In this document: one piece after another, positions 1-64,000 of the stretch
Numbering within the stretch: the stretch's first letter is position 1
How the letters are laid out: every line of letters begins with the position of its first letter
Assembly: GCA_903825435.1 (NCBI GenBank)
Contig: CAIKAP010000043.1
Location: 282-64,281, forward strand
Direction of reading: 5' to 3'
Length of the DNA: 64,000 nucleotides
DNA from: an uncultured Verrucomicrobiota bacterium
GTDB taxonomy: Bacteria; Verrucomicrobiota; Verrucomicrobiia; Palsa-1439
Position numbers and translations under genes: made by a program
The notes under the pieces: generated by a model
Database searches by the model: none
What the model saw: only the letters and a program-made list of their open reading frames with translations
Told to the model about the DNA's origin: nothing

Positions 1-15
1 ATTCTCAATAAGTCC

Positions 16-300
16 ATGTTGCCCTACCTGCCGCTGGCCAACTACGATGTGGACCGCGAGACAGCCTCGCTGCTGCCGTTGGAATTGTGCTGGCAGTTCT
101 GCCTCATCCCGTTTGACCAGATCAGCCGTTGTCTTCTGGTCGCCACTGCCAACCCGTTCCAAGCCGCAGCTAAACGCACTGTGGAAGCCGCACTGCAGGC
201 CAACCTGTTCTGGTATGTGGCTGCGCCGGGGGACATTGTCACTGCACTGCGACGGGCGCATCGCCTCGAAGCCAGCGCCAAACCCAACACGAACCCATGA
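16..300 (+). CDS. Partial CDS (5' end outside window) ending in a GspE/PilB N-terminal (T2SSE_N-like) domain; stop overlaps pilB start (ATGA)
   Basis: Translation resembles the N-terminal domain of GspE/PilB ATPases (…LIPFDQISRCLLVATANPF…); no start in window; 4-nt overlap with downstream pilB. Confidence 0.45.
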   Translation: MLPYLPLANYDVDRETASLLPLELCWQFCLIPFDQISRCLLVATANPFQAAAKRTVEAALQANLFWYVAAPGDIVTALRRAHRLEASAKPNTNP

Positions 301-2006
301 AATCCTTCAGCGAAAGAATCACCGATGCTTTGATTGCCGACGGGCTACTGACTCAGAAACAGCTTCAGGAAATCGTTGATATCCAAAAGAAGCAAGGTGG
401 ACGGCTGCTGAAACTGCTCCAAGAACGCCAGGTAGTGTCGGAACAGGACATGATGATCGGCCTCGCCCGCTGCCTCAAGACACCGCCAATCACGTTACCG
501 AAGATGCACGTGCCATCGGAAATCGCCGAGTTGATCCCGAAGGAAATGGCGCAGATGTACAAAATGGTGCCGATAGCGCGCGTGGGCAAGAAGTTGTACG
601 TGGCGATGGCCGATCCGCTCAATGTGCTGGCGATGGACGAACTGCGTCGCGACCGTCCCAATATGGAGATCATCCCACTGATCACCACTGAGAAAGCCGT
701 TGGCGACTTCCTTAACGCCTCCTCCTCCCAAGTCAAGGAAGGTATTGACGAGATTCTTAGGGACGTGGACCTCTCTGACATCGAGATCGCCAAGGATAAA
801 CAGGAGGAAATCAACCTCGACAAGCTCGTCGAGAGCAGCGAGGAAGCGCCTGTCATCAAGCTCGTCAACCTTATGCTCGTTCAGGCGATCAAGGACCGGG
901 CCAGCGACATCCACATCGAACCTTTCGAGAAACAACTCCGCCTACGCTATCGCATTGACGGCGTGCTCTACGATTCGACCGCCCCGCCCAAGTCGATCCA
1001 ATCGGCGTTGACCTCGCGCATCAAGATTATGTCCACGCTCGACATCGCCGAGCGCCGCCTGCCGCAGGACGGACGTTTCCGCATCAAGATCGCCGGACGC
1101 GATGTGGACCTGCGTGTGTCGGTGTTGCCGACAATACACGGTGAGAAGATCGTCCTGCGCGTACTCGACAAGGGCACGCTGAACACGAATTTGGAAAATT
1201 TTGGATTGGATCCCGACGATCTCGCTAAGTTCAAGCAAGCCATCGACGCGCCGCACGGAATGATGTTGATGACGGGACCAACCGGTTCAGGCAAGACTTC
1301 GACGCTGTACGCTGTGCTGACCCAGCTCAACACCCCCGATGTGAACATCGTCACCGTCGAAGATCCCGTCGAGTACCAGATGCTCGGCATCAACCAAGTA
1401 CAGGTCAAACCCGATATCGGACTGACCTTCGCCGGCGGCCTGCGTTCCATCCTGCGCCAAGACCCCGACATCGTCATGGTCGGCGAAATCCGCGACTCCG
1501 AGACCGCTGACATCGCAGTCAAGGCGGCGTTGACCGGCCACTTGGTGCTCTCGACCCTGCACACCAATGACGCCCCCGGCGCCGTCGCACGCTTGGTGGA
1601 CATGGGCATTGAGCCGTTCCTAGTCAGTTCCTCCCTGCTCATGGTCTGCGCCCAGCGCCTTCTTCGCAAGATCTGCCCGCACTGCAAAGAAACCATGCAG
1701 GTTCCTCCTGAAGTCATCAAACGGCTTGGCCTGATCCCCGAAGAGGTCGCTACTAGTAGCTTCTACCGCGGACACGGTTGCGGCCGCTGCAAGGAAACTG
1801 GTTTCATGGGACGCATGGCGATCCTCGAAGTGCTGTCCATTAGTGCGGCCCTGCGCGACCAGATCCTGCACAATACCAGCGCCCAAGCCATCCGCGACGT
1901 GGCGTTGAAAGAGGGGATGAAGACGCTCAAAATGGCTGGTCTCAATAAGGCTAAGCTTGGTCTCACATCGTTGGACGAAGTCCTTCGCGTCACCGGTAAC
2001 GTGTAG
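297..2006 (+). CDS. pilB: Type IV pilus assembly ATPase PilB (GspE family)
   Basis: 569 aa with an N-terminal GspE_N domain; Walker A GPTGSGKTST; Asp/His boxes; C-terminal tetracysteine motif CPHC…CGRC; homology runs full length. Confidence 0.9.
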   Translation: MKSFSERITDALIADGLLTQKQLQEIVDIQKKQGGRLLKLLQERQVVSEQDMMIGLARCLKTPPITLPKMHVPSEIAELIPKEMAQMYKMVPIARVGKKLYVAMADPLNVLAMDELRRDRPNMEIIPLITTEKAVGDFLNASSSQVKEGIDEILRDVDLSDIEIAKDKQEEINLDKLVESSEEAPVIKLVNLMLVQAIKDRASDIHIEPFEKQLRLRYRIDGVLYDSTAPPKSIQSALTSRIKIMSTLDIAERRLPQDGRFRIKIAGRDVDLRVSVLPTIHGEKIVLRVLDKGTLNTNLENFGLDPDDLAKFKQAIDAPHGMMLMTGPTGSGKTSTLYAVLTQLNTPDVNIVTVEDPVEYQMLGINQVQVKPDIGLTFAGGLRSILRQDPDIVMVGEIRDSETADIAVKAALTGHLVLSTLHTNDAPGAVARLVDMGIEPFLVSSSLLMVCAQRLLRKICPHCKETMQVPPEVIKRLGLIPEEVATSSFYRGHGCGRCKETGFMGRMAILEVLSISAALRDQILHNTSAQAIRDVALKEGMKTLKMAGLNKAKLGLTSLDEVLRVTGNV

Positions 2007-2101
2007 TAGGTTGCATATTTGAGATTTTTCTCTCATTGGAGCATGCTAACGCATAGAATGAGGTATGTGGCACAGCCGTTGCTAAAACAAAAGCACGACC
2101 A

Positions 2102-3547
2102 ATGAAATTCCCGTTCTTCCAACCTAATCGCCCGTCACCACATGCACACACTCCACCCCGCGCCCCCGCCACCACGCACACATCTACACCATCGCCCGCA
2201 CCCACTCCCCCTCGACGCACAGAACCCGCTACGCCACCTGTCAAACCTCCCACCGGCTCCTTACGCAGCGCACCGCTGGCTGGAGTGGACTTGCCCACGC
2301 ACATCAAGTTCAAACTCCAATCCCTGTTGACCATCCTGCCAGATAACGTGCTGGCCCACCCGCGCGCCGAAATGCCTCAGCACATCAACGTGGACCAGCT
2401 CATCCCACTGCCAACCGATTTGATCATCTCCCAACTGGCAGGCGCCCGTGTTACTGTACCGCTTGTGATCATCCTCGACGCAATTCCGACGGAAGCCCTC
2501 AGTCCATCACGACCCAACCTCGACGATGCGCCAGTAACGTTGCCCCTACACGAGATTGTCGCCCAACTACCTCCCCGTTTCTTCACTACCCGCCTCAGTC
2601 AACGCACCGTCGCGGAAATCGCACCCGACATTCCCAGCCCCTTCCAAGAACGCAAACCCACACCGCCGCTGCCAACTCATATCGAAATTCCGGTGCCGTT
2701 ACCTGCGCACGTTGCGGCCGAGGCGTCGTGCGTCGCCGTCCCTATTCCACCCCCACCAGAACCCGTCATCGAGACAGTGACGGTCAAGCCTATGACGGAA
2801 CCAACACCGGTCACGGCCGCCGCACCGGTCATTCCGCCGCGGGCACCCGAACCAATCGAAGCAATCGCTCCCGTTGCGCCAGAACCGTCACCCGAACTTG
2901 AGCCCGAGTTTGAGAAACCAACGCTCCCAGCAGGGCCTTTGGACGAGAAGATGTTCCTCATCAACTTGAACCGTTGCAGCGTCGAGGACCTGCTTTCCAT
3001 CAAGAACGTCGGCCCGGCGCTGGCCAAGCGCATCATCGCTTGGCGTACGGAACACGGGCGCTTCAACTCCATCGAGGACCTGCGTCAGGTATCCGGCGTC
3101 GGACGCAAGACGTTCCGCGCATTAACCGGCGCAAAAGCCGAGGCGCTCAACCGCCTGCTCGGCGTCGCCGCAGACCGCGAATTGTCGCTGCAAGAAGTCG
3201 TGCGACTGACCAGTAAGCTGCCCGGCCTCCAAGGCTGCATGTTGGCCACCTCCGACGGCCTCTTACTAACCGGCGAAGTGTCACCACATCTCGACAAGGA
3301 AGCCATCAGCGTCTTTGCCCCACAACTGTTCAAGCGCGTCGCCCGCTACACAAAGGAACTCAAGGTCGGACAGGTCAGCCGCTTCACCATCTTCACTGAC
3401 CAGCAACCCGTCAGCATCTTCGGCGCGGAAGACGTCTTCCTCGTCATTTTCCACGACTCCAAACACTTCAGCAAACGACTACTACGCCAATGCGAGCGCA
3501 TCAGCTTTGAAGTCGCACGACTCTGTCGCCAACGCACCACCGTCTAA
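2102..3547 (+). CDS. Three-part protein: Pro-rich low-complexity N-terminus, ComEA-like helix-hairpin-helix region, C-terminal Roadblock/LC7 (MglB-like) domain
   Basis: N-terminal approx 280 aa are P/T/A-rich; the middle (…SVEDLLSIKNVGPALAKRIIAWRTEHGRFNSIEDLRQVSGVGRKTFRAL…) resembles the ComEA HhH; the C-terminal approx 110 aa (LPGLQGCMLATSDGLLLTGE…VIFHD) has Roadblock/LC7 sequence features. Confidence 0.6.
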   Translation: MKFPFFQPNRPSPHAHTPPRAPATTHTSTPSPAPTPPRRTEPATPPVKPPTGSLRSAPLAGVDLPTHIKFKLQSLLTILPDNVLAHPRAEMPQHINVDQLIPLPTDLIISQLAGARVTVPLVIILDAIPTEALSPSRPNLDDAPVTLPLHEIVAQLPPRFFTTRLSQRTVAEIAPDIPSPFQERKPTPPLPTHIEIPVPLPAHVAAEASCVAVPIPPPPEPVIETVTVKPMTEPTPVTAAAPVIPPRAPEPIEAIAPVAPEPSPELEPEFEKPTLPAGPLDEKMFLINLNRCSVEDLLSIKNVGPALAKRIIAWRTEHGRFNSIEDLRQVSGVGRKTFRALTGAKAEALNRLLGVAADRELSLQEVVRLTSKLPGLQGCMLATSDGLLLTGEVSPHLDKEAISVFAPQLFKRVARYTKELKVGQVSRFTIFTDQQPVSIFGAEDVFLVIFHDSKHFSKRLLRQCERISFEVARLCRQRTTV

Positions 3548-3558
3548 GAAGCTCTCGT

Positions 3559-4245
3559 ATGGCCATCATCAACTACGCAAACAAAGAAGTTCAGTTCAAG
3601 ATCGTCTTTTACGGTCCCGCACTCTGCGGAAAGACTACCAACCTCGCCTACATCCACAGCCAGATCACTGAGACCAACAAAGGCGAACTCGTCTCCTTAG
3701 CCACCGCAGCCGACCGCACCCTCTTTTTCGACTTCCTTCCACTCAACGCCATCGTCATCCGCAATTTCAAGACCAAGTTCCAGCTCTACACCGTCCCTGG
3801 TCAGGTCATCTACAACGCCACCCGCCAACTCGTCCTCCGCAGCGTTGACGCCGTCGTCTTCGTCGCCGATTCCCAGTGGGACAAGATGGAGGAAAATATC
3901 GAGAGTTTCCGTAACCTCGACGAGAATCTCGCCCGCCAGGGACTCAGCCTCGACACCATCCCCTACGTCATCCAGCTCAACAAACGCGACATGCCCAACG
4001 TCGCTCCCATCCACTACCTCGACTTCATCCTCAATGACCGCGCCGTCTGCGTCCCCAGCTTCGAAGCCTCCGCCACCACCGGCCAAGGCGTCTTCGACAC
4101 CCTCAACACCGTCTCCCGTATGTTGCTGGTAAAATTCGCCCGCGACGCCGAAGCCGCCGCCTACGTCAAATCGCAGCCCACCCCCGCCGCCAGCCCTATG
4201 GACGGTGTCGCCGCCGGGCTACGTCAACCTCAGGCCGCACGCTAA
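3559..4245 (+). CDS. mglA: Ras-like small GTPase MglA (mutual gliding motility protein A family)
   Basis: Near full-length similarity to Myxococcus MglA: P-loop GPALCGKTT, TDRTLFFDF switch region, YTVPGQ, NKRD; 228 aa. Confidence 0.85.
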   Translation: MAIINYANKEVQFKIVFYGPALCGKTTNLAYIHSQITETNKGELVSLATAADRTLFFDFLPLNAIVIRNFKTKFQLYTVPGQVIYNATRQLVLRSVDAVVFVADSQWDKMEENIESFRNLDENLARQGLSLDTIPYVIQLNKRDMPNVAPIHYLDFILNDRAVCVPSFEASATTGQGVFDTLNTVSRMLLVKFARDAEAAAYVKSQPTPAASPMDGVAAGLRQPQAAR

Positions 4246-4246
4246 C

Positions 4247-4741
4247 ATGCAATCCACCCCCATCGTCACCATTGCCGCTGCTGAGAAATTCCTCAAGACC
4301 TTGGAGGAGTTTCTCAACCACTCCGAGGCATTTTTCGCCCTGATTATTGATCGCGGCGGCACTATCCTCAGCCAGAGTGGCCGCCCGCCCGACGGTACCG
4401 ACATCACCATCCTCGCCGCACTGGCCGCCGGCAGTTTCGCCGCAACACGCGAACTCGCCACCCGCGTCGGCGAATCCGAGTTTAACGCCCTTTACCAGCA
4501 AGGCAGCCACTTCCACATCCTTATGAACGCCGTGGACGACGACACCATGCTCGTCACCATCTTTAGCACTCAGACCACCGTCGGCCTCGTCCGCTTCTAC
4601 TCCGCTCGCACCAGCGAACAAATCGCCATCCAGATGCAGGAACTCCGCGCCGATTGCGTTGACGCACCCCTTGTTTTCACCGAGGCAGACCTAAACACCG
4701 CCTCCCAGATCTTCCGGGATACCACCGACAAAGCTGTGTAG
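4247..4741 (+). CDS. mglB: Roadblock/LC7 domain protein, MglB-like (putative GAP for MglA)
   Basis: ATG 1 nt after mglA stop; similarity to MglB (…LAAGSFAATRELATRVGESEF…VTIFSTQTTVGLVRFY…). Confidence 0.8.
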   Translation: MQSTPIVTIAAAEKFLKTLEEFLNHSEAFFALIIDRGGTILSQSGRPPDGTDITILAALAAGSFAATRELATRVGESEFNALYQQGSHFHILMNAVDDDTMLVTIFSTQTTVGLVRFYSARTSEQIAIQMQELRADCVDAPLVFTEADLNTASQIFRDTTDKAV

Positions 4742-4849
4742 CCGCTGCTTAATGTTCCCGAAGTCTTTGTCGAGGAGAACTATTTGACTCTAAAAATGAA
4801 CGCCGTTCCACGACCGACGAAACCCTGAAAAATCAATTTCTCCAATTAA

Positions 4850-4923
4850 TGGAGCGGGCGATGGGAATCGAACCCACCTCACCAGCTTGGAAGGCTGGCG
4901 CATTACCACTATGCTACGCCCGC
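4850..4923 (-). tRNA. tRNA-Gly (anticodon UCC)
   Basis: Reverse complement folds as a cloverleaf: acceptor GCGGGCG/CGCCCGC; anticodon stem CCAGC/GCTGG with loop CTTCCAA; T-loop GGTTCGATTCC; CCA encoded. Confidence 0.9.
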
Positions 4924-4967
4924 CTCGGCGTACGCGCGCAACAATCTGCCCGAACCCCGCATTGCCG

Positions 4968-6110
4968 TCAAGCGTTCTCCTGCCGCAAATGAATCGTCTG
5001 CGTCGGAAAGGCAAACTCCAATCCGGCAGCATCGAAGCGACGCTTGATCTCGACATTGATCTGTCCTAGCGCGTACAGCGATTCTTTTTCCTCGGTGCTC
5101 CGGCACCAGTACACGATGAAAATGTCCAGCGAACTGGCTGAGTAGTCTCGCCAATATACCCATACATCATGCGTCTGGGGATGCGCGCGAAAAATTTCTT
5201 CCAAGATTTTTACCGCCTCCTGCATTCGTTCCGCCGTCGTGCCATACGTCAATCCAAGCGTCATTGCGCGACGGATTGTCGGCCGCGATGAAATGTTTAC
5301 GATGCCCGCATCCACCACGACCTTGTTGGGGATCGTCACCAAGTGTCCGTTCGGCGTCCGTATGCGCGTGCTGCGCAGGCCGATCTCCTCCACCGCACCT
5401 TCAAACTCCTGAATCTTGACGTTGTCACCGACGCGAAACGGACGATCCACCAGAATTGCCACCGAACCAAAGATGTTCGCCAATGTATTTTGCGCCGCCA
5501 ACGCCACTGCAATGCCGCCCACCCCCAGCCCCGCGATCACACTCGTAATCGGAAACCCAAGATACTGCGCCGCCGAAAGCGCTCCAGTGATGATCACAAA
5601 CACCTTCAACGTCCGGCTCATGATCGGCACCATCATCCCTGCCAACTTCGGATCTCCTGTAAATAACCGGTCCTTCGATGCGTCCAACAACAAGTCCAGA
5701 AGCCGCATCACCACGTAAATCACAGTCGTCGCCATGCCCAGCGCGAACAAAATCGTCAACCCGTTCTCCACCACACGCGGCCAATCGAACACCTGTAGCC
5801 CCACCTTCAACACCAGAAACACCACCACAATCTTGACCGGCCGGTGCAAAATCTCCAGCAACTTGTCATCCAAATTCGTCACCGTCTTTGTCATCAGCCG
5901 CCTCACCCATCGCGTCATGACAAAGTTCACGACTTGCGCCACGACGAACGCCATCACGATCCACAACGCCGTCGCCACATACTGCCACAACGGCCTCCCC
6001 AATACCTTCGCGTGCAATATCCCCACCTGATCTAAGCCAAAACTTGATTCCGACCACACCTGTTGCACCGCCTGCGTGCTTGTCGTTGCTCCAAGTAATA
6101 ATGAGATCAT
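4968..6110 (-). CDS. Small-conductance mechanosensitive channel (MscS family)
   Basis: MscS signature region (…FRVGDNVKIQEFEGAVEEIGLRSTRIRTPNGHLVTIPNKVV…). Start chosen at MISLLLG, which has a GGAGG RBS; the Arg/Cys-rich N-terminal extension in the ORF table is implausible. Confidence 0.8.
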   Translation of the reverse strand: MISLLLGATTSTQAVQQVWSESSFGLDQVGILHAKVLGRPLWQYVATALWIVMAFVVAQVVNFVMTRWVRRLMTKTVTNLDDKLLEILHRPVKIVVVFLVLKVGLQVFDWPRVVENGLTILFALGMATTVIYVVMRLLDLLLDASKDRLFTGDPKLAGMMVPIMSRTLKVFVIITGALSAAQYLGFPITSVIAGLGVGGIAVALAAQNTLANIFGSVAILVDRPFRVGDNVKIQEFEGAVEEIGLRSTRIRTPNGHLVTIPNKVVVDAGIVNISSRPTIRRAMTLGLTYGTTAERMQEAVKILEEIFRAHPQTHDVWVYWRDYSASSLDIFIVYWCRSTEEKESLYALGQINVEIKRRFDAAGLEFAFPTQTIHLRQENA

Positions 6111-6135
6111 ATTTTCCTCCACCAGATCGCGCCAA

Positions 6136-7422
6136 TTATACGGGCGCACCATCCAACTGCAAGCCGCACGGCGCCAACACCGCCTCCGACATCCCGTGCA
6201 ACAGCTTCTTGTCCGACGGGCAAATCGTCGCCAACACCCCGCCGAGTTTCGTCTCCTTCCCATCCACGAAATAATACGGACACAACCGCACCCGCCCTTT
6301 GAACTCCCTCACCTCATTCGCCTCAAAATCAAACCACCGTGCCGGCACCAGTCGCGACTTCCCGAACCGCTGCAAGATGAACGGATTCGACGAGAAACTC
6401 GTCACCGCCCTCTCAATTGCCGCCGCCCACTCGCCCGCCGACAAGTCTTGCCCCACCGACACACTTCGACCTCCCCACGCCTGCTCGTGAAATCCAGACA
6501 TCTTCAACACCAACTCCCGCTGCTTCTGCGAAAACTTAGCCATCTCCCGCCAGTCGTTGATACCGAGTTCTGGAATCACTGCATGCGGAGGCAACGGTGT
6601 TGGGTCCACGATCCACGTCCGCGGAAAAATCCGCCGCAAATGCGCCGTCGTCTCCGCACCCAGATGCTCCCGCCAGAACGCCTCCAGTTGCGGCTGCCAT
6701 AGAAACGCGAACAACAACTTCTCCTCCAGTTGTGGTTTCGGCGGCGGCGTCACATTTCCAGCAATGATCTCCCAACCGTTCGGCACGTTCGCCAAATCGA
6801 ACAACTCGAAAAACCGGTAGAACGTCCCCACGTTTTCCAATGTCGCCACTTCTTCCGGTCGCACCACGCGAAAGCCGACCTGCTGTCCCAGCCACTCCAT
6901 CTCCGGCCGGTACGTCCCCGCCTCCTCGCTCACCACGACAACGCCGCGTTCACCGAGAATCGCCGTGAACCCTTCCATCATCCCATGCGAACCGCCAACG
7001 ATGTCGTCGTCGAGTTCGCCGTACGTCTTGCCGAGCCAGCCGGTCAACCCGATGCCGCCCGGCACGCTGTCGAGTTCCGAGATGAAGAAACCGTCGTCGC
7101 TCAGAATCACATCGGGCCGAATCACGCGCGGCACCGCGCTCTTGAACCGCTCCGACCGCGACAACGCGATCAACTCCGCCGGTTTACCGGCGTCGAGGTA
7201 ATCCGCGATCCACTTCGGTTGTTTCCCCGCGACACTGTGCCGGTAAAGCGTATTGCAGGCACGATAGAACGCGAGCAATTGCGGCCCCAGCGCCTCCAAC
7301 TCCGTGACAAGTGAAGCGGGAAGCGGAAAGGCCGTCGGCGCAATCCGCCACGTCAACCCGGCAAACAGCCCGCCAGACGGAAGCTGGTCGCGCACATAAT
7401 GGGCGCGTTCGGCGGCGTTCAT
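6136..7422 (-). CDS. Conserved hypothetical protein, ATP-grasp-like (glutathionylspermidine-synthase / circularly permuted ATP-grasp-like)
   Basis: 428 aa continuous ORF with good coding character; ends 4 nt inside the proA start; family assignment from overall pattern only. Confidence 0.4.
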   Translation of the reverse strand: MNAAERAHYVRDQLPSGGLFAGLTWRIAPTAFPLPASLVTELEALGPQLLAFYRACNTLYRHSVAGKQPKWIADYLDAGKPAELIALSRSERFKSAVPRVIRPDVILSDDGFFISELDSVPGGIGLTGWLGKTYGELDDDIVGGSHGMMEGFTAILGERGVVVVSEEAGTYRPEMEWLGQQVGFRVVRPEEVATLENVGTFYRFFELFDLANVPNGWEIIAGNVTPPPKPQLEEKLLFAFLWQPQLEAFWREHLGAETTAHLRRIFPRTWIVDPTPLPPHAVIPELGINDWREMAKFSQKQRELVLKMSGFHEQAWGGRSVSVGQDLSAGEWAAAIERAVTSFSSNPFILQRFGKSRLVPARWFDFEANEVREFKGRVRLCPYYFVDGKETKLGGVLATICPSDKKLLHGMSEAVLAPCGLQLDGAPV

Positions 7423-8618
7423 TCGCGTAGTTGCCCCGTGCCGGTGACGACGTATTTGTAGCTGGTCAGGTCTTCGAGGCCCATCGGGCCGCGGGCGTGG
7501 AGTTTGTCCGTCGAGATTCCGATCTCAGCGCCGAAACCATATTGGCCACCGTCGGCCAGCCGCGTGCTGGCGTTCCAGAAGACGCTTGAAGAATCCACTT
7601 CGCGGAGGAAACGCTCCGCCGTCGCTTTATTGTTGGTAACGATGGCGTCGCTGTGGGCGCTGCCGTACTTGGTGATGTGCTCAATCGCCTCCCCTACTCC
7701 ATTGACGACGCGGAGAGCAATGATGAGGTCGAGATACTCCGTCTGCCAGTCGGCATCGCGGCGAATCTCGACCTTGCGCTCAGCCAACGCCTTCTCGATG
7801 CGGGGAAGAAACGTGCCGGCAAGCGGCGCATCAATGAGCAACGTCTCGATGGCGTTGCAGACGCCGGGGCGCTGGCACTTGGCGTTGATGACGATCCGCT
7901 CCGCCATGTCGAGGTCGGCGTCACGATCAACGAAGACGTGACAGATTCCCTTGTAATGTTTGATGACCGGGATGCGCGATTTCTCGACAACGGCTCGGAT
8001 GAGTCCTTCGCCGCCGCGCGGGATACAGAGGTTGATCAATTCATCGAGCTTCAGCAATTCGTCAATCGCCGCCCGGTCAGTCGTCGGCACGACGGTGATG
8101 GCGTTCGCAGGCAAGCCGGGGACGTTCATCGCCTCGGCAAGCGCAAGATTCGAGTGAATCGCCTCGGAACCACCCCTCAGGATGACCGCGTTGCCGGTCT
8201 TGAAACAGAGCACGGCCGCGTCAACGGTCACGTTCGGGCGCGACTCGTAAATGATGAGAATGCTACCGATAGGGACGCGAACTTTCTGGATCCGGATGCC
8301 ATTGGGGCGCGTCGTCTCGCTGATGGTAGTACCGACGGGGTCAGCCAACGCGGCGACTTCGCGAACACTTTTGGCAATGTCGGCGATGCGTTTCTCGTCG
8401 AGCGTCAACCGCTCAAGCATCGCGGAGGACAGCCAGGACTTTTTGCCGGCTTCGAGGTCCTTGGCGTTGGCGGCCTTGATCTTGTCGGCCGCCTTTTCGA
8501 TGCCATCGGACATCGCCAGCAACAGCTTGTTCTTCGTCGCGGCGTCGAGCTTCGCCAACGCGCGCGCAGCCTTCTGGCTGCGCTGTGCTAACGCCGTCAT
8601 CTGTTCTCTCAAATTCAT
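7419..8618 (-). CDS. proA: Gamma-glutamyl phosphate reductase (glutamate-5-semialdehyde dehydrogenase)
   Basis: 399 aa with full-length ProA homology (aldehyde dehydrogenase fold, catalytic Cys region). Confidence 0.9.
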   Translation of the reverse strand: MNLREQMTALAQRSQKAARALAKLDAATKNKLLLAMSDGIEKAADKIKAANAKDLEAGKKSWLSSAMLERLTLDEKRIADIAKSVREVAALADPVGTTISETTRPNGIRIQKVRVPIGSILIIYESRPNVTVDAAVLCFKTGNAVILRGGSEAIHSNLALAEAMNVPGLPANAITVVPTTDRAAIDELLKLDELINLCIPRGGEGLIRAVVEKSRIPVIKHYKGICHVFVDRDADLDMAERIVINAKCQRPGVCNAIETLLIDAPLAGTFLPRIEKALAERKVEIRRDADWQTEYLDLIIALRVVNGVGEAIEHITKYGSAHSDAIVTNNKATAERFLREVDSSSVFWNASTRLADGGQYGFGAEIGISTDKLHARGPMGLEDLTSYKYVVTGTGQLRE

Positions 8619-8665
8619 GTGCGGAATATAGCATCCACTTTCACGCTGTCATCGCAAAATATGCT

Positions 8666-9199
8666 TCAAGCATGAATTTTCACTCGACTTACGAAGTTAC
8701 CCAAGTCTTCCAACGTCTCTTCATCAATTGAGCGAACAAGATGGCGAATATATTCTATTTGCCGCTTCGTGGCAGGCGGTTCATTTGGTTCTCGGTCTGG
8801 AAATGTGATGTTCAAATCAAGTGACTGTTTTTCTACCCAGTCCCGCAGTTCTTCTTCCTCTCGATGATCCATAATTTCCTGAACGCAGCTTGGTTCGGCG
8901 CGGCGGGATGGGCGGTAAGTTGAAATTGAGCTGGAGTTTTGATGTTTTGATTTGTCATAGATGCGACAAACGATGGTCAACACCAACAAGCCAACGAGTG
9001 CCCAGAGCAAGTAGGGTAAAAGCCACAAGAAGAGATCCCAAGACAGTTTTACGGCTGCCACGAGCAACAACAACCCTAATATCAACCCCACGAGAGATGC
9101 CAGAGCCGATACAATGTTGCGTAGGGCACCCCAAAGACAGAGGAAAACAAACACCACAATCACGACTGTTACCATCACAGCCTCATTCTCTGTTACCAA
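8666..9199 (-). CDS. Hypothetical membrane protein (2-3 TM helices, acidic C-terminal tail)
   Basis: Hydrophobic N-terminal half and charged C-terminal half; lies between proA and proB. Confidence 0.4.
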   Translation of the reverse strand: MVTENEAVMVTVVIVVFVFLCLWGALRNIVSALASLVGLILGLLLLVAAVKLSWDLFLWLLPYLLWALVGLLVLTIVCRIYDKSKHQNSSSISTYRPSRRAEPSCVQEIMDHREEEELRDWVEKQSLDLNITFPDREPNEPPATKRQIEYIRHLVRSIDEETLEDLGNFVSRVKIHA

Positions 9200-9365
9200 C
9201 CCTAGCTGTCGAATCTTGCACGGTCAAGCTAATGCCTTCGACGTCAAACCTTCTTCAAGTTGAGGTTTGAGATCGCTTGCGAAACTTCTTTCTTCTTCTA
9301 TTACAGAGCAGGTTGTACGCGAGTGGCATAGATTTAGGCATCAGCTTCAACCGGAAAGGCTGCGT

Positions 9366-10403
9366 TTACAATATCACCAAGTCATCGCGGTGGACAATTA
9401 CGTCGCCATCGCGGGTAAGACCACGGGCAAATTCGACGCCGTCCGGGCCGCAGATGCTGACCACGTCACCCGGCACCACGTTTCCTTCGATACGAACGAC
9501 TCCTTTCGCGAGCAGGCTCTTGCTGCCGTCGCAAAGCGCGTGTTTTGCACCGTCGTCAACGGTAATGGTGCCGGAGGCTTTCTGGAAAAACGCAATCCAA
9601 CGTTTGCGGCTTTCGAGCCGCGTTGATTTCGGCAAGAACAGCGTACCGACATCTTCGGCGGCGAAAATCGCCGCGAGCACGTCAGCGCGTTCGCCATCGG
9701 CGATGACGAGAGGAATACCGGCACGAGTGACGATTTTGGCGGCTTCGATTTTCGATTTCATTCCACCGACGCTGGTGGCGCGGTCGGTACCACCGGCAAG
9801 GGATTCAATTTCGCGGGTGATGTTGGGAACAATCGGAATTCGTTTTTTCTCCCCGTCCCAAAGCCCTTCGACGTGCGACAGGATCACGAGCAGGTCGGCG
9901 TCAACGAGCGTGGCGACGAGCGCGCTGAGCCGGTCGTTGTCGCCGAATTTGATTTCGTCCACGGCGACCGTGTCGTTCTCGTTGATGATGGGAATGACGC
10001 CATCGTCGAGGAGTTGGAGCAATGTCTTGCGGGCATTGAGATGGCGCTGCCGGCTGCGGAGATCGTCGTGGGTCAAGAGGACTTGGGCGACATTGAGGCC
10101 GTGTTTTTCGAAGAGCGCGTCGTAGGCGGCCATGAGTTTGCCTTGGCCGATGGCGGCGCAGGCCTGGAGTTGTTCGAGCTTCTTGGGGCGTTGTTTCAAG
10201 CCGAGGACAGCCATACCGGCAGCGATGGCACCGGAGGAGACGAGGATGACCTGTTTTTTCTGGGCGCGGAGCGTGGCGAGTTGTTGAACAAGTGGTTCAA
10301 TCTTCGCTGTGGAAAGACGGCTGCCGTCGCTCGTCAGGATGCCGGTGCCGACTTTGACGACGAGGCGGTGGACGGCACAGAGGGTTTGTTGTCGCAACTT
10401 CAT
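9366..10403 (-). CDS. proB: Glutamate 5-kinase with C-terminal PUA domain
   Basis: Amino-acid kinase fold (VVKVGTG…, SGAIAAG), PUA-like C-terminus; 345 aa. Confidence 0.9.
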   Translation of the reverse strand: MKLRQQTLCAVHRLVVKVGTGILTSDGSRLSTAKIEPLVQQLATLRAQKKQVILVSSGAIAAGMAVLGLKQRPKKLEQLQACAAIGQGKLMAAYDALFEKHGLNVAQVLLTHDDLRSRQRHLNARKTLLQLLDDGVIPIINENDTVAVDEIKFGDNDRLSALVATLVDADLLVILSHVEGLWDGEKKRIPIVPNITREIESLAGGTDRATSVGGMKSKIEAAKIVTRAGIPLVIADGERADVLAAIFAAEDVGTLFLPKSTRLESRKRWIAFFQKASGTITVDDGAKHALCDGSKSLLAKGVVRIEGNVVPGDVVSICGPDGVEFARGLTRDGDVIVHRDDLVIL

Positions 10404-10445
10404 CGTGGGCTATTTACCAGAAGAGGCGACGGCTGTCGAGTTGGA

Positions 10446-11696
10446 CTACTCAAAACGCAAGGCTTCAATCGGATCAAGCCGGGCAGCTTTGCGCGCCGGG
10501 TAGAACCCGAAGAAGATGCCGATGGCGGCGCTGAAGACGAAGGAAACGACGACAGCGGTCATGGGAACAAGCGTAGGCCAACCGGCAACCTTGGAGAGAA
10601 GCTCGGCGGTACCAAGGCCAAGGCCGATGCCGATAAGCCCACCGAGAGAACTAAGGGTGACAGCCTCAACGAGAAATTGGAGAAGGATGTCGCGGGACCG
10701 GGCGCCGACAGCCATGCGAATACCGATTTCACGAGTGCGTTCAGTGACGCTGACAAGCATGATGTTCATAATACCGATGCCACCTACGATCAACGAGACA
10801 GCAGCGATGGCAGCAAGCAAGAGGCTCATGATTCGCGAAGTGGCAGTCGCCATTTGGGCGATTTCTTCTTGAGTACGAACAGTAAAATCGTCGTCCTTCC
10901 CTTCGGCGATACGGTGGCGCTGGCGTAGAAGATCATTAATCTGTTCGCGGACGGTGTTCAAGTCTTCAAAGGAATCGGTTTGCACGAGCACGGTACGAAG
11001 CATAGTGCCGCCCATAAGGCGTTTCATGGCGCTGGTGTAGGGCATGATGATAACATCGTCCTGGTCGGTCCCCATGATGGAAAGGCCTTTCGGAGCCAGA
11101 ACGCCGAGGATGATGAACGGCACGTTGCTGATGCGAACGATATGACCGACGGGATCTTCCTCGCCAAACAACTGCTCAGCCACAGTTTTGCCGATGACAC
11201 AAACTTTGGTAGCGCCTCGCACGTCTTGATCGGTGAACCCAGCCCCGTTGATAAGTTCCCACTGACGAATTTCGAAGTAAGAGGCGCTGCTGCCAACAAT
11301 ACTGGTAAACCAATTTTGGTTACCGGCGGCTACTTGAAAACTGCGGCGGACTTCAGGGCTGACACCGACGACATCCGAAATTTCAAGACGGATGGCTTCG
11401 ACATCGGGCACACTGAGTGTACCAGCGCTTAACCAACCGGAATTTACGCCGCGGCTGCTGAAATTACCTGAGAAGACAAGGACAACGTTGCGACCTAGGC
11501 TGGCAATCTGAGCTTCGACTTGATTCTTGGCACCTTGGCCAACGCCGACCATGGTGATGACAGCGCCGACGCCGATGATGATACCAAGCGCAGTGAGGAC
11601 AGAACGAAGTTTGTTCCGGCGTAAGGCGCGGAGGGCGACACGGATGATGGAAAGGATGCGCAGGAGCCAGTAGCTGGTTTCGACGAGGAAGTTCAT
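10446..11696 (-). CDS. ABC transporter permease, MacB/FtsX family
   Basis: N-terminal TM helix, large periplasmic domain, C-terminal FtsX-like 3-TM bundle; start set at MNFLVETSY… so that it abuts the ATPase stop. Confidence 0.8.
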   Translation of the reverse strand: MNFLVETSYWLLRILSIIRVALRALRRNKLRSVLTALGIIIGVGAVITMVGVGQGAKNQVEAQIASLGRNVVLVFSGNFSSRGVNSGWLSAGTLSVPDVEAIRLEISDVVGVSPEVRRSFQVAAGNQNWFTSIVGSSASYFEIRQWELINGAGFTDQDVRGATKVCVIGKTVAEQLFGEEDPVGHIVRISNVPFIILGVLAPKGLSIMGTDQDDVIIMPYTSAMKRLMGGTMLRTVLVQTDSFEDLNTVREQINDLLRQRHRIAEGKDDDFTVRTQEEIAQMATATSRIMSLLLAAIAAVSLIVGGIGIMNIMLVSVTERTREIGIRMAVGARSRDILLQFLVEAVTLSSLGGLIGIGLGLGTAELLSKVAGWPTLVPMTAVVVSFVFSAAIGIFFGFYPARKAARLDPIEALRFE

Positions 11697-12454
11697 GGCG
11701 CTAGTTTGACGGTCTGATCGGCCTGTTTTCGGCGGCGCAGTTCGGTCTCGGCGTTGAGGCAATTGGCAACAGGGTCGTCGTGGACAATTTGACCGTCGCG
11801 CATGACGACATTGCGCTTGGTGTAGGCGGCGATGTCGAGTTCGTGGGTGACCATGACGATTGTGATGCCTTGCTCGTTGAGGCGCTGGAGTAGCCCCATG
11901 ACTTCGACGCTGGTGCGGCTGTCGAGATTACCGGTCGGTTCGTCGGCGAGAAGGAGTGAAGGCTTATTAACGAGGGCGCGTGCAATAGCAACGCGTTGTT
12001 GCTGGCCACCGGAGAGTTGGCTGGGGTGATGGCCAGCACGATCGGCAAGTCCGACGGTGTCCAGCGCCTGCAACGCCCGCTCGCGAATCTGCTCCGATGG
12101 AACACGGCGGTGCGTGTAAAGCATTGGCAATTCGACGTTCTCTAACGCGTTAGTGCGGGAGAGGAGGTTGAAGCTTTGAAAGACAAATCCGATCTTCTCA
12201 TTGCGGATGTCAGCAAGTTGGTTCCGGTCAAGCATGGAGACATCAGCGCCATCGAAGAGGTAACGCCCGCCGGTGGCGCGGTCGAGACAGGCAATGATGT
12301 TCATGAGCGTGGACTTACCGGAGCCGCTAGCGCCCATGATGGCAACAAATTCACCCCGCTCAATGTTGAGGCTGACGCCGCAAACTGCGTGCACTTCTAC
12401 TTCGCCGGTATGATAGGTCTTGTGGACGGCGTCTAAATGGATGACCGCACTCAT
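11693..12454 (-). CDS. ABC transporter ATP-binding protein (MacB/LolD-like)
   Basis: Walker A GASGSGKST, signature LSGGQQQRVAIARAL, Walker B LLLADEPT. Confidence 0.9.
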   Translation of the reverse strand: MSAVIHLDAVHKTYHTGEVEVHAVCGVSLNIERGEFVAIMGASGSGKSTLMNIIACLDRATGGRYLFDGADVSMLDRNQLADIRNEKIGFVFQSFNLLSRTNALENVELPMLYTHRRVPSEQIRERALQALDTVGLADRAGHHPSQLSGGQQQRVAIARALVNKPSLLLADEPTGNLDSRTSVEVMGLLQRLNEQGITIVMVTHELDIAAYTKRNVVMRDGQIVHDDPVANCLNAETELRRRKQADQTVKLAP

Positions 12455-12455
12455 G

Positions 12456-13700
12456 CTACCGGAAGCGCATGCCGCCGCTAAGCGGGCTGCTGGTCGGTGA
12501 GGCAGCTTTGTCGGAGGGCTTGATGAAGGTGATGACTTCGTCGCCTTCCTTGAGGCCTTCGATCAGTTGAGTGAAGGCACCGTCGCTGATACCGGTCTTG
12601 ACCTTGACGGGTTTGGGCGTCTGGTCGAGCGTGCCATCGGCTCGGCGGGAGAGAATGTAGATCGTGCGACTGACGGGCTGGTCTTGGCGTTGTGGGCTGC
12701 GGCCGTGTTTTCGGACAGGCTCGCGTGTGTCGGCCTCGACAGTCGTATCCTTCTTGACGTCCTTAGGGAGTTTGACGCGGAAGGCGGCGTTGGCGATGCG
12801 GAGGACGTCCTTGCGTTCGGCGATGATGATGGAGGTGTTGGCGGTCATCCCGGGTTTGAGTTTGAGTTCGTCGTTGTTGACTTTGACGATGGTGTCGTAG
12901 GTGACGACGTTCTGGACGGTGATGGGCGCGTTGCGGACTTGGACGACTTCGCCCCGGAACGTCTGGTACGGGTAGGCGTCCACTGTGAAGCTGACAGGCA
13001 AGCCAACGGCGGCTAGGCCGATGTCGGCCTCGGCGACGTTGGCGTCAATCTGCATGTTTCGTAGGTCGTTGGCGATGACGTATAGCGTTGGTGCACTGAG
13101 GCTTGCGGCGACGGTCTGGCCAACGTCCACCTTGCGATCAATAACGATGCCGTCGATCGGTGAGTAGATAGTGCAACGGTCGAGGTCGGTCTGTGAGCGT
13201 TGAAGGGAGGCGTTCTTGATAGCAACTTGGGCCTCGGCTTGGTGCAACGCAGCGACGACCTGATCGTAGTCGGACTGTGGGATGAGACGACTGTCGAGGA
13301 GTTCTCTGGACCGCCGGGCGTTCACGGTCGCCAGTTCGAGCTGTGCCTTGGCGTTGGCGAGGTCGGCCATACCCTGTTCGACGTTGGCGTGGTAGGTCGC
13401 CGGGTCGATCTGCGCGATGATCTGGCCATTGGTCACAGTGGAATTGAAGTCCACAAACAACTTCTGAATGATGCCTGAAATCTGGCTACCGACTTGAACG
13501 TTGAGCACGGGATTGATCTGGCCCGTGGCGGTGACAACCTGCGTGAGGTCGCCGCGTGTGATGGCAGCGGTCTGGTAGGGTGAGCCGTTTTCCGCGGCGC
13601 GCCGCTGCTGGTACCAATAGTATCCGCCACCAACGACGCCCCCAATCAGGAGGAGCGTCACCAGCCATTTCAACCAACGGAATCGTTTACCGTTTGCCAT
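12456..13700 (-). CDS. Efflux transporter periplasmic adaptor subunit (HlyD/MacA family)
   Basis: Signal-anchor region followed by coiled-coil and beta-barrel regions; first gene of the macAB-like operon. Confidence 0.8.
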   Translation of the reverse strand: MANGKRFRWLKWLVTLLLIGGVVGGGYYWYQQRRAAENGSPYQTAAITRGDLTQVVTATGQINPVLNVQVGSQISGIIQKLFVDFNSTVTNGQIIAQIDPATYHANVEQGMADLANAKAQLELATVNARRSRELLDSRLIPQSDYDQVVAALHQAEAQVAIKNASLQRSQTDLDRCTIYSPIDGIVIDRKVDVGQTVAASLSAPTLYVIANDLRNMQIDANVAEADIGLAAVGLPVSFTVDAYPYQTFRGEVVQVRNAPITVQNVVTYDTIVKVNNDELKLKPGMTANTSIIIAERKDVLRIANAAFRVKLPKDVKKDTTVEADTREPVRKHGRSPQRQDQPVSRTIYILSRRADGTLDQTPKPVKVKTGISDGAFTQLIEGLKEGDEVITFIKPSDKAASPTSSPLSGGMRFR

Positions 13701-13719
13701 TGTCTATTGCCTATCAGAA

Positions 13720-14385
13720 CTATGTTACACCGTCAAACCACCTCGCAAGTTCCTCCACACTCAATTCGTCCAGCCGCCGTACGATGCGGTCGGCTGCGAC
13801 CAGCGTTTCGGACGAATGTGTCGTCGCCACACCGACGACTTTCATACCGGCACGGCGCGCAGCCTCAATGCCCACATGCGCATCTTCAAACACGACGCAG
13901 CGAGATGGCATCGTATTCATTTTTTTTGCAGCGAGCAGGAAAACGTCCGGGGCCGGCTTGCCGTGGATGACGTCTTCACTGGAAACGATGGCAGCAAAAC
14001 ATTTCTCGAAACCGATGAAGCCGAGGGTGCAGGTGATGTTTTCGCGGTGGGTCGATGAGGCGATGACGCACGGTACCGACGCCGCGCGCAACGCTTCCAG
14101 CCACACGCCGATACCGGGGAGCGGGGCGATGCCCTGCTCGCGGATGATCTCGCGGTAAAGCGCCTCTTTGCGCAGTGACATGTTTCGGATTTGTTCCGGA
14201 TTCTCAGTCCAGCCAAACAGGTCGGGAATGATCTGTTCATTCTTCATGCCGAAGCTGCGCTTAAAATGACCCGCCGGCAGCGACCGACGCTCCTCGGCGG
14301 CGAGCCGTTCCCAGCTCGCCTCATGTTGGCGCGAGGAGTCAATGATCACGCCGTCCCAATCGAATATGGCAGCCCACGTTGTCAC
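13720..14385 (-). CDS. HAD-superfamily hydrolase (beta-phosphoglucomutase-like)
   Basis: HAD motif I (IFDWDGVIIDS) and motifs II/III present; probable GTG start with AGGAA RBS; the upstream extension in the ORF table overlaps the divergent gene. Confidence 0.65.
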   Translation of the reverse strand: MTTWAAIFDWDGVIIDSSRQHEASWERLAAEERRSLPAGHFKRSFGMKNEQIIPDLFGWTENPEQIRNMSLRKEALYREIIREQGIAPLPGIGVWLEALRAASVPCVIASSTHRENITCTLGFIGFEKCFAAIVSSEDVIHGKPAPDVFLLAAKKMNTMPSRCVVFEDAHVGIEAARRAGMKVVGVATTHSSETLVAADRIVRRLDELSVEELARWFDGVT

Positions 14386-14473
14386 GGGCGGTATTCCTAC
14401 AACGGTTTGCGCGGCGGCGCAAGTGAATCGGAACTTGGCAGCTTCCGTACTTGGCGCTAGAAAGTTGTGGTTA

Positions 14474-16342
14474 ATGAAGAATTTCTGGAACAGAACGCTG
14501 GTGGCGCTCTGGGCGCTGTGCATCCTAGGCGCGCTTGTGGCGCTCGGTGGTGTCGTGGCTGAGTATGCGTTACCGATGTACCTGTGCGGTGCGGCGTTGG
14601 CGCTGGCGTGGGCGATGAAGCTGCTCTGGACGCGGGAGGCGTCGTGGATATGGACGCCGTTGCACGTGCCGGTACTTGGCTTACTACTGTACACGGTAGC
14701 GCGTTACCTCACCGCACCGCTACGACACGAGGCTCACTGGGAACTGTTGCAGGTCGGGCTATACACGCTGGTGTATTTTGTGGCGGCGTTTACGTTCTAT
14801 CGTTCGCAATATCGGACAGTAATCCTAACCGTGTTGATCGTCGCGGCGGTGCTGGAATCGGTGTACGGCTACTGGCAATACGCGACGGGCACCGACACAG
14901 TGTTCTGGTTCATCCGCCCGGCGCAGTACCACGGACGCGCGAGCGGCAGCTACATCTGTCCAAACCACCTCGCCGGCTGGCTGGAGGTGGTGGCACTGGT
15001 GTTACTCGCACAGGTTGTCCTCAATCTGCGCCCGGTGAAATCATTTGAAGGAAGTTTCATCATCAAGCTGCTGGAGTTCACAGCGCTCGGCGCTGTGGCG
15101 GCGGGCCTGGTGGCGAGCGGTTCACGCGGCGGATGGTTCGCGCTGGCGGTCGGCGCGGTGGCGTTCTGGCTCTGGATGTGGCGAACAGGGCTGTTGCCTG
15201 GGCGTGCGGCTGATGCCGCGCTGGTGTTATTGGTGCTGGCCGGTGTGGCGGCGCTGGCGATCCCAAAGGTGCGTGAAGGTTGCAGCGCGTTGCTATCGGT
15301 CAACCTCGATTATACCTTCGACTACGACGCACTCCGGTTCCGCGACACCAACCTCGAAGGTCGCTCGCAGATGAGCCGGGCCACGTGGCAGATGTTTCTC
15401 GATCATCCGTGGTTCGGCACCGGCCCCGGCTCGTGGCGCTGGTTTCATCCGCAATACCGAATCGAATCGCTGGCAACCGTCAGCCCGCACTACGCCCACA
15501 ACGACCTGTTCCAGTTCGCCGCCGAGTACGGCGCGGTCGGCGTTGCGTTGCTCGCCGCGTTGCTGGGCTGTTTCTTCCGTCAGGCGCTTATACTGACACG
15601 CCGCCAGCACGCCAACGACGAGCGTGCCATCGCACTCGGCAGCGCGCTCGCCGTCTGCGCCCTGCTCGCGCACTCGCTGGTGGACTTCAACATGCACATC
15701 CCCGCCAACGTCCTATTGATCGTCACCCTTGCCGGTTTGACCGCTAGTCTAAGCGACGACGAGGGTCGTTTCCGACGACGTCGCCTGCCGCCCGCCGGCA
15801 AGGCGGCGCTCGCTGTCGTCCTGCTGCTCGTGTCGGCCGCCATCGCGTGGAACGGATTCCACCTCTGCTCAGCCCAACGCCACGTCCTCGCCGGACGCGG
15901 TGCTCAGGCCGCCCGCGAATGGAATGAAGCCGTCCATTGTTATAGGAAAGCAATCGCGGACGCGCCACACTTTGCCGAGGCCTACGCCCGCATCGGCGAA
16001 ACCTATCTACTCCAACACGACCCATCCTCCGCCACCAACGCGCTCGCCGCCTACCGGCGCGCGTTGGAACTGAACCCGCGCGACGCCACCGTCGTGATGT
16101 GCATCGCGTTGACCTACGAAACACTCGGCGACACCAACCAAGCCTTCGCTGCTTTCCAACGCGTCTTCGCGCTCGACCCGTACAACGCCGACTGCTGGAT
16201 CGAGTTCGGGCGCTTCCAGGAACGCCTTGGCAACCTCACCGGAGCCATGATCACTTATGAGAAGGCCGCCCACGCCAATCACCCCGAAGCCAACCTCCTC
16301 CTCCAACAACTCCGCGAACGGATTCAGAATCAAAACCGTTGA
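14474..16342 (+). CDS. O-antigen ligase (Wzy_C) family membrane protein with C-terminal TPR repeats
   Basis: Multi-TM region with an SRGGW motif, then TPR-like repeats (AEAYARIGETYLL…ALELNP…); start chosen at MKNFWNRT…. Confidence 0.65.
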   Translation: MKNFWNRTLVALWALCILGALVALGGVVAEYALPMYLCGAALALAWAMKLLWTREASWIWTPLHVPVLGLLLYTVARYLTAPLRHEAHWELLQVGLYTLVYFVAAFTFYRSQYRTVILTVLIVAAVLESVYGYWQYATGTDTVFWFIRPAQYHGRASGSYICPNHLAGWLEVVALVLLAQVVLNLRPVKSFEGSFIIKLLEFTALGAVAAGLVASGSRGGWFALAVGAVAFWLWMWRTGLLPGRAADAALVLLVLAGVAALAIPKVREGCSALLSVNLDYTFDYDALRFRDTNLEGRSQMSRATWQMFLDHPWFGTGPGSWRWFHPQYRIESLATVSPHYAHNDLFQFAAEYGAVGVALLAALLGCFFRQALILTRRQHANDERAIALGSALAVCALLAHSLVDFNMHIPANVLLIVTLAGLTASLSDDEGRFRRRRLPPAGKAALAVVLLLVSAAIAWNGFHLCSAQRHVLAGRGAQAAREWNEAVHCYRKAIADAPHFAEAYARIGETYLLQHDPSSATNALAAYRRALELNPRDATVVMCIALTYETLGDTNQAFAAFQRVFALDPYNADCWIEFGRFQERLGNLTGAMITYEKAAHANHPEANLLLQQLRERIQNQNR

Positions 16343-16376
16343 CCCCGCACGCCGCCCTGCGGCACTATGAGCGAGT

Positions 16377-17537
16377 ATGTGGCAGTGGACAGAAAACGTT
16401 GAACAGTACGTGCTCGATGTCATCTTCGAGCGGCGCCGCGACCTCGGCGCGCGCCTGACCAGCGCCGCGCTCTCCGGCCTTTCCCGCCTCTACCGCCTCG
16501 GCATCCAAATCCGCCTGTTCCTCTGGAATTACCGTATCTTCCGCGACCACACACTCGGCTGCCGCGTCGTCAGCATCGGCAACCTCACCGTCGGCGGCAC
16601 CGGAAAAACTCCCGTCGTCGAAGTTTTCGCCCGCGCCCTCGCTGCCCGAGGCCGCCACGTTGCTATCCTTTCCCGCGGCTACAAAAGCATCCCGCGCCCC
16701 CTCTGGCAGCGCCTCTACGAAAGATTCTCATTTCAGGAAGACCTCTTCCCGCCAAAGATCGTTTCCGACGGACAATCCCTTCTCCTCGACAGCGACCAAG
16801 CCGGCGATGAACCCTACATGCTCGCCTCCAACCTCAAAAACGTCGTCGTCCTCGTCGACAAAGACCGCGTCAAATCCGGCCGCTACGCCATCCGCCGGTT
16901 CGGCTGCGACACCTTGCTCCTCGATGACGGCTTCCAGTACCTCGCCCTCAAGAACCGCATCGACGTCTGCCTCGTCGACCGCAACAACCCCTTCGGCAAC
17001 CACCACCTCCTCCCCCGCGGCACACTCCGCGAACCCATCACCAACATCGCCCGCGCCCACTACATCTTCATCACTAAATCCACGCCCCACGGCTCCAAAG
17101 TGCTCCGCGCCGCCCTCCATAAATTCAATCCCGACGCCGAAATCATCGAGTGCGCCCACCAGCCACTCTACCTCCAGGACGTTTTCACCGGCGAACAACG
17201 CGACCTCAGCATCCTCAAAGACCTCAACGTCGCCGCCATCTCCGGCATCGCCGTTCCCGAAAGTTTCGAGAACGGCCTCCGCGACCTCGGCGCCAACGTC
17301 ATCTACGCCAAACGCTACGCCGATCACCACCGCTACAACCAACAAGAAATCCTCAACATGATCAACCGCAGCGTTCGCCGCGGTGCCCAGGCTATCCTCA
17401 CCACCGAAAAAGACGCAGTCCGCTTCCCAAAAATAGACCGACGCGATCTCCCCATGTATTTTCTCCGCGTCGAAATCAAAATCATCGAAGGCGCCAAGGA
17501 CTTCCACGATGCCGTCGCCCGCATCTGCCACGAATAA
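16377..17537 (+). CDS. lpxK: Tetraacyldisaccharide 4'-kinase
   Basis: P-loop [12 protein letters not shown] and LpxK-wide homology. Confidence 0.85.
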
Positions 17538-18525
17538 CCGCATCCTCATCCGCGCCACCAACTGGATCGGCGACACCGTCATGATGATGCCCGCCGTCGC
17601 GCGGCTCCGCAAAGCTCATCCCGACGCCCACATCGCCCTCCTCTGCCCCGCCAAACTCCGCGACCTCTGGCTCCACAACCCGCACATTAACGAAATCCTC
17701 ACCGAAATCACCGGCCGCTTCGACACCGCCTACATCTTTCCGAATTCATTCCGCTCCGCCTACGAAGCGTGGCGCGCTCGCATCCCCCGCCGCATCGGAT
17801 ACCGCGGCCACTGGCGCAGCCTCCTGCTCACCGACATCATTCCCGACTACCCCGGCGAGACTTCACACTACGAAACCATCACCGTCGCCGGAAAATACTT
17901 TCGCCGGAAAGTTTTCACCGCCACCCGACACCAAGTCCACCGCCACCTCGCCCTCACCGGAACAAAACCGGAACATATTCCCCCGCGCATCTGGCTCGGC
18001 CCCGAACAAGGCATCTTGACCCGGAAACTCCTCGGCGACGACCGCCGCCCCATCCTCGCCCTCAACCCCGGCGCCGAGTTCGGCTCCGCCAAACGCTGGC
18101 CCGCCGACCGCTTCGCCGAAGTCGCCAAGCAAGTCCACGCCGCCACCGGCTGCCGCGTCGTCTTGCTCGGCGGCCCGCGCGACGCCGCGATTCCGTTGCC
18201 CGACGGCTCGCTCAATCTCATCGGCAAGACGACGCTCCTCGAACTCTGCGTCGTCTTGAAAGCCAGCCGCGTCTTCCTCACCAACGACACCGGTCCCATG
18301 CACCTCGCCGCCGCACTCGACGTTCCCCAAGTCGCCATCTTCGGCTCCACATCCCCTGAACTGACCGGCCCGCTCAGCGACAAGGCCGTCGTCCTCCGCG
18401 AGCCGGTCGAATGCAGCCCTTGCTTCCTCCGCGAATGCCCGATTGATTTCCGCTGCATGACTTCACTCAGCATCGAGAGCGTCACCGACGCCATCTTGAA
18501 ATTACTTTCGCCAGACCACAAGTAG
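17509..18525 (+). CDS. ADP-heptose:LPS heptosyltransferase (glycosyltransferase family 9)
   Basis: GT9 motifs (RILIRATNWIGD, GSA…W, TNDTGPMHLAAAL); 29-nt overlap with lpxK. Confidence 0.8.
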   Translation: MPSPASATNNRILIRATNWIGDTVMMMPAVARLRKAHPDAHIALLCPAKLRDLWLHNPHINEILTEITGRFDTAYIFPNSFRSAYEAWRARIPRRIGYRGHWRSLLLTDIIPDYPGETSHYETITVAGKYFRRKVFTATRHQVHRHLALTGTKPEHIPPRIWLGPEQGILTRKLLGDDRRPILALNPGAEFGSAKRWPADRFAEVAKQVHAATGCRVVLLGGPRDAAIPLPDGSLNLIGKTTLLELCVVLKASRVFLTNDTGPMHLAAALDVPQVAIFGSTSPELTGPLSDKAVVLREPVECSPCFLRECPIDFRCMTSLSIESVTDAILKLLSPDHK

Positions 18526-18552
18526 TGTACCTTTTCACAAAAGGAGCCGCCC

Positions 18553-19575
18553 ATGCCCGACGACAATAAACCAATCCTGCCGCGCGATGAAGACGTGGCG
18601 GCAATCGACAAACTCCGCGACACCTACGCGGGACTTCGTACCGAACTCGGCAAAGTCATCATCGGACAAGACCAAGTCATCGAGGAACTCGTTATCGCCA
18701 TTCTCGGACGCGGTCACGCGCTGTTGATGGGCGTACCGGGACTGGCCAAGACGCTGCTCGTGCGTTCCGTAGCCGAGACGCTGGCGCTGACCTTTAGCCG
18801 CATTCAGTTCACCCCCGACCTGATGCCCGGCGACATCACCGGTACCGAGATCATTCAAGAATCCGCCACACCGGGACGACGGCAGTTCGAGTTTGTGAAG
18901 GGACCGATCTTCGCGAACATCGTGCTCTCCGACGAAATCAACCGCGCCCCGCCCAAGACGCAGGCCGCGCTTCTCGAGGCGATGCAAGAGCATCGCGTCA
19001 CCGCCGCAGGACACACGTATCAGCTCGCGCCGCCATTCTTCGTGCTGGCGACGCAGAATCCGATCGAGCAGGAAGGCACCTATCCGTTGCCCGAGGCACA
19101 ACTGGACCGGTTCATGTTCCTGATCCATGTCGATTATCCGAACACCGACGAAGAGAAACGTATCGCGCGCGAGACGACGGGCAGCGCCGTGGCGTCGTTG
19201 AAGAAACTCATCTCAGGTGACCAGGTGATCGCTATGCAGGAGTTGGTCCGGCGCGTTCCTGTGCCCGACCACGTTTATGATTACGCGGTCAACATCGTCC
19301 GCCGGTCGCGTCCGCCTTTACCGGAGTCGCCCGACTGGATCAAGAACTGGGTGAGCTGGGGTGCCGGACCGCGCGCGGTCCAGTACCTCGTCATCGGTGC
19401 GAAGGCCCGCGCCGCGCTCCTCGGCAGTTACATGGCGCGCCAGGAAGACGTCGAGGCCGTTGCCGCGCCCGTGCTCGGCCACCGCATCCTGACGAACTTC
19501 CACGCCGAGAGCGAAGGCGTCACCAGCCGCGACATCATCAAACGCCTCATGGAGGAAACCGCGCCCGCAGCGTAG
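18553..19575 (+). CDS. MoxR-family AAA+ ATPase
   Basis: Walker A LLMGVPGLAKT, sensor regions; AAGGAG RBS. Confidence 0.9.
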   Translation: MPDDNKPILPRDEDVAAIDKLRDTYAGLRTELGKVIIGQDQVIEELVIAILGRGHALLMGVPGLAKTLLVRSVAETLALTFSRIQFTPDLMPGDITGTEIIQESATPGRRQFEFVKGPIFANIVLSDEINRAPPKTQAALLEAMQEHRVTAAGHTYQLAPPFFVLATQNPIEQEGTYPLPEAQLDRFMFLIHVDYPNTDEEKRIARETTGSAVASLKKLISGDQVIAMQELVRRVPVPDHVYDYAVNIVRRSRPPLPESPDWIKNWVSWGAGPRAVQYLVIGAKARAALLGSYMARQEDVEAVAAPVLGHRILTNFHAESEGVTSRDIIKRLMEETAPAA

Positions 19576-19587
19576 GCCGAGTTTCCG

Positions 19588-20475
19588 ATGAGCCTGCACG
19601 GCACTCAACGCGAATTCCTCGATCCCGGCGTGCTGGCGCGATTGTCGCGCCTCGAACTCCAGTCGCGCTGGCCGATGGAAGGCAACATCGCGGGCCGGCA
19701 CAAAAGCCCGCACCGCGGCGCGTCCGTCGAGTTCTCCGAGTACCGCAAATACGTCCCCGGCGATGACCCGCGCTTTCTCGACTGGCGCGTGTACGCCCGT
19801 CGCGACCGGTTTTACCTCAAGGAATTCGAAGCCGACACCAACCTGCGCTGCTACCTCGTGCTCGACGCCAGCGGCTCGATGGCGTACGCGAACAAGTTCC
19901 TGCTCGCCCGTAAACTCGCTGCCACGCTCGGCTACCTCGCGATGCAACAAGGCGACGCCGTCGGCTTGATGTGTTGCGGTGCAAAACTGACGACTGACAT
20001 TGCCCCGCGTCGCAAACCAGCCCACCTCAAGAACATCTTCGACGCAATGGCCGCCGCGAAACCAGAAGGCGAGACCGGGTTGGTGACGGCGCTCCACACC
20101 GTCGCCGAGAAAATCCGGCGTCGTGCACTTGTCGCGGTGTTCTCCGATCTTTTCCACGATCCAGAAGAGTTACTCCACTGTTTCCGTCATCTCCGGTTTC
20201 GTAAACACGACCTCGCCGTGTTTCACCTGCTCGACAAGACCGAGGTGGACTTCAAGTTAGACCGGCCGATCCGGTTCGTTGACATGGAAGACCAATCCAC
20301 CATCGTGGCTGAGCCGGGCGTGATTTATCCGCGGTACCGCGAGGCGCTTGATGCGTACTTGGAGAAGCTACGGCGCGGTTGTAGCGAGTTCAAGGTGGAT
20401 TACCGGCTCGTGATGGCAAACGAGGATTACGAGAAGGTGCTCGCTGACTTTCTCCTTGCCCGGATGCGGACATGA
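19588..20475 (+). CDS. DUF58 domain protein (MoxR-associated)
   Basis: DUF58 core (…HRGASVEFSEYRKYVPGDDPRFLDWRVYAR…VLDASGSM…). Confidence 0.85.
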   Translation: MSLHGTQREFLDPGVLARLSRLELQSRWPMEGNIAGRHKSPHRGASVEFSEYRKYVPGDDPRFLDWRVYARRDRFYLKEFEADTNLRCYLVLDASGSMAYANKFLLARKLAATLGYLAMQQGDAVGLMCCGAKLTTDIAPRRKPAHLKNIFDAMAAAKPEGETGLVTALHTVAEKIRRRALVAVFSDLFHDPEELLHCFRHLRFRKHDLAVFHLLDKTEVDFKLDRPIRFVDMEDQSTIVAEPGVIYPRYREALDAYLEKLRRGCSEFKVDYRLVMANEDYEKVLADFLLARMRT

Positions 20476-22355
20476 GTTTCCTCCAGCCATTCATCCTCTG
20501 GGCACTGCCGTTGATGGCGATTCCGATCATCGTGCATCTGCTGAACCGGATGCGCTACCGGACGATGCCGTGGGCGGCGATGATGTTCCTGCGGATGGCG
20601 ACTCGGCAGTCAACGCGTCAAGCTCGACTCCGCGAATGGCTGATTCTGGCGTGTCGCGTACTCGCCGTGGCGGCGTTGATCTTCGCCATCGCGCGTCCGC
20701 TCGTCGGTGGCTGGCTCGGTTGGGCGATGGGCGCGGCACCGGATACGATTGTGCTGTTGCTCGACCGCTCGGCAAGCATGGACGTGCAAGACCCGACGAC
20801 GCACGTCAGCAAACGCGTGCTGGCGCTTCGTCGCCTCTCGGAAGCCGGCAAAGAGTACGTTGGCTCGTCGCGCTTCGTCCTCATCGAGAGCGCGCTCCGC
20901 AAACCGCAGGAGGTCGCCAGCCTCGGCGCGCTTGAAACTCTCTCCACCACTGCGCCAACCGACAGCGCCGCCGACATCCCGGCGTTACTCGACGCGGCGC
21001 TCGATTACGTCGTGGCGAACCAATGCGGGCGGACGGAAGTGTGGCTGGCGTCCGACCTCCAGCAATCGAACTGGCAACCGGAGTCGCGCCGGTGGGAAGC
21101 GGTGCGGACCCGGTTCGCATCGTTGCAACAGGACGTACGGGTGCGGCTGCTGGCGTTGACAGAAGTCGTGCCGGATAATGTGGCCGTCGCGGTGCGCGAC
21201 GTGCAGCGGCGGAAAACAGCGCGCGGTTACGAACTGGCAATGACGGTCGAACTCACCCGGAACAATACCGGAACATCAACCTTGCCGCTGGCAGTCGTTC
21301 ACGAGGGGGCGCGTTCGCTGGTGAATGTGCAACTCGAAGGCCAGCGGCAGAGCGTGCAGGTCACTCTCGACCTCGGTCAGCGCCAATCCGAAGGCTGGGG
21401 CTGGATCGAGTTACCCGCCGATGCCAACACGCGCGACAATATCGCCTACTTTAGCTACCCGGAAGATCTTCACTTGAAGACCGTGGTCGTTGCGGAGAAC
21501 GACGTCGCCCGGCGCGTCTTGCGAGTCGCGTCGGCGCCCGCGCCAGCGGCACTCAACGAATCATCGGACACCGTCGTGCCCGGTTCGCCGTTGAAACTCG
21601 ACGACGTGGCGATGTTGGTCTGGCAGGGCGCCGTGACGAACGTTGTGCGCTATTTCGCGGAGAGCGGGGGGACAGTCGTGGTTTTTCCGGGCAGCAAGAG
21701 CGAGGACGGCAAGTTCCGCGTCACGACGTGGCGTCGGACGGACGGGCCGCTGGCGAACGCCAAGGACGGACGAATTCTGTCGCTAGGCGAAGTCGCGGTG
21801 ACGCGACGCGAGGTGTTGAACGCGCCCGGCACGGTACTGGCGTCGTTCGCGGACGGCAAACCGTTTCTCGTGAAGCAGATGGTCGGCAAGGGCGCGATCT
21901 ACTGGTGCGCGACGCTACCGGTGCGCGAGTGGTCGAGTCTCGATGACGGCACGGTGTTGGTGCCGATGTTGCAACGCATTCTTCAGGAAGGCGGTCGCCG
22001 GTTGAGCAAGGCGGATAACTCGGAAGTCGGTGCTGTTGTTGGACAGGCGCCGCGACTGTCGGGCCAAGGTGGACGCGTCGCGACTGACGCCGGTGTGTAC
22101 CAAGTCGGCACGCGCGTGACGGCAGTGAACCGGCCTGTCGCAGAGGATGAACCGGATGTGATTGACGAGACGGCGGTGCGGACGGCTTTTGGTCCGGTTT
22201 CGTTCCGGATGTTCACGGATAAGGGCGGCGGTGCGAACGCGGCGTTGCAATCGGAGATCTGGCGTTGGTTCATGGTGGCGATGCTGATCTTCCTGACGGG
22301 CGAAGCGGTGCTGGCGTTGCCGAAACGCGCAAAGGAGCGATCATGGGCAAGCTGA
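20472..22355 (+). CDS. BatA-like aerotolerance-related membrane protein (N-terminal BatA domain)
   Basis: N-terminal MSFLQPFILWALPLMAIPIIVHLLNR (BatA_N type); 4-nt overlap with the DUF58 gene. Confidence 0.65.
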   Translation: MSFLQPFILWALPLMAIPIIVHLLNRMRYRTMPWAAMMFLRMATRQSTRQARLREWLILACRVLAVAALIFAIARPLVGGWLGWAMGAAPDTIVLLLDRSASMDVQDPTTHVSKRVLALRRLSEAGKEYVGSSRFVLIESALRKPQEVASLGALETLSTTAPTDSAADIPALLDAALDYVVANQCGRTEVWLASDLQQSNWQPESRRWEAVRTRFASLQQDVRVRLLALTEVVPDNVAVAVRDVQRRKTARGYELAMTVELTRNNTGTSTLPLAVVHEGARSLVNVQLEGQRQSVQVTLDLGQRQSEGWGWIELPADANTRDNIAYFSYPEDLHLKTVVVAENDVARRVLRVASAPAPAALNESSDTVVPGSPLKLDDVAMLVWQGAVTNVVRYFAESGGTVVVFPGSKSEDGKFRVTTWRRTDGPLANAKDGRILSLGEVAVTRREVLNAPGTVLASFADGKPFLVKQMVGKGAIYWCATLPVREWSSLDDGTVLVPMLQRILQEGGRRLSKADNSEVGAVVGQAPRLSGQGGRVATDAGVYQVGTRVTAVNRPVAEDEPDVIDETAVRTAFGPVSFRMFTDKGGGANAALQSEIWRWFMVAMLIFLTGEAVLALPKRAKERSWAS

Positions 22356-24526
22356 GCTTCGGCTTCTCATGGCCGTCGGCAATCGTCGGCGTCGCGCTGG
22401 TGGCGGCGGCGGCGTGGCTTTGCGTCCAGCACTGGCGACGGCACGGGGCGCGGCCGATGGTGCTAGGCTTGGAGATTTTCCGGTGGGTGATTGTGTGCTT
22501 GTTGTTCGTGACGCTGCTGCGACCGGAGTGGGTGAACCTTTACAAGCCGACGACACAACCGGAAGTTGTTGTGCTGTGCGACGCGTCGCGGAGCATGACG
22601 ACGCGCGACGTGGTGGACGGCAACAACGTCGTGCCGCGCGCAGACTGGGTGAAACAGCAGCGCGAAGTGGCGCCATGGAAGGCACTGGAGAAACGTTATC
22701 AGGTCCGCGTCGAGGAGTTCTCGCTGACGCCGACGAACGTTTCGCTAGAGGAAGGAACCGACATCAACGCGGCGCTGGACGGTGCGTTGAATCGTTCGAA
22801 GAACCTGCGCGCGGTGGTGTTGTTGAGCGACGGCGACTGGAACCTCGGCAAGTCGCCCGTGGCGGCGGCGACGCGGTTGCAGATGGCGAACGTGCCGGTG
22901 TTCGCGGTGGCGGTGGGGAGCGACCGGTATTTGCCCGACATTGATTTGGTCAGCGTGGCAGCCCCGGCGTATGGATTGCTGGGTGAACAGGTGTTTATTC
23001 CGTTCACGGTGCAGAGCCATTTGCCGCGCGAGGTGAACACGACGGTGTCGTTGATGGACGGCGGCGTGGCGGTGGCGCAGAAGAAGGTGACGATCCCCGC
23101 GAACGCGCAGGTGCAGGAAGCGGTGATGTGGTACCCGCAACGCGAGGGGCAGACGACGTTGACGGTGCGCGTGCCGCCGGAGGCGGAGGAGATCAACCGC
23201 GACAACAACGAGCGACGGTTCCAGATCACGGTGCGGCGGGAGACGCTGCGGGTGCTGGTGGTGGACTCGTTGCCGCGCTGGGAATATCGCTATCTGCGCA
23301 ACGCGCTCTCGCGCGATCCGATGGTGGATTCAAAGTGCGTGCTGCTGCATCCTGACCTGAAGGCAGGCGAGGGAAAGAATTACCTCCCGCAATTCCCAAG
23401 CACGAAGGAGGCGCTGTCGCCCTACGATGTGGTGTTCCTCGGCGATGTTGGTGTTGGCGAGAACGAGTTGTCGGCACACGACGCGGAGATGTTGAAGGGA
23501 CTCGTCGAGCAACAAGGCAGCGGCCTCATCTTCATTCCCGGCCGGCGCGGTCGGCAGTTGTCGTTTGAGGGGACGGCGCTGGAGAGTTTGTATCCGGTCG
23601 TGCTCGACAAGACGCAAGTCGAGGGCGTGACGTTGCCGACACCGTCGCAGTTGCAATTGACGCGGACGGGGCGCGGTCACTGGCTGACGATGCTGGCGAA
23701 CTCGGAGGACGCGAACGCGGCGGTCTGGCAGCAGTTGCCCGGTTTCTGGTGGTGCGCGGGTGTGACGAAAGCGAAGCCCGGCACCGAGGTTCTCGGCGTC
23801 CACGAGACATACCGCAACCAGTGGGGCAAGCTGCCGTTGCTGGTGACCCGCGCGGCAGGCAACGGCAAGGTGCTCTTCCTCGGCACCGATTCGGCGTGGC
23901 GCTGGCGCGCGGGCGTGGAGGATTTGTATCACTACCGGTTCTGGGGACAGGTCGTGCGCTGGATGAGCTACCAACGCCACCGGGCCTACGACCAGGGTTT
24001 CCGACTCGCGTTCGGTCCCGACAGTCCGTCGCAAGGCGAGACGGTGTTCCTGACCGCGACCGTGTTCGACTCCGGCGGGATGCCGCTCAACGACGGACGC
24101 GTGACCGCCGAGATCTCCGCGCCGAACGGACGGAGCGAACGGCTGACGCTGACGGCGGTGCCGGGTGGCTGGGGCGTTTACCAAGCGTCATTTTTGCCGC
24201 AACTTTCCGGAAAATTCCGTGTCAAACTCCAGTGTGACCAGACGGGCCGCTCGATGGAGTCGGAGTTGCTCGTGCGCGGCGTGGTTCGCGAGGAAGCTGG
24301 CAAACCGGCGCAGGTTGAAGTATTGCGCGAGATCGCCGGGATCACGCGTGGCGTTTGCGGTGCGCCGGAGGAACTGGCGAGGTTTGTAGACCAGCTCGCA
24401 GCGTTGCCCGAGGCGGCACCAGTGGAGCGGCGGGTGCGGCTGTGGTCGAACCCGTGGTGGGGCGCGATGTTGCTGGGGATGTTGACGGTCTATTGGATCG
24501 GAAGGAAAGTAGCAGGTCTGATATGA
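22343..24526 (+). CDS. Membrane-anchored VWA domain protein (Bat-operon member)
   Basis: AAAGGAG RBS; N-terminal TM region; VWA-like region (VVLLSDG…); overlaps the upstream gene by 13 nt. Confidence 0.6.
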   Translation: MGKLSFGFSWPSAIVGVALVAAAAWLCVQHWRRHGARPMVLGLEIFRWVIVCLLFVTLLRPEWVNLYKPTTQPEVVVLCDASRSMTTRDVVDGNNVVPRADWVKQQREVAPWKALEKRYQVRVEEFSLTPTNVSLEEGTDINAALDGALNRSKNLRAVVLLSDGDWNLGKSPVAAATRLQMANVPVFAVAVGSDRYLPDIDLVSVAAPAYGLLGEQVFIPFTVQSHLPREVNTTVSLMDGGVAVAQKKVTIPANAQVQEAVMWYPQREGQTTLTVRVPPEAEEINRDNNERRFQITVRRETLRVLVVDSLPRWEYRYLRNALSRDPMVDSKCVLLHPDLKAGEGKNYLPQFPSTKEALSPYDVVFLGDVGVGENELSAHDAEMLKGLVEQQGSGLIFIPGRRGRQLSFEGTALESLYPVVLDKTQVEGVTLPTPSQLQLTRTGRGHWLTMLANSEDANAAVWQQLPGFWWCAGVTKAKPGTEVLGVHETYRNQWGKLPLLVTRAAGNGKVLFLGTDSAWRWRAGVEDLYHYRFWGQVVRWMSYQRHRAYDQGFRLAFGPDSPSQGETVFLTATVFDSGGMPLNDGRVTAEISAPNGRSERLTLTAVPGGWGVYQASFLPQLSGKFRVKLQCDQTGRSMESELLVRGVVREEAGKPAQVEVLREIAGITRGVCGAPEELARFVDQLAALPEAAPVERRVRLWSNPWWGAMLLGMLTVYWIGRKVAGLI

Positions 24527-27500
24527 ACCATATTCCAGACAGTTTGAAGGCGCAGTTGGCAGCGGCGCGGAAACGGCTCTGGCTGATTGAGACGTTGGTC
24601 GCAACGCTCGGCGGCGTGTGCGGATTGGTCGGGACGTATCTGCTGCTGTTTGTGTCGGACCGTTTCTGGGAAACACCGTCGTGGCTGCGGTTCATGTTGA
24701 CGGCGGCGGGCATCATCGGCGCGGGTGTGTGCGCGTTCTGGTGGGTGTCGCACTGGACGCGGCGCGAGGATCCGCGGTCGCTGGCCCGTCTGGTGCAACG
24801 CCGGTTCCCGAAACTCGGCGACCGGTTGCTCGGCATCATCGAGTTGTCGGACACGGAACATCTGCCGCCGAACGCGTCGCAAGGCCTCGTGCGCGCGGCG
24901 ATGGGACAAGTCGCGGCGGAGGCAGCGAAACTGGATTTCACGGAAGCGGTGCCGACGCGCGGGCTGCGTCGCTGGACGCCAGGTGTGCTCGCGGCGGCGG
25001 CGTTGGCGGTCGCGGCGCTCGTGGCGATGCCGTCGGCGGCTCGCAACGCGTGGGCGCGCTGGCTGCGTCCGACGAGTTTTGTCGAGCGGTTCACGTTCAC
25101 GCGGTTGGAGAAGCTGGAGCCGAAAAGGATCGTGCCGTACGGCGAGGAGTTCAACGTGGAGGCGCGGTTACGGGCGGACTCGGAGTGGAAACCGGGGAAC
25201 GCGCGGGCACGCGTCGAGAAGCAAACACCGGTGACGGCGAAGGCGGACGCGGGCCGGTACAAGTTTGCGTTACCGGGGCAGACGAAGTCAGGGACGCTGG
25301 CAGTGGCGGTCGGCGATGCGCGGGAGCGAACGACGGTCGAGCCGGTGTTCCGGCCGGACTTGGCGGCGTTGATGGCGGAGGTCGATTTGCCGGGCTATCT
25401 GAGTTATCCGACGCAAGCGGTGGATGCGCGGAAAGGGTCGGTGGACATGGTCGAGGGGAGCAGCGTGAGTTTCAGCGGGCGCGTGAGCCGCGCGTTGCGC
25501 GAGGTCAAGGTGGTCAACGGCGCAACAGAGACGGCGAGCGTGCGCGGCGATGGTTTCACGACGCCGAAGCTGCCGTTGACGGGCGTGACGAACGTGGTGT
25601 TCGCGTGGCGCGATCAACTTGGTTTGGCAGGACGCCAGCCGTTCACGGTAAAACTGGATTGGCGGGCCGACGCGCCGCCGACAACGGATTTCCAAGGATT
25701 GCAACGCGTGGTCGGCATCCTCGAAGATGAGGTGCTGGAGTTCGAGTTGCAGGCCGATGACGATTTCGGCGTGAAACAGACTGGCGTGGCGTGGGAGTAC
25801 TCCGAACTGGCCGCAGCCGCGGAGGCGTCGAAGCAGGGCAACTATAACGTCGCCAAGGGCGCGCCGCAGATGCGGACGATGCGCAAGCCGACGCGGTTCG
25901 CGCCGCGCGTGCTCGGCATCGGACCGGGACGCGTGTCGTTGCGTGCGACGGCGGTGGATTATTTCCCGGACCGGACACCGGTATCGTCGGCGCCGTATAC
26001 GGTGTTTGTATTGAGCAAGGAGGACCACGCAAAGCTGCTGGAGCAGGCGCTGGAGAAATTGGTCGGCAAGCTGGAGGAGGCGGTCCGCACCGAGGAGGCC
26101 CAGGCGGACATGAGCCAACGGATACGCGATCAGAACAATGAGGAGATGAAGTCGTCGAAGACGACGCAGGAGTTGCGCGAGGAGAAACGGACGGAGCAGG
26201 CGAACCGTGAGGCAGTCGAGCAGTTGACACGCGAGTTGGAGAAGCTGTCGCAGGAAGCGATGCGTAACAGCGCAATCCCAGCACAGCGGTTAAAGGAGTG
26301 GGCGGAGATCATGCAGTTGCTCCAGAAACTTACGCAAGGTGAGATGCAACAGGCGCAACAGGATTTGCAGAGCGCCGAGCAGAGCGAGCAGGCGGAGCAA
26401 CGCCGCGAGGAGACCGGCAAGGCGCAGAGCGAGCAGCAGGCGGCGTTGCGGAAGTTGAAGGAGGCGCTCAAGGAGATGAACAAGTCCGGCGAGCAGCTCG
26501 TCGCCGAGAACTTCATCAACCGCCTGATGGGCTGCGCAAAGAGCGAGAACGAGATCGGCGCGGGCGTCGCCGACGTGTTGCCAAAGACCGTCGGAATGCG
26601 CCGCGAAGATTTACCGGCAGACGTACGCGGAAAAGTCGAGGCGAGAGAGAAACAGCAGCGCGACACGCAGAAACGCCTCAAGGGCATCGCGCAGGACATG
26701 GAGTACTACGTCCGCCGGGTTCCCGAACCGGCGGTGAAGGCGGTACGTGAAGAGATGGAACAGAAGAACGCCGTCGAGCAGTTGGGCGGCGTGGCGGAGT
26801 TGATCCGCGACAACCGGATGGCGCAGGCGCAAGAGGACGCGGGCAAGTGGGAGAAACAGTTTAAGGAGTGGGCGGAGTCGCTCCAGAAGAAGGGCGGAGG
26901 CGGTGGTGGCGGAGGGGGCGGAGGGGGCGAGATGCCGCCGGAGTTGCTGGAGTTGCTGGTGAAACTGATGCGAATTCGACAGCAGGAACAGGAGTTGCGT
27001 GAGCAGACGCGAATCCTCGACGACACGAAGGAAGGCAACAAGCACTACACGGAACGCGCCGAAGATCTGGCACGATGGCAAGCTGATTTGCGGAAGCGAA
27101 TGGAAGCCGCTCCCGAAGAAGTGAAGCTGCCTGATGAGATTATGCAAAAATTGGACAAGCTTTTTGACGCCGTCGTGGCCGCGATGGCCGACGCGCGTCA
27201 GTTGCTCGCCAAGCCCGACACCGGCGGCGAGACGCTCGGCGCGGAGACGGCGGTCATCGAGTTGCTCTCGGCGACTTGTGAGCAGTGCCAGAATTCAAGC
27301 AAAGGCGGCAGCAGTAGCGCGCAGATGCAGGCGTTGATGCGGATGCTCCAGCAGATGGCGCAGCGCATGGGCCAGCCCGGCCAGCGTCCCGGCGGCAACT
27401 GGAGCGGCGGCGGCACCGACAACGCCAGCCCGAACACCACCGGTACCGCCGGTGCAGGTCGCGGCCAGCGCGGCGTCGAGAAAACTGGCGGGCACGACAC

Positions 27501-27573
27501 GTCGGCGTGGCCCACGGAGTTCCGGGATGCGTTGGAAGGCTACTTCAATTCCATCGAAGGAGGTGGCAAGTGA
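24523..27573 (+). CDS. Large membrane protein with extended coiled-coil and poly-Gly tract (Bat-operon member)
   Basis: ATGA overlap with the upstream gene; two N-terminal TM helices; E/Q/K-rich coiled coil from approx 26050 to 27100; G13 tract encoded at approx 26895-26930. Confidence 0.55.
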   Translation: MNHIPDSLKAQLAAARKRLWLIETLVATLGGVCGLVGTYLLLFVSDRFWETPSWLRFMLTAAGIIGAGVCAFWWVSHWTRREDPRSLARLVQRRFPKLGDRLLGIIELSDTEHLPPNASQGLVRAAMGQVAAEAAKLDFTEAVPTRGLRRWTPGVLAAAALAVAALVAMPSAARNAWARWLRPTSFVERFTFTRLEKLEPKRIVPYGEEFNVEARLRADSEWKPGNARARVEKQTPVTAKADAGRYKFALPGQTKSGTLAVAVGDARERTTVEPVFRPDLAALMAEVDLPGYLSYPTQAVDARKGSVDMVEGSSVSFSGRVSRALREVKVVNGATETASVRGDGFTTPKLPLTGVTNVVFAWRDQLGLAGRQPFTVKLDWRADAPPTTDFQGLQRVVGILEDEVLEFELQADDDFGVKQTGVAWEYSELAAAAEASKQGNYNVAKGAPQMRTMRKPTRFAPRVLGIGPGRVSLRATAVDYFPDRTPVSSAPYTVFVLSKEDHAKLLEQALEKLVGKLEEAVRTEEAQADMSQRIRDQNNEEMKSSKTTQELREEKRTEQANREAVEQLTRELEKLSQEAMRNSAIPAQRLKEWAEIMQLLQKLTQGEMQQAQQDLQSAEQSEQAEQRREETGKAQSEQQAALRKLKEALKEMNKSGEQLVAENFINRLMGCAKSENEIGAGVADVLPKTVGMRREDLPADVRGKVEAREKQQRDTQKRLKGIAQDMEYYVRRVPEPAVKAVREEMEQKNAVEQLGGVAELIRDNRMAQAQEDAGKWEKQFKEWAESLQKKGGGGGGGGGGGGEMPPELLELLVKLMRIRQQEQELREQTRILDDTKEGNKHYTERAEDLARWQADLRKRMEAAPEEVKLPDEIMQKLDKLFDAVVAAMADARQLLAKPDTGGETLGAETAVIELLSATCEQCQNSSKGGSSSAQMQALMRMLQQMAQRMGQPGQRPGGNWSGGGTDNASPNTTGTAGAGRGQRGVEKTGGHDTSAWPTEFRDALEGYFNSIEGGGK

Positions 27574-28559
27574 AGCGGATCACGCTGTTGATTGTGTTGC
27601 TGGCGGTGGCGACTGGCTGGAGCCAGGAGTTGTTTGTACAACGCGGCGAGCCGGTTCCGCTGGAAGTGGAAAAGATGTATTTGAAAGGGTTGAAGTTTCT
27701 CTCGACAGAACTATCATCGGGCCGCAGTGGTTCGTCTCGCGGCGGCGAGAGCGGCTCCGGCGTGACCGGGCTGGCGGTATTGGCGATGTTGGCGCACGGT
27801 GATGACCCGAACGTCGGGCCGTACGCTGTTGCCATCCACAAAGGTATCAAGAGCATCCTTGAGGCAGCGGACAAACGGACGGGCTACATCGGTCCCTCGA
27901 TGTATCACCACGGTTTTGCGACACTGGCGCTGGCTGAAGCGTACGGCAGTGTGAAGCAGGCGGGCATCGGCCCGACGTTGCAGAAGGCGGTTGACCTGAT
28001 TGTGGCATCGCAGAAACGCAACAGCTACGGCGCATGGCGCTATTCCGCCGAGAGCAACGATGCCGACACGACGGTGTCCGGCGCACAGATGGTGGCGTTG
28101 TGTGCGGCGCGCAATGCGGGTATCGGCGTGCCCGACGAGGCGATCAAGAAAGGGTTGCAGTTTTACAAGAATTGCCAGGACACCAGCGGCGGCATCGGCT
28201 ACACGAGCGCGGGCGGCCCGAACGTAACGCGCACGGCCATCGGCACGCTGGTGTTCACGTTGGCCGGGCAAAAGGACTCGGCGGCGTACAAGGCGGCGGC
28301 GGGTTACCTCAAGAGCAGCGGCTGGCAGGAAGGTTCACAGATGGCGACGTTCTACATGGAGTACTACGCCTCACAGGCCGCTTTCCACATGGACGAGAAG
28401 ACGTGGGCGGAGTGGAACGCTGAAAACGTCAAACGGCTCTCCATCAGCCAGGCGGCGGATGGAAGTTGGCCCGGCACACAAGGGCCGATTTTCTCCACGA
28501 GCGCAGCGCTGTTGTCGCTGGCGTTGAACTACCGGTTCCTGCCGATCTACGAACGATAA
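27569..28559 (+). CDS. Prenyltransferase/squalene-oxidase-repeat (alpha/alpha-toroid) protein, secreted
   Basis: GTG start overlapping the upstream stop (GTGA) with a GAAGGAGG RBS; signal peptide; repeated …GYIG…/…GGIGYT… terpenoid-cyclase-like repeats. Confidence 0.6.
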
Positions 28560-28562
28560 AGG

Positions 28563-28590
28563 ACAAGAAAAGAACCGTCAGTTCTTTTTG
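28563..28590. terminator. Putative bidirectional rho-independent terminator hairpin
   Basis: AAGAAAAGAACCGTCAGTTCTTTTTGTT between convergent genes. Confidence 0.35.
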
Positions 28591-28961
28591 TTGCTCTTCT
28601 TCGGCTTCGCTTCCTCTGTGCCGCTGCCACCGGAAGTGAGTTCAATCTTGCTGAGGTTGGAGGGGCTTCCTGTGACGCTGGCTTTCATTCCTTTCTCGAT
28701 CTTGTCGATCGTGCCCGATTTGCCGTCAATCAGGATCGTGGTGATCTTCGTGAGCTTGTAAACATCGGGGGAACTCTTGCCGGTTTTGACCGTCACGGTC
28801 ATGGCGGTTGTGTCCACGTCAGTCACTGTCGGCGGCTCAGCCGGTAGTGGCTTGGGGTTATCATGACGATTGTGGTAGGTCGCGCCAAACGCCGTGCCGA
28901 AAACTCCGCCGACACAGAGAACCATTGTCAACGTTGCCAGCTTGAGTGTAAGTTTTTTCAT
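28578..28961 (-). CDS. Small secreted/lipoprotein-like protein (127 aa)
   Basis: Signal peptide MKKLTLKLATLTMVLCVGG; the long upstream extension in the ORF table is low-complexity and implausible. Confidence 0.5.
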   Translation of the reverse strand: MKKLTLKLATLTMVLCVGGVFGTAFGATYHNRHDNPKPLPAEPPTVTDVDTTAMTVTVKTGKSSPDVYKLTKITTILIDGKSGTIDKIEKGMKASVTGSPSNLSKIELTSGGSGTEEAKPKKSNKKN

Positions 28962-29088
28962 ATACCTGCCTTTCGGGTTGCTTATTGTAACACCGCGTCG
29001 ATCATTTGGTTTCACGGTTTTTATTGCGGGTGGCAGGCGGGTTGAGAATTTCTTTCGCCTTCTGGCCGGTTCATGTATTCTCCGCGCC

Positions 29089-29928
29089 ATGCGGATTATC
29101 GAGGTCATCCAGCGTACGGCGCCGTTCTTCGAGAAGCAGGGCGTCGAAAGCCCGCGGCTGACGATCGAGCTGTTGCTAGCGCACTTGCTGAAGAAGCGGC
29201 GACTCGACCTGTATTTGGAATTCGAGCGTGAGCTGGACGCGGTGACGTTGGAAAAGCTGCGCGAGATGGTGCGGCGGCGTGCGAGTGGCGAGCCGTTGCA
29301 ATACATCACAGGTGAAGCGGATTTTTTCGGGATGAAGTTCGCAGTGGACCGACGGGTGTTGATTCCGCGGCCGGAGACAGAGCTTCTCGTTGAAACGGCT
29401 ATGGGCCGTCTGAAGGGAGTTGTCAGAGTTGTTGATCTTTGTACCGGGAGCGGTTGCATTGCGGTGACGTTGGCGAAGAAACTAGAAGGCGAAGTTTATG
29501 CCACCGATGTCAGCGCGGAGGCATTGGCGGTGGCGGAGGAGAACGCAAAACGTCACGAAATCGAAAAAAAGATTCGCTTTCTGCGAGGTGACTTGTTAGA
29601 AATCCTGCCAGACAGCTTGGCGGCGGACGCGATCGTATCCAATCCGCCGTATATCGCCAGTGGGGACTGGGCGAGGCTGCCCAAGGAGGTAAGAGAGTTT
29701 GAGCCAGTGCAAGCATTGGTCGCGGGTGAGGATGGGCTCGACTTCTACCGGCGCATCGTGGGGAATGCGCGCCGTTTCTTGCTTCCAGAAGGCTTTCTTT
29801 GCCTAGAACTTGGCGATGGCCAGCGTCCTGACGTGGAACGTTTGTGCGTCGAAAACAGTTGGACGGTGGAGCAGACTGTGAAGGATTTGCAGGGCAAGGA
29901 GCGCGTGATCGTCGCGCGCCCGAAGTGA
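29089..29928 (+). CDS. prmC: Release-factor glutamine N5-methyltransferase
   Basis: NPPY motif (IVSNPPYI), SAM-binding VVDLCTGSGCIA; start at MRIIEV…. Confidence 0.85.
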   Translation: MRIIEVIQRTAPFFEKQGVESPRLTIELLLAHLLKKRRLDLYLEFERELDAVTLEKLREMVRRRASGEPLQYITGEADFFGMKFAVDRRVLIPRPETELLVETAMGRLKGVVRVVDLCTGSGCIAVTLAKKLEGEVYATDVSAEALAVAEENAKRHEIEKKIRFLRGDLLEILPDSLAADAIVSNPPYIASGDWARLPKEVREFEPVQALVAGEDGLDFYRRIVGNARRFLLPEGFLCLELGDGQRPDVERLCVENSWTVEQTVKDLQGKERVIVARPK

Positions 29929-29956
29929 ACAGATAGCTCAAACCAAGGAGGGAGCT

Positions 29957-31222
29957 ATGGAAAAGTTGATCATCAGTGGGGGATCGCCGCTGAAAGGCAC
30001 AGTCCACATTGGCGGCTCGAAAAACTCTTGTCTACCGATTCTTGCTGCGACGCTGTTGACGCGGGAGAAGTGTGTCATTCGCAATGTTCCCGATCTCGCC
30101 GACGTACGGACGATGTGCGATCTTTTGAAGTGGCTCAGCGCGCGTGTGAAACACGACCGAGCCAACGGCGTCATCGAGGTGCAAGCTGAAAGTCCACTCG
30201 GCGTCGCGCCGTACGAACTCGTGCGCAAGATGCGGGCGTCGGTCTGCCTGCTTGGCCCATTGCTCGCACGACTGCGCAACTGCAAAGTCTCACTCCCTGG
30301 TGGTTGTGTCATCGGCAATCGTCCCATCGACCAGCACGTTAAGGGGCTGAGCCGTCTCGGCGCAGAGATGACGATTGAGAACGGTTATGTCCACGCTCGC
30401 TGCAATGAACTGGTCGGTACCGATGTGTTCATGGGCGGACGGTTCGGCTCCACCGTTACCGGTACGGCTAATATTCTGATGGCGGCTGTGCTTGCGAAAG
30501 GGACGACGGTGATTGATTGTGCTGCATGCGAGCCTGAGATCGCCGATCTGGCGCATTTCCTGATCAAGATGGGCGCAAAGATCACGGGCGCGGGTGGTCC
30601 TACGATTGAGGTGGAAGGCGTTGCGGAACTGCACGGCGCCGATCACGCGGTTATTCCCGACCGAATCGAGGCGGGCACGTTCATGGTAGCCGCCGCCATT
30701 ACCGGTGGCGATGTGGAGATCAAGGGGGCATGCGCAGCACACCTGAGTGCCGTGCGCGACAAGTTGGAGGAAGCGGGCGTTAACGTCACCCGCACCAATG
30801 GCACAATTCGTGTTTCTGGCGGTGCGAGTCACAGGGCGCTGGAAATCACCACAATGCCGTATCCCGGTTTCCCAACGGATATGCAGGCGCAGATGTGTAC
30901 ATTGATGAGTATCACGCCCGGCATCAGCGTCGTCACCGAAAAAATCTATCCGAACCGTTTCATGCATCTCAGCGAGATGGCGCGTCTTGGCGCTGACGTG
31001 GCGTTGGAGAGTAACACCGCCATCATTAAAGGCGTCAACTACCTCAGCGGCGCACCCGTGATGGCGAGTGATCTGCGGGCTAGTGCCGCATTGGTTCTGG
31101 CGGGCTTGGTAGCCGATGGCGAGACAGAAGTCAACCGCATCTACCACGTGGATCGAGGCTACGAGAAACTCGACCAGAAACTTCGCCACCTTGGCGCCCA
31201 TATCGAGCGCGCGGACGAGTAG
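29957..31222 (+). CDS. murA: UDP-N-acetylglucosamine 1-carboxyvinyltransferase
   Basis: Full-length MurA homology including the catalytic Cys region (…NRPIDQH…). Confidence 0.95.
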   Translation: MEKLIISGGSPLKGTVHIGGSKNSCLPILAATLLTREKCVIRNVPDLADVRTMCDLLKWLSARVKHDRANGVIEVQAESPLGVAPYELVRKMRASVCLLGPLLARLRNCKVSLPGGCVIGNRPIDQHVKGLSRLGAEMTIENGYVHARCNELVGTDVFMGGRFGSTVTGTANILMAAVLAKGTTVIDCAACEPEIADLAHFLIKMGAKITGAGGPTIEVEGVAELHGADHAVIPDRIEAGTFMVAAAITGGDVEIKGACAAHLSAVRDKLEEAGVNVTRTNGTIRVSGGASHRALEITTMPYPGFPTDMQAQMCTLMSITPGISVVTEKIYPNRFMHLSEMARLGADVALESNTAIIKGVNYLSGAPVMASDLRASAALVLAGLVADGETEVNRIYHVDRGYEKLDQKLRHLGAHIERADE

Positions 31223-31292
31223 TTTGCGAACAGTTTCAGCTTGAAGCAGGGATGGGGTAGGAGCAAGATAAGCGCAGGAAACGAGGACAGTT

Positions 31293-31667
31293 ATGCCCAG
31301 CCTGATTCTTAAAAAAGCGGATGGTTCCGTGTTGCGACAGTGGGATGTGCCTGGTGGACCCATTTCGATCGGACGTGGCGAGCAAGCCGACATCCAGATT
31401 GACGACACCGAGATGTCGCGTGTGCATTTCGTCATTGCCCCGAGAGGTGGAGGCTTTGTAATCCAGGACCAGAAGAGCACGAATGGCACTTCCGTCAACG
31501 GCCAGCAGGTCACCGAGGCGGCGCTGAAGGCGAATGACAGGATCCGTGCTGGACAGTCGTACTTCTCGTTTGTGGAAGGTCTGGGTACTGTCATTCGCAA
31601 GCTCGAAGTTGAAGATCGCCGGTACAGCACCTACGTGCAGAAGCTCTCCGAAAAGGGTAAACCCTGA
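31293..31667 (+). CDS. FHA domain protein
   Basis: FHA core (ISIGRGEQADIQIDDTEMSRVHFVI…GFVIQDQKSTNGTSVNG). Confidence 0.75.
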   Translation: MPSLILKKADGSVLRQWDVPGGPISIGRGEQADIQIDDTEMSRVHFVIAPRGGGFVIQDQKSTNGTSVNGQQVTEAALKANDRIRAGQSYFSFVEGLGTVIRKLEVEDRRYSTYVQKLSEKGKP

Positions 31668-31724
31668 CCGGGTATTGCCTTGCAGAACCCGTTGGTGGGC
31701 TGATATTGCAGCGGGTACGGAACC

Positions 31725-33056
31725 ATGTTTGAATCCCTTTCACAAAAACTACAATCTGTCCTGAAAAACCTGCGCGGCTACGGCAAGTTGACGGAGAAAA
31801 ACGTTAGCGACGCCCTGCGCGAGGTCCGTCTGGCGTTGTTGGAGGCCGATGTCAATTACAAGGTTGCCAAGGACTTCATAGAGCGTGCCAAACAGAAAGC
31901 GCTCGGACAGGAAGTCCTCACCAGTGTCACGCCCGGCCAGCAGATCGTGAAAATCATCCACGACGAACTGGTGACGTTGATGGGGGGTGCAGGCGAAGAC
32001 CCATTCATGCCGAAGCTGGCAGCTGGACACTGGATGATGGTCGGCCTGCACGGCTGTGGCAAGACTACTACCTGTGGCAAACTCGCTCGTTTGATGGCCA
32101 AGCAGGGCCGCAAACCGATGTTGGTCGCTTGCGACGTCTATCGGCCCGCCGCGATGGACCAGTTGGAGACCCTCGGCAAACAACTCCAGATTCCCGTCTT
32201 CCTCATGCGCGGCGAGAAGGACGTGACGAAGATTTGCCGGCGGGCGCTTTCGGCGGCGCAGGCGCAAGGGTGCGACACGTTGGTGTTCGATACGGCTGGG
32301 CGACTGCACATTGACGAGAAACTGGTCCAGGAACTCGTCCGGATGCGGGATCTATTGAAGCCGCAGGAAATTTTGTTGGTGGCGGACTCGGCGACCGGCC
32401 AGGAAGCTGTCAACATTGCCGAGCATTTCGACAAGGCGCTGAATATTACCGGCGTCGTGCTGACAAAGCTCGACGGCGACGCCCGCGGCGGCGCGGCGCT
32501 CTCGATTCGCGCGGTGACGGGCAAGCCCATCCGGTTTGCCGGCGTTGGCGAGAAACTGGACGACTTGGAAGCGTTCCACGCCGAACGGATGGCGGGACGG
32601 ATTCTTGGCATGGGCGACGTGGTGGGGCTGGTGGAGAAGGCCCAGGAGGCGTTTGACACGACGAAAGCGGAGGAGTTTCAGAAGAAGATCGAGGAGCAAA
32701 ACCTGAATTTGGAGGATTTTCTCTCCCAGCTCCAGCAGTTGAAAAAGATGGGGCCGCTGGAAAATCTGCTTGGCATGTTGCCGGGGATGGGTAATATGCA
32801 AGACGTTGCAGTGGACGACGGCCAACTGAAGCGGGTCGAGGCCATCGTGCAGTCCATGACCCGCCAGGAACGCCGGCAGCCGGAAATCCTGAATGCGAGC
32901 CGCCGGACGCGGATCGCCCGCGGCAGCGGCTCGACCGTGGCCGAGGTGAACGATTTGTTGAAGCAGTTTAACGCAATGAAGAAAATGATGAAAGAAATGG
33001 GCAAGATGCAGAAGGCCATGTCCCGCAAGGGTGGTCTGCCGCGCCTGGCCCGCTAG
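31725..33056 (+). CDS. ffh: Signal recognition particle protein
   Basis: N, G (GLHGCGKTTTCGKLA, DTAGR) and M domains. Confidence 0.95.
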   Translation: MFESLSQKLQSVLKNLRGYGKLTEKNVSDALREVRLALLEADVNYKVAKDFIERAKQKALGQEVLTSVTPGQQIVKIIHDELVTLMGGAGEDPFMPKLAAGHWMMVGLHGCGKTTTCGKLARLMAKQGRKPMLVACDVYRPAAMDQLETLGKQLQIPVFLMRGEKDVTKICRRALSAAQAQGCDTLVFDTAGRLHIDEKLVQELVRMRDLLKPQEILLVADSATGQEAVNIAEHFDKALNITGVVLTKLDGDARGGAALSIRAVTGKPIRFAGVGEKLDDLEAFHAERMAGRILGMGDVVGLVEKAQEAFDTTKAEEFQKKIEEQNLNLEDFLSQLQQLKKMGPLENLLGMLPGMGNMQDVAVDDGQLKRVEAIVQSMTRQERRQPEILNASRRTRIARGSGSTVAEVNDLLKQFNAMKKMMKEMGKMQKAMSRKGGLPRLAR

Positions 33057-33068
33057 TTGGAGGTACCA

Positions 33069-33335
33069 GTGGCAGTTCGAATCAGATTAAAGCGGATCGG
33101 AACAAAAAATGTGCCGAGTTATCGAATCGTGGTGGCCGACGGGCGCAGCCCGCGCGACGGCCGCTTCATCGAGGAGATCGGCACCTACAACCCACAGAAG
33201 GCCGATCCGAATTTCACGGTGAAGGTGGATCGCGCGCAGTATTGGATCACCAAGGGCGCGCAACCGAGCGACACCGTGCGCAGCATGTTGAAGAAGGCAG
33301 CCAAAGCGCAACAGCAGCCAATCAAGACGGCTTGA
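33069..33335 (+). CDS. rpsP: 30S ribosomal protein S16
   Basis: [13 protein letters not shown]… is the canonical S16 N-terminus; GTG start with GGAGG RBS; the ORF table starts it 4 codons earlier at a TTG. Confidence 0.85.
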
Positions 33336-33375
33336 CGTCCGCAGGGCGGACGTGCGCCGTCGGGAGGGAAGCACG

Positions 33376-33660
33376 ATGAAAGCGTTTGTCGAATACGTGG
33401 TCAAGGCATTGGTGGATCACCCCGACCAGGTGGACGTGCGCGAAGTGGACGGAGAACGCGTCGTCGTCTTCGAATTGCGGCTTAACCCTACCGACATTGG
33501 CAAGGTCATCGGCAAGAGCGGGCGCACAATCAGCGCGATCCGCACGCTGTTGATCAGCACCGCCGCCAAGAACGGCAAGCGCGCCATGCTCGAGATTATC
33601 GAGCCGGAAGGCCGGCAGCGCCCGCCCGTCGGGGGTGCCGGTGAAGCCGCCGCTCAATGA
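33376..33660 (+). CDS. KH-domain RNA-binding protein (YlqC/UPF0109 family)
   Basis: [20 protein letters not shown] motif; conserved position after rpsP. Confidence 0.8.
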
Positions 33661-33679
33661 CGCACAGCGGCCGGGACGG

Positions 33680-34348
33680 ATGGAGATTGATGTATTGACG
33701 TTGTTCCCTCGGATATTCGAGGGACCGCTCGAAGAGAGCATACTGAAACGCGCTCAGGAAAGCGGGCGCGCTCAGATTCGGGTGCACAACTTGCGGGATT
33801 ACACCCATGACAAGCATCGAGTCGTGGACGACCGGCCCTACGGGGGCGGTCCCGGCATGTTGATGAAACCGGAACCGATCTTTGAAGCAGTGGAAAAGTT
33901 GCAGCGCCCCGACTCGTGCGTGGTGCTCATGACGCCGCAAGGCACGCCGTTCACACAAGCGTGCGCCCAGGAGTTCGCACAGAAGCCGCACTTGATCATC
34001 ATCTGCGGCCACTACGAAGGCGTGGATGAGCGCGTCCGAGAGGCACTCGTGCACGAAGAGATCAGCATCGGTGATTACGTGCTGACCAACGGCGCGCTCG
34101 CCGCTGCCGTCGTCGTGGACGCCGTCGTGCGGTTGCTGCCCGGTGTGCTTGGACACGAAGACAGCGCCGCGGACGATTCGTTTGCGAGCGGATTGATCGA
34201 AGGGCCGCAGTACACGCGTCCGCCGGAGTTTCGCGGGATGGGCGTGCCGGAAGTGTTGTTGAGCGGCGACCATGGTGCCGTGGCCAAGTGGCGGGCGGAA
34301 CAATCATGGAGCAGGACGAAGCAGCGAAGACCAGATTTGTTGAAATGA
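33680..34348 (+). CDS. trmD: tRNA (guanine37-N1)-methyltransferase
   Basis: SPOUT fold motifs (…[13 protein letters not shown]…GDYVLTNG…). Confidence 0.9.
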
Positions 34349-34365
34349 TGAAGGAGAAGAAGAAG

Positions 34366-34707
34366 ATGAACGTAATTGAAAAGATACAGCAGGAACAACT
34401 CAGGACCGACCTCGTGCCGTTCAAGGTGGGCGACACCATCAAGGTGCACACCCGCATCAAGGAAGGCGACCGGGAACGCATTCAGGCCTTCTCCGGCATC
34501 GTGATCAACCGCCAAGGCAGCGGCATTGCCGCCAGCTTCACCGTGCGCCGCATCAGCTATGGCGAAGGCGTCGAACGTGTTTTCCCTCTTCACTCGCCCT
34601 TCATCCAGAAGATCGAGGTCGAGCGTGCCGGCAAGGTGCGTCGCTCCAAGCTCTACTACCTGCGCGACCGCGTCGGCAAGACCGCGACCAAGGTCGAAGA
34701 CGCCTAA
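34366..34707 (+). CDS. rplS: 50S ribosomal protein L19
   Basis: L19 core (…[16 protein letters not shown]…[10 protein letters not shown]…[18 protein letters not shown]…). Confidence 0.9.
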
Positions 34708-36167
34708 CGCGAGCTGCTCGTGATGGGCTGGAACGTGATCGATCGCAGATTGATCAGATACGTACTACGGCTTACACCAGGGTCAGGTTTCAATGCAATG
34801 GTCACTTGACCGTCTGGCAATCGCATCCGACCGATTATAACCTTCCGAAATGTATACCACCCATCCGTAGCCCTGAGTGTAAACTTTTTACTGTCGTCGC
34901 CGCAGGCTAGCACGACCACAGCACCACCCGACTTCAGATCTAACGCGTAGTCCAGTTCCACATCATACTCCCCTGCCCCGTTGACCGTGGTCGTCCACGA
35001 GGCGGAATCGCCGCGCGTGGACCAGTAGCCGATGTTCGGTATGCCGGTGAAAAACTCGATCTTGATTGACACCCCCTTCAAAATCGCTTCCTCAGGACCC
35101 AGTTTGAAGCCTTTCCGCTGGTCCGCCACCTGCAATATTAACGGCGGTGGCGGCGCGGGAAAAATCTTCGGTTTCTTGTTCTTCTTCCAAAACAAGTACC
35201 CAACCGGCAATAGCGCCGCAAACACCAGTATCACCACAACAATCAATACCGCCTTTTCCTCCGAATGAACTGGCTCGGGTTCCGTTACCTTCTTCGTTTG
35301 CGCAGGTACGCGCGTGACTATCCATGCCCCCGACAACGCGTAACGGACGATCTTGACGTTGGATCGCTTTCCTGACGAGGGTCGCATCTGCGCGGTCTTC
35401 TCGACCTTGATGGCTTGGTCGAAGGTGAGTCGAACGCGGCCCATACCGCGGTTGCGTAAGAACCACGGTGTTCCCAATTCAGAGTGTCGTTTCAGTTCGT
35501 GCAACAACGCGGCGCAATCAAACGACACCTGAAGCAACTCGACCCGGCCCGTGGCATCATCGAAAATGCCGTAACTGGCCTTCTCTGTGCCATCGCGCGG
35601 ATCGCCGACGGAACCGACGTTGATGATGTAGCGCGAACCGGGGGCGATGATTAGATCACGCCGATCATCCTGCGCAATCTGGCCGTCCGGGGCCAACACA
35701 AACATCCCCGCCCGGTGCGTGTGTCCGAGGAACGTGACCGGCTGGTTCGCCGCCTCGAAACAAACCCGCGCATCGTCTGCCTGTTCCACGTACCCGTACG
35801 CGTCCGGCGCAACCGTCTCGGCATGGACGAACATGATCTGGTCGCTCTCAATCTCCAGCGGCCACTCCCGCAACAGCTTCTTCCCCTCCTCGTTCACCTG
35901 CGTCATCGTCCACTCCGCCGCCTTGCGCGCCGCGTCGTTGAAAATGTCGAGGTCGAGCCAGCCGGCGACCGCCGAGTCGTGGTTGCCGAGTACGAGATTG
36001 GAGCAATACTTCCGAAGATCGGCCAACACCTGCGCTGGGTTCGGCCCGTAACCGATCGTGTCGCCGAGGCAGATGACCGCGTTGACCTCCCGTTTCAGGA
36101 AGTCGTCGCGCACCGCGCTCCACGCCTGCCAGTTCGCGTGAATATCAGAAACAATCGCGTATCGCAT
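34704..36167 (-). CDS. Fusion protein: N-terminal calcineurin-like metallophosphoesterase (PPP/ApaH-like), single TM helix, C-terminal extracytoplasmic beta-rich domain
   Basis: MPP motifs [21 protein letters not shown]; TM helix [21 protein letters not shown]; approx 190 aa C-terminal domain of unknown family. Confidence 0.7.
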
Positions 36168-36344
36168 GACTCTGCGCGATTATCCACAGATTCGCTGTCG
36201 GTGCAACCGGAACATTTCCTCCGTCGGCGACGGCAAAGAATTCAAATTTGTGGATCGGGCGGATAGAACCGGGCGATGACCACCGTGACAATCCCGCTGA
36301 AACAGGCGAGGGCGACGGCGAGAACAGGCGTACACCCGTGATAA

Positions 36345-36812
36345 TCAACTATTTTCACGGCATAGAGGTGTCGGCGGTGTTCCTCCCGACAATTGGATCA
36401 GTGTTATCGACCGGCTGTTTGAGTCATACCGGATTTGGTAGGTAGGGTGACTGTTAGGTTCAAAGAATACTTCTGATTCAATGAGTGTTTCCTGAGGGTT
36501 GACATGAACCAGTCGTGCCTTCCCTTTGCCCTCAAGAACTTTCCCATCCGATTCTTGCTTTATTGTTATGGCATCTTTATCGACGACAATCGTGTTGTCG
36601 ATTGCTGGCACATCAATGGTATTGCCGTTAATGCGAATCGCATTCCCATCTTTGTCCCGCATTGAGTAGGATGAAGTTTGTCCTGAAAACGTTCCGATAC
36701 ACATCTCAGGAATTGGTTCTTGTTTGACAGACATATTCTTACCCCCAGTTGGTTGCGATTCTCCACACCCAGAAAGCAACAGCGTGAGGACAAATGTTCC
36801 GACCGAAATCAT
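36345..36812 (-). CDS. Hypothetical lipoprotein
   Basis: Lipobox LLLSGC after a signal peptide; inside the low-GC islet. Confidence 0.5.
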   Translation of the reverse strand: MISVGTFVLTLLLSGCGESQPTGGKNMSVKQEPIPEMCIGTFSGQTSSYSMRDKDGNAIRINGNTIDVPAIDNTIVVDKDAITIKQESDGKVLEGKGKARLVHVNPQETLIESEVFFEPNSHPTYQIRYDSNSRSITLIQLSGGTPPTPLCRENS

Positions 36813-36900
36813 TCCACACCAGTTCAGTTTCAATTGGATGTAGTTGTTTTGTCCCGCGCACATGTTGCTTCCTAGTCGCTTCTACACGGGCGTCACACCT

Positions 36901-37332
36901 TCATTGGATTGATACTGGGTGAACATTAAACTTCCATTCGCTTCCGTCTTTAAAAAGTGTTCCGGCCCAAATTGATTCAGACCTGTACGAAACAGATGGA
37001 GTAAAAAATACGCGGAATGTAATTTTGTCGCCATTTCGACTCCCGAAACTAATGTCAGCTTTGCCTCTACAACCGGCTGAAACAGGTGAACCGCCTGCCA
37101 TTTGTCTTTCAACTTCCCTACAAATTTGATCTCCATATTCACGCGGGTCGCCTTTTTTGCTTTCTGACGACGAGCTTGTAGAATCTGACCCTCCACATCC
37201 GAGTGTGCTGAATAGAAAAAAGACGCCAAGGCAACCCAATACACCAAGCCAATTTCTTACTTTGTTTAGAATAGTCGCAGTCCTATTTGGTTTCGTTGTG
37301 GATGTTGCCGTTGCATTTTGTTCTGTGCTCAT
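36901..37332 (-). CDS. Hypothetical lipoprotein
   Basis: Signal peptide + lipobox STLGCGG; low-GC islet. Confidence 0.5.
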   Translation of the reverse strand: MSTEQNATATSTTKPNRTATILNKVRNWLGVLGCLGVFFLFSTLGCGGSDSTSSSSESKKGDPREYGDQICREVERQMAGGSPVSAGCRGKADISFGSRNGDKITFRVFFTPSVSYRSESIWAGTLFKDGSEWKFNVHPVSIQ

Positions 37333-37390
37333 ATGTTTCTCCGTAGTGTTGGTTGTTTGTTCAGTTGTTCGCGGACTCTTGGTGCTGCTA

Positions 37391-37711
37391 TTATTGTAAC
37401 CGATGGATTAAATCAAGCAGGCCAGCGGAGTCATCCATGGGACGCGCAAACGCCCAGTAAAACATCCAGATAGCGTCACCAAAAGAAACAAAAATTAGTT
37501 TCTTGCCACCAGACTCGCGCTTGGCTATCGCCACCAACCCGACGTAGATGCACGCCAATCCCATAAGAAACTCAAGCATATGGTTTGCCGTCAATATGAA
37601 GATCACCCACGCCAAACCATTGACGCCCCAGCCCACCCATAGCGGGACTGGCGCAGTTATCTTTGTCAACCAACTCGGATTTGCCGTTTGTTGTTCTGTC
37701 TGATTGGTCAT
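37391..37711 (-). CDS. Small hypothetical membrane protein (2-3 TM)
   Basis: Hydrophobic segments; low-GC islet. Confidence 0.4.
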   Translation of the reverse strand: MTNQTEQQTANPSWLTKITAPVPLWVGWGVNGLAWVIFILTANHMLEFLMGLACIYVGLVAIAKRESGGKKLIFVSFGDAIWMFYWAFARPMDDSAGLLDLIHRLQ

Positions 37712-37844
37712 AGTTTCCTTTCGATGCTTTCGTTGTTATGTGTTCTGTTGTTCATCCTACTCGTATGGCTTTTCGGATTCGCCCCGTTTGCTGCAGTTTC
37801 TGGACTCTGCTTCCTGTTAAACTCCGTCTTGGGCACCTTCACGT

Positions 37845-38717
37845 TTATAGTTTTTGGAGCACTTGCGCCGAGATAAGCTGAATGGGTTTCGCCATTTTTC
37901 CGCCCACCCTTTTTCTGACCAATTCCAACGCTCTCGTAAGAAAGTAATTGCTTGGAAGAATAATCACCTGTAGTTCCATTCCCAATTCCGCGCGAAACCA
38001 CCACTCAGGATTTCCAGACTTTGTGTCCTTATGCCAATGAATGGAATCATTTTCGTTTACGGGCAATCTCCATTCGCGCTCTGATAGAAACCGAATGGAA
38101 TTATAGTCAGGAAAATTATCGTTGGGCAGAATGTCGAGTTTGCACGGCGGCGCAAATACCGGCTTGATTTTACCAGTACCGATCTTTGACTTGCCCGTTT
38201 CAAGTCGTGGCAATCTTGTGCATTTGATAAACCGCGCCAACAATTCCAAATGCTGTTTAGCGAGTTCACCTTTCTTATCATATAAACCAGCAGCGTTCTT
38301 TCGCAGGAAGGTAACCGCAGAAACAACCGGATCATTCCTTCCGCCTGTATAAATTAATGGCCTCCCTCCGAGTCTAAAAATGAATCTCTTGGCAAAACCG
38401 AATCCGAGTCTACCGTAAAGGCGCCAGTGTCTTTCGCTTGTCCCCGCAGCCTGCTCGGTAAAAAAGAGACAAGGTTTAGGATCGGTGCTCGGCTCAGCCC
38501 CCCCGACCTTATCGAATTCTGAATACGAGGCGACACGAAGCCCACGCTTGGGATTAAGTGCATCATCCAAGTAATCAAAATAGGTGTCACCCTGTTTTTT
38601 TGTAAGTTTGGGCTCAACACTTAATGGCTTGCGATGAGGCGCAGGTTTGTTCGCATCATCTGGATATTCGATGTCATATCCCACCCACCGAAACAACATG
38701 GAATCATTTATGTTCAT
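37845..38717 (-). CDS. Hypothetical 290 aa protein, no confidently recognised family (possible abortive-infection/defense-type protein)
   Basis: Long uninterrupted ORF in an AT-richer (about 47% GC) segment; first gene of the four-gene islet operon. Confidence 0.5.
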   Translation of the reverse strand: MNINDSMLFRWVGYDIEYPDDANKPAPHRKPLSVEPKLTKKQGDTYFDYLDDALNPKRGLRVASYSEFDKVGGAEPSTDPKPCLFFTEQAAGTSERHWRLYGRLGFGFAKRFIFRLGGRPLIYTGGRNDPVVSAVTFLRKNAAGLYDKKGELAKQHLELLARFIKCTRLPRLETGKSKIGTGKIKPVFAPPCKLDILPNDNFPDYNSIRFLSEREWRLPVNENDSIHWHKDTKSGNPEWWFRAELGMELQVIILPSNYFLTRALELVRKRVGGKMAKPIQLISAQVLQKL

Positions 38718-38821
38718 GTTTTCTGCGTCTTAATTTTTGCCGTGTTCTACATGTTCATGTGGCTGACGGGGTCGCTCCAATCGCTATAGCCGGCTTGCCA
38801 GCCTCTGGCGGGTCGAGCCGC

Positions 38822-39451
38822 CTACGGCGCAACCTTCGTTGCCGGGTCGCTCCACGGGCCTTGACCGGCAGCGCCAATCGCCGCCACCCGGAACCAATAC
38901 TTCTGGCCGGTCGTCAGGCCAGTCACCGATTGTTTGGACTTCGTCGCCACGCCGGCCGATTTCCAGCCGGTCGCGGCGGCGGCATCGGTCGTCTGTTCCA
39001 CCACGTAGCTGCTCGCCCCTTTGACCCGGTTCCATTGGACATCTATCTCGCCGTCCCGGTCGCCCGTCGTCGCGCTGAGGTCGGTCGGAGCCGGTAACTG
39101 GCCAATCGGCGCAGCACCGGAACGCACATCCATCCCGGCACTGCGAATCTTGTTTTCATCGCCGTCGGCGATGGTATCAACGTATGCGCCGAGCTTAGCC
39201 AGCAGGTCATCCAACGCCGCCTCGCTGGCGGCAACGACACTGGTTTGCCCTTCCGCCTGCTGGCGGAGATTGGCCAACGTGTTGTTGTCCGTCTCCAGCT
39301 TGGTGGCCGCGGTGCCCACCGAGCTGAGCGTCGGCGCCGGCGCCACGAACGCCGGGTTCCCCAACATTGCCTTGATATACGCCCGTGTGGAGGCGATCTT
39401 CTGGGCGACGGATTCATCTTTCAGACCGAGTTTGACTTTAGCTTTAGCCAT
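38822..39451 (-). CDS. Fibronectin type III domain protein
   Basis: Start MAKAKVKL with an AAAGGAG RBS; C-terminal FN3-like region (…YVVEQTTDAAAATGWKSAGVATKSKQSVTGLTTGQKYWFRVAAIGAAG…). The same frame stays open upstream through the 21-bp repeats. Confidence 0.6.
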   Translation of the reverse strand: MAKAKVKLGLKDESVAQKIASTRAYIKAMLGNPAFVAPAPTLSSVGTAATKLETDNNTLANLRQQAEGQTSVVAASEAALDDLLAKLGAYVDTIADGDENKIRSAGMDVRSGAAPIGQLPAPTDLSATTGDRDGEIDVQWNRVKGASSYVVEQTTDAAAATGWKSAGVATKSKQSVTGLTTGQKYWFRVAAIGAAGQGPWSDPATKVAP

Positions 39452-39514
39452 GACTGGCTCCTTTCTGGTGTAACTGGTTGATGGTTTGGTTGTTATCTCT
39501 TGCAAAACGGTTCC

Positions 39515-39745
39515 GAAAGCGACTCGGATCGGCGTAAACCGACCTCGGATTATCGTAAACCGAGGGCGGATTGCCGTAAACCGAGGGCGGATTGCCGTCA
39601 TCCGAGCCGGGTTGGCGGTAATCCCGGCAAGGATGGGCGTCAACCGAGGACGGTTCGAGGCAATCCGTGCCGGGATGGTGACCAACCGAGGACGGATTAC
39701 GGTCAACCGAGCCGGGACGGCGGCAATCCCGGCAAGGATGGCAGG
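39515..39745. repeat. Degenerate 21-bp tandem repeat array, approx 10-11 units (consensus approx CGTAAACCGAGGGCGGATTGC)
   Basis: Head-to-tail 21-nt units; several six-frame ORFs read through it as heptad peptide repeats (NRGRIAV / IRPRFTA). Confidence 0.7.
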
Positions 39746-39804
39746 GGGATGAGGAAGATTCGGCTTGAAAAACCGGAAGGTATTCTACCGTGGCACAATC
39801 ATTG

Positions 39805-39860
39805 CGGAACGGCGGAACGGCGGAACGGCGGAACGGCGGAACGGCGGAACGGCGGAACGG
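39805..39860. repeat. Octanucleotide microsatellite (CGGAACGG)x7
   Basis: Seven perfect tandem copies immediately after the 21-bp array. Confidence 0.85.
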
Positions 39861-39962
39861 CGGAACGGCAAACTGCAGATTGCAGACGCGCTTCCATGCC
39901 GATGCTTCTAATGAAAGTTTTGCGCACAGTCAAGCCCGGAAACTTGGATGTCGGATTCCGGT

Positions 39963-40427
39963 TTAGAGCGCCTTAGACCGTGGTTCGTTCCGCCAAGAGA
40001 CGATGATGTAAAGGATGACGCCGACGCAGATGGCGCTGTCGGCGACGTTGAACGCGGGCCAGTGGTTGGCGCCGATGTAGAAGTCGAGGAAGTCCACCAC
40101 GCAATGCAGGCGAAGGCGGTCAATGACGTTGCCGACGATGCCGCCCGCAATCAAGCCGAGCGCCCACCCGGAGGAGGGGCGATGGATGCCGAAGGAATGA
40201 CGGAACAGATAGAGCGCCAGCACCGTCAGCACGGAGATGATGGCCAACACGATGTTGTAGTCGCGGAAAATGCCCCACGCGGCGCCCGTGTTGCACCAGT
40301 GGACCAGTTGAAAGAACCCGTCAATGATCGGGATCGGCTGCGTCGGGCTGATGTACTGCACGACCAACCACTTCGTCAGCTGGTCGAGAACAACAATGAG
40401 GACGGCAATGATCCCGACCCGCCTCAA
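39963..40427 (-). CDS. lspA: Lipoprotein signal peptidase II
   Basis: LspA conserved regions (…NTGAAWG…FNVADSAI…). Confidence 0.9.
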   Translation of the reverse strand: MRRVGIIAVLIVVLDQLTKWLVVQYISPTQPIPIIDGFFQLVHWCNTGAAWGIFRDYNIVLAIISVLTVLALYLFRHSFGIHRPSSGWALGLIAGGIVGNVIDRLRLHCVVDFLDFYIGANHWPAFNVADSAICVGVILYIIVSWRNEPRSKAL

Positions 40428-41044
40428 TCCTTCTCCTCAGCCTCTTCCTTTTCGTCGCCTTCCTCGTCGTCCTTCTCGTTGAAGATGCCGGTCACGGCGG
40501 CAGGCCGACGGTGGTCCTTTTCCTCGGTGGACTGACACTGAATGCACTTCCGCGCGAACGGAACAGCTGCGAGGCGCTCCTTGCGGATAATCTTGTCGCA
40601 CATCTCACAGATGCCGTAGGTGCCGCCTTCGAGGCGTTTGATCGCCTCCTCAATTTCATAGAGTGCGTCCTGCTCGTTAGAAACGAGGCTGAGCGCGAAC
40701 TCGCGGTCGAAATTGTCCGTGCCGGCGTCGGCCATGTGGAGGCTGGAGCTGCTGAGTTCGACGGAGACTTCGCGGTTGGAGCGTTTCAAATTGTCGCTGG
40801 CGAGGAAACTCACACCGTCAATCAAGTGGTCGCGCAGATCCAGCAACAGCTTCTTGTATTTCGCCGCGTCATACTTCGACAACTTCAGCTTCTTCGGAGG
40901 CGCTTCGGGCGCGGGCGCCGTCGCTTTAACAGGCTTGGCAGCCTTCGGGGTCGCTTTCGGAGCAACCTTCGGCGCGGGCTTGGCTTTCGCCTTGGCCACC
41001 GGAGCTTTCTTCTTCACTACTTTGACCTTTTTCAACTTCTTCAT
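40424..41044 (-). CDS. DksA/TraR-family C4 zinc-finger protein with Lys/Ala-rich N-terminus
   Basis: C-terminal CEMC…CIQC zinc finger and DksA-like coiled region; N-terminus KKLKKVKVVKKKAPVAKAKAKPAPK; ATGA overlap with the ileS stop. Confidence 0.7.
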   Translation of the reverse strand: MKKLKKVKVVKKKAPVAKAKAKPAPKVAPKATPKAAKPVKATAPAPEAPPKKLKLSKYDAAKYKKLLLDLRDHLIDGVSFLASDNLKRSNREVSVELSSSSLHMADAGTDNFDREFALSLVSNEQDALYEIEEAIKRLEGGTYGICEMCDKIIRKERLAAVPFARKCIQCQSTEEKDHRRPAAVTGIFNEKDDEEGDEKEEAEEKD

Positions 41045-43794
41045 GATGTAAATCCTTTCACGACTTCCGCGCATCGTCCACACAACTGTGCGTGCGCTGC
41101 TTCCGCTCCCACGTCCATCGTCCAACGCCAGCAGCGGACGCACTTCTGACCGTTCGCTCGGCTGACGATCACCCGTGTTGCATTGCCCGTCGGCGCAGCC
41201 AACTGCACAGCCGACACGATCAACACCGTCTCCAACAACGACCCGAAATCTGCCAACAGCTTCCACGTCTCCTCGCTGTCCGGCGCGATCTCAACCTGCG
41301 CCTCCAGCGACTTGCCAATGACGCCCGACTGACGCGCCTTCTCCAGTTCCAGCGCCACTGCGCTGCGCACTTCCAACACCTTCTGCCAGCGCGTTTCCAG
41401 CGCCGCGTCCCGCACCTTCGCGTCCACTGTCGGAAACGCCGCCAAGTGGACCGACTCTGCGTCCCGTCCTCCAAAAAAGCTCCACACTTCGTCCGCCGTA
41501 AATGGCATCACCGGCGCGATCAACTTCGCCAGCGCACTAACCGTCTGATGCATCACCGTCTGCGCCGAGCGCCGTTCGGGCGAACAGGGCGCAAGTGTGT
41601 ACAGCAGGTCTTTCATCACGTCAACGTAAAAGCTGGACAATTCCACCGCGCAGAAAGCGTTCACCAAATGATAGACCCGGTGAAACTCAAACCGCTCGTA
41701 CGCCTCTGTCAATTCCGCCACCAGCGCCTGCAATCGCGACAACAACCAGCGGTCAATCGCCGTCAACTTATCCGACGGCACAGCATCCTTGGCGAGGTCG
41801 AAATCGTACAGGTTCGCCAACAAGATACGGAATGTGTTCCGTATCTTCCGGTAGGTGTCGCTGACACCATCGAAAATCTCATCCGACAACGGGATGTCGC
41901 CTTGGTAATCCTCCGACGTGATCCAGAGCCGCAACACGTCCGCACCGTACTTGTTAACGTAGTCCTCCGAGTTCGCCGGTCTGCCGGCGGACTTGGATAT
42001 CTTTGCCTTCTTTCCGGTCTCCTCGACGTGGACGACGAGGAACCCGTGCGTCACCACCGTCTTAAACGGAGCCTTGCCTGCCGTCGCCATCGCCGTCAAC
42101 AGCGACGACTGGAACCAACCGCGATGCTGATCGCTGCCTTCAAGATACACATCTGCTGGGTAGGCCAGCTCGGGACGCGTCCGCAACACCGAGCGATGGC
42201 TCACGCCCGACTCGAACCAGACGTCCACGATGTCCGGGCTCTTGTCGAGGTTCGCAGAACCGCACGACGGGCATTTTACGTCACCGAACAACTCCGCGAC
42301 ATTCCGCTCAAACCAGATGTCCACGCCGTCTTTCACCACCTGCTCGCGGAACTTCAAAATCAGATTCTTGTCCAACAGCGGTTTGCCGCAATCCCGGCAC
42401 AACAGGAAAGGCAACGGCACGCCCCACGCCCGTTGGCGCGACACGCACCAGTCCGGTCGCATCCCGATGGTGCCCGCGATCCGGTTCTCGCCCCACGCCG
42501 GCACCCACTGGACCTTCTTCACCTCGTCCAGCGCGCTCTGCCGAAGTCCCTGGTGATCGAGCGCGATGAACCACTGCTCCACCGCGCGGAAAATGATCGG
42601 GTTCTTGCACCGCCAGCAATGCGGATACGAATGTTTGATGTCTGCCGTCGCCGCCAGCGCGCCGATGTTGCGGATATGTTCGACGATCGGCTTGTTGGCC
42701 TTGAACACGTACTGCCCGGCGAAATGTCCTGCTTCCTTCGTGAACACGCCGCCATCGTCCACCGGCGCGAGCGTCGGCAGTCCGTACTTCTGCCCGATCT
42801 CGTAATCTTCCGCGCCGTGGCCGGGCGCCGTGTGAACGAGGCCGGTGCCTTGTTCCAGCGTCACATACGGCGAGATCACGATGGGCGACTCGCGCTCGAC
42901 GAACGGATGCTGCGTTATGATGCCTTCCAGCTTCGCGCCCGGAAGTTTTTCCAATACCTTCAACTCAATGCCGCACGCCTTGCCGACTTGCTCGACGAGG
43001 CCCTCGGCCAGCAACCACGTTTCGCCGTTGGCTTGTGCGCGGACGTAGGTAAGGTCAGATTTCACGGCGATGGCCACGTTGGCGGGCAACGTCCACGGCG
43101 TCGTCGTCCAGATGACGGCAAATTCGTTTGGCTTGCCTTTGAGGGCGAATTTCACAAACACCGAGTGCGAAACGTGGTCGGCGTATTCGACTTCGGCCTC
43201 GGCCAGCGCGGTCCGGCAACTGGCGCACCAGTACACCGGTTTCTTGCCGCGATAGACAAACCCTTTGCCGACCATCTCGGCCAGCGCGCCGATGATCTCG
43301 GCCTCGTACTGCGGCGACATCGTCAGGTACGGATGCTCCCAGTCTCCGAACACGCCGAGCCGCTTGAATTGTTTGCGCTGGATATCAATGTATTTCTCGG
43401 CAAACACCCGGCATCGCTTCCGCATTTCGGACTGGGAAAGTTTCTCACCGGATTTTTCCAGCTCTTTCTTGACCTTGTACTCGATGGGCTGGCCGTGGCA
43501 GTCCCAGCCCGGTACGTACGGCACGCGGTGGCCGCGCATAGTCTTGTACTTGACGATGACGTCCTTGAGGATCTTGTTCAGCGCCGTGCCGATGTGGACG
43601 TCGCCGTTGGCGAACGGCGGCCCGTCGTGGAGCACGAACAGCGGCGCATCCTTGCGCGCTGCCTGGATGCGCTCGTAGATTTTGTCCTGCTCCCAGTGAG
43701 CCAAAAGCTGCGGCTCCCGTTGCGGCAGGTTGGCCTTCATCGGGAAGTCCGTCTTCGGAAGGTTCAGCGTGTCTTTATAGTTGATTTCGCTCAT
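41041..43794 (-). CDS. ileS: Isoleucyl-tRNA synthetase
   Basis: 917 aa with HIGH-like (PFANGDVHIGT) and KMSKS regions; full-length IleS homology. Confidence 0.95.
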   Translation of the reverse strand: MSEINYKDTLNLPKTDFPMKANLPQREPQLLAHWEQDKIYERIQAARKDAPLFVLHDGPPFANGDVHIGTALNKILKDVIVKYKTMRGHRVPYVPGWDCHGQPIEYKVKKELEKSGEKLSQSEMRKRCRVFAEKYIDIQRKQFKRLGVFGDWEHPYLTMSPQYEAEIIGALAEMVGKGFVYRGKKPVYWCASCRTALAEAEVEYADHVSHSVFVKFALKGKPNEFAVIWTTTPWTLPANVAIAVKSDLTYVRAQANGETWLLAEGLVEQVGKACGIELKVLEKLPGAKLEGIITQHPFVERESPIVISPYVTLEQGTGLVHTAPGHGAEDYEIGQKYGLPTLAPVDDGGVFTKEAGHFAGQYVFKANKPIVEHIRNIGALAATADIKHSYPHCWRCKNPIIFRAVEQWFIALDHQGLRQSALDEVKKVQWVPAWGENRIAGTIGMRPDWCVSRQRAWGVPLPFLLCRDCGKPLLDKNLILKFREQVVKDGVDIWFERNVAELFGDVKCPSCGSANLDKSPDIVDVWFESGVSHRSVLRTRPELAYPADVYLEGSDQHRGWFQSSLLTAMATAGKAPFKTVVTHGFLVVHVEETGKKAKISKSAGRPANSEDYVNKYGADVLRLWITSEDYQGDIPLSDEIFDGVSDTYRKIRNTFRILLANLYDFDLAKDAVPSDKLTAIDRWLLSRLQALVAELTEAYERFEFHRVYHLVNAFCAVELSSFYVDVMKDLLYTLAPCSPERRSAQTVMHQTVSALAKLIAPVMPFTADEVWSFFGGRDAESVHLAAFPTVDAKVRDAALETRWQKVLEVRSAVALELEKARQSGVIGKSLEAQVEIAPDSEETWKLLADFGSLLETVLIVSAVQLAAPTGNATRVIVSRANGQKCVRCWRWTMDVGAEAAHAQLCGRCAEVVKGFTS

Positions 43795-43981
43795 GGGAGC
43801 TTCAGAGAGGGCGGAAAACTACCACGCACCCCTATCAGTGTCAACGCACGGAAAGCCTGAAAGGAACGCTGTAAAACCGGGTTTAATCAAAGCCCCAGAA
43901 AACTACATGCTTTGTTAGCACATTACCCGCTTCCCTCAACGGTTTCCAAGCTGGCGGAAGCTCGCGCCGCCATTCCAACGG

Positions 43982-44251
43982 TCATTGGTAAATGTGTTTA
44001 TGGACGCCGTTTTTCTCCGTCGTGTAAACATTCACGCGCGGGTTGCGAAGCAACTCGGCGAACTCATCGCGCGACTTGCCGGGATGACAATCAAGCGCGT
44101 TCTGGCCGATGAGTTTCTCGCCGCCGCGTTTCTCGAACGCACGGATGGCCACGTCGTTCATCGCGAGAATCACGCCGTCCGGATCGCAGACCGACACCAT
44201 CCCCGGAAACAACTGCACCCAAGTGGTCAACGCATCGTGGTTCGTCGTCAT
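43982..44251 (-). CDS. Small PAS-fold-like protein (89 aa)
   Basis: Weak PAS-like pattern; start overlaps the upstream lipoprotein stop. Confidence 0.35.
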   Translation of the reverse strand: MTTNHDALTTWVQLFPGMVSVCDPDGVILAMNDVAIRAFEKRGGEKLIGQNALDCHPGKSRDEFAELLRNPRVNVYTTEKNGVHKHIYQ

Positions 44252-45495
44252 GGCAGGTGTTTTACTCTAAATGACACACCTTTTTTACCGGCCAAATACT
44301 CCAGCGTCCCGTCGGCGCGAAATGTGGGGCCTCCTTTGATGATGCCATCGAATTCGGGGTCCAACTTCTCATCGCGCACAACAAACCACTTTCTCCCTTT
44401 TCTGGCTCCGTATGCGAGATGCTTGTTGTCGATGCTGAAAACAACTGAGTCGTTGAGGATACCGTCAAACTCGGCACCACTCTGTCCATCTAGTAGAATG
44501 CGCCATTTCTCGCCTTGACGTGCGCCATATGCAATGTGTTCGCCGTCGGAGCTGAAGATGGGTTTCGTGATGCTATCAAAAATCGGTCCCAGTTTGTGGT
44601 CTACCGCCACAGACCATTTACCTTCCACTCCCACAGCGTACGCGACACGCTTGCCGTCGGGGCTTAAAGAAAGCGATTCTTGGCCAATCGACTGAAACTC
44701 CGGCCCCGGCTGGCCATTGAGCACCACAAACTGTTTGCCAGCATTCTGGACTCCATAGGCCGCACTCTTCCCGTCGCGACTGATGGCAAAGTTCCCCTGT
44801 AACATGCCGTCAAATCCTGACCCCATCTGCCCGTCCAGCACGACCAGCCATTTTCCACCATTGGAAGCGATGTAGCCGACGTGGTTGCCATCGGCACTGA
44901 AAACGACACTGCCTTCCCCAATGCCATCAAACTCAGGTCCCGCTTTCCCATCCAGCAAGAGACACTTCTTTTCTCCTTTCTTGATTCCATAAGCCACGTG
45001 CTTGCCGTCAGGGCTTAATGCAACTGAAGCGCCCATGAGACCTTCACACGCAGGTCCCGCCCGCCCGTCAACAACGACCATGTACTGAGTCCCTGCTCGA
45101 ACAGCATACGCAATATGTCTTCCGTCAGTACTCAATCGGACCGAGTTAACTCCAACCTCGTCAAACACGGGCCCAGGCCGTCCATCCAGCACCACAAGTT
45201 GCTTGCCATCCTCAATGACACCATAAGCAACATGTTTTCCATCAGCACTGAAAAGGACCGAATCTTTACTGATGACATCGAACCCCGGCCCCGGTTGGCC
45301 ATCAACCACCAGAACTTGTTTCCCATCTCGGACTGTGACGATGGCAAGGCGACAGCCATCCTTACTCGCCGCAATACCGAGTGACGGATTGGTTGGCTCC
45401 AACCGTTCCTCGATAATACCGTCTTTCGGGCGGCCGCAGCCCGCAAACGCAAGCACTACGAGGATCACGGCAATACGAAATACTATGCTACCCAT
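44248..45495 (-). CDS. Lipoprotein with approx 9 tandem PD40/TolB-like beta-propeller repeats
   Basis: Signal peptide + lipobox LAFAGC; repeated approx 43-aa unit VVLDGxxGPxFDxIxxxSxxFSxDGKHxAYxxxxGxKW. Confidence 0.65.
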   Translation of the reverse strand: MGSIVFRIAVILVVLAFAGCGRPKDGIIEERLEPTNPSLGIAASKDGCRLAIVTVRDGKQVLVVDGQPGPGFDVISKDSVLFSADGKHVAYGVIEDGKQLVVLDGRPGPVFDEVGVNSVRLSTDGRHIAYAVRAGTQYMVVVDGRAGPACEGLMGASVALSPDGKHVAYGIKKGEKKCLLLDGKAGPEFDGIGEGSVVFSADGNHVGYIASNGGKWLVVLDGQMGSGFDGMLQGNFAISRDGKSAAYGVQNAGKQFVVLNGQPGPEFQSIGQESLSLSPDGKRVAYAVGVEGKWSVAVDHKLGPIFDSITKPIFSSDGEHIAYGARQGEKWRILLDGQSGAEFDGILNDSVVFSIDNKHLAYGARKGRKWFVVRDEKLDPEFDGIIKGGPTFRADGTLEYLAGKKGVSFRVKHLP

Positions 45496-45507
45496 CGAGC
45501 CGAACCT

Positions 45508-46506
45508 TCACTTAGCCGCGAGCAGGGCAGTGACTTTGCGCATCACGGCGAAGGCGTCAGCGACATACAGCACGTCGGCTTTGCCGCGCGCCCAGCCGCA
45601 GTTAGGATCGAGGCTGATGGCGCGGCGCTCGTTGACGAAACGCCAGCCGACGGTGTGCGGTTCTTCGCCGTGGCAACAGGTCGAGAGACCTTTCGCATGA
45701 CGCGGCGTCGAGCCGGTCTGGCCGATCTGGTTGAGGTGGCTCATAAACGGCAACACGGCCTGGCCTTCGCCGCTGATGTCCACCAACGATTTGCTGCTGC
45801 CGAGCGACGATTTGCTCGCGTTGAGGAAACCGAGAATGATCTCGGCGGCCTCGGGAACGTGCGTCGCGCCGTCGGCTTGTTTCTTTGTCCAGCCGGCACC
45901 GGCGACGAAGAGCAGCTTGGCGTCGGGACGAATCGTTTGCTGTCTGGCTTCGGGTGCCTTGATGCCGGTGACTTGAGTGCGCGAGGACACCGTCACAGCG
46001 ACGGGCGTTGTGGTCGCGGTTCCAGCGGCACATTCCAGCGGCACGGTGCAGCCGGGATCGATTGCGATGAGCCACGGACGTTGTGTGCGCGTCATCTGTG
46101 CTTCCATGCGTTGGCGGTAATACCAGCGCGTGATGCCGGTCGCGGAAATGCCGGTGACGTGGGTGTCGGCGCGTCCGCTGAGACGGGCGGCAACACCGGC
46201 GGCGACGCGTCCCCAACGCGAGGTGTGCGGAACGATGATGATGGTGGCAGCAGCAGCTTTGGCGATGGCCTCGGCAGCGGCGGCATCGGTCGCATAACGC
46301 GGCTGCGAAAATTCCGGGCCGGTAACGGTGAGGAATTTCGCGGCGCCGCAACCGGCGATTTGGTTGGCGGCCTTCTGTGTGTCGGCGCCGATGAGGCCGA
46401 CGATCAATGTTCCGGTAATGTTCCGGCTGGCGGCGATGGCTTCGAGCGCGGGCTTGGCGAGCGAGCCGTCAGCTTCGGTGTGGGCGAGGACGAGAATGGT
46501 TTCCAT
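45508..46506 (-). CDS. etfA: Electron transfer flavoprotein alpha subunit
   Basis: EtfA/FixB homology including the FAD-binding C-terminus; start METILVLAH… with a GGAGA RBS. Confidence 0.85.
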   Translation of the reverse strand: METILVLAHTEADGSLAKPALEAIAASRNITGTLIVGLIGADTQKAANQIAGCGAAKFLTVTGPEFSQPRYATDAAAAEAIAKAAAATIIIVPHTSRWGRVAAGVAARLSGRADTHVTGISATGITRWYYRQRMEAQMTRTQRPWLIAIDPGCTVPLECAAGTATTTPVAVTVSSRTQVTGIKAPEARQQTIRPDAKLLFVAGAGWTKKQADGATHVPEAAEIILGFLNASKSSLGSSKSLVDISGEGQAVLPFMSHLNQIGQTGSTPRHAKGLSTCCHGEEPHTVGWRFVNERRAISLDPNCGWARGKADVLYVADAFAVMRKVTALLAAK

Positions 46507-46520
46507 GTTGGTGTCTCCGG

Positions 46521-47330
46521 TTATTGCTGGATCCATGCGATGATTTCCTTGGCGATGTCGTCGGCGCTCATGTCCTTGACGATCTTGGTCTGGCGCTGTT
46601 GTTTCGGGAGCGCGACGCTGGCGAAGGTGACGCCTTCGGCGGCGATCTTGGCGGGCTTCGCTTTTTGCAATGCCGGCATGATGGTTCGCATGTTGGCCAT
46701 GCCAATCTGCGGGTTGTTCGGCGGCTCGGGCAAGTTGCCCGTGGCCCAGCCGAGGACGGCGGGCGCGCCGGCGCACTTGGAGGCTTGGTGTTTGCCGCCT
46801 TCGACGCGTTCGAGAATCTCAAAGGATCCGTCGGCAGCAACAGTGATTTGGTCAACGCCTTGGAACTGGTCGGTGATGCCGAGTTTCTCGCCGACGAGTT
46901 GCATCGTGGCGCCCGCGCCGCGGGAGGCGGATTCCCAGCCACCGAAGACGAGGAGCTTGCTCATGTCGAGCCCCGGTATTGTCTTGATGGTGTCGGCGAG
47001 TGCGTTGGCGACGTCGGCGGCCTCCGTAAATCCGCTGGCAGGTCCGTCGATCGCGATGAGTTCGAAGCCAGCTTTTTGGGCGACGGTCATCATGACTTGC
47101 TGGAGCTTGGCTTTCGGGGCGAGGCTGACGAAATAGACTTTGCTGCCGGGGTTGTTCTTGGCGAGATAGGCCGCCTCAAACAGCGCGTGCCCGGCCCACG
47201 GGTCAAGGACAGCGGGCAACATTGTCTCATTTTTCAACGCCGGCCCGGCCGTCGTGGTGACCGGCTCCAGCGTTTGTAACGGGTCGGGCACGAGGCTGCC
47301 GCAAACGACAATTTGATAGGTTAAGCTCAT
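46521..47330 (-). CDS. etfB: Electron transfer flavoprotein beta subunit
   Basis: EtfB/FixA homology; start MSLTYQIVVC…. Confidence 0.85.
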   Translation of the reverse strand: MSLTYQIVVCGSLVPDPLQTLEPVTTTAGPALKNETMLPAVLDPWAGHALFEAAYLAKNNPGSKVYFVSLAPKAKLQQVMMTVAQKAGFELIAIDGPASGFTEAADVANALADTIKTIPGLDMSKLLVFGGWESASRGAGATMQLVGEKLGITDQFQGVDQITVAADGSFEILERVEGGKHQASKCAGAPAVLGWATGNLPEPPNNPQIGMANMRTIMPALQKAKPAKIAAEGVTFASVALPKQQRQTKIVKDMSADDIAKEIIAWIQQ

Positions 47331-47349
47331 TGAGTAATCTCCTGTCGAG

Positions 47350-47470
47350 GGTTTCTGTACCGTGTACGGCTGTGCTGTAGCAAGCACAGATTGCGTCGAA
47401 GCGTTTTGATCCTTTGCGCCAAATCACGCGCTTTCCCGCGCGAAAGCGCGCGCGCGAAACGGGTGTTGAC
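47350..47470. promoter_or_regulatory. Divergent intergenic region with two palindromes (candidate operator sites)
   Basis: CTGTGCTGTAGCAAGCACAG (7-bp arms) and GCGCTTTCCCGCGCGAAAGCGC (8-bp arms) lie between etfB and the cytochrome c gene. Confidence 0.3.
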
Positions 47471-47595
47471 GCCTGTCATGGCAGCATTAAACAACTAAGG
47501 CTTGTCCGCTGAGATGGTTAGCCATACAAGCGCACTATTTGGTACAAGCCTTGCACTGTAAGTTAGCGATTAGCTATTCACATAGGAGATATTTT

Positions 47596-48168
47596 ATGAA
47601 GACTATTTGTTCGATGGCTTTGATTCTGGCATTAAGCGTTATGGTTCGTGCTGCGGACCGCGATCCTACCAACTACGCCGGCGTGAAAATGTGTGGCATT
47701 TGCCACAAGAAAGACGACAGCGGCAACCAACTCGCCAAGTGGCAAACCAGCCCCCACGCAAAGGCGTTCGAGCTACTCGGCACGCCAGCGGGGAAGGAAG
47801 CAGGTAAAAAGGTTGGGGTTGATGACCCGCAAAAGAGTGGCAAGTGCCTGAAATGCCACTCGACCGCCTATAGTTTTACCGAGACGTGCGCTGTTGAGAA
47901 GATTAAACCTGAAGACGGCGTCACCTGCGAGTCCTGCCATGGCCCCGGCAAGAACTACATGAAGAAGAGTGTCATGGAGAACCGCGCAGACGCCATCGCA
48001 GACGGTTTGGTTTATCCGGCGACCAAGAGCTGCGAGCTTTGTCACAACGACAAAAGTCCGACGTGGAAAACCGACCGGTTCACCACCGAAGACGGCAAGA
48101 AGGTTGGGTTTGATGTCGAGCAGGCGTATGTGAAAATCAAACACACCGACCAGAAGGTCAAACACTAA
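47596..48168 (+). CDS. Secreted tetraheme c-type cytochrome
   Basis: Signal peptide; four CXXCH motifs (CGICH, CLKCH, CESCH, CELCH); AGGAGA RBS. Confidence 0.8.
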   Translation: MKTICSMALILALSVMVRAADRDPTNYAGVKMCGICHKKDDSGNQLAKWQTSPHAKAFELLGTPAGKEAGKKVGVDDPQKSGKCLKCHSTAYSFTETCAVEKIKPEDGVTCESCHGPGKNYMKKSVMENRADAIADGLVYPATKSCELCHNDKSPTWKTDRFTTEDGKKVGFDVEQAYVKIKHTDQKVKH

Positions 48169-48387
48169 GCCGCAAAACGAAATCCAAAGCCGGTCAAATT
48201 ATATCGGCTGTTGCTCGGAATTCATACCTTTAGTGTCTACCTCAGTATAACGAACATTATCGGCACATGTGGGCTCTCTGATCAAGTTGGAGTAGACTAA
48301 TGACATCTCGAAAGTATCGCTTCTCGCCAATTGACAAAAACAGAAACTGATGGTTCGCTCCGGAAAACTTGGCGCGGAGGTGGGCCA

Positions 48388-50622
48388 TCAAGGTTTAATG
48401 ACTTCGTAGGGAATGGCGGGGAGCGTGGCGATTTGGAAGCGGCGTAGAGCTGCTTTTGGTTTATTGGTTGAGATGTTCGAAGGTGTGGCGAAGATGTTAA
48501 CAATGAGGTTCCCTTTTTGCCCTAACTTGGTTGTGCTGGCGTCGCTATTGAAGATGATCTCGGTGCCTTCGCGCGCGGGACCGCTGCTGAGGATGCTGAT
48601 GCCATCGGGCGGATCGCTAAGCTCAAGCTCGGGTTTACCGAAGTAGGAGACTGGCGGAAGGCTGATGCGCAAGCGGGCGGTGCTGCCGGCGGTGATCTTG
48701 AGTGGCGTGTCGCTGAGAACGCGGACGGTCATGCGTGATCGGCCGGCGATGGTGGCCTTGAGTTCTTTACTGGGAACGAGGTGCCGGTAGGCAAATGCTT
48801 GCATCATGTCCTCGGCGGGGACAGCGTCGCGGACGGTTTCTTTTCCGTTGATGAGGGCGTGGCCTTGAAAGTGGAGGTCGAGCGGTTCTTTGGTAGACGA
48901 TGGAGGTAGGGTGAGTGTAAGGCGGATCTGGTCTTGATTGGCGGGGATGCGGCCGCCGGTAATAGTGAAGCCGGTGGGAGCGCCTTTCAGTGTGATGTCA
49001 ATAGGGCCTGTAAAACCGTCTTTGCGAAGCGCGTAAACGCTGAGTGGAACAGGGGAGCCGCCCCGGGCGTTGATGCTGGAGGGAGCAACGCGGAGATCGA
49101 AGTCGGGCAACGGCTGACTGACGCGGAGGCGATAGGCGTATTCAGGGCCGCCTTTTTGCTGGGCGTCGCCGATGTAAAGGTAGTAAACGCCGGCGGCGGG
49201 AAGATTAGTGCGAATATAGGAGTCTGCGTGGTGAGTGTTGAGGCCAGAGCCCTTGTCTTCATGGTCGTCGTTGAAGGCGATCTGTTTGCCGCGTGCGTCG
49301 GTGAGTTTGAGAACAGAGTCGAGCGGCGAGTCCAGGCGGCGCGCGTATACTTCGGCGACAATCGGCTCGCCGGCGCGACCTTCGAAGCGGAAAACGTCCC
49401 AGTCATCGCGGCGGTCAATGCGTCCGTTGATAATGACAGGAAGCGTGATGGATTGCGCGGTCTCAGGAGTGTCGTTGGGTTCGCGTTCCTGGCATTCGGG
49501 CAGATTATTGACGGAGAAGGGTACGTGGTTGGAGTAGTAGTTGTCTTTGCGGGTGTGAAGTTGATAGATGCCGGGGCGCGTGTTCTTGTTCTGGATAAGA
49601 TGATCGACCGGAAGATTCCAGCCTTTCAACTCAATGGCGGTGTCAGTGCCGGTCTTGCCACCGAGTGGATAAATACTGGTGATGAATGGAAGCTCACCGA
49701 TGGTGATGCGGTAAACGAAATCCTCGCGGCCGCGGTAGAGAGAGTCCTTGACTTCAAGCGTGTATTCGCCGTCGTGTTGTATCTCGTAGTAGAGGACGGG
49801 GTCGGGATGGAAACGAAAATCGTCGTTGTAAACAAGCTCGGTGTGCTTTGAGTCGTAGAGTCCCACGGCTGATTGAAACCAGCCGGGCACTGCGTCGGAC
49901 AGATACGGAATCAATGCGCGCGCACTGCAGGCAATAACGAGCCGCTGCCCCTGCTTGACGTCGAAACGATAGCGATCCACGCGGCCGGGCATGATCTGGC
50001 CGTTGATGACAGCGGGCAACGTGATGTTCATGTCGGGCAGCGGTTCGCTAGCTTGCGGTTCGCGGTTGCGGATCTTTTGGATGTCTTGGAAGCTTTTGAT
50101 CTCCTTCGCGTCCGTTGCCGGTTTGCGGACGAACTCAGGCAGCTGGCTAATGCAGAAAATACGCGGGTTGGAGATCGTGGAGGATGAGGCGAGGCGGAGC
50201 TCGCGTTCGGTTGGTTCGGCGTTGGGAGTGATAGTGACTTGGAGTGTGACGGTTTCGGCAATGGAAGGGTTGGCGTTGCGGTTGAAGGTGACGAGCTTCT
50301 TTGCAATGTCCAAAATTTCCTTCATTGTCTCGGAGTCTTTGGTTTCCTTCCTGCGGAGCAGCTTCAGTCGTTCGCGCAGATCATTGACCTGTTTCATTGT
50401 GAGCGGCTTGTGTACTTCGAGGACCGTAGTTTGGAGGCCGCTGCCGGAGATGAAAGCCGCGTTGATGCTGCTAAGGTACTGCCCGCCGACGGTGACTTGG
50501 AACGTCGAACCGGCGCCGCCGCCAGCGGGATAAATGTAACCGATGTGGGGTGTGGTTTGTTGTTGTGCCGGCGCCCACGGGGCTGCGGTCAACAGCAGTG
50601 CAATCCACCAAAATCTTTTCAT
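48388..50622 (-). CDS. Secreted protein with bacterial pre-peptidase C-terminal (PPC)-like domains
   Basis: Signal peptide; repeated …EPNDTPETAQSITLPVIINGRI…DWDVFRF…-type PPC motifs; downstream of the DUF1501 gene with a 4-nt overlap. Confidence 0.55.
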   Translation of the reverse strand: MKRFWWIALLLTAAPWAPAQQQTTPHIGYIYPAGGGAGSTFQVTVGGQYLSSINAAFISGSGLQTTVLEVHKPLTMKQVNDLRERLKLLRRKETKDSETMKEILDIAKKLVTFNRNANPSIAETVTLQVTITPNAEPTERELRLASSSTISNPRIFCISQLPEFVRKPATDAKEIKSFQDIQKIRNREPQASEPLPDMNITLPAVINGQIMPGRVDRYRFDVKQGQRLVIACSARALIPYLSDAVPGWFQSAVGLYDSKHTELVYNDDFRFHPDPVLYYEIQHDGEYTLEVKDSLYRGREDFVYRITIGELPFITSIYPLGGKTGTDTAIELKGWNLPVDHLIQNKNTRPGIYQLHTRKDNYYSNHVPFSVNNLPECQEREPNDTPETAQSITLPVIINGRIDRRDDWDVFRFEGRAGEPIVAEVYARRLDSPLDSVLKLTDARGKQIAFNDDHEDKGSGLNTHHADSYIRTNLPAAGVYYLYIGDAQQKGGPEYAYRLRVSQPLPDFDLRVAPSSINARGGSPVPLSVYALRKDGFTGPIDITLKGAPTGFTITGGRIPANQDQIRLTLTLPPSSTKEPLDLHFQGHALINGKETVRDAVPAEDMMQAFAYRHLVPSKELKATIAGRSRMTVRVLSDTPLKITAGSTARLRISLPPVSYFGKPELELSDPPDGISILSSGPAREGTEIIFNSDASTTKLGQKGNLIVNIFATPSNISTNKPKAALRRFQIATLPAIPYEVIKP

Positions 50623-51956
50623 GATTTCATTATTTCGTTTAATAGCCCTGCCGAGCCAATGGCGTCTGCGGCGCCGGGTAAAACATGGGCTTCCACGCCG
50701 AGAGGATGAGGTAGTGTCGCGTTTGTGTCAATGCCGAGAAGCGTGTACATACTGCCGATGAGATCCTGCGGATACACCGGGCGGGACTTGACGTTTTCAC
50801 CTTTTGCGTCGGAGGAACCGACGATCTGACCGCCCTTAAATCCGCCACCGCCTACGAGGACGGAGAAGACTTTACCGTGATGACCTCGTCCGCCGTTCCA
50901 CGGTGAGCCCCAATCAATTTTGGGTGTTCGACCGAATTCACCGTAGCAACACACGATTGTACTTTCCAAAAGTCCGTGATCGCTCAGGTCCTGAAGCAAG
51001 GTTGACAATCCTCTATCCAATTCAGGCACCAGGCGTCGCAAAGTCGGGAAATTGTTCTTGTGGCTGTCCCATCCGAAACCGCTGTTGATCGTAATGTACG
51101 GTACGCCTTTCTCGACTAACCGGCGCGCCATCAAGCAGGACTGTCCAAACTTGGTGCGGCCGTAGGCATCGCGTAGAGCGGCCTTTTCCGAGGAAAGATC
51201 AAACGTCTTGGCTCCGTCTCCGAGAATCATGTCGTAGGCGTCATCCTGCGATTTGGTGAGCATCTTCATGGCGGCGTTATCGGGGATGACATGCTCTAGC
51301 GTGTCGAGTTTATGGAGCAAATCGCGTCGGTCTCGTTGTTGCTCATCCGTGATGCCCTGGGCGACAATGCCCTCGACGAGGAACTTAGAGGCCGATGGGT
51401 CGCCGCCGGTGGCGAACGGCTTGTACTTGGCCTGCAGGAAGCCTTGCTCTGGAAAACGCCCTTGTGGCTCGGTCAGTACGATATATGGCGGGATGAGCCC
51501 TGTGTAGCCTGCATCGTAGCCTTTGTACAGCGACACGACGGCCCCCGTGCAAGGATAGACTTCATGTTCCCCGGATTTCCTGCCTGTCTGCATTATGTAG
51601 GCGGCGGTTTCATGTGCGTTATTGCCGTGGGTCATGCTACGGATAATGGAGTACTTGTCAGCCTGCTTGGCTAGTAATGGTAGCAACTCGCAAATGCGGC
51701 TGCCCTTGACGTTGGTTTCAATGGCTTTGAGAGGGCCGGCGTAGTCGTAGCCGGCGTCCGGCTTGGGATCGAAAGTGTCGAGGTGCGACGGGCCACCCCA
51801 GAGCCAGAATTGGATGACGGACTTGGCTTTACCGGTGGTTTTTGATGTTGGGGTCGCGGCCCAAGTGCGAAACGGTAAGCTGTTGGCTAAGTACAGTCCG
51901 GCTGCACCAAGGGCGGTGCGACGGATAGCTTCACGCCGGGAGATTGGCATGTTCAT
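50619..51956 (-). CDS. DUF1501 domain protein (sulfatase-like, Tat signal)
   Basis: Tat motif SRREAIRRTALGAAGL; DUF1501 core (…IQFWLWGGPSHLDTFDPKPDAG…). Confidence 0.85.
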   Translation of the reverse strand: MNMPISRREAIRRTALGAAGLYLANSLPFRTWAATPTSKTTGKAKSVIQFWLWGGPSHLDTFDPKPDAGYDYAGPLKAIETNVKGSRICELLPLLAKQADKYSIIRSMTHGNNAHETAAYIMQTGRKSGEHEVYPCTGAVVSLYKGYDAGYTGLIPPYIVLTEPQGRFPEQGFLQAKYKPFATGGDPSASKFLVEGIVAQGITDEQQRDRRDLLHKLDTLEHVIPDNAAMKMLTKSQDDAYDMILGDGAKTFDLSSEKAALRDAYGRTKFGQSCLMARRLVEKGVPYITINSGFGWDSHKNNFPTLRRLVPELDRGLSTLLQDLSDHGLLESTIVCCYGEFGRTPKIDWGSPWNGGRGHHGKVFSVLVGGGGFKGGQIVGSSDAKGENVKSRPVYPQDLIGSMYTLLGIDTNATLPHPLGVEAHVLPGAADAIGSAGLLNEIMKS

Positions 51957-52130
51957 ATTTTAATGCCCTGTCCTTCAACTTCATCGAGCTCAACGCCGGT
52001 TAAGCGCCAATGCGCGCATCTTCATAGACGGATGGCGGTTCATAAAGGTTACAACACCGCACGCCGCGATAAGTTCTGTAACCTTTTACCGAGGACCTGC
52101 GTCTCATGGAGGTGAAAGGAAATAGGATTG

Positions 52131-52613
52131 ATGACAACCACAAACAAAGTTCTAATTGGAGCGGGGTTGATTATAGCCCTGACAGTAGGCGGGTTCTTTA
52201 CCGTGATGGCGCGCGCCGAGGGCGAAGGCCACAGACATGGCCTATTCACGATGTTGCGGGCGGCGTTTCATCGTGCGGGTGTAACAAAAGAGCAGGGTGA
52301 CCAGATTAAAGCGATCCTCAGCAAGCACCAGACGGAAATCAAACCCTTGATGGATCGAATGGTAGCTGAGCGCCGCGCATTGCGCGACCTGATCCAGACT
52401 GAAAGCGTGGACGAGAAGGCGATCCGCAACGAAGTCAATAAACTCGCCACTATTGGCGCTGATCTCGCCGTCAAACGCGCCTACATCGCACACGAAGTTC
52501 GCGGTGTCCTCACCAGCGACCAGATCGGTAAACTCAAAGAGATGCAGGCTAAACACGACACACACGTGGACGAAATCCGCGACCGGATTGCCGCGCACAT
52601 CAAAGGAGAGTAA
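52131..52613 (+). CDS. Periplasmic Spy/CpxP-family (LTXXQ motif) protein
   Basis: Signal anchor; LTSDQIGKL-type LTXXQ motifs; helical, charged. Confidence 0.6.
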   Translation: MTTTNKVLIGAGLIIALTVGGFFTVMARAEGEGHRHGLFTMLRAAFHRAGVTKEQGDQIKAILSKHQTEIKPLMDRMVAERRALRDLIQTESVDEKAIRNEVNKLATIGADLAVKRAYIAHEVRGVLTSDQIGKLKEMQAKHDTHVDEIRDRIAAHIKGE

Positions 52614-52618
52614 TCCAA

Positions 52619-53071
52619 GTGAAAAAACACCTAGCAAGCTTGATGATCCTGACACTCGCAGTGGCGGCGCGTGGTGCCGAAGTGGACAGCCCGAAGTTCG
52701 AGGCCGTTGAGCAATTCGTTACCGAAAAACTCGATGGCGTCGCTGACCTCTCAAGTGATCAGCGCGACAAAATCCGCACGCTGATCCGCGAGCAGCTTCC
52801 GTCCTTGAAAAAGCTCGTCACGAAGGCTGAAGACGAACAGCGTGCGCTGCTCGAAACAATCGGCAGCCCGACCGTGGACGAGAAATTAATTCGTACCCAG
52901 ACCACCAAGCTCGCTGATGTACTCGTGGACTACACCACACAGCGTGCTAAACTCACAGAGAGCCTCAAGGGCGTATTGACCCCCGAACAACTCGACAAGG
53001 CTCAACAGGACATACCGGCCACCCTCGCAAAGTTCGTGAACGAGATTGCTAAGCTCCTGACCAAGGAGTAG
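52619..53071 (+). CDS. Periplasmic Spy/CpxP-family (LTXXQ motif) protein, paralog
   Basis: GTG start; signal peptide; LTPEQLDKA motif. Confidence 0.6.
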   Translation: MKKHLASLMILTLAVAARGAEVDSPKFEAVEQFVTEKLDGVADLSSDQRDKIRTLIREQLPSLKKLVTKAEDEQRALLETIGSPTVDEKLIRTQTTKLADVLVDYTTQRAKLTESLKGVLTPEQLDKAQQDIPATLAKFVNEIAKLLTKE

Positions 53072-53081
53072 AACCGGCGCG

Positions 53082-53630
53082 ATGAGCGCGCAGACCGGAG
53101 AACTGACCGATGAACGCCTCATTCAGTCCACCCTCACGGGCGACGATGAGGCGTTTGCCGCATTGGTCGTGCGCTACAAACGGCGCATCCTTGGCATTGC
53201 CGCACGGTTCACGCGCTCCGAGGCCGAGTTGGACGATCTGTGTCAGGAGATTTTCATTAAGGTATACCGGCACCTCGCCAAGTTTCGCGGCGAAGCACCG
53301 TTCGAACACTGGCTCTCCCGCATCGGCATACGTGCCTGCTACGATCACCTGCGCAAGACTCGCCACGATCGCAACGAAATGGCGTTGGACGACGTCGAAC
53401 TGGCCTGTGCCGATGATGTTTCTCCAAAACGCGCCCGCGAGGTGCTGGATTTCGCACTGGCGAAACTCTCCGCGGAGGAGCGTCTCGTGATCACGTTGCT
53501 TGAACTGGAGGAACGCACCGTGGAGGAGATCGCCGAATTAACCGGCTGGAGCCAATCGAATGTAAAAATTCGGGCCTATCGCGCCCGTCGGGCGCTAAGA
53601 ACTATTTTGGAGACTCACCATGAACGATGA
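53082..53630 (+). CDS. ECF-subfamily RNA polymerase sigma-70 factor
   Basis: Sigma70 regions 2 and 4 (…FIKVYRHLAKFRG…, …TVEEIAELTGWSQSNVKIRAYRAR…). Confidence 0.9.
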   Translation: MSAQTGELTDERLIQSTLTGDDEAFAALVVRYKRRILGIAARFTRSEAELDDLCQEIFIKVYRHLAKFRGEAPFEHWLSRIGIRACYDHLRKTRHDRNEMALDDVELACADDVSPKRAREVLDFALAKLSAEERLVITLLELEERTVEEIAELTGWSQSNVKIRAYRARRALRTILETHHER

Positions 53631-53916
53631 CCAACTCAACAACCTGTTCGCTGCCGCCCGCAAGGCGCAGCCCGATACCAAACGCACCCAGTTCGCATTC
53701 GAGACGCGTCTATTGGCGCGCCTCCGCGCTGAACGCGATCCGGGTATCGCGTGGTGGTTTTGGACTCGACGGCTCGCGCCGCTATTCGCCGCGATCGTGC
53801 TGGGGCTCGGCGCGTGGAACTTTGTAGCGCTCAACGAGGCGAGTACCGATTGGCAATCGGTCATCGCCGGAAACCACGATGACAACGAGACGGTCGCGTT
53901 GTTCGATGGACAATGA
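53620..53916 (+). CDS. Putative anti-sigma factor (single TM)
   Basis: 11-nt overlap with the sigma factor gene; short N-terminal cytoplasmic region, one TM helix (LAPLFAAIVLGLGAWNFV). Confidence 0.55.
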   Translation: MNDDQLNNLFAAARKAQPDTKRTQFAFETRLLARLRAERDPGIAWWFWTRRLAPLFAAIVLGLGAWNFVALNEASTDWQSVIAGNHDDNETVALFDGQ

Positions 53917-53917
53917 C

Positions 53918-54280
53918 ATGAAAAAGTGGAAAATTATCCTCGGCATCACCGCAGTGTTCCTGCTCGGCATGGTTGCGGGCGGGCTGCTGACCATCCGCCT
54001 CGAACGTCGCTTCGCCTTGCACGGCCCGGACGCTTGGGCGCGGTTGGTCATCCGTCGTCTGAACTGGGAGCTGCGGCTCGACCCGTCGCAGCGCGAGCAG
54101 TTGCGCGACATCGTCACCACGGCGCAGCAGGAAATGAAACTCGTCCACGAACAGAACCAGCCGCAGATTCGCACGGTGTTGGAGCGCGCCAAAGACCAAA
54201 CCCGCGCGATGTTGCGGCCCGATCAGCAGGCAAAATTCGACAAGCTGATCGCTGACAGGCATCAGAAGTGGACGCCGTGA
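53918..54280 (+). CDS. Small signal-anchored periplasmic protein, Spy-like helical repeat (LRPDQQAKF)
   Basis: Starts 2 nt after the anti-sigma stop; N-terminal TM/signal; LXXXQ-like motifs. Confidence 0.5.
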   Translation: MKKWKIILGITAVFLLGMVAGGLLTIRLERRFALHGPDAWARLVIRRLNWELRLDPSQREQLRDIVTTAQQEMKLVHEQNQPQIRTVLERAKDQTRAMLRPDQQAKFDKLIADRHQKWTP

Positions 54281-55026
54281 TTGCCTTGCTCACCGTAGCC
54301 ATGCTGTCTGTGACAAACCTCACGTGGCACGATGCCACGCGTGACCGGGATATTCCGGTGAAGATTTACGCTCCCACTGGCGCGACGAATGCGCCATTGA
54401 TTGTGTTCTCGCACGGGCTGGGCGGAACGCGCGAAGGCTACGCCTACCTTAGCCAACACTGGGCCAGCAACGGCTATATCAGCGTTCATGTCCAGCATCT
54501 CGGCAGTGATGATGTGACGTGGCGCGGCAAGTCCGACAGACTCGGTTCGATGCGCCAAGCCGTCACCGCCGAAAACGCTCGCAATCGGCCGATCGACATC
54601 AGTTTTACCATCACGCAGATGCTTGGTGACCCGCGCGTCAACACCAACGTCATCGGCGTTGCTGGTCATTCGTTTGGCGCGCAGACAACGTTACTCATCA
54701 TTGGCGAGACCGTCCTTGGTAAAAGTTACCGTGACCAGCGAGTTTCGGCGGCCATCTCAATGTCATCCGGTAGCATGACACCGTCATCGTTTCGAGCTGT
54801 TACGACCCCATGTCTACATCTCACTGGCACGAAAGACCAAGGTATTGTCATAACCGACATCAAGTCAGTGGACCGCCGGTTTGCCTTCGACAACATCAGT
54901 GCTCCCGGCCGATGCCTCATCACCCTGAACAATGCCACGCACATGACCTTCGCCGGCGCAGGCACAACGACACACTTGGATTTGATTCGCGAAACTCACC
55001 ACCAAGTTTTGGAATGCCTACCTTAA
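54268..55026 (+). CDS. Alpha/beta hydrolase (dienelactone hydrolase / PAF-acetylhydrolase-like), C-terminus probably frameshifted
   Basis: GHSFG nucleophile elbow, HGLGG oxyanion region. The typical C-terminal tail (…FWNAYLKHDAAAQAWLSDGG…) continues in the +1 frame up to approx 55137. Confidence 0.7.
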   Translation: MDAVIALLTVAMLSVTNLTWHDATRDRDIPVKIYAPTGATNAPLIVFSHGLGGTREGYAYLSQHWASNGYISVHVQHLGSDDVTWRGKSDRLGSMRQAVTAENARNRPIDISFTITQMLGDPRVNTNVIGVAGHSFGAQTTLLIIGETVLGKSYRDQRVSAAISMSSGSMTPSSFRAVTTPCLHLTGTKDQGIVITDIKSVDRRFAFDNISAPGRCLITLNNATHMTFAGAGTTTHLDLIRETHHQVLECLP

Positions 55027-55094
55027 ACACGATGCAGCGGCGCAGGCGTGGCTATCGGATGGCGGTTTAGAGAAACTTGTCGCAACTAACGGTG

Positions 55095-57396
55095 TTATAG
55101 AAAGCAAGAAACCGACCCAAAAGGAAAAACAGTCATGAGAAACATCAACCGCGCCCTACTGACCGCAGCCATGGTGTGCTGCGCCATGACCTTGAAGCCT
55201 GTCGTCCGTGCCGAAGGCGACGCCAGCACCAAGTCTGCAACGGATGCCACCAAGCCCGCCGGCGGCGGGGAACGGGGCGAACGTTTCCGTGAGCGGATGA
55301 AAGAACTGTCTGAGAAGCTTGGCTTGACTGAGGAACAGAAAGAAAAGCTCAAGCCAATCTTCCACGCGGAAATGGAAAAGTTGAAGGAGTTGCGCGCCGA
55401 CACCAAGTCGCCGCGCGGTCCCAACACAACCACGTGCACCACTTCGTAAGGGAGATCGGCAAGCGGTTGCAACGCGGCCACCAGCGATTCAGGACTGTTG
55501 ACGGTTTTCCCGCGCAACAACTTCGTCGGCGTCACACCATCGAGCTTGTCAATCGCCTCCTGCCGCGTCTCCGGATTCGCCCGCCATACCGCCACGTCCG
55601 GATTCACCGCCTTCCCGTTCGCCGGATCCGTGTTCGCTACTGCGGCATTGGCTTCGCGTTCGGATCGTCCACCCAACGCTCCTCCTGCACCGCGTACTTG
55701 AACCCCTTTCCCGCCTGCAACGGTTTCACCTTCGGCGACGGAACCAGTTTTTCCAGCGGCGCGCCCTTCGGCAAGCCGCCCATCGGTTGTATCGGTTTCG
55801 AGTCCATGATTCTCCTTTACCACATCGCCCGGAACTTCTCCCTTGAAAACATCGGCTTTCGTGAGTATGGTTTTGCCATAGCCTGATTGGGAGTAAACTG
55901 TGGGCAATTGGAGCCCACGAGTCAGAAACCAATCACGGCTCTTATCTTTATCCCAATACCGCAATCGCCCTTCTTCCATCCATCGTCCAAATGCAGCGTT
56001 GTCGTCTTTTCCGTAGGCACTGGCGACACGGTTGATCTCGTAAGCACCAGCGCGTTGATCCAGATGCACCGCCGCCACCAACGTCTTGCCGTTGTACTCC
56101 AGTTGCGTCATCACCACCAACGCATTGCCCCCGCGACTCGAACCAAACACCATCAACGGATCAGCGAGTGCGGTCGGAAGTTGCTTCAGCATTCCCACTG
56201 GCACCCCATGCTTTAGGGCATTCACGTCTTTGCGGATTGTCCCCGCCGCCATCGTCATCGCCAACGGACGCGCTCCTAATGCCTGTAACACGGCAGGAGT
56301 CTCGCCAATCGGCACCTGCACCTTCTCATCCAATGATTCAAGCGCCCGATCCACCAACGGCGAGAATTCCTGTTCTTCCTGTTTCGCCCGCGTCAGTTCA
56401 TTTGCCAGCGACTTCACGCCATACCCCGGCCCCGTTTCCCGCAACGTCCCGCTCTCCTCCGGTGGTAATTCACCACCGGCCTCCGTCAGGTCGCGCACCG
56501 CCTTGTACCGCTCCAGCAACTTCGTCAACGCTGCCGCGCCTGCCTCCCGATCCGTCGACACAAAATACCGCTGCTTGAAATTGATGTTCTCACCAAACAG
56601 CCCGAACTTCTCCATCTGTTTTTCACTGGGAGGTTCATACCCGTAATCCAACTCGACGCGCTGCTCGCCGTGGACTCGGCTTTGCGTCAGCTTCCAGCCG
56701 TTGTCCAACTCGATCTCCGATCCGCCCCCCTGCACCATGTCGAATATCTCGCCCGGCGTCGCATCCTTCAGCGGCGTACCGATCCCTAGCCGTTGCTTCA
56801 ACGCCGTCACCGCGTCCGGGTTCACCAGCAACCCGACCAGGTTGCGCCCATCATTCGTTTTCACGCGGACAATCTTGTTGCCTACGTCGCCCGTGTGAAA
56901 CACCTTGTCGTAAATCGGGAACACCGCGCCCGTCAGCATCGCCGCCGTCTGCGTCCTGTAATCCGGCAACGCCGCCAGTTCCTTCTCCCACAACTTTTGC
57001 GCTACTGTCCCACGGATCGGTTCGTTGTGATGGTACTCTTCGGCGCCGTACTCAAACCTATTCACCACGTGCGACTTCGCCGCTGGTGACGTGAGAACGT
57101 ACTGCGTCTTGCCATCCGAGTTCACCCGTTCCCGCGCCAGGTACACGCGACCACTCTGTTTGTTCCGAGCGAATGTCACCTTCGACGGCTCCCGCTTGTT
57201 CGCCGCCTGCGCCGATCTCCACGTCCCCCGTGATCCGCACCAGCATGTCCACCGGGTACACGTCCGTCTTCAACCGCTTCCGCGCATCCGTAACAGCCTT
57301 GCACTTGTCCGACAGCGCCTTCGATAACGCCAACACCTCCGCGTCTTCGAGTCCTTCACATACCGCCCTCGCGTTCTCCTTGGATTTCTTGCCCAT
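55095..57396 (-). pseudogene. Phage-associated large protein (approx 700 aa), apparently frameshifted near its 5' end; the ORF's last approx 110 codons (55095-55428) are read-through, not real coding sequence
   Basis: The 694-aa ORF (55095..57179) plus a 112-aa ORF (57058..57396) in another frame that starts 55 bp after the TerL-C stop; the C-terminal approx 110 aa are low-complexity and overlap the Spy-like gene. Confidence 0.45.
55135..55449 (+). CDS. Spy/CpxP-like LTXXQ periplasmic protein, probably 3'-truncated at a mobile-element junction
   Basis: Signal peptide; LTEEQKEKL motif; ends in a non-homologous tail (…RGPNTTTCTTS) that overlaps a phage-derived ORF on the opposite strand. Confidence 0.45.
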   Translation: MRNINRALLTAAMVCCAMTLKPVVRAEGDASTKSATDATKPAGGGERGERFRERMKELSEKLGLTEEQKEKLKPIFHAEMEKLKELRADTKSPRGPNTTTCTTS

Positions 57397-57450
57397 ATAC
57401 CCGTTCCCTTAGCAAGTTGGATTCCGACTTATTTAGAAATCTCCAATCCC

Positions 57451-58455
57451 TCATCCTTCCCCCGGCCGCGCCAGCCCCGTCCATCCGCTTTGCAAAGGCT
57501 TCCTCCGTCCTGCCTCCACCAATCCCAGATCCAACCGATTCATCTCCACACGCTGGACCCGTTTCCCATCCTGCACGACGAACTTCAACCGGAAGATGTT
57601 CGCCAGCGCGTACCGGAACGCATCGCAGATATGCTCGTAAAACCCATCCTTCAGCGGGAACCCGTCCTTGTCGCGCACCAAGCCGTTTCTCAACCCGTCC
57701 ACCAGGTGCTTGCAGTCCACCGGGTCAATCTCCAGCCAGCCCGCCTTAATCACCCACTGCACGATCTGAATCCCTTCGTCCACCGACATATCCCGCCACC
57801 GCGCATAAACGCCCCTCGTTTGCAGAACCTCGATGGAAGTGTCCGGTGAGCGGTCATCGTGCTGGTTTCCCGCCGGGTCGCAATAGTCCTCAATTCGCGC
57901 CCCTGGACATACGTTCGTCGCAAACGGTAGGACGTGTTTGTCAGCAAACTCGTCCACCAACAGTTCCCGCGCTATCACTTCCTTTAACGCATACACTCGA
58001 AACGTGCCGTCCTCCCTCGATTCAACCTGTAGGTGAATCGCCGCAGGCATCCTCCAACCAAAATCCCAACCGCGAAACAACGTCAACCACGGCCGATACA
58101 CCTGGGGACGCACCGTCACGCTGCCGAAATCGCAATAGACCGGCTTCCCTGGTGTGACGGTGAAGTCAATCCCGTACTCCTGCCGCCGAGAATAGATCGG
58201 CATGTCCTTCGATATATCGCCCACATACGCCCTCCCCTTCTCCGTCAGTGGAGACTTGTCTTTGTCCGCAGTGTGATGCAGCCTCACGTGCACGAACCCA
58301 TTGCGTTCCCACCGATTGATCCCGTACGCCACATGTTCGGCGCCGAGCTTCGCGCCATTCTCACGCTGCCACCAATGCGAATCCAGCAAGTCCGCCGACG
58401 TCGCCGGATCAACCACCGCATCCTTCACCGCCACGAGTTTTTTTCGCATACTCAC
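57451..58455 (-). CDS. Phage terminase large subunit, C-terminal nuclease half
   Basis: TerL nuclease-domain pattern (…CDPAGNQHDDRS…; acidic catalytic residues); ATGA overlap with the N-terminal half. Confidence 0.7.
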   Translation of the reverse strand: MSMRKKLVAVKDAVVDPATSADLLDSHWWQRENGAKLGAEHVAYGINRWERNGFVHVRLHHTADKDKSPLTEKGRAYVGDISKDMPIYSRRQEYGIDFTVTPGKPVYCDFGSVTVRPQVYRPWLTLFRGWDFGWRMPAAIHLQVESREDGTFRVYALKEVIARELLVDEFADKHVLPFATNVCPGARIEDYCDPAGNQHDDRSPDTSIEVLQTRGVYARWRDMSVDEGIQIVQWVIKAGWLEIDPVDCKHLVDGLRNGLVRDKDGFPLKDGFYEHICDAFRYALANIFRLKFVVQDGKRVQRVEMNRLDLGLVEAGRRKPLQSGWTGLARPGEG

Positions 58456-59174
58456 CCCGTCACGTCGTCATAGCCGAGTTGGCAGAATAGGTTGTTCGCG
58501 CCCTTTGCCGAACTCATCATCGTTAACTTGCCGTTCCCCGCCAGAGCCGGACGGACCGCCGTCCACACCTTCTCCTGATTCTCCGTGCTCCCCGCCTCGT
58601 CCCACAAATAGAACGCGAACTTCCACTGCCTCGCCTGTTCCGATCCCTCCGGTACTCCCACAATGAACGAGTCCGGATTCTTGCCGTGTTTGATCGTGAT
58701 GATCCCGTCACTCCGATTGTGATACGCTTCAGGCCGCGCAAACCGAGATGGAATCCTCCGCCACATAAACAGGAACCGGCTGTCCAAAAAGATATTCGCA
58801 TCGAGCAGCTTCTTGCTTTGGTAGCCGATGTAAATGCCGGGAATCGTGAGCGCCGCATGCAGATGCACACCCGCCGCCCACCACGTCGCGATCATATCCC
58901 GCGACTTTTCGACGCGGAGACGGTTTGTTCCTTGCCACTGGCGCGTCAGGTACTCCAAATACTCCGCGTCGGGAAACGGCTGTACCGGCTCGATGTGTTT
59001 GAAATGTGCGAACTCGTCGTTCGTGAACGTGGCCGTTGTTAGATACTCCCACGGATCAGACGGCAACGGCTCCTGCCCTGCCGTCACGAACTTCGACAAC
59101 TCAGCCAACGCTTGGCGCCGAAAGCTCTCCGACAATCGCGTCGAACAGGATGGACTTGCACTTAGAACAGGCAC
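58452..59174 (-). CDS. Phage terminase large subunit, N-terminal ATPase half
   Basis: Deviant Walker A of TerL (…LRVEKSRDMIAT…), Walker B/coupling FYLWDEAGS; stops where the nuclease ORF starts. Confidence 0.65.
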   Translation of the reverse strand: MPVLSASPSCSTRLSESFRRQALAELSKFVTAGQEPLPSDPWEYLTTATFTNDEFAHFKHIEPVQPFPDAEYLEYLTRQWQGTNRLRVEKSRDMIATWWAAGVHLHAALTIPGIYIGYQSKKLLDANIFLDSRFLFMWRRIPSRFARPEAYHNRSDGIITIKHGKNPDSFIVGVPEGSEQARQWKFAFYLWDEAGSTENQEKVWTAVRPALAGNGKLTMMSSAKGANNLFCQLGYDDVTG

Positions 59175-59703
59175 ATCTTTGGATCACAAGCGCGATGCGT
59201 TCCGACCACGCCTTCGCCGCCACCTCGATCTCCACTCGATCCTTCAACTTGCCCGTCAGTTTGTAGAAGAGTTCCACCGCCCGCAACTGCGTGTCGTTGT
59301 CCGTGTGGTCGCCCAGGGACAGCGCCTGATAATACTTCGTCACCTTCGCGTCGATCAGGTCGGAGTGTTTCGCCACCACCCGCTCATCCGTCAGCCCCTT
59401 CTCCGTCAACAGGTCCTCAATCCGCCGCTGCACCTTCGGATTATCGAACGTCCGCTTCTGTTGCTTCTCCGCCGTCGACCGTTTGTACCCGCCCTTGCGC
59501 ATCGCCTCCGCCTTGTTCCCCTTCGCGTCGCCAACGAACGCCACCGCCGTCCGCTCCTGCTTCAATGGCAACTGTGCACGCGCCTTCACAACTCCGCACC
59601 GCGCCGGTTTCCGCCGCGCCGCCCGCTTCTTGCCAACTTGACCGATTTGCCGTTTTGCCGATTTGCCTATTTGTGTTCGTCCCATGCCCATCCTGTATAG
59701 CAA
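59101..59703 (-). CDS. Phage terminase small subunit
   Basis: TerS pattern (…GYKRSTAEKQQKRTFDNPKVQRRIEDL…ERVVAKHSDLIDAKV…); lies upstream of TerL. Confidence 0.65.
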   Translation of the reverse strand: MLYRMGMGRTQIGKSAKRQIGQVGKKRAARRKPARCGVVKARAQLPLKQERTAVAFVGDAKGNKAEAMRKGGYKRSTAEKQQKRTFDNPKVQRRIEDLLTEKGLTDERVVAKHSDLIDAKVTKYYQALSLGDHTDNDTQLRAVELFYKLTGKLKDRVEIEVAAKAWSERIALVIQRCACSKCKSILFDAIVGELSAPSVG

Positions 59704-60014
59704 CTACCACTCCGACCTCGCACGGAACACTCCGCGGGAACGTTTCGCGACACTCACTTGACAACACCAATTTCCCCGAGCGCACGTGTATCTCCCTCCC
59801 ATCAACCGCCGGCCCCACCACACCAGAGATGAGCTAAGCTGACCTTGTGGCCTCTCACCACCTACTTTCACCTACAATTTTATTACCACTATACCAAAAC
59901 TATACCGTGTACCCAACCCAACAGACCGATTTCCGCCGACCTGTGCAGACTCGTTTAGAACCATCAGGCTCCGCCATTCTCCCTCGTAAAAACACCCATC
60001 TTGCGTGATGCAAA

Positions 60015-60155
60015 ATGGTAACGAAAAAAGGCTGGTACGCCAAAGGCGGACACGTTAGAACCATTGACGGCATTATAGACTGGTTGCACGAGTTTTGGAA
60101 GCTCCGAGAAGTGTTCGCTGCGGACCCGGTGATGGCGAAGTTGCTGGCCGCATAA
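60015..60155 (+). CDS. Small ORF (46 aa) encoded inside copy 1 of a 141-bp direct repeat
   Basis: MVTKKGWYAKGGHVRTIDGIIDWLHEFWKLREVFAADPVMAKLLAA; a near-identical 40-aa coding segment recurs at 62579-62701 without its own ATG. Confidence 0.3.
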   Translation: MVTKKGWYAKGGHVRTIDGIIDWLHEFWKLREVFAADPVMAKLLAA

Positions 60156-60173
60156 CGGCGTCATCCGACGATG
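60033..60173. repeat. 141-bp imperfect direct repeat, copy 1 (approx 88-90% identical to 62579-62719)
   Basis: tggtacgccaaaggcggacacgttagaacca…ccgacgatg is shared by both copies. Confidence 0.8.
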
Positions 60174-60225
60174 ATGAAAGGCTGACCGATTGCATTGCGC
60201 TGAGCAAGTATCGTGCACTCCAGCG

Positions 60226-60927
60226 CTAGATTCCGATGCCTTTGCTGCGGTTTTGTGTATGCGCTTTCCGAATGGACGCGAAAGGGCTGATGGCCGATGC
60301 AATTCTTGGAATCATTTTGACCGATTCGACCTTGGCACTTTCCTTGGTCAAGTATTCACGAACGCCAGTTGGCATGGTGGCAAGAGTCGGCTCGCCGTAG
60401 TAGGCCAGCGCTTTGAGTGAGAGGACGGGGTTGAACTCAGGATACAGTGCTTTGGTTGCTCCCAGGGCATCGGGCAAGGTGATCCCGGCTTTCAGGAGCG
60501 TGTAAATGTCGGAGTAATCTTTTGGTTCGGCGCGGACCAAAATCACTTTCATCTTCTGGGCCGCCAGATCAAGAAGCGACGCGATGCAAACGTGATTGTC
60601 CTCGCAGCGGTCAGGTCGGCCAACGCGGCCAATGGTCAGGCCACCGAAGAATGAGACTTTGATCGCTCCGCCCCGATCGACGGTGAACGTGGCGGTGTTG
60701 GGCTCGGATTGGATTAGCTCTGCGCCGTCGAGGAATGCCAAGCTCCGGCCCAAAACGTCCGCCGAAACAGGACGGTTCGTGAAGAAATCGAAATCCACCG
60801 ATTGTCTCCCGCCCAAACGCAGGGCAACGGCGGTTCCCCCATACAAAACGAAATGATCAGGGATTTGAGAAAGTTCCGGCCACAAGCGTCGCTGCTCTGC
60901 CGGGAGAGTGTCAAGACGCGGCCTCAT
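60226..60927 (-). CDS. Nucleotidyltransferase AbiEii/AbiGii-family toxin (type IV TA / abortive infection)
   Basis: AbiEii pattern (…FVLYGGTAVALRLGGRQSVDFDFF…, …DYSDIYTLL…); start at MRPRLDTL…. Confidence 0.7.
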   Translation of the reverse strand: MRPRLDTLPAEQRRLWPELSQIPDHFVLYGGTAVALRLGGRQSVDFDFFTNRPVSADVLGRSLAFLDGAELIQSEPNTATFTVDRGGAIKVSFFGGLTIGRVGRPDRCEDNHVCIASLLDLAAQKMKVILVRAEPKDYSDIYTLLKAGITLPDALGATKALYPEFNPVLSLKALAYYGEPTLATMPTGVREYLTKESAKVESVKMIPRIASAISPFASIRKAHTQNRSKGIGI

Positions 60928-61259
60928 GTGGGGATAGCGCGCTGGGGTGGCGGGGGAACAGGGAGAAGATGCAACCGGTGGTGCCAGTAATGCCACGAAC
61001 GGTTGTCAAAAAGACCGGGCGGGGCGGATCGCAACGCTTCACGGAATACAGATTTACCATGATGATCGAGGACAAAACAGATGTCCGCCCACGTTCCGAA
61101 CACCATGACCCGGCAGAGAAAAATCGGGGTGTTATCAAGCGTTGTGTCAGCGGATTGCCACCAGCACACCCGCCGCGCGATGGAGGTCAGCCGTTCAGAA
61201 CCCTTTTCTGTTGTCAGCGTGTTCTTCACAACTTTTTGGATCCAACAGAAGTATAACAA
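60924..61259 (-). CDS. Putative cognate antitoxin of the AbiEii-like gene (unrecognised family)
   Basis: The ORF stop overlaps the AbiEii start as ATGA; start site uncertain; weak coding signal. Confidence 0.25.
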   Translation of the reverse strand: MLYFCWIQKVVKNTLTTEKGSERLTSIARRVCWWQSADTTLDNTPIFLCRVMVFGTWADICFVLDHHGKSVFREALRSAPPGLFDNRSWHYWHHRLHLLPVPPPPQRAIPT

Positions 61260-61401
61260 ACCGGGCGTGAATGTCGAGCTTGGCTCTGTGCAACAGATGC
61301 GGTGCGATGAATGGGCAGCGCATCGGCATTCGGGACAAGAAGGTTTCCGCGATCAAATTGCCGACGCTTGACACCCGGTAGCGTTATGCTACCTTTTTGG
61401 C

Positions 61402-61785
61402 ATGAGCCAACCTGTAAAACTTTCCGATGCACTGGTCTTGGACGCCCGACTGGCCGGAGAAACGGTCGAACGCTCCATCGCGGGACAAGTGGAATTCTGG
61501 GCAAAAATCGGCAAGGCCATTGAGCCGTTACTTCAGGGCACGCAGGTGCTCGCCTTGTGTCGGAATGCCGCCACGCGCCCGCTGTCCGACTGCCTGAAAT
61601 CCGTGGATTCGCCCGCCGGGCGCCACCGCGTGACAGAGTTTCTCCAAGAGCAGCCCTGGCCACACTACGAACCGCACCCGCATCAAGCTGGCGTGCTCGT
61701 CCGCACTGAAGCCGACGGGAAACGCACGGTCGGGCGATTCGTCAACCGCCAGTTCCAGCCGGTCAAGTTGAAAGCCACGAAGTGA
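61402..61785 (+). CDS. Putative antitoxin partner of the zeta-type toxin
   Basis: 127-aa ORF whose stop overlaps the zeta toxin start (ATGA). Confidence 0.4.
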   Translation: MSQPVKLSDALVLDARLAGETVERSIAGQVEFWAKIGKAIEPLLQGTQVLALCRNAATRPLSDCLKSVDSPAGRHRVTEFLQEQPWPHYEPHPHQAGVLVRTEADGKRTVGRFVNRQFQPVKLKATK

Positions 61786-62393
61786 TGAGCTCCGACATGC
61801 GTCGCGAGTCCAAGGCGGACCTGCTGCTCGACCGCCGTCCGGTCCTTGTCGCGCTCGCGGGGCCGAATGGCGCGGGTAAAACCACTTTTTACCACGCCCA
61901 TCTCCAGCCCGCCGGGCTGCGGTTCATCAACGCCGACGTACTGGCGCGGGAACTGAACCTCGATCCCTACGCGGCTGCTCACGTGGCCGAGGCGCTCCGG
62001 CGTCAACTGGTGGAACAGCGCGAGAGTTTCGTGTTTGAAACCGTGTTCTCCGATCCGGTTGGCGACAAGCTGACTTTCCTGAAAGAAGCGGCAGCAAAAG
62101 GCTACACCGTTGTTCTGTGCTTCATTGGACTCTCCGGGCCGGCAGTCTCGGAAGCGCGTGTCGCCATGCGCGTCTCGCAAGGCGGACATGATGTGCCGGC
62201 CGAAAAGCTGGTCGCACGGTTCCCCCGCACATTGGCGAACCTCAAGACCGCCATTCGCGAACTGCCGCACGTGTGGATTTTCGACAACGACGATCTGCGC
62301 ACCCCGTTCCGTCAGGTTGCTGTTTTCGAGAACGGCCAGCAGGTGATCCTGAATAAGCCGGCGCCCGAGTGGCTGCGGCCGTTGTTGGCTTAG
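61782..62393 (+). CDS. Zeta-toxin family P-loop kinase (short AAA_33/zeta type)
   Basis: Walker A LAGPNGAGKTT; zeta/AAA_33-like length (203 aa) and motif order. Confidence 0.75.
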   Translation: MMSSDMRRESKADLLLDRRPVLVALAGPNGAGKTTFYHAHLQPAGLRFINADVLARELNLDPYAAAHVAEALRRQLVEQRESFVFETVFSDPVGDKLTFLKEAAAKGYTVVLCFIGLSGPAVSEARVAMRVSQGGHDVPAEKLVARFPRTLANLKTAIRELPHVWIFDNDDLRTPFRQVAVFENGQQVILNKPAPEWLRPLLA

Positions 62394-62578
62394 AATTGCG
62401 TTCCTCACCTGCCGTCGCGAGGTCGTTTTCGCGGTGCAAGTCAGCGAGCCGGCCGAGACGCCACCCAAGACCACCAAGTAGTGGTGAAGAAGGCGAGAGT
62501 GAATGTTGCCAAGGCGCACTCGCAAATCGATCACCGGATCTTGGTGGATGCGATGAAGACAGTCGTGTTCGACAGCAG

Positions 62579-62719
62579 TGGTACGCCAAAGGCGGACACG
62601 TTAGAACCATCGACGGCATTATCGACTGGCTACGCGAGTTTTGGAAGCTCCAAGAAGTGTTCGCGGTGGACCCGGTGACGGCAAAATTGCTGGCCGCATG
62701 ACGGCATCATCCGACGATG
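62579..62719. repeat. 141-bp imperfect direct repeat, copy 2
   Basis: Same unit as 60033-60173; the two copies bracket the AbiEii/zeta cassette. Confidence 0.8.
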
Positions 62720-62804
62720 TTTGCCGAGGCGATTGACGCTGGCACAGTCGCGTTCGGCGGCGGCTCTGTGGCGGGGCTTCTTTAGAAAGAAAAACTTGGC
62801 CTGC

Positions 62805-63203
62805 TCAAGCCAAGAGCGGCTTGAAACCGGCCTGTTCAAAATGCCGGTCAGCAGTGAGAGCTTCGTGAATGTCTGCGTCCTTCATCGCCACGAAAGAGGT
62901 GCAATCGGTGAGCGACCAGTTTTTGTCCGCCCGACTGGCGAACAGGTCCAAGCCGCGCTGCAACAGACGTGAATCGAGTGGCACGATGGTTGACCGCTGA
63001 CTGGCGCGAATTCCGGCGACCATGGCCAAATAATCGGCGTGATCTTCCGCGCGACCGCACGCGTTGCCCAATTCGAGGATGATGAACTCGGTGGTGAGGA
63101 TGGAACGGCTGGTCTTGGATGCCGCCAGTGCCCGGTCGTGCAATGGATCGCGCGCGTCCAGAAGCGCCAGATAAAACGACGTGTCGGCAAACGCGACGCT
63201 CAT
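62805..63203 (-). CDS. vapC: PIN-domain ribonuclease toxin VapC
   Basis: PIN acidic residues (…FADTSFYLALLD…, …TTEFIILE…, …DCTSF…). Confidence 0.85.
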   Translation of the reverse strand: MSVAFADTSFYLALLDARDPLHDRALAASKTSRSILTTEFIILELGNACGRAEDHADYLAMVAGIRASQRSTIVPLDSRLLQRGLDLFASRADKNWSLTDCTSFVAMKDADIHEALTADRHFEQAGFKPLLA

Positions 63204-63493
63204 GTCCGCTTGGGAACGCCGTACAAGTAGTGGTCCAGATTGCCAGCGTAGCCCTTCGGCCAGTGGGGACGCGGCTTGGCGACTTTGAGGACCGCCGCGA
63301 CAAACGGATCATCCTCCGGTCGCAACCCCTCCGGGACGACTTCCACCGCAGTCCCGTCCGCCAACTTGGCATCGGCGGGGAGGACCACCACGCCATTCTT
63401 GACTGTTCCTTTGTAGGTCACGCCCAACTTGTAGCGCGAATCGACTCCAGAAGCAAGCCGGCAGAAAACCTGTCGCCGTCGCGTCTCACCCAA
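63200..63493 (-). CDS. vapB: VapB-type antitoxin (AbrB/SpoVT-like swapped-hairpin); start uncertain
   Basis: 4-nt overlap with the vapC start; N-terminal …GTVKNGVVVLPADAKLADGTAVEV… resembles the AbrB/MazE fold; the ORF table start is a TTG next to the tRNA. Confidence 0.5.
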   Translation of the reverse strand: MGETRRRQVFCRLASGVDSRYKLGVTYKGTVKNGVVVLPADAKLADGTAVEVVPEGLRPEDDPFVAAVLKVAKPRPHWPKGYAGNLDHYLYGVPKRT

Positions 63494-63495
63494 AT

Positions 63496-63571
63496 TGGTA
63501 CCCCCAAGGGGAATCGAACCCCTGTTCTCAGATTGAGAATCTGATGTCCTAGGCCACTAGACGATGAGGGC
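63496..63571 (-). tRNA. tRNA-Glu (anticodon CUC)
   Basis: Reverse complement GCCCTCA TC GTCT AGTGGCCTA GGAC A TCAGA TTCTCAA TCTGA GAAC AGGGG TTCGATT CCCCT TGGGGGT A CCA; arm layout closely parallels E. coli tRNA-Glu. Confidence 0.9.
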
Positions 63572-63647
63572 GCTCAAGCACTTGCGAAAACCGGGGGACT
63601 CTCCGGGGGACTTGACACAGAAGCGTATATCATTATCTTCAGATGCC

Positions 63648-64000
63648 ATGAGCAATCTCAAGAAGGTCTCGACTAATTTGTACCGGGATGTCCGCACGGG
63701 GATATATTACTGCATCATCCGCAGGGGTGGTGCAAGAATAAAAGAGAGCCTCAACACCCGTGAACGGACTCTTGCATCGGCCCGTCTCCATGATCGGCTT
63801 TCCGAACTGCCCGACCGCACTGCCATCGCCTCCGCCGATGCCACGTGGGATGCCGTTAAAAGACTGTATATTGACGTTCTTGCAAAACTCGCTTTTGCGG
63901 GCTTTTTCGGCGATGGATTTGAACGGGATGCAAGGGGAAGCGTCTCAGAGTTATGCATGAACTGACCGCGATCTTCCACCATCTTCAACGCCATCTTTTC
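63648..64000 (+). CDS. int: Tyrosine-type phage integrase, N-terminal part (continues beyond window end)
   Basis: Integrase N-terminal arm/SAM-like pattern (…LYRDVRTGIYYCIIRRGGARIKESLNTRERTLASARLHDRLSEL…); adjacent to the tRNA. Confidence 0.65.

Follow-up and report, generated by a model that had tools for sequence, protein, structure and literature searches.

A decayed mosaic of accessory genes in a Verrucomicrobiota chromosome, with a helical partner of AbiEii and an orphan 40-codon gene end as a direct repeat

The AbiE systems (AbiEi/AbiEii) are type IV toxin-antitoxin and abortive-infection systems, and the DUF1814 nucleotidyltransferase toxins include MenT. Integrative elements can insert at gene 3' ends and bring a replacement 3' end with them, and attP may lie inside a phage gene, as in the integration-dependent immunity of mycobacteriophages and the partition of SSV-type integrases. 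Among polyvalent proteins, combinations of a Sno helicase with MuF-C are known (PMC5512222).

Here we describe positions 55430–64000 of a 64,000-nt stretch of DNA (the window, meaning the whole stretch analysed) from an uncultured Verrucomicrobiota bacterium (Palsa-1439; assembly GCA_903825435.1, contig CAIKAP010000043.1). We consider it probable that, in this part of a Verrucomicrobiota chromosome, accessory DNA was pieced together by several events and is now mostly decaying; this judgement covers jointly the patchwork, the phage remnant, the toxin-antitoxin modules, our reading of a 141-nt repeat and the placing of a tRNA and an integrase-like stump as neighbours. Consistent with the first-pass annotation, which had described a stacked and decayed accessory region, broken phage packaging genes and three toxin-antitoxin pairs are found here. 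The region is an ordinary decayed mosaic, a graveyard of accessory genes, and its novelty is modest; new are the helical partner of AbiEii and rep40, the 141-nt repeat formed by an orphan 40-codon gene end.

Phage packaging remnant and left border

The left border of the foreign DNA lies at ~55420–55450, at a truncated LTXXQ gene. The features of this part are as follows.

55135–55449, plus strand: LTXXQ/Spy-like periplasmic protein gene, 104 aa, 3'-truncated (Pfam LTXXQ, E 0.0025; Metal_resist, E 0.022)
55452–57179, minus strand: internal fragment of a phage-type polyvalent protein (Pfam MuF_C, E 5e-25; phrog_616, positions 1695–1877 of 2793; BLASTP)
57058–57396, minus strand: 112-aa ORF overlapping the start of the polyvalent fragment (no family match)
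57451–58455, minus strand: large terminase (TerL), nuclease half, 334-aa ORF (PHROG large-terminase families 5653, 10250 and 2; tblastn)
58452–59174, minus strand: large terminase, ATPase half, 240-aa ORF (tblastn to TW1 large terminase residues 7–230)
59101–59703, minus strand: small terminase subunit, TerS (Pfam Terminase_2, E 1.5e-6; phrog_51, E 1.8e-9)

As had been claimed for the left edge, the chromosomal gene is truncated: the LTXXQ ORF is shorter at its C terminus than both of its paralogues (52128–52613 and 52619–53071), lacking their last ~55–70 residues, with the C-terminal half absent from an alignment with these proteins, which are only 17–24% identical. This junction recurs in contigs L001–L003.

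A 694-aa ORF that had been singled out as a possible unrecognised defence gene proved to be a doubly truncated piece of a phage polyvalent (counter-defence) protein, and we rejected it as a single gene: it joins the phage fragment to an antisense read-through into the truncated LTXXQ gene, which makes up its last ~118 codons and its run-on to 55095. By BLASTP, residues 3–232 of the fragment match the C-terminal ~225 aa of a helicase protein of Strawberry-notch type (P0004, residues 776–998 of 1004; PF13872/PF13871) and residues 244–497 to an LPD3/MuF_C-type segment (P0002, residues 577–837 of 914; LPD3+MuF_C). The parent protein would have been delivered by the virion. The overlapping 112-aa ORF gave no family match in Pfam, PADLOC and PHROG profile searches, forms a protein cluster with a single member and is probably a deletion or fusion scar.

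Both terminase halves match large terminases that phages TW1 (1611 nt) and MW202477 encode as one gene, and the nuclease half matches those of uncultured Caudoviricetes (tblastn); here the halves are divided by a frame change at 58452–58455. The split recurs in a second assembly and could in principle be a true two-gene arrangement. Identified by profile searches, tblastn and BLASTP, TerS, the split TerL and the polyvalent fragment bear out the earlier description of a terminase remnant with disrupted genes. Together with the scar ORF, they make up 55452–59703, which would represent a 4.3-kb dead leftover of a tailed-phage packaging region, joined to the truncated LTXXQ gene.

Toxin-antitoxin modules

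Positions 60033–63493 would hold three intact, translationally coupled two-gene toxin-antitoxin modules: the helical protein with AbiEii, a ParD-like protein with zeta, and VapB with VapC.

60226–60927, minus strand (ORF to 60996): AbiEii-family nucleotidyltransferase toxin, 233 aa from the ATG at 60927 (Pfam AbiEii PF08843, E 1.3e-13)
60924–61259, minus strand: AbiEii partner, ~100 aa, helical, distantly DUF6922-like (homologues, context, AlphaFold)
61402–61785, plus strand: ParD-like antitoxin, 127 aa (Pfam ParD_like, E 4.5e-13)
61782–62393, plus strand: Zeta-toxin-family P-loop kinase, 203 aa (Pfam Zeta_toxin, E 1.8e-13; AAA_33, E 1.6e-7)
62805–63203, minus strand: VapC PIN-domain toxin, 132 aa (Pfam PIN, E 4e-8)
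63200–63421, minus strand (ORF open to 63493): antitoxin candidate in the VapB position, 73 aa (position; 4-nt overlap with VapC)

Pfam matches and the ORFs themselves back the AbiEii, ParD_like/Zeta_toxin and PIN pairs, in agreement with the three toxin or abortive-infection modules reported before. Judged from sequence, the three modules are compact and complete, and the AbiEii and ParD/zeta modules are present in other genomic contexts as well.

The translation of AbiEii contains the hGG...DxD motif. The ORF of its partner overlaps it by 4 nt and, in its exact extent, was unannotated and had never been called as a gene. It has 66 homologues at 56–88% identity, and in three other, unrelated genomic contexts such a homologue immediately precedes an AbiEii gene, the two sitting tight between housekeeping genes; AbiEii and its partner form a compact unit of two genes, also present in other genomes. 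Canonical AbiEi was considered for the partner and rejected, the protein being all-helical and ~100 aa long, with faint DUF6922 similarity and no winged helix. The DUF6922 matches are weak and occur in 8 of 25 family members, and the AlphaFold model (pLDDT 87, six helices) had no match in the PDB.

The ParD_like and Zeta_toxin ORFs also overlap by 4 nt. Four acidic residues can be read off the VapC translation, and the VapB candidate, which belongs to a cluster of 19 members, had no family match in Pfam profile searches. The modules may be kept through addiction, because their loss is toxic, while the adjoining phage genes rot.

The first-pass annotation had seen in the region the mark of a defence island or integration hotspot and had named PADLOC as a check. 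A functional defence island, in which the three modules and the 694-aa protein would act against phages at a hotspot, seems unlikely. An AbiEii-family toxin is present, the three toxins appear intact and the locus is variable; however, PADLOC detected no convincing defence system in the region, giving only sub-threshold AbiEii matches (E 7.6e-4 to 0.01) and none for the other genes. Further, the partner of AbiEii differs from canonical AbiEi, the 694-aa ORF contains a truncated phage polyvalent-protein fragment, and neither ParD/zeta nor VapBC is more than a generic toxin-antitoxin pair of type II.

The 141-nt repeat and the right edge

The AbiEii and ParD/zeta modules sit between two direct copies of rep40, a repeat of 141 nt for which 0 matches are expected by chance.

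60033–60173, plus strand: rep40 copy A, an orphan 40-codon gene end, stop codon and ~18 nt (direct repeat, 91% identical to copy B)
62454–62573, plus strand: possible purU-like 3'-end relic, weak (tblastn with a PurU-like protein of locus L050)
62579–62719, plus strand: rep40 copy B, without a start codon upstream (direct repeat)

The earlier claim of repeat-bounded cassettes holds in that the direct repeat is real, but what is repeated is one orphaned 40-codon gene end, not a generic cassette boundary. We found rep40 in 17 metagenome loci and 12 protein clusters. Its mean pairwise identity, 0.27 in the 15 nt upstream against 0.81 in the first 60 nt, marks a sharp 5' boundary; its entropy by codon position (18.6, 15.5 and 36.2) is a coding signature, and its stop codon is conserved. 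The loci and database proteins compared had no conserved upstream ORF, and no intact gene ending in rep40 was present among 1.84 billion representative proteins. In L045, L048 and L051, the core and downstream DNA are identical and the upstream sequences are three different ones. In other Verrucomicrobiota, upstream of rep40 lies a response-regulator gene in L041, L044, L046, L047, L049 and L050, itself preceded by a purU-like gene in L046, L047 and L050; in L038, L053 and L048, a decayed integrase-like gene, unrecognised in Pfam and PDB searches, has its 3' end there. In the window, the last 42 residues of the L050 PurU-like protein align weakly at 62454–62573 (42% identity, E 0.05; tblastn), and this possible relic stops 5 nt short of copy B.

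Across Verrucomicrobiota loci, ParD/zeta is found on either side of rep40. In L040 and L043, rep40 is directly upstream of ParD/zeta and the AbiEii module is absent; L040 has no repeat between zeta and VapC. The right-hand rep40–ParD/zeta junctions of these two loci are unlike each other, which could come from deletion or homologous exchange no less than from site-specific recombination, and in L050 the repeat belongs to a larger duplication of ~1.6 kb. Because rep40 marks junctions where the adjoining DNA changes, it is probably a recombination (att-like) relic. Most likely, it would be an attachment-site identity segment that an integrative element brings along as the 3' end of a gene; the cassettes would be shuffled by site-specific or homologous recombination there. 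We identified no recombinase acting on rep40 and saw neither a circular form nor an active integrase.

It is quite unlikely that rep40 is instead a real small gene of 46 aa in two copies. Its codon-position signature and conserved stop codon would suit one, and copy A is publicly annotated as such a gene, owing to a fortuitous ATG; yet copy B and several homologues (e.g. that of L040) have no start codon before a conserved W, among the database "proteins" no N-terminal extension is related to another, and homology starts at exactly the same codon every time.

At the right edge, three features were delimited.

63496–63571, minus strand: tRNA-Glu (CTC), 3' end towards the region (ARAGORN; Rfam tRNA, 60.5 bits)
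63648–63874, plus strand: putative integrase-like N-terminal stump, ~75 codons, cut at 63874 (motif only)
63875–64000, no strand: unrelated sequence replacing the rest of the integrase-like ORF (comparison with a variant)

Of the tRNA and integrase reported here, the tRNA-Glu stands, but the "integrase" is a stump without a profile match: its ORF (63648–63965) ends after 105 codons, has no Pfam or NCBIfam match and, from 63874 on, differs from an otherwise 99.7%-identical variant (L009/L023), which reads on "...WDAVEKLYIETELPSRRLKPRS". The stop of all assemblies within ~10 nt of 64000 points to a multicopy element on the far side.

Insertion at tRNA-Glu through the adjoining integrase, as the earlier hotspot reading would have it, is not upheld, and a single genomic island integrated in this way and since degraded is very unlikely. 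Although the tRNA 3' end faces the region and the integrase-like start adjoins the tRNA, the stump is placed 5' of the tRNA and reads outward, away from the region, and nowhere in the window is the tRNA 3' end repeated over 11 nt or more, so that a tRNA-derived att repeat is absent. Further, the relative L010 has ParD/zeta–rep40–VapBC, yet dnaE in place of the phage and AbiEii parts, so the parts of the region have separate histories. We regard tRNA-Glu and the stump as probable neighbours of the region, with at most a putative part in its assembly.

An integron-like array, with the repeats as attC and the right-edge integrase as integron integrase, is highly improbable and already largely refuted: the repeats are direct, in one orientation, sharply bounded on one side and separate toxin-antitoxin cassettes, and the integrase-like ORF diverges from VapBC, but the repeat folds no better than shuffled controls on either strand (z -0.5 to +1.1), shows no R'/R'' core pair, has a clear codon-position signature and gives nothing in an Rfam search, and the stump has no profile match.

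Structural variation was scored among metagenome contigs 88–100% identical to the window, L040 and L043 with the arrangements given above among them. Breaks relative to the window lie at 58727 and 63874 (L009/L023), at 59215, beside a piece of an IS66 transposase, and 62916 (L024), and at 61367 (L010, with the DnaE C terminus, HHH_6 and OB fold, directly left of ParD/zeta). With five such points, the locus is not syntenic and intact among relatives, consistent with the variability claimed for it. Mis-assembly as the source of the mosaic deserves next to no credence: the sequence is a metagenome contig and all assemblies stop at ~64000, but the junction at the left, those of both repeats and the VapBC–tRNA part are each found again, 100% identical, in ENA, JGI and Logan assemblies made independently, and on this ground we rejected an artefact as the origin of the junctions.

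Comparison with known systems

Like cryptic (defective) prophages, the phage remnant has frame-broken terminase genes, has lost its genes for portal, capsid, tail and lysis, and runs into a truncated host gene, but 4.3 kb alone is left, and neither att sites nor an integrase can be linked to it. As in the polyvalent proteins of phages and conjugative elements (Iyer et al. 2017, PMC5512222), a Strawberry-notch-type helicase end is followed by MuF-C; here, however, there is only an internal fragment of ~575 aa, without the ATPase core and the true C terminus. With 3'-end-targeting integrative elements, rep40 shares a coding 3' end, a sharp 5' boundary, direct repeats and adjoining integrase-like gene ends, whereas no intact rep40 gene, active integrase or circular form was seen here.

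The VapBC pair resembles type II systems in its PIN toxin with four acidic residues and its small overlapping upstream gene, but its antitoxin has no family match. As in epsilon/zeta and PezAT, a Zeta_toxin/AAA_33 P-loop kinase with a Walker A motif follows an overlapping antitoxin gene; the antitoxin here is ParD-like (PF11903), neither epsilon nor PezA. Finally, the AbiEii module differs from AbiE in that its ~100-aa partner is all-helical and faintly DUF6922-like, without the winged-helix AbiEi, and the PADLOC AbiEii models fall below significance; with the AbiE systems and MenT it shares an AbiEii-family nucleotidyltransferase with hGG...DxD, a partner gene upstream that overlaps by 4 nt, and the form of a mobile two-gene unit.

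Structure and variability of the locus

Window 55430-64000 and its left border hold the following features:

55135-55449: LTXXQ-like left-edge ORF, ending where two paralogues have 55-70 further residues
55452-57179 (-): 694-aa ORF, a polyvalent-protein fragment, open on to 55095
57451-58455 and 58452-59174 (-): large terminase (TerL) as two ORFs of 334 and 240 aa, respectively, junction 58452-58455
59101-59703 (-): small terminase (TerS; Terminase_2, E 1.5e-6; phrog_51)
60033-60173: copy A of the direct repeat rep40, an orphan 40-codon gene end
60924-61259 (-): AbiEii partner ORF, overlapping AbiEii by 4 nt
between the rep40 copies: ParD-like antitoxin (PF11903, E 4.5e-13), overlapping the gene of a zeta kinase (Zeta_toxin PF06414 / AAA_33, E 1.8e-13)
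62579-62719: copy B of rep40
63200-63203: overlap of the VapC PIN toxin (PF01850, E 4e-8) with its upstream ORF
63496-63571 (-): tRNA-Glu(CTC)
63648 onwards: integrase-like stump, cut at 63874

The genes left of ~55,430 are chromosomal (ECF sigma factor, LTXXQ paralogues, hydrolase), and the named homologues of the window's proteins come from Verrucomicrobiota MAGs. The first-pass annotation had placed a truncated chromosomal gene at this edge and, consistent with this, the LTXXQ-like ORF is shorter than both paralogues by 55-70 residues; a longer intact form was absent from its protein cluster. In 52128-55449, three LTXXQ/Metal_resist paralogues surround two small ORFs, the ECF sigma factor and a PAF-AH-like hydrolase, an arrangement suggestive of an envelope-stress cluster in which the truncated border gene is the third LTXXQ copy. 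The GC content over 55-64 kb (0.53-0.65) did not depart from that of the remaining window, and the strongly negative GC skew from 55.5 to 60 kb is expected because the genes there form a minus-strand block. All junctions were recovered at 100% identity in independent ENA, JGI and Logan assemblies, and therefore the mosaic is real. The metagenome contig (ERZ1426827; 64,290 nt) ends 9 nt past the window; since every assembly ends at ~64,000, a multicopy element beyond that point is suggested.

Next to the window we compared related metagenomic and genomic loci (handles beginning with L). At least five structural variants were seen among contigs encoding identical or near-identical proteins, and the locus is therefore variable among close relatives and not syntenic and invariant, the pattern that would have refuted the earlier picture. 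At 58727 and 63874, L009/L023 (99.7%) cease to follow the window, and L024 (99.8%) does so at 59215 and at 62916, the latter inside VapC. L010, with 94% identity over 61367-63327, carries the C-terminus of DnaE (HHH_6, OB fold, DNA_pol_IIIA_C) directly left of ParD/zeta and is without the AbiEii module, rep40 copy A and the phage remnant. In L040 and L043 (88-91%), rep40 lies immediately upstream of ParD/zeta and the AbiEii module is missing; L040 has no repeat between zeta and VapC, and L043 has different genes after zeta. Searching species-representative genomes with the flanking hydrolase for synteny returned no relative. At the 59215 break of L024 begins an N-terminally truncated IS66 transposase (L024 2-685), which abuts TerS. 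Separately, ~90 nt of the chromosomal part of the window (36225-36319, intergenic between ORFs 34704-36179 and 36345-36881) match L043 1442-1582, downstream of its zeta gene, in two overlapping pieces at 81-88% identity, and may be a short dispersed repeat.

Overall, the region is best read as a decayed mosaic of a phage remnant and three self-stabilizing toxin-antitoxin modules. Most of what the first-pass annotation described was confirmed, and its interpretation stands in part: the picture of stacked, decaying and variable elements holds, and the defense island, the integrase-at-tRNA mechanism and the 694-aa candidate that came with it are not supported.

The phage packaging remnant and the 694-aa ORF

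The terminase remnant with disrupted genes was confirmed, TerS by profile and TerL as two ORFs. The 240-aa ORF resembles the phage TW1 terminase over its ATPase half, and the 334-aa ORF resembles terminases from uncultured Caudoviricetes over their nuclease half; in TW1 and in the matched uncultured Caudoviricetes phage, the terminase is a single gene. The split recurs in a second assembly, and the indel behind it was not located. The ORF break (58440-58455, minus strand) adjoins a run of seven A (GTGAGTATGCGAAAAAAACTC). No relatives of the nuclease half were found in viral contigs. Only TerS, the split TerL and the polyvalent fragment were found; the genes for portal, capsid, tail and lysis are gone.

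The 694-aa ORF had been put forward as a possible unrecognized defense gene. In profile searches, however, its only matches were MuF_C (E 5e-25) and phrog_616, the latter at positions 1695-1877 of a 2793-position profile. Residues 3-232 align to residues 776-998 of a 1004-aa protein with PF13872 and PF13871, which are Strawberry-notch-type helicase domains, and because the alignment is confined to this end, the whole ATPase core is missing. Residues 244-497 align to 577-837 of a 914-aa LPD3+MuF_C protein, and over its final ~118 codons the ORF merely reads the LTXXQ gene in antisense. Strawberry-notch-like ATPases and MuF-C are described parts of polyvalent proteins from phages and plasmids; such proteins benefit the invader rather than the host (PMC5512222). 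In phage-type polyvalent proteins, a single long polypeptide joins a MuF-C hub domain to further effector domains; the ORF carries MuF_C and the helicase C-end and is truncated at both ends. It is thus a remnant lengthened by chance, a helicase-end/MuF_C fragment with an antisense LTXXQ tail, and neither a functional polyvalent protein nor an unrecognized defense gene. A long ORF in decaying mobile DNA can thus be an artifact of decay. Among full-length relatives of the MuF_C segment, the 914-aa protein (L018-L020, 10001-12745) is the closest; its gene lies among ordinary chromosomal genes, beside a 525-aa unknown and an ABC-ATPase-like gene, and phage genes are not visible there.

Three toxin modules and the tRNA-Glu edge

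Profile searches confirmed the three toxin modules reported for the region, namely AbiEii, ParD-like/zeta and the PIN pair, two of which sit between the orphan rep40 copies. All three toxins, judged by their translations, have kept their catalytic motifs, and each overlaps its own partner gene by 4 nt; going by family, the toxins presumably act by nucleotidyl transfer (AbiEii), as a P-loop kinase (zeta) and as a PIN RNase (VapC). The region is a textbook case of toxin-antitoxin modules outlasting the surrounding mobile DNA. The AbiEii/DUF1814 nucleotidyltransferase domain scored well above its cut-off (PF08843, E 1.3e-13, 51.9 bits versus 22.5), and the PADLOC AbiEii models matched the toxin below threshold (E 7.6e-4 to 0.01). 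These weak matches were all that a PADLOC scan of 10 proteins of the region recognized; a defense island, as the locus had been called, takes at least two clustered recognized defense systems, and that name is not warranted here.

The partner ORF of AbiEii (60924-61259) has 66 homologues, typically ~100 aa long and 56-88% identical, and in three unrelated contexts (L031-L037) such a homologue immediately precedes an AbiEii gene of 216-219 aa, both being wedged tightly between housekeeping genes. The ORF has no Pfam match, weak DUF6922 matches occur in 8 of 25 homologues, and the confident AlphaFold model (six helices, pLDDT 87) has no match in the PDB at E<=0.001; therefore, the partner is not a canonical AbiEi, and we consider it a candidate new antitoxin family. 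Public gene calls miss this gene and instead hold a 96-aa ORF, 61081-61371 (+), which is its antisense and probably spurious. In Verrucomicrobiota, the partner of AbiEii-family toxins is a conserved helical protein of ~100 aa, which current annotation overlooks. The novelty is modest and lies in this unannotated partner family together with the rep40 junction element.

At the right edge, the tRNA-Glu was borne out, but an integrase acting at it was not. The integrase-like ORF begins at 63648, on the 5' side of the tRNA, and reads away from the region; beyond 63874, unrelated sequence takes its place. Pfam and NCBIfam models gave no match to it, even at E 5, and its N-terminus gave no match to plasmids by tblastn. 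The L009 variant continues past 63874 with an 'LPSRRLKP' stretch, and both stretch and ORF would be integrase-like by motif only. Matches of at least 11 nt to the tRNA segment 63470-63600 are absent elsewhere in the region, and no tRNA-Glu was found near rep40 in other loci.

The rep40 repeat and likeness to known systems

The two rep40 copies form a 141-nt direct repeat with 91% identity, for which no chance match is expected. Their plus-strand frame reads WYAKGGHVRTIDGIIDWL...KLLAA and then stops, and 7 of the 12 codons that differ between them do so silently, a stop-to-stop change included. A profile of the two copies retrieved 12 protein clusters (E<1e-10) from 1.84 billion representatives, all of them short ORFs of 45-125 aa in which the 40 conserved residues sit at or near the C-terminal end and the N-termini are unrelated to one another. 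A degenerate DNA pattern located rep40 in 17 metagenome loci, with no match in GTDB genomes or viral contigs. Entropy across 17 distinct copies was 18.6, 15.5 and 36.2 at codon positions 1, 2 and 3, which is a coding signature. Atop this signature, the octamer GTTAGAAC (window 60054-60061 and 62600-62607; 17 loci, L038-L054) is invariant at the nucleotide level in every copy, wobble positions and a rare AGA codon included, which suggests a constraint on the DNA itself, e.g. a recombinase core. Mean pairwise identity is 0.27 in the 15 nt upstream and 0.81 in the first 60 nt, declining gradually downstream; in L045, L048 and L051, an identical core and downstream flank follow three different upstream sequences.

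The upstream neighbors of rep40 fall into classes. In L041, L044, L046, L047, L049 and L050, a single-domain response regulator precedes it, with a purU-like gene before that; in L038, L053 and L048, it comes after the 3' end of a gene that is decayed and, by motif, tyrosine-recombinase-like (IS-cut in L038, frameshifted in L053, tail only in L048); other loci have unrelated DNA. The integrase-like genes beside rep40 in L038, L050 and L053 have no Pfam or PDB match, and motifs read by eye would make them tyrosine recombinases. In L038, the integrase-like gene is interrupted by an ORF (5713-6492) that has, by eye, the look of an IS3/rve-type transposase. Just ahead of copy B, there is an alignment (E 0.05) to the final 42 residues of the L050 PurU-like protein; it ends 5 nt short of the repeat and may mark a PurU-like relic, weak in score and striking in position. 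Junctions on the right side differ between L040 and L043. L050 (6895-12712) has two rep40 copies 4.5 kb apart, between which lie an integrase-like gene of 370 aa and the gene of a large serine recombinase (Resolvase + Recombinase + Zn_ribbon_recom); a joint duplication covers rep40, the secreted-protein gene behind it and part of a 636-aa gene.

We read rep40 as behaving like an attachment-site identity segment in a gene 3' end, at which exchange may be site-specific or homologous. A bolder proposal, which we consider rather unlikely, is that small integrative cassettes of an undescribed family use rep40 as their attachment site in Verrucomicrobiota, with crossover in a gene 3' end and toxin-antitoxin exchange. 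Under this proposal, crossover would take place within a gene 3' end, possibly that of the element's own integrase-like gene (in L038 and L053, such a gene reads in frame into rep40), and integration would detach a 40-residue tail ending -LLAA. Orphan tails would then mark the left end of each cassette, toxin-antitoxin pairs would be swapped between rep40 sites, and the native site would lie behind the conserved purU-like/response-regulator locus. An RNA or attC-like structure was rejected: fold z-scores (MFE, -0.5 to +1.1 versus shuffled controls, both strands) showed nothing beyond the controls, and Rfam gave no match; therefore, rep40 is not an RNA gene and does not form an attC-like hairpin. 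Descent from the tail of the L050 serine recombinase was likewise discarded (hhalign probability 5.9%). Rep40 has no match in the PDB.

The public 46-aa ORF 60015-60155 (+) is a 5'-truncated rep40 copy that opens on a chance ATG in copy A; a start codon is lacking in copy B and in L040, and a word-based homologue search with the ORF found only itself. It is probably spurious, and the public calls on this contig (657/694-aa, 46-aa and 96-aa ORFs) would not be real genes. Rep40 itself offers a concrete landmark for following cassette exchange in uncultured Verrucomicrobiota.

Compared with known systems, the region lacks the portal, capsid, tail and lysis genes and the intact large terminase of an intact or inducible prophage. 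A tRNA-targeted island has an intact integrase inside it beside the tRNA and a distal direct repeat of the tRNA 3' end, whereas here a stump cut at 63874 lies on the 5' side and the repeat is absent. Integron attC sites are hairpin-forming imperfect palindromes with conserved R''/R' cores, unlike rep40, which has a coding signature. With AbiE, the module shares the toxin domain and a bicistronic, overlapping operon conserved across genomes, but its partner does not match canonical AbiEi (winged-helix N-domain plus C-domain; Pfam AbiEi_1/3/4). With epsilon/zeta (PezAT), it is the Zeta_toxin P-loop kinase that is shared, but the upstream gene is ParD_like rather than an epsilon/PezA-type antitoxin. 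Both hallmarks of VapBC, a PIN-domain toxin and an overlapping upstream gene in the antitoxin position, are present here.

Follow-up and report, generated by a model that had tools for sequence, protein, structure and literature searches.

Phage 21 and e14 integrate in icd, carrying a diverged replacement of the end of the gene. Integrases specific for dusA also direct integration into a protein-coding gene, again with a diverged replacement of the gene end (PMC4482086). Islands that target tRNA genes restore the split target, and the displaced fragment marks the far end of the island (Islander, PMC4383910). Elements that have kept both att sites after deletion of their integration and transfer genes are described as CIMEs, with examples among the ICESt1-related elements of Streptococcus thermophilus (PMC5704250). 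We analysed a stretch of 64,000 nucleotides from an uncultured Verrucomicrobiota bacterium (hereafter the window), in which two direct repeats enclose toxin-antitoxin genes. The locus is probably what a decayed integrative element of CIME-like type has left behind, with toxin-antitoxin modules stacked as cargo, and its repeats are probably copies of an att site. Related loci used for comparison are designated by L numbers.

The repeat pair and its surroundings

A repeat search and a BLASTN self-comparison both recovered imperfect direct repeats of 141 nt on the forward strand, at 60033-60173 (copy 1) and 62579-62719 (copy 2), bearing out a sequence-only reading that had placed 141-bp repeats here. 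The copies start 2546 nt apart and match at 128 of 141 positions, or 91% (90.78% by BLASTN, E ~3e-49), slightly above the 88-90% given earlier. Apart from a 21-nt tandem array at 39.5 kb, this was the sole repeat longer than 44 nt, and searches for the repeat and for the sequence module that it carries found no third copy in the window. The 13 differences between the copies comprise seven synonymous changes, four conservative replacements (H/R, R/Q, A/V and M/T), one change of stop codon (TAA to TGA) and one change past the stop. The repeats are not due to chance, and they carry a genuine coding signature.

Copy 1 consists of a 30-nt core-like head (60033-60062, TGGTACGCC...GTTAGAACC), about 30 codons, a TAA stop (60153-60155) and a further 18 nt. 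Its reading frame opens with an ATG at 60015, and the resulting 46-aa ORF (60015-60155) has the same sequence as the one proposed before. Copy 2 contains the same 40 codons followed by a TGA stop (62699-62701). It lacks a proper start, as had been noted: ATG, GTG and TTG are absent from the 30 in-frame codons upstream, and its sole in-frame ORF begins with a GTG at 62369, within the end of the zeta gene, and was called by no gene caller. Homology of copy 2 to the copies at L014, L020 and L013 extends about 20 nt further, to about 62731-62738, which brings the module at copy 2 to 62579-62738. Past the repeat end, copy 2 still matches the integrase-free single copies at L014 and L020; in copy 1 the sequence there gives way to cargo.

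The toxin-antitoxin genes that had been read between the repeats, AbiEii with an upstream overlapping ORF and zeta with an upstream antitoxin, were upheld. Adjacent to copy 1 is an AbiE-carrying segment (60174-61346, no strand assigned), delimited as an indel relative to L009, L012 and L038. It encodes an AbiEii-type nucleotidyltransferase toxin on the reverse strand (60226-60927, 233 aa from the called ATG, with the frame open to a GTG at 60996), which scored 51.9 bits against PF08843 (cutoff 22.5) and gave a weak PADLOC match to AbiEii. A 111-aa ORF (60924-61259, reverse strand) overlaps the 233-aa AbiEii start by 4 nt and is conserved in 66 homologs at 56-88% identity, none of them with a Pfam domain. 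This ORF had no match, to AbiEi or any other family, in Pfam, NCBIfam, PADLOC or PDB profiles, and we consider it the putative cognate antitoxin of an undescribed family. A sigma-70-like promoter match (TCGACA-16-TATACT, 61250-61277, reverse strand, by consensus only) sits just upstream of it, at the boundary between the AbiE and ParD modules. On the forward strand follow a ParD-like antitoxin of 127 aa (61402-61785; PF11903, 49.4 bits) and a zeta-toxin-family P-loop kinase of 203 aa (61782-62393; PF06414, 50.8 bits; Walker A GPNGAGKT), whose gene overlaps the antitoxin stop by 4 nt. The pair has the composition of a zeta/PezT toxin-antitoxin system in which the upstream antitoxin is ParD_like, not epsilon/PezA. 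An 86-nt remnant of a 119-aa ORF of L009 (62412-62497, reverse strand, 82% identity) completes the interior.

To the right of copy 2 are a PIN-domain VapC toxin (62805-63203, reverse strand; PF01850, 34.3 bits) and, upstream of it, a 73-aa ORF with no family match that is a putative VapB-type antitoxin (63200-63421, reverse strand). Beyond these lies a tRNA-Glu(CTC) gene (63496-63571, reverse strand), whose 3' end reads TGGTACCCCCAAGG on the forward strand. Together with copies 1 and 2 this end makes three sites that match the core pattern in one orientation, and it is the last of them. No att repeats of this tRNA-Glu bounding the whole island were found. The left neighbour is a terminase small subunit gene (59101-59703, reverse strand; gene calls and Pfam), with which a phage-like packaging block (55095-59703) begins; the block also holds two terL-like ORFs and a MuF_C protein.

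A shared module beside tyrosine integrases

The repeated module recurs as about 25 variants in Verrucomicrobiota metagenomes. Strict search patterns, which needed exact peptide words, found it in 2 of 185,579 species genomes, and no relatives were found in viral contigs. In all 10 DNA variants, and in further protein variants, the module starts sharply at TGG[T/C]AC[G/A]CC with unrelated DNA upstream, and every copy ends with a conserved stop codon, for which TAA, TAG or TGA is used. Left flanks are unrelated in all copies, even at apparently unoccupied sites. An HMM search of 1.84e9 representative proteins added 12 small ORFs that end in the module and have unrelated N-termini; a full-length host gene ending in the module was absent from the same library. 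Because each copy has its own, unrelated N-terminus and about half of them have no start codon, it is doubtful whether the 46-aa 'gene' forms a unit. Insertion into the 3' part of a small gene with partial duplication of the target, as had been suggested, does not fit either: the invariant junction is the 5' end of the 40 codons (the TGG of Trp), and the duplication takes in almost the whole ORF.

The 40-aa peptide had no match in Pfam, NCBIfam, PADLOC or PDB, and searches of libraries of 5.8e9 and 1.84e9 proteins returned only orphan small ORFs. Its predicted structure, two helices at residues 6-29 and 32-39 with a pLDDT of 71, is too small for a meaningful fold search. Codons 1-10 are constrained at the DNA level, with invariant TGGTAC.CC and GTTAGAACC flanking a variable centre and with constrained synonymous sites, and a third-position bias marks codons 11-40. 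The overall pN/pS comes to 0.23, and none of the 10 copies has an internal stop. The antisense frame, whose third positions coincide, is likewise open in 10 of 10 copies, but its pN/pS is 0.36 against 0.23 and its translation is of low complexity; we treat it as a shadow of the forward frame. Frameshift fusions (to the response regulator at L010, to frame A upstream of copy 2, or by read-through of the L018 integrase) were rejected, the frames being inconsistent across loci. Rfam and ARAGORN returned no known RNA, tRNA or tmRNA for either repeat copy at E up to 10. The consensus fold, as RNA or DNA, is weak (-17.5 kcal/mol, covariation term -2.4) with few compensatory pairs, and one lone candidate pair (columns 17/25, GC/GU/AU) was insufficient for a structured RNA. 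A tmRNA-like reading of the '...LLAA' end was rejected because the CCA-like end lies on the strand opposite to the ORF.

In several relatives the module stands next to an integrase gene. At L009 and L013 the integrase stop is followed by 32-33 nt and then by the module, an arrangement shared by L018, and at L010, L016 and L017 the integrase lies 175 nt upstream of the module in divergent orientation. The recombinase genes of L010 and L017 are flanked by two module copies. Integrases of three sublineages are abutted by the module at the same nucleotide. In all other family members examined (L023, L025, L026, L028, L029 and L030-32) the 3' end of a tRNA-Arg gene takes exactly the position of the module, behind a homologous spacer, and the P-arms of L018 and L029 are identical over 23 nt up to the TGG. 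Module and tRNA-Arg end have their first 9-11 nt in common, with weak similarity beyond (11-14 of 18). Equivalent in position to the tRNA-Arg end and constrained as DNA over its first 30 nt, the repeat may correspond to the target or att site of the integrase. Because of this positional equivalence and the 9-11 common nucleotides, the module appears to combine two parts, an att-core-like head of 30 nt and some 30 codons under purifying selection for an orphan helical peptide. Single modules without an integrase occurred in other genomes only, at L033 (beside recQ), L019 (after a response regulator), L014/15 and L020.

Against PDB, the integrase family profile matched XerA (2.3e-10), Brujita gp33 (2.6e-10) and XerD (6e-7). 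Residues R242, R335-H336 and Y367 are invariant, and homologs carry PF00589; judged by this catalytic domain, the integrase of the relatives is a tyrosine recombinase. The L009 and L010 integrases themselves received no Pfam score. One family member, P0010, was found in the same metagenome samples as the window. L009 additionally carries a TrwC relaxase; its ends show no terminal overlap that would indicate circularity, and within the 10-kb flank of the L023 tRNA-Arg element no second att was found.

Probable decay of the element and its possible origins

Direct repeats flank the window element as they do a genomic island or IME (141 nt, 91%), and an integrase inside the element was seen only in the relatives L009, L013, L018 and L010. 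Between the window copies there is no integrase, excisionase or relaxase, nor any recombinase ORF in 60174-62578, and mobility is therefore historical at best. In L009 the 119-aa ORF precedes the TrwC relaxase gene; its remnant adjoins copy 2 in the window and is also kept at L038. As judged from this homology, the 86-nt remnant marks an internal deletion of backbone genes, relaxase through integrase. With no integrase or transfer gene, and with 86 nt as the only trace of the backbone, the locus is therefore better described as a decayed element than as an intact cassette. The idea that the repeats are site-specific recombination junctions of a mobile element gained support from the modules beside tyrosine integrases at L009, L013, L018 and L010.

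Locus comparisons also divided the bracketed DNA. The AbiE segment is absent from L009, L012, L013 and L038, and at L009, L012 and L038 the ParD/zeta module follows the module tail without interruption. On its own, the core of the segment (60223-61281) turns up again beside a truncated module at L021/L022 and partly at L018. These alignments indicate that AbiE is an independent indel and that the bracketed DNA is not one unit. L038 is 94% identical to the window over ParD/zeta, the remnant, copy 2 and VapC, but on its left side it has dnaE, a gene that the window lacks, and no more than 28 nt of module tail. The right half, with copy 2 and VapBC, is conserved in another left context and therefore moves or persists as one block, and the right flank of copy 2 may not be 'host' DNA. 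At L012 the order is module, ParD/zeta and VapC, with no second copy. A search for an empty site, an uninterrupted single copy at the window locus, found none: the population contigs L001-L008 and L037-L043 all carry the insertion. Nowhere in related genomes were the two copies seen separated by housekeeping genes.

We propose that the att modules belong to a family of integrating and mobilizable elements in Verrucomicrobiota that rely on a divergent tyrosine integrase, relatives of which integrate at the 3' ends of tRNA-Arg genes. An ancestor organized like L009 (module - ParD/zeta - cargo - 119-aa ORF - TrwC relaxase - ... - integrase) would have entered the 30-nt, tRNA 3' end-like head of a resident module by site-specific recombination, with the crossover there yielding one module copy at each element end. 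An internal deletion would then have removed everything from within the 119-aa ORF through the integrase, leaving an integrase-less, att-flanked remnant, a CIME as in PMC5704250, in which only the addictive toxin-antitoxin cargo was kept. The AbiE module would have been gained separately, at a hotspot that adjoins the left module on its 3' side. As for the att module itself, its 3' three-quarters encode some 30 residues under purifying selection and may be carried to regenerate a small ORF at the left junction, much as islands rebuild the ends of their tRNA, icd or dusA targets. The left copy at L010 has no start codon, and such regeneration is therefore not universal. It is conceivable, though we think it unlikely, that the att site is dual-purpose. 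By mimicking the tRNA-Arg 3' end, its 30-nt head would have given a tRNA-directed integrase clade a new, portable landing pad, and the helical micro-ORF of about 30 residues joined to it in frame would be maintained by purifying selection. As the start of this ORF would come only from the DNA across the junction, its expression would signal or govern whether the element is integrated, or else would seed new pads at places where an element decays.

The most serious competitor to a single decayed element is that the copies are left-end modules of two decayed units that became stacked as they integrated one after the other at the tRNA-Glu 3' end (63496), one unit running from copy 1 through AbiE and ParD/zeta to the remnant and the other comprising copy 2 and VapBC. 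The module, core plus P' arm, would therefore be a property of the elements and not of a host target gene. Three co-oriented TGGTACNCCMRRSG matches in a space of 3.5 kb, of which the tRNA-Glu 3' end is the last, are in keeping with such stacking, as are the tRNA-directed habit of the integrase family, the sporadic occurrence of the module under the strict patterns (2 of 185,579 species genomes) and the finding that tandems of decayed elements are common among IMEs (PMC5704250). At L010 two units are homologous from the TGG to about 1.45 kb inside paralogous cargo (68-71% identity), a pattern to be expected of related units in tandem, and the block from ParD/zeta through the remnant and copy 2 to VapC is conserved at L038 in a different left context. 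However, none of the integrase family members seen was located at a tRNA-Glu, the interval from VapB to the tRNA is free of integrase remnants, and the single modules at L033 and L019 have no tRNA in their available flanks; the downstream homology of copy 2 to L014/L020 suits the flank of a resident site equally well. We regard stacking as possible but rather improbable.

An ordinary duplication of a small host gene by homologous or illegitimate recombination, followed by divergence of the copies and the chance arrival of toxin-antitoxin genes between them, would account for the intact frame in both copies, for the mostly synonymous differences and for a window without an integrase. It is very improbable given that the module abuts three integrase sublineages at the same nucleotide, that all copies share an identical sharp 5' boundary against unrelated upstream DNA, that a backbone-gene remnant adjoins copy 2, and that synonymous sites are constrained over the first 30 nt. 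Toxin-antitoxin cassettes are typical cargo of integrons and transposons, and here such modules are stacked directly after the att module, but transposon target-site duplications, IS ends or integron attC-type boundaries hardly deserve consideration as sources of the repeats. An imperfect 141-nt repeat is much too long for a target-site duplication; terminal inverted repeats, transposase and IntI are all absent; the cassettes are not individually bounded (L012 lacks the second copy); and the consensus fold is weak at the energy and covariation given above. Gene content effectively refutes this origin.

Comparison with known systems

As a decayed integrative element, the window locus is a genomic islet of a fairly ordinary kind whose attachment site is unusual, and the survival of toxin-antitoxin cargo beyond the mobility genes is the expected fate of addiction modules. 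Its by-products are of modest value. One is a previously unannotated, tRNA-Arg-directed tyrosine-integrase family in Verrucomicrobiota, some members of which are invisible to Pfam and at least three sublineages of which are tied to a non-tRNA module. Others are an att site in which a micro-ORF under selection would be joined to a tRNA-like core, a hotspot immediately on the 3' side of that site at which cargo modules such as AbiE and ParD/zeta replace one another, and a conserved, unclassified partner protein for AbiEii-type toxins. These by-products could aid island mapping in Verrucomicrobial MAGs, in which module-type sites would escape island finders based on tRNA genes.

The cargo resembles AbiE (type IV) and ParD-like/zeta (type II) systems in having toxin domains above Pfam thresholds and two-gene operons with 4-nt overlaps. 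It differs in that the AbiEii partner is not of the AbiEi family by Pfam, NCBIfam or PDB, and the zeta partner is ParD-like and not epsilon/PezA. With no IntI and no individually bounded cassettes, the locus falls outside the integron cassettes. Islands in icd and dusA share the imperfect direct repeats, the mostly synonymous differences, and the frame and stop kept in both copies; here, however, nearly the whole ORF is duplicated, its N-terminus is unconserved and often absent, and no full-length conserved host gene was found among 1.84e9 representative proteins. Like tRNA-targeting islands, the integrase family lies 31-34 nt from, or overlaps, a tRNA-Arg 3' end, and the module occupies the tRNA-Arg position with the TGGTACGCC(C/A) end in common, but the module is 123-160 nt long, is no tRNA by ARAGORN and Rfam, and has its coding strand opposite to the tRNA that it replaces. 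In comparison with CIMEs the att repeat stands out by its unusual length (141-160 bp), by an identity of only 91% and by consisting largely of protein-coding sequence; the element also comes from a Verrucomicrobiota MAG, and its integrase has diverged too far for direct Pfam scoring. Several features are common to both: att-derived direct repeats stand on both sides of an interior free of integrase and relaxase, a backbone remnant and the addiction modules have been kept, and an intact relative, L009, carries both the integrase and the TrwC relaxase.

Direct repeats and the genes around them

The sequence-only reading had described imperfect 141-nt direct repeats around toxin-antitoxin genes, and we confirmed this arrangement. 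The two copies of the repeat unit, here called the module (copy 1, 60033-60173; copy 2, 62579-62719), are identical at 128/141 positions, and the proposed self-comparison by BLASTN recovered them with an E value of about 3e-49. In the 64 kb they are the sole long repeat besides a tandem array of 21-nt units near 39.5 kb (39505-39756; 60-72% identity among seven overlapping copies of a 105-nt register), which is probably a repetitive coding segment. Between the copies lie genes for AbiEii (60226-60927, minus strand, PF08843), a 111-aa ORF overlapping the AbiEii start by 4 nt (60924-61259, minus strand), a ParD-like antitoxin (61402-61785, plus strand, PF11903) and a zeta-family kinase (61782-62393, plus strand, PF06414). 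Right of copy 2 are a VapC/PIN gene with a small ORF upstream of it and, farther on, tRNA-Glu(CTC) (63496-63571, minus strand). The window comes from a metagenomic Verrucomicrobiota contig, and the same arrangement was found in near-identical contigs from several samples (L001-L008, L037, L039-L043). One of them (L002, 4410 nt, same sample series) is 99.97% identical over window 59235-62916 and departs from the window on both sides, within terS and within the PIN gene, reflecting either strain-level mosaicism or chimeric assembly.

The left neighbour is a phage-like packaging block (55095-59703, minus strand) with terS (PF03592), two adjacent terL-like ORFs of 240 and 334 aa that lack Pfam matches and resemble a large terminase split in two, a 112-aa ORF and a 694-aa MuF_C protein. 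It holds no further structural genes, and host-type hydrolase, ECF sigma and DUF1501 genes lie immediately to its left; the block is possibly a prophage remnant or satellite.

The 111-aa ORF, which has a promoter-like site immediately upstream, is one of a conserved family of proteins roughly 100 aa long that share an invariant W/H/C-rich motif, ...SWHYWHHR... (66 homologs, 56-88% identity, all labelled 'hypothetical'). It matched neither AbiEi nor any entry in Pfam, NCBIfam, PADLOC or PDB, even when PDB was searched by profile. The family may be a new family of antitoxins against DUF1814/AbiEii toxins.

The module as a coding-like sequence

In copy 1 the module supplies the last 40 codons of a 46-aa ORF that starts at 60015. 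The 13 differences between the copies comprise seven synonymous and four conservative changes, one TAA/TGA stop swap and one post-stop change. Across ten distinct DNA variants the plus frame has no internal stop and retains its terminal stop as TAA, TAG or TGA, the pooled pN/pS is 0.23 in this frame and about 1 in four others, and minimum substitutions by codon position are 19/15/41. Also open is the antisense frame whose third positions coincide with those of the plus frame (pN/pS 0.36); we read it as a shadow of the plus frame because its translation is of low complexity.

Pfam, NCBIfam, PADLOC and PDB contained no relative of the 46-aa peptide, and a word-sharing search of 5.8e9 proteins returned only the peptide itself. 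A profile search of 1.84e9 representatives added 12 small ORFs (45-125 aa), with the 40-residue segment C-terminal in 11 of them and the N-termini unrelated in all 12. Homology starts exactly at TGG[T/C]AC[G/A]CC in every copy, the upstream DNA differs in each, and about half of the copies lack an in-frame start. Coding bias lies in codons 11-40. Within codons 1-10, TGGTAC(G/A)CC and GTTAGAACC are invariant, synonymous sites included, and the centre between them varies at all three codon positions, which is how a DNA-level site behaves. AlphaFold placed two helices at residues 6-29 and 32-39 (mean pLDDT 71), with low confidence for residues 1-10. Selection on codons 11-40 is clearly purifying, but a conventional gene is not evident; the module is coding-like without being a normal gene.

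Islands restore the ends of icd. They do the same for split tRNA and dusA targets (PMC4383910, PMC4482086). If the element carried the ORF body, a small ORF would likewise be regenerated at the junction, and by this analogy restoration would be the likeliest ordinary explanation of peptide conservation. The left copy in L010, a related contig, has no start and N-termini are never conserved, both of which count against it. A junction-dependent role of the peptide is possible but unsupported.

Integrase and tRNA-Arg at the module

In the Verrucomicrobiota MAG contig L009, 33 nt separate the stop of a 405-aa gene from the module, which leads straight into ParD/zeta genes (L009 2965-4020 matches window 61347-62401 at 90%); a 119-aa ORF and the gene for a 988-aa TrwC relaxase come farther along. 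L013 has the same order, with 32 nt between integrase and module; in L018 a degraded integrase, the module and a piece of the AbiE module follow one another; and in L010/L016/L017 a 370-aa homolog lies 175 nt upstream of the module in divergent orientation. The 405-aa protein has no Pfam match of its own. Since homologs at 50-69% identity bear PF00589, the family profile matches XerA (2e-10), Brujita gp33 and XerD, and the Arg, Arg-His and Tyr positions are invariant, it is a divergent tyrosine recombinase. In L018 (239-1267) the degraded integrase ORF is in frame with the module as a single 342-aa ORF, a read-through that we judged fortuitous because the integrase has frameshifts. In L010/L017 each module copy (L010 5943-7643 and 10448-12150) heads a paralogous gene set (68-71% nucleotide identity) that encodes a PEP-CTERM-like 212/196-aa protein and a 281/636-aa protein, and a large serine recombinase and the tyrosine integrase lie between the copies.

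Beside every other readable member of the integrase family (P0002, 85% identity; P0003, 79%; P0004, P0006, P0008, P0010) we found a tRNA-Arg on the opposite strand, its 3' end (TGGTACGCCC...) lying 31-34 nt past the integrase stop or overlapping it. The tRNA-Arg end and the module share the same place relative to the integrase gene in every case, so that the module is found where this family has its att/tRNA target. Spacers in L023, L026, L028 and L030-32 resemble those ahead of the module in L009 and L013, and the P-arms of L018 (module) and L029 (tRNA-Arg) share 23 identical nt up to TGG. The sequence common to module and tRNA-Arg covers the first 9-11 nt, with weaker likeness to about nt 30 (11-14/18, plus GTT(A)GAACC). 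Beside the integrase of L025 stands just the 3' half of a tRNA-Arg, an attP-type configuration.

The P0010 integrase (L030-L032; 51% identity to that of L009, beside tRNA-Arg(CCT)) was found in samples ERZ18624244 and ERZ1426560, both of which also yielded contigs from the same organism as the window; this integrase might act in trans on the remnant. In L026 (856-3408) a tRNA-Arg(ACG) lies between two integrase genes, a family member at its 3' side and an unrelated PF00589 integrase (2251-3408) at its 5' side. A 105-aa ORF just past the 5' side of the window's tRNA-Glu (63648-63965, plus strand) holds the equivalent place and resembles the N-terminus of the latter (49% over 39 aa); its stop after 105 aa makes a truncated integrase probable. 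Recurrence of an integrase (plus) after a tRNA (minus) suggests another element family that uses the opposite side of tRNA genes.

Other genomes have lone modules whose available flanks contain no integrase: L033 (with a 534-aa gene on one side and recQ on the other), L019 (past a response regulator, with an ATG four codons ahead of Trp), L014/15 and L020 (frameshifted). A search of related genomes for an empty site of the window locus found none. The module's distribution is under-sampled because the genome and metagenome scans required exact peptide words.

Origin of the repeat-flanked segment

The AbiE pair (window 60174-61346) is extra relative to L009, L012 and L038, and sits exactly between the module tail and the ParD/zeta module. 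The same AbiE module lies behind a truncated module in L021/L022, and part of it behind the module in L018, which makes the site just 3' of the module a cargo hotspot and AbiE an independent indel. Past zeta, a remnant of the 119-aa ORF of L009 occupies window 62412-62497 (82% identical), and copy 2 starts about 80 nt past it, where L009 continues into the relaxase. The simplest history would start from an L009-like integrative mobilizable element (IME) with one module per side; a deletion would then have removed everything from the 119-aa ORF through the integrase, ParD/zeta would have been retained, and AbiE gained. A further 20-45 nt of downstream homology is common to copy 2, L014, L020 and L013, and copy 1 (141 nt) and L009/L012 (137 nt) end abruptly into cargo, as would fit element DNA downstream of copy 1 and a resident flank downstream of copy 2. 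The sequence-only reading of a site-specific insertion stands in part: recombination footprints flank toxin-antitoxin cargo, with the module at an integrase att/tRNA position. A discrete, intact cassette in the 3' part of a gene was not upheld, AbiE being an independent indel and the backbone ORF reduced to a remnant.

Some loci fit this history imperfectly. L038 (3267 nt) encodes a PIN protein identical to the window's and is 94% identical over ParD/zeta, remnant, copy 2 and VapC; its left side has a dnaE 3' end (dnaE is absent from the window) and a mere 28-nt module tail in place of copy 1-AbiE-terS. The decayed right half thus occurs in two left contexts, so that the VapBC flank of copy 2 may be part of a larger composite and not host DNA. 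L012 reads module-ParD/zeta-VapC with no second copy, the two units in L010 are homologous from TGG onward, with the match extending about 1.45 kb into paralogous cargo (68-71% identity), and the window has three co-oriented core-pattern matches, the last being the tRNA-Glu 3' end. Together these loci keep alive tandem accretion, a reading with decayed units stacked at the tRNA and one module copy at the head of each.

The four-step decay from an IME fits the published definition of a cis-mobilizable element (CIME; PMC5704250). The repeat-flanked segment is probably an att-flanked decayed integrative element, a known kind; the att module and the integrase family associated with it are new members, the module unusually combining a tRNA-like core with a coding tail.
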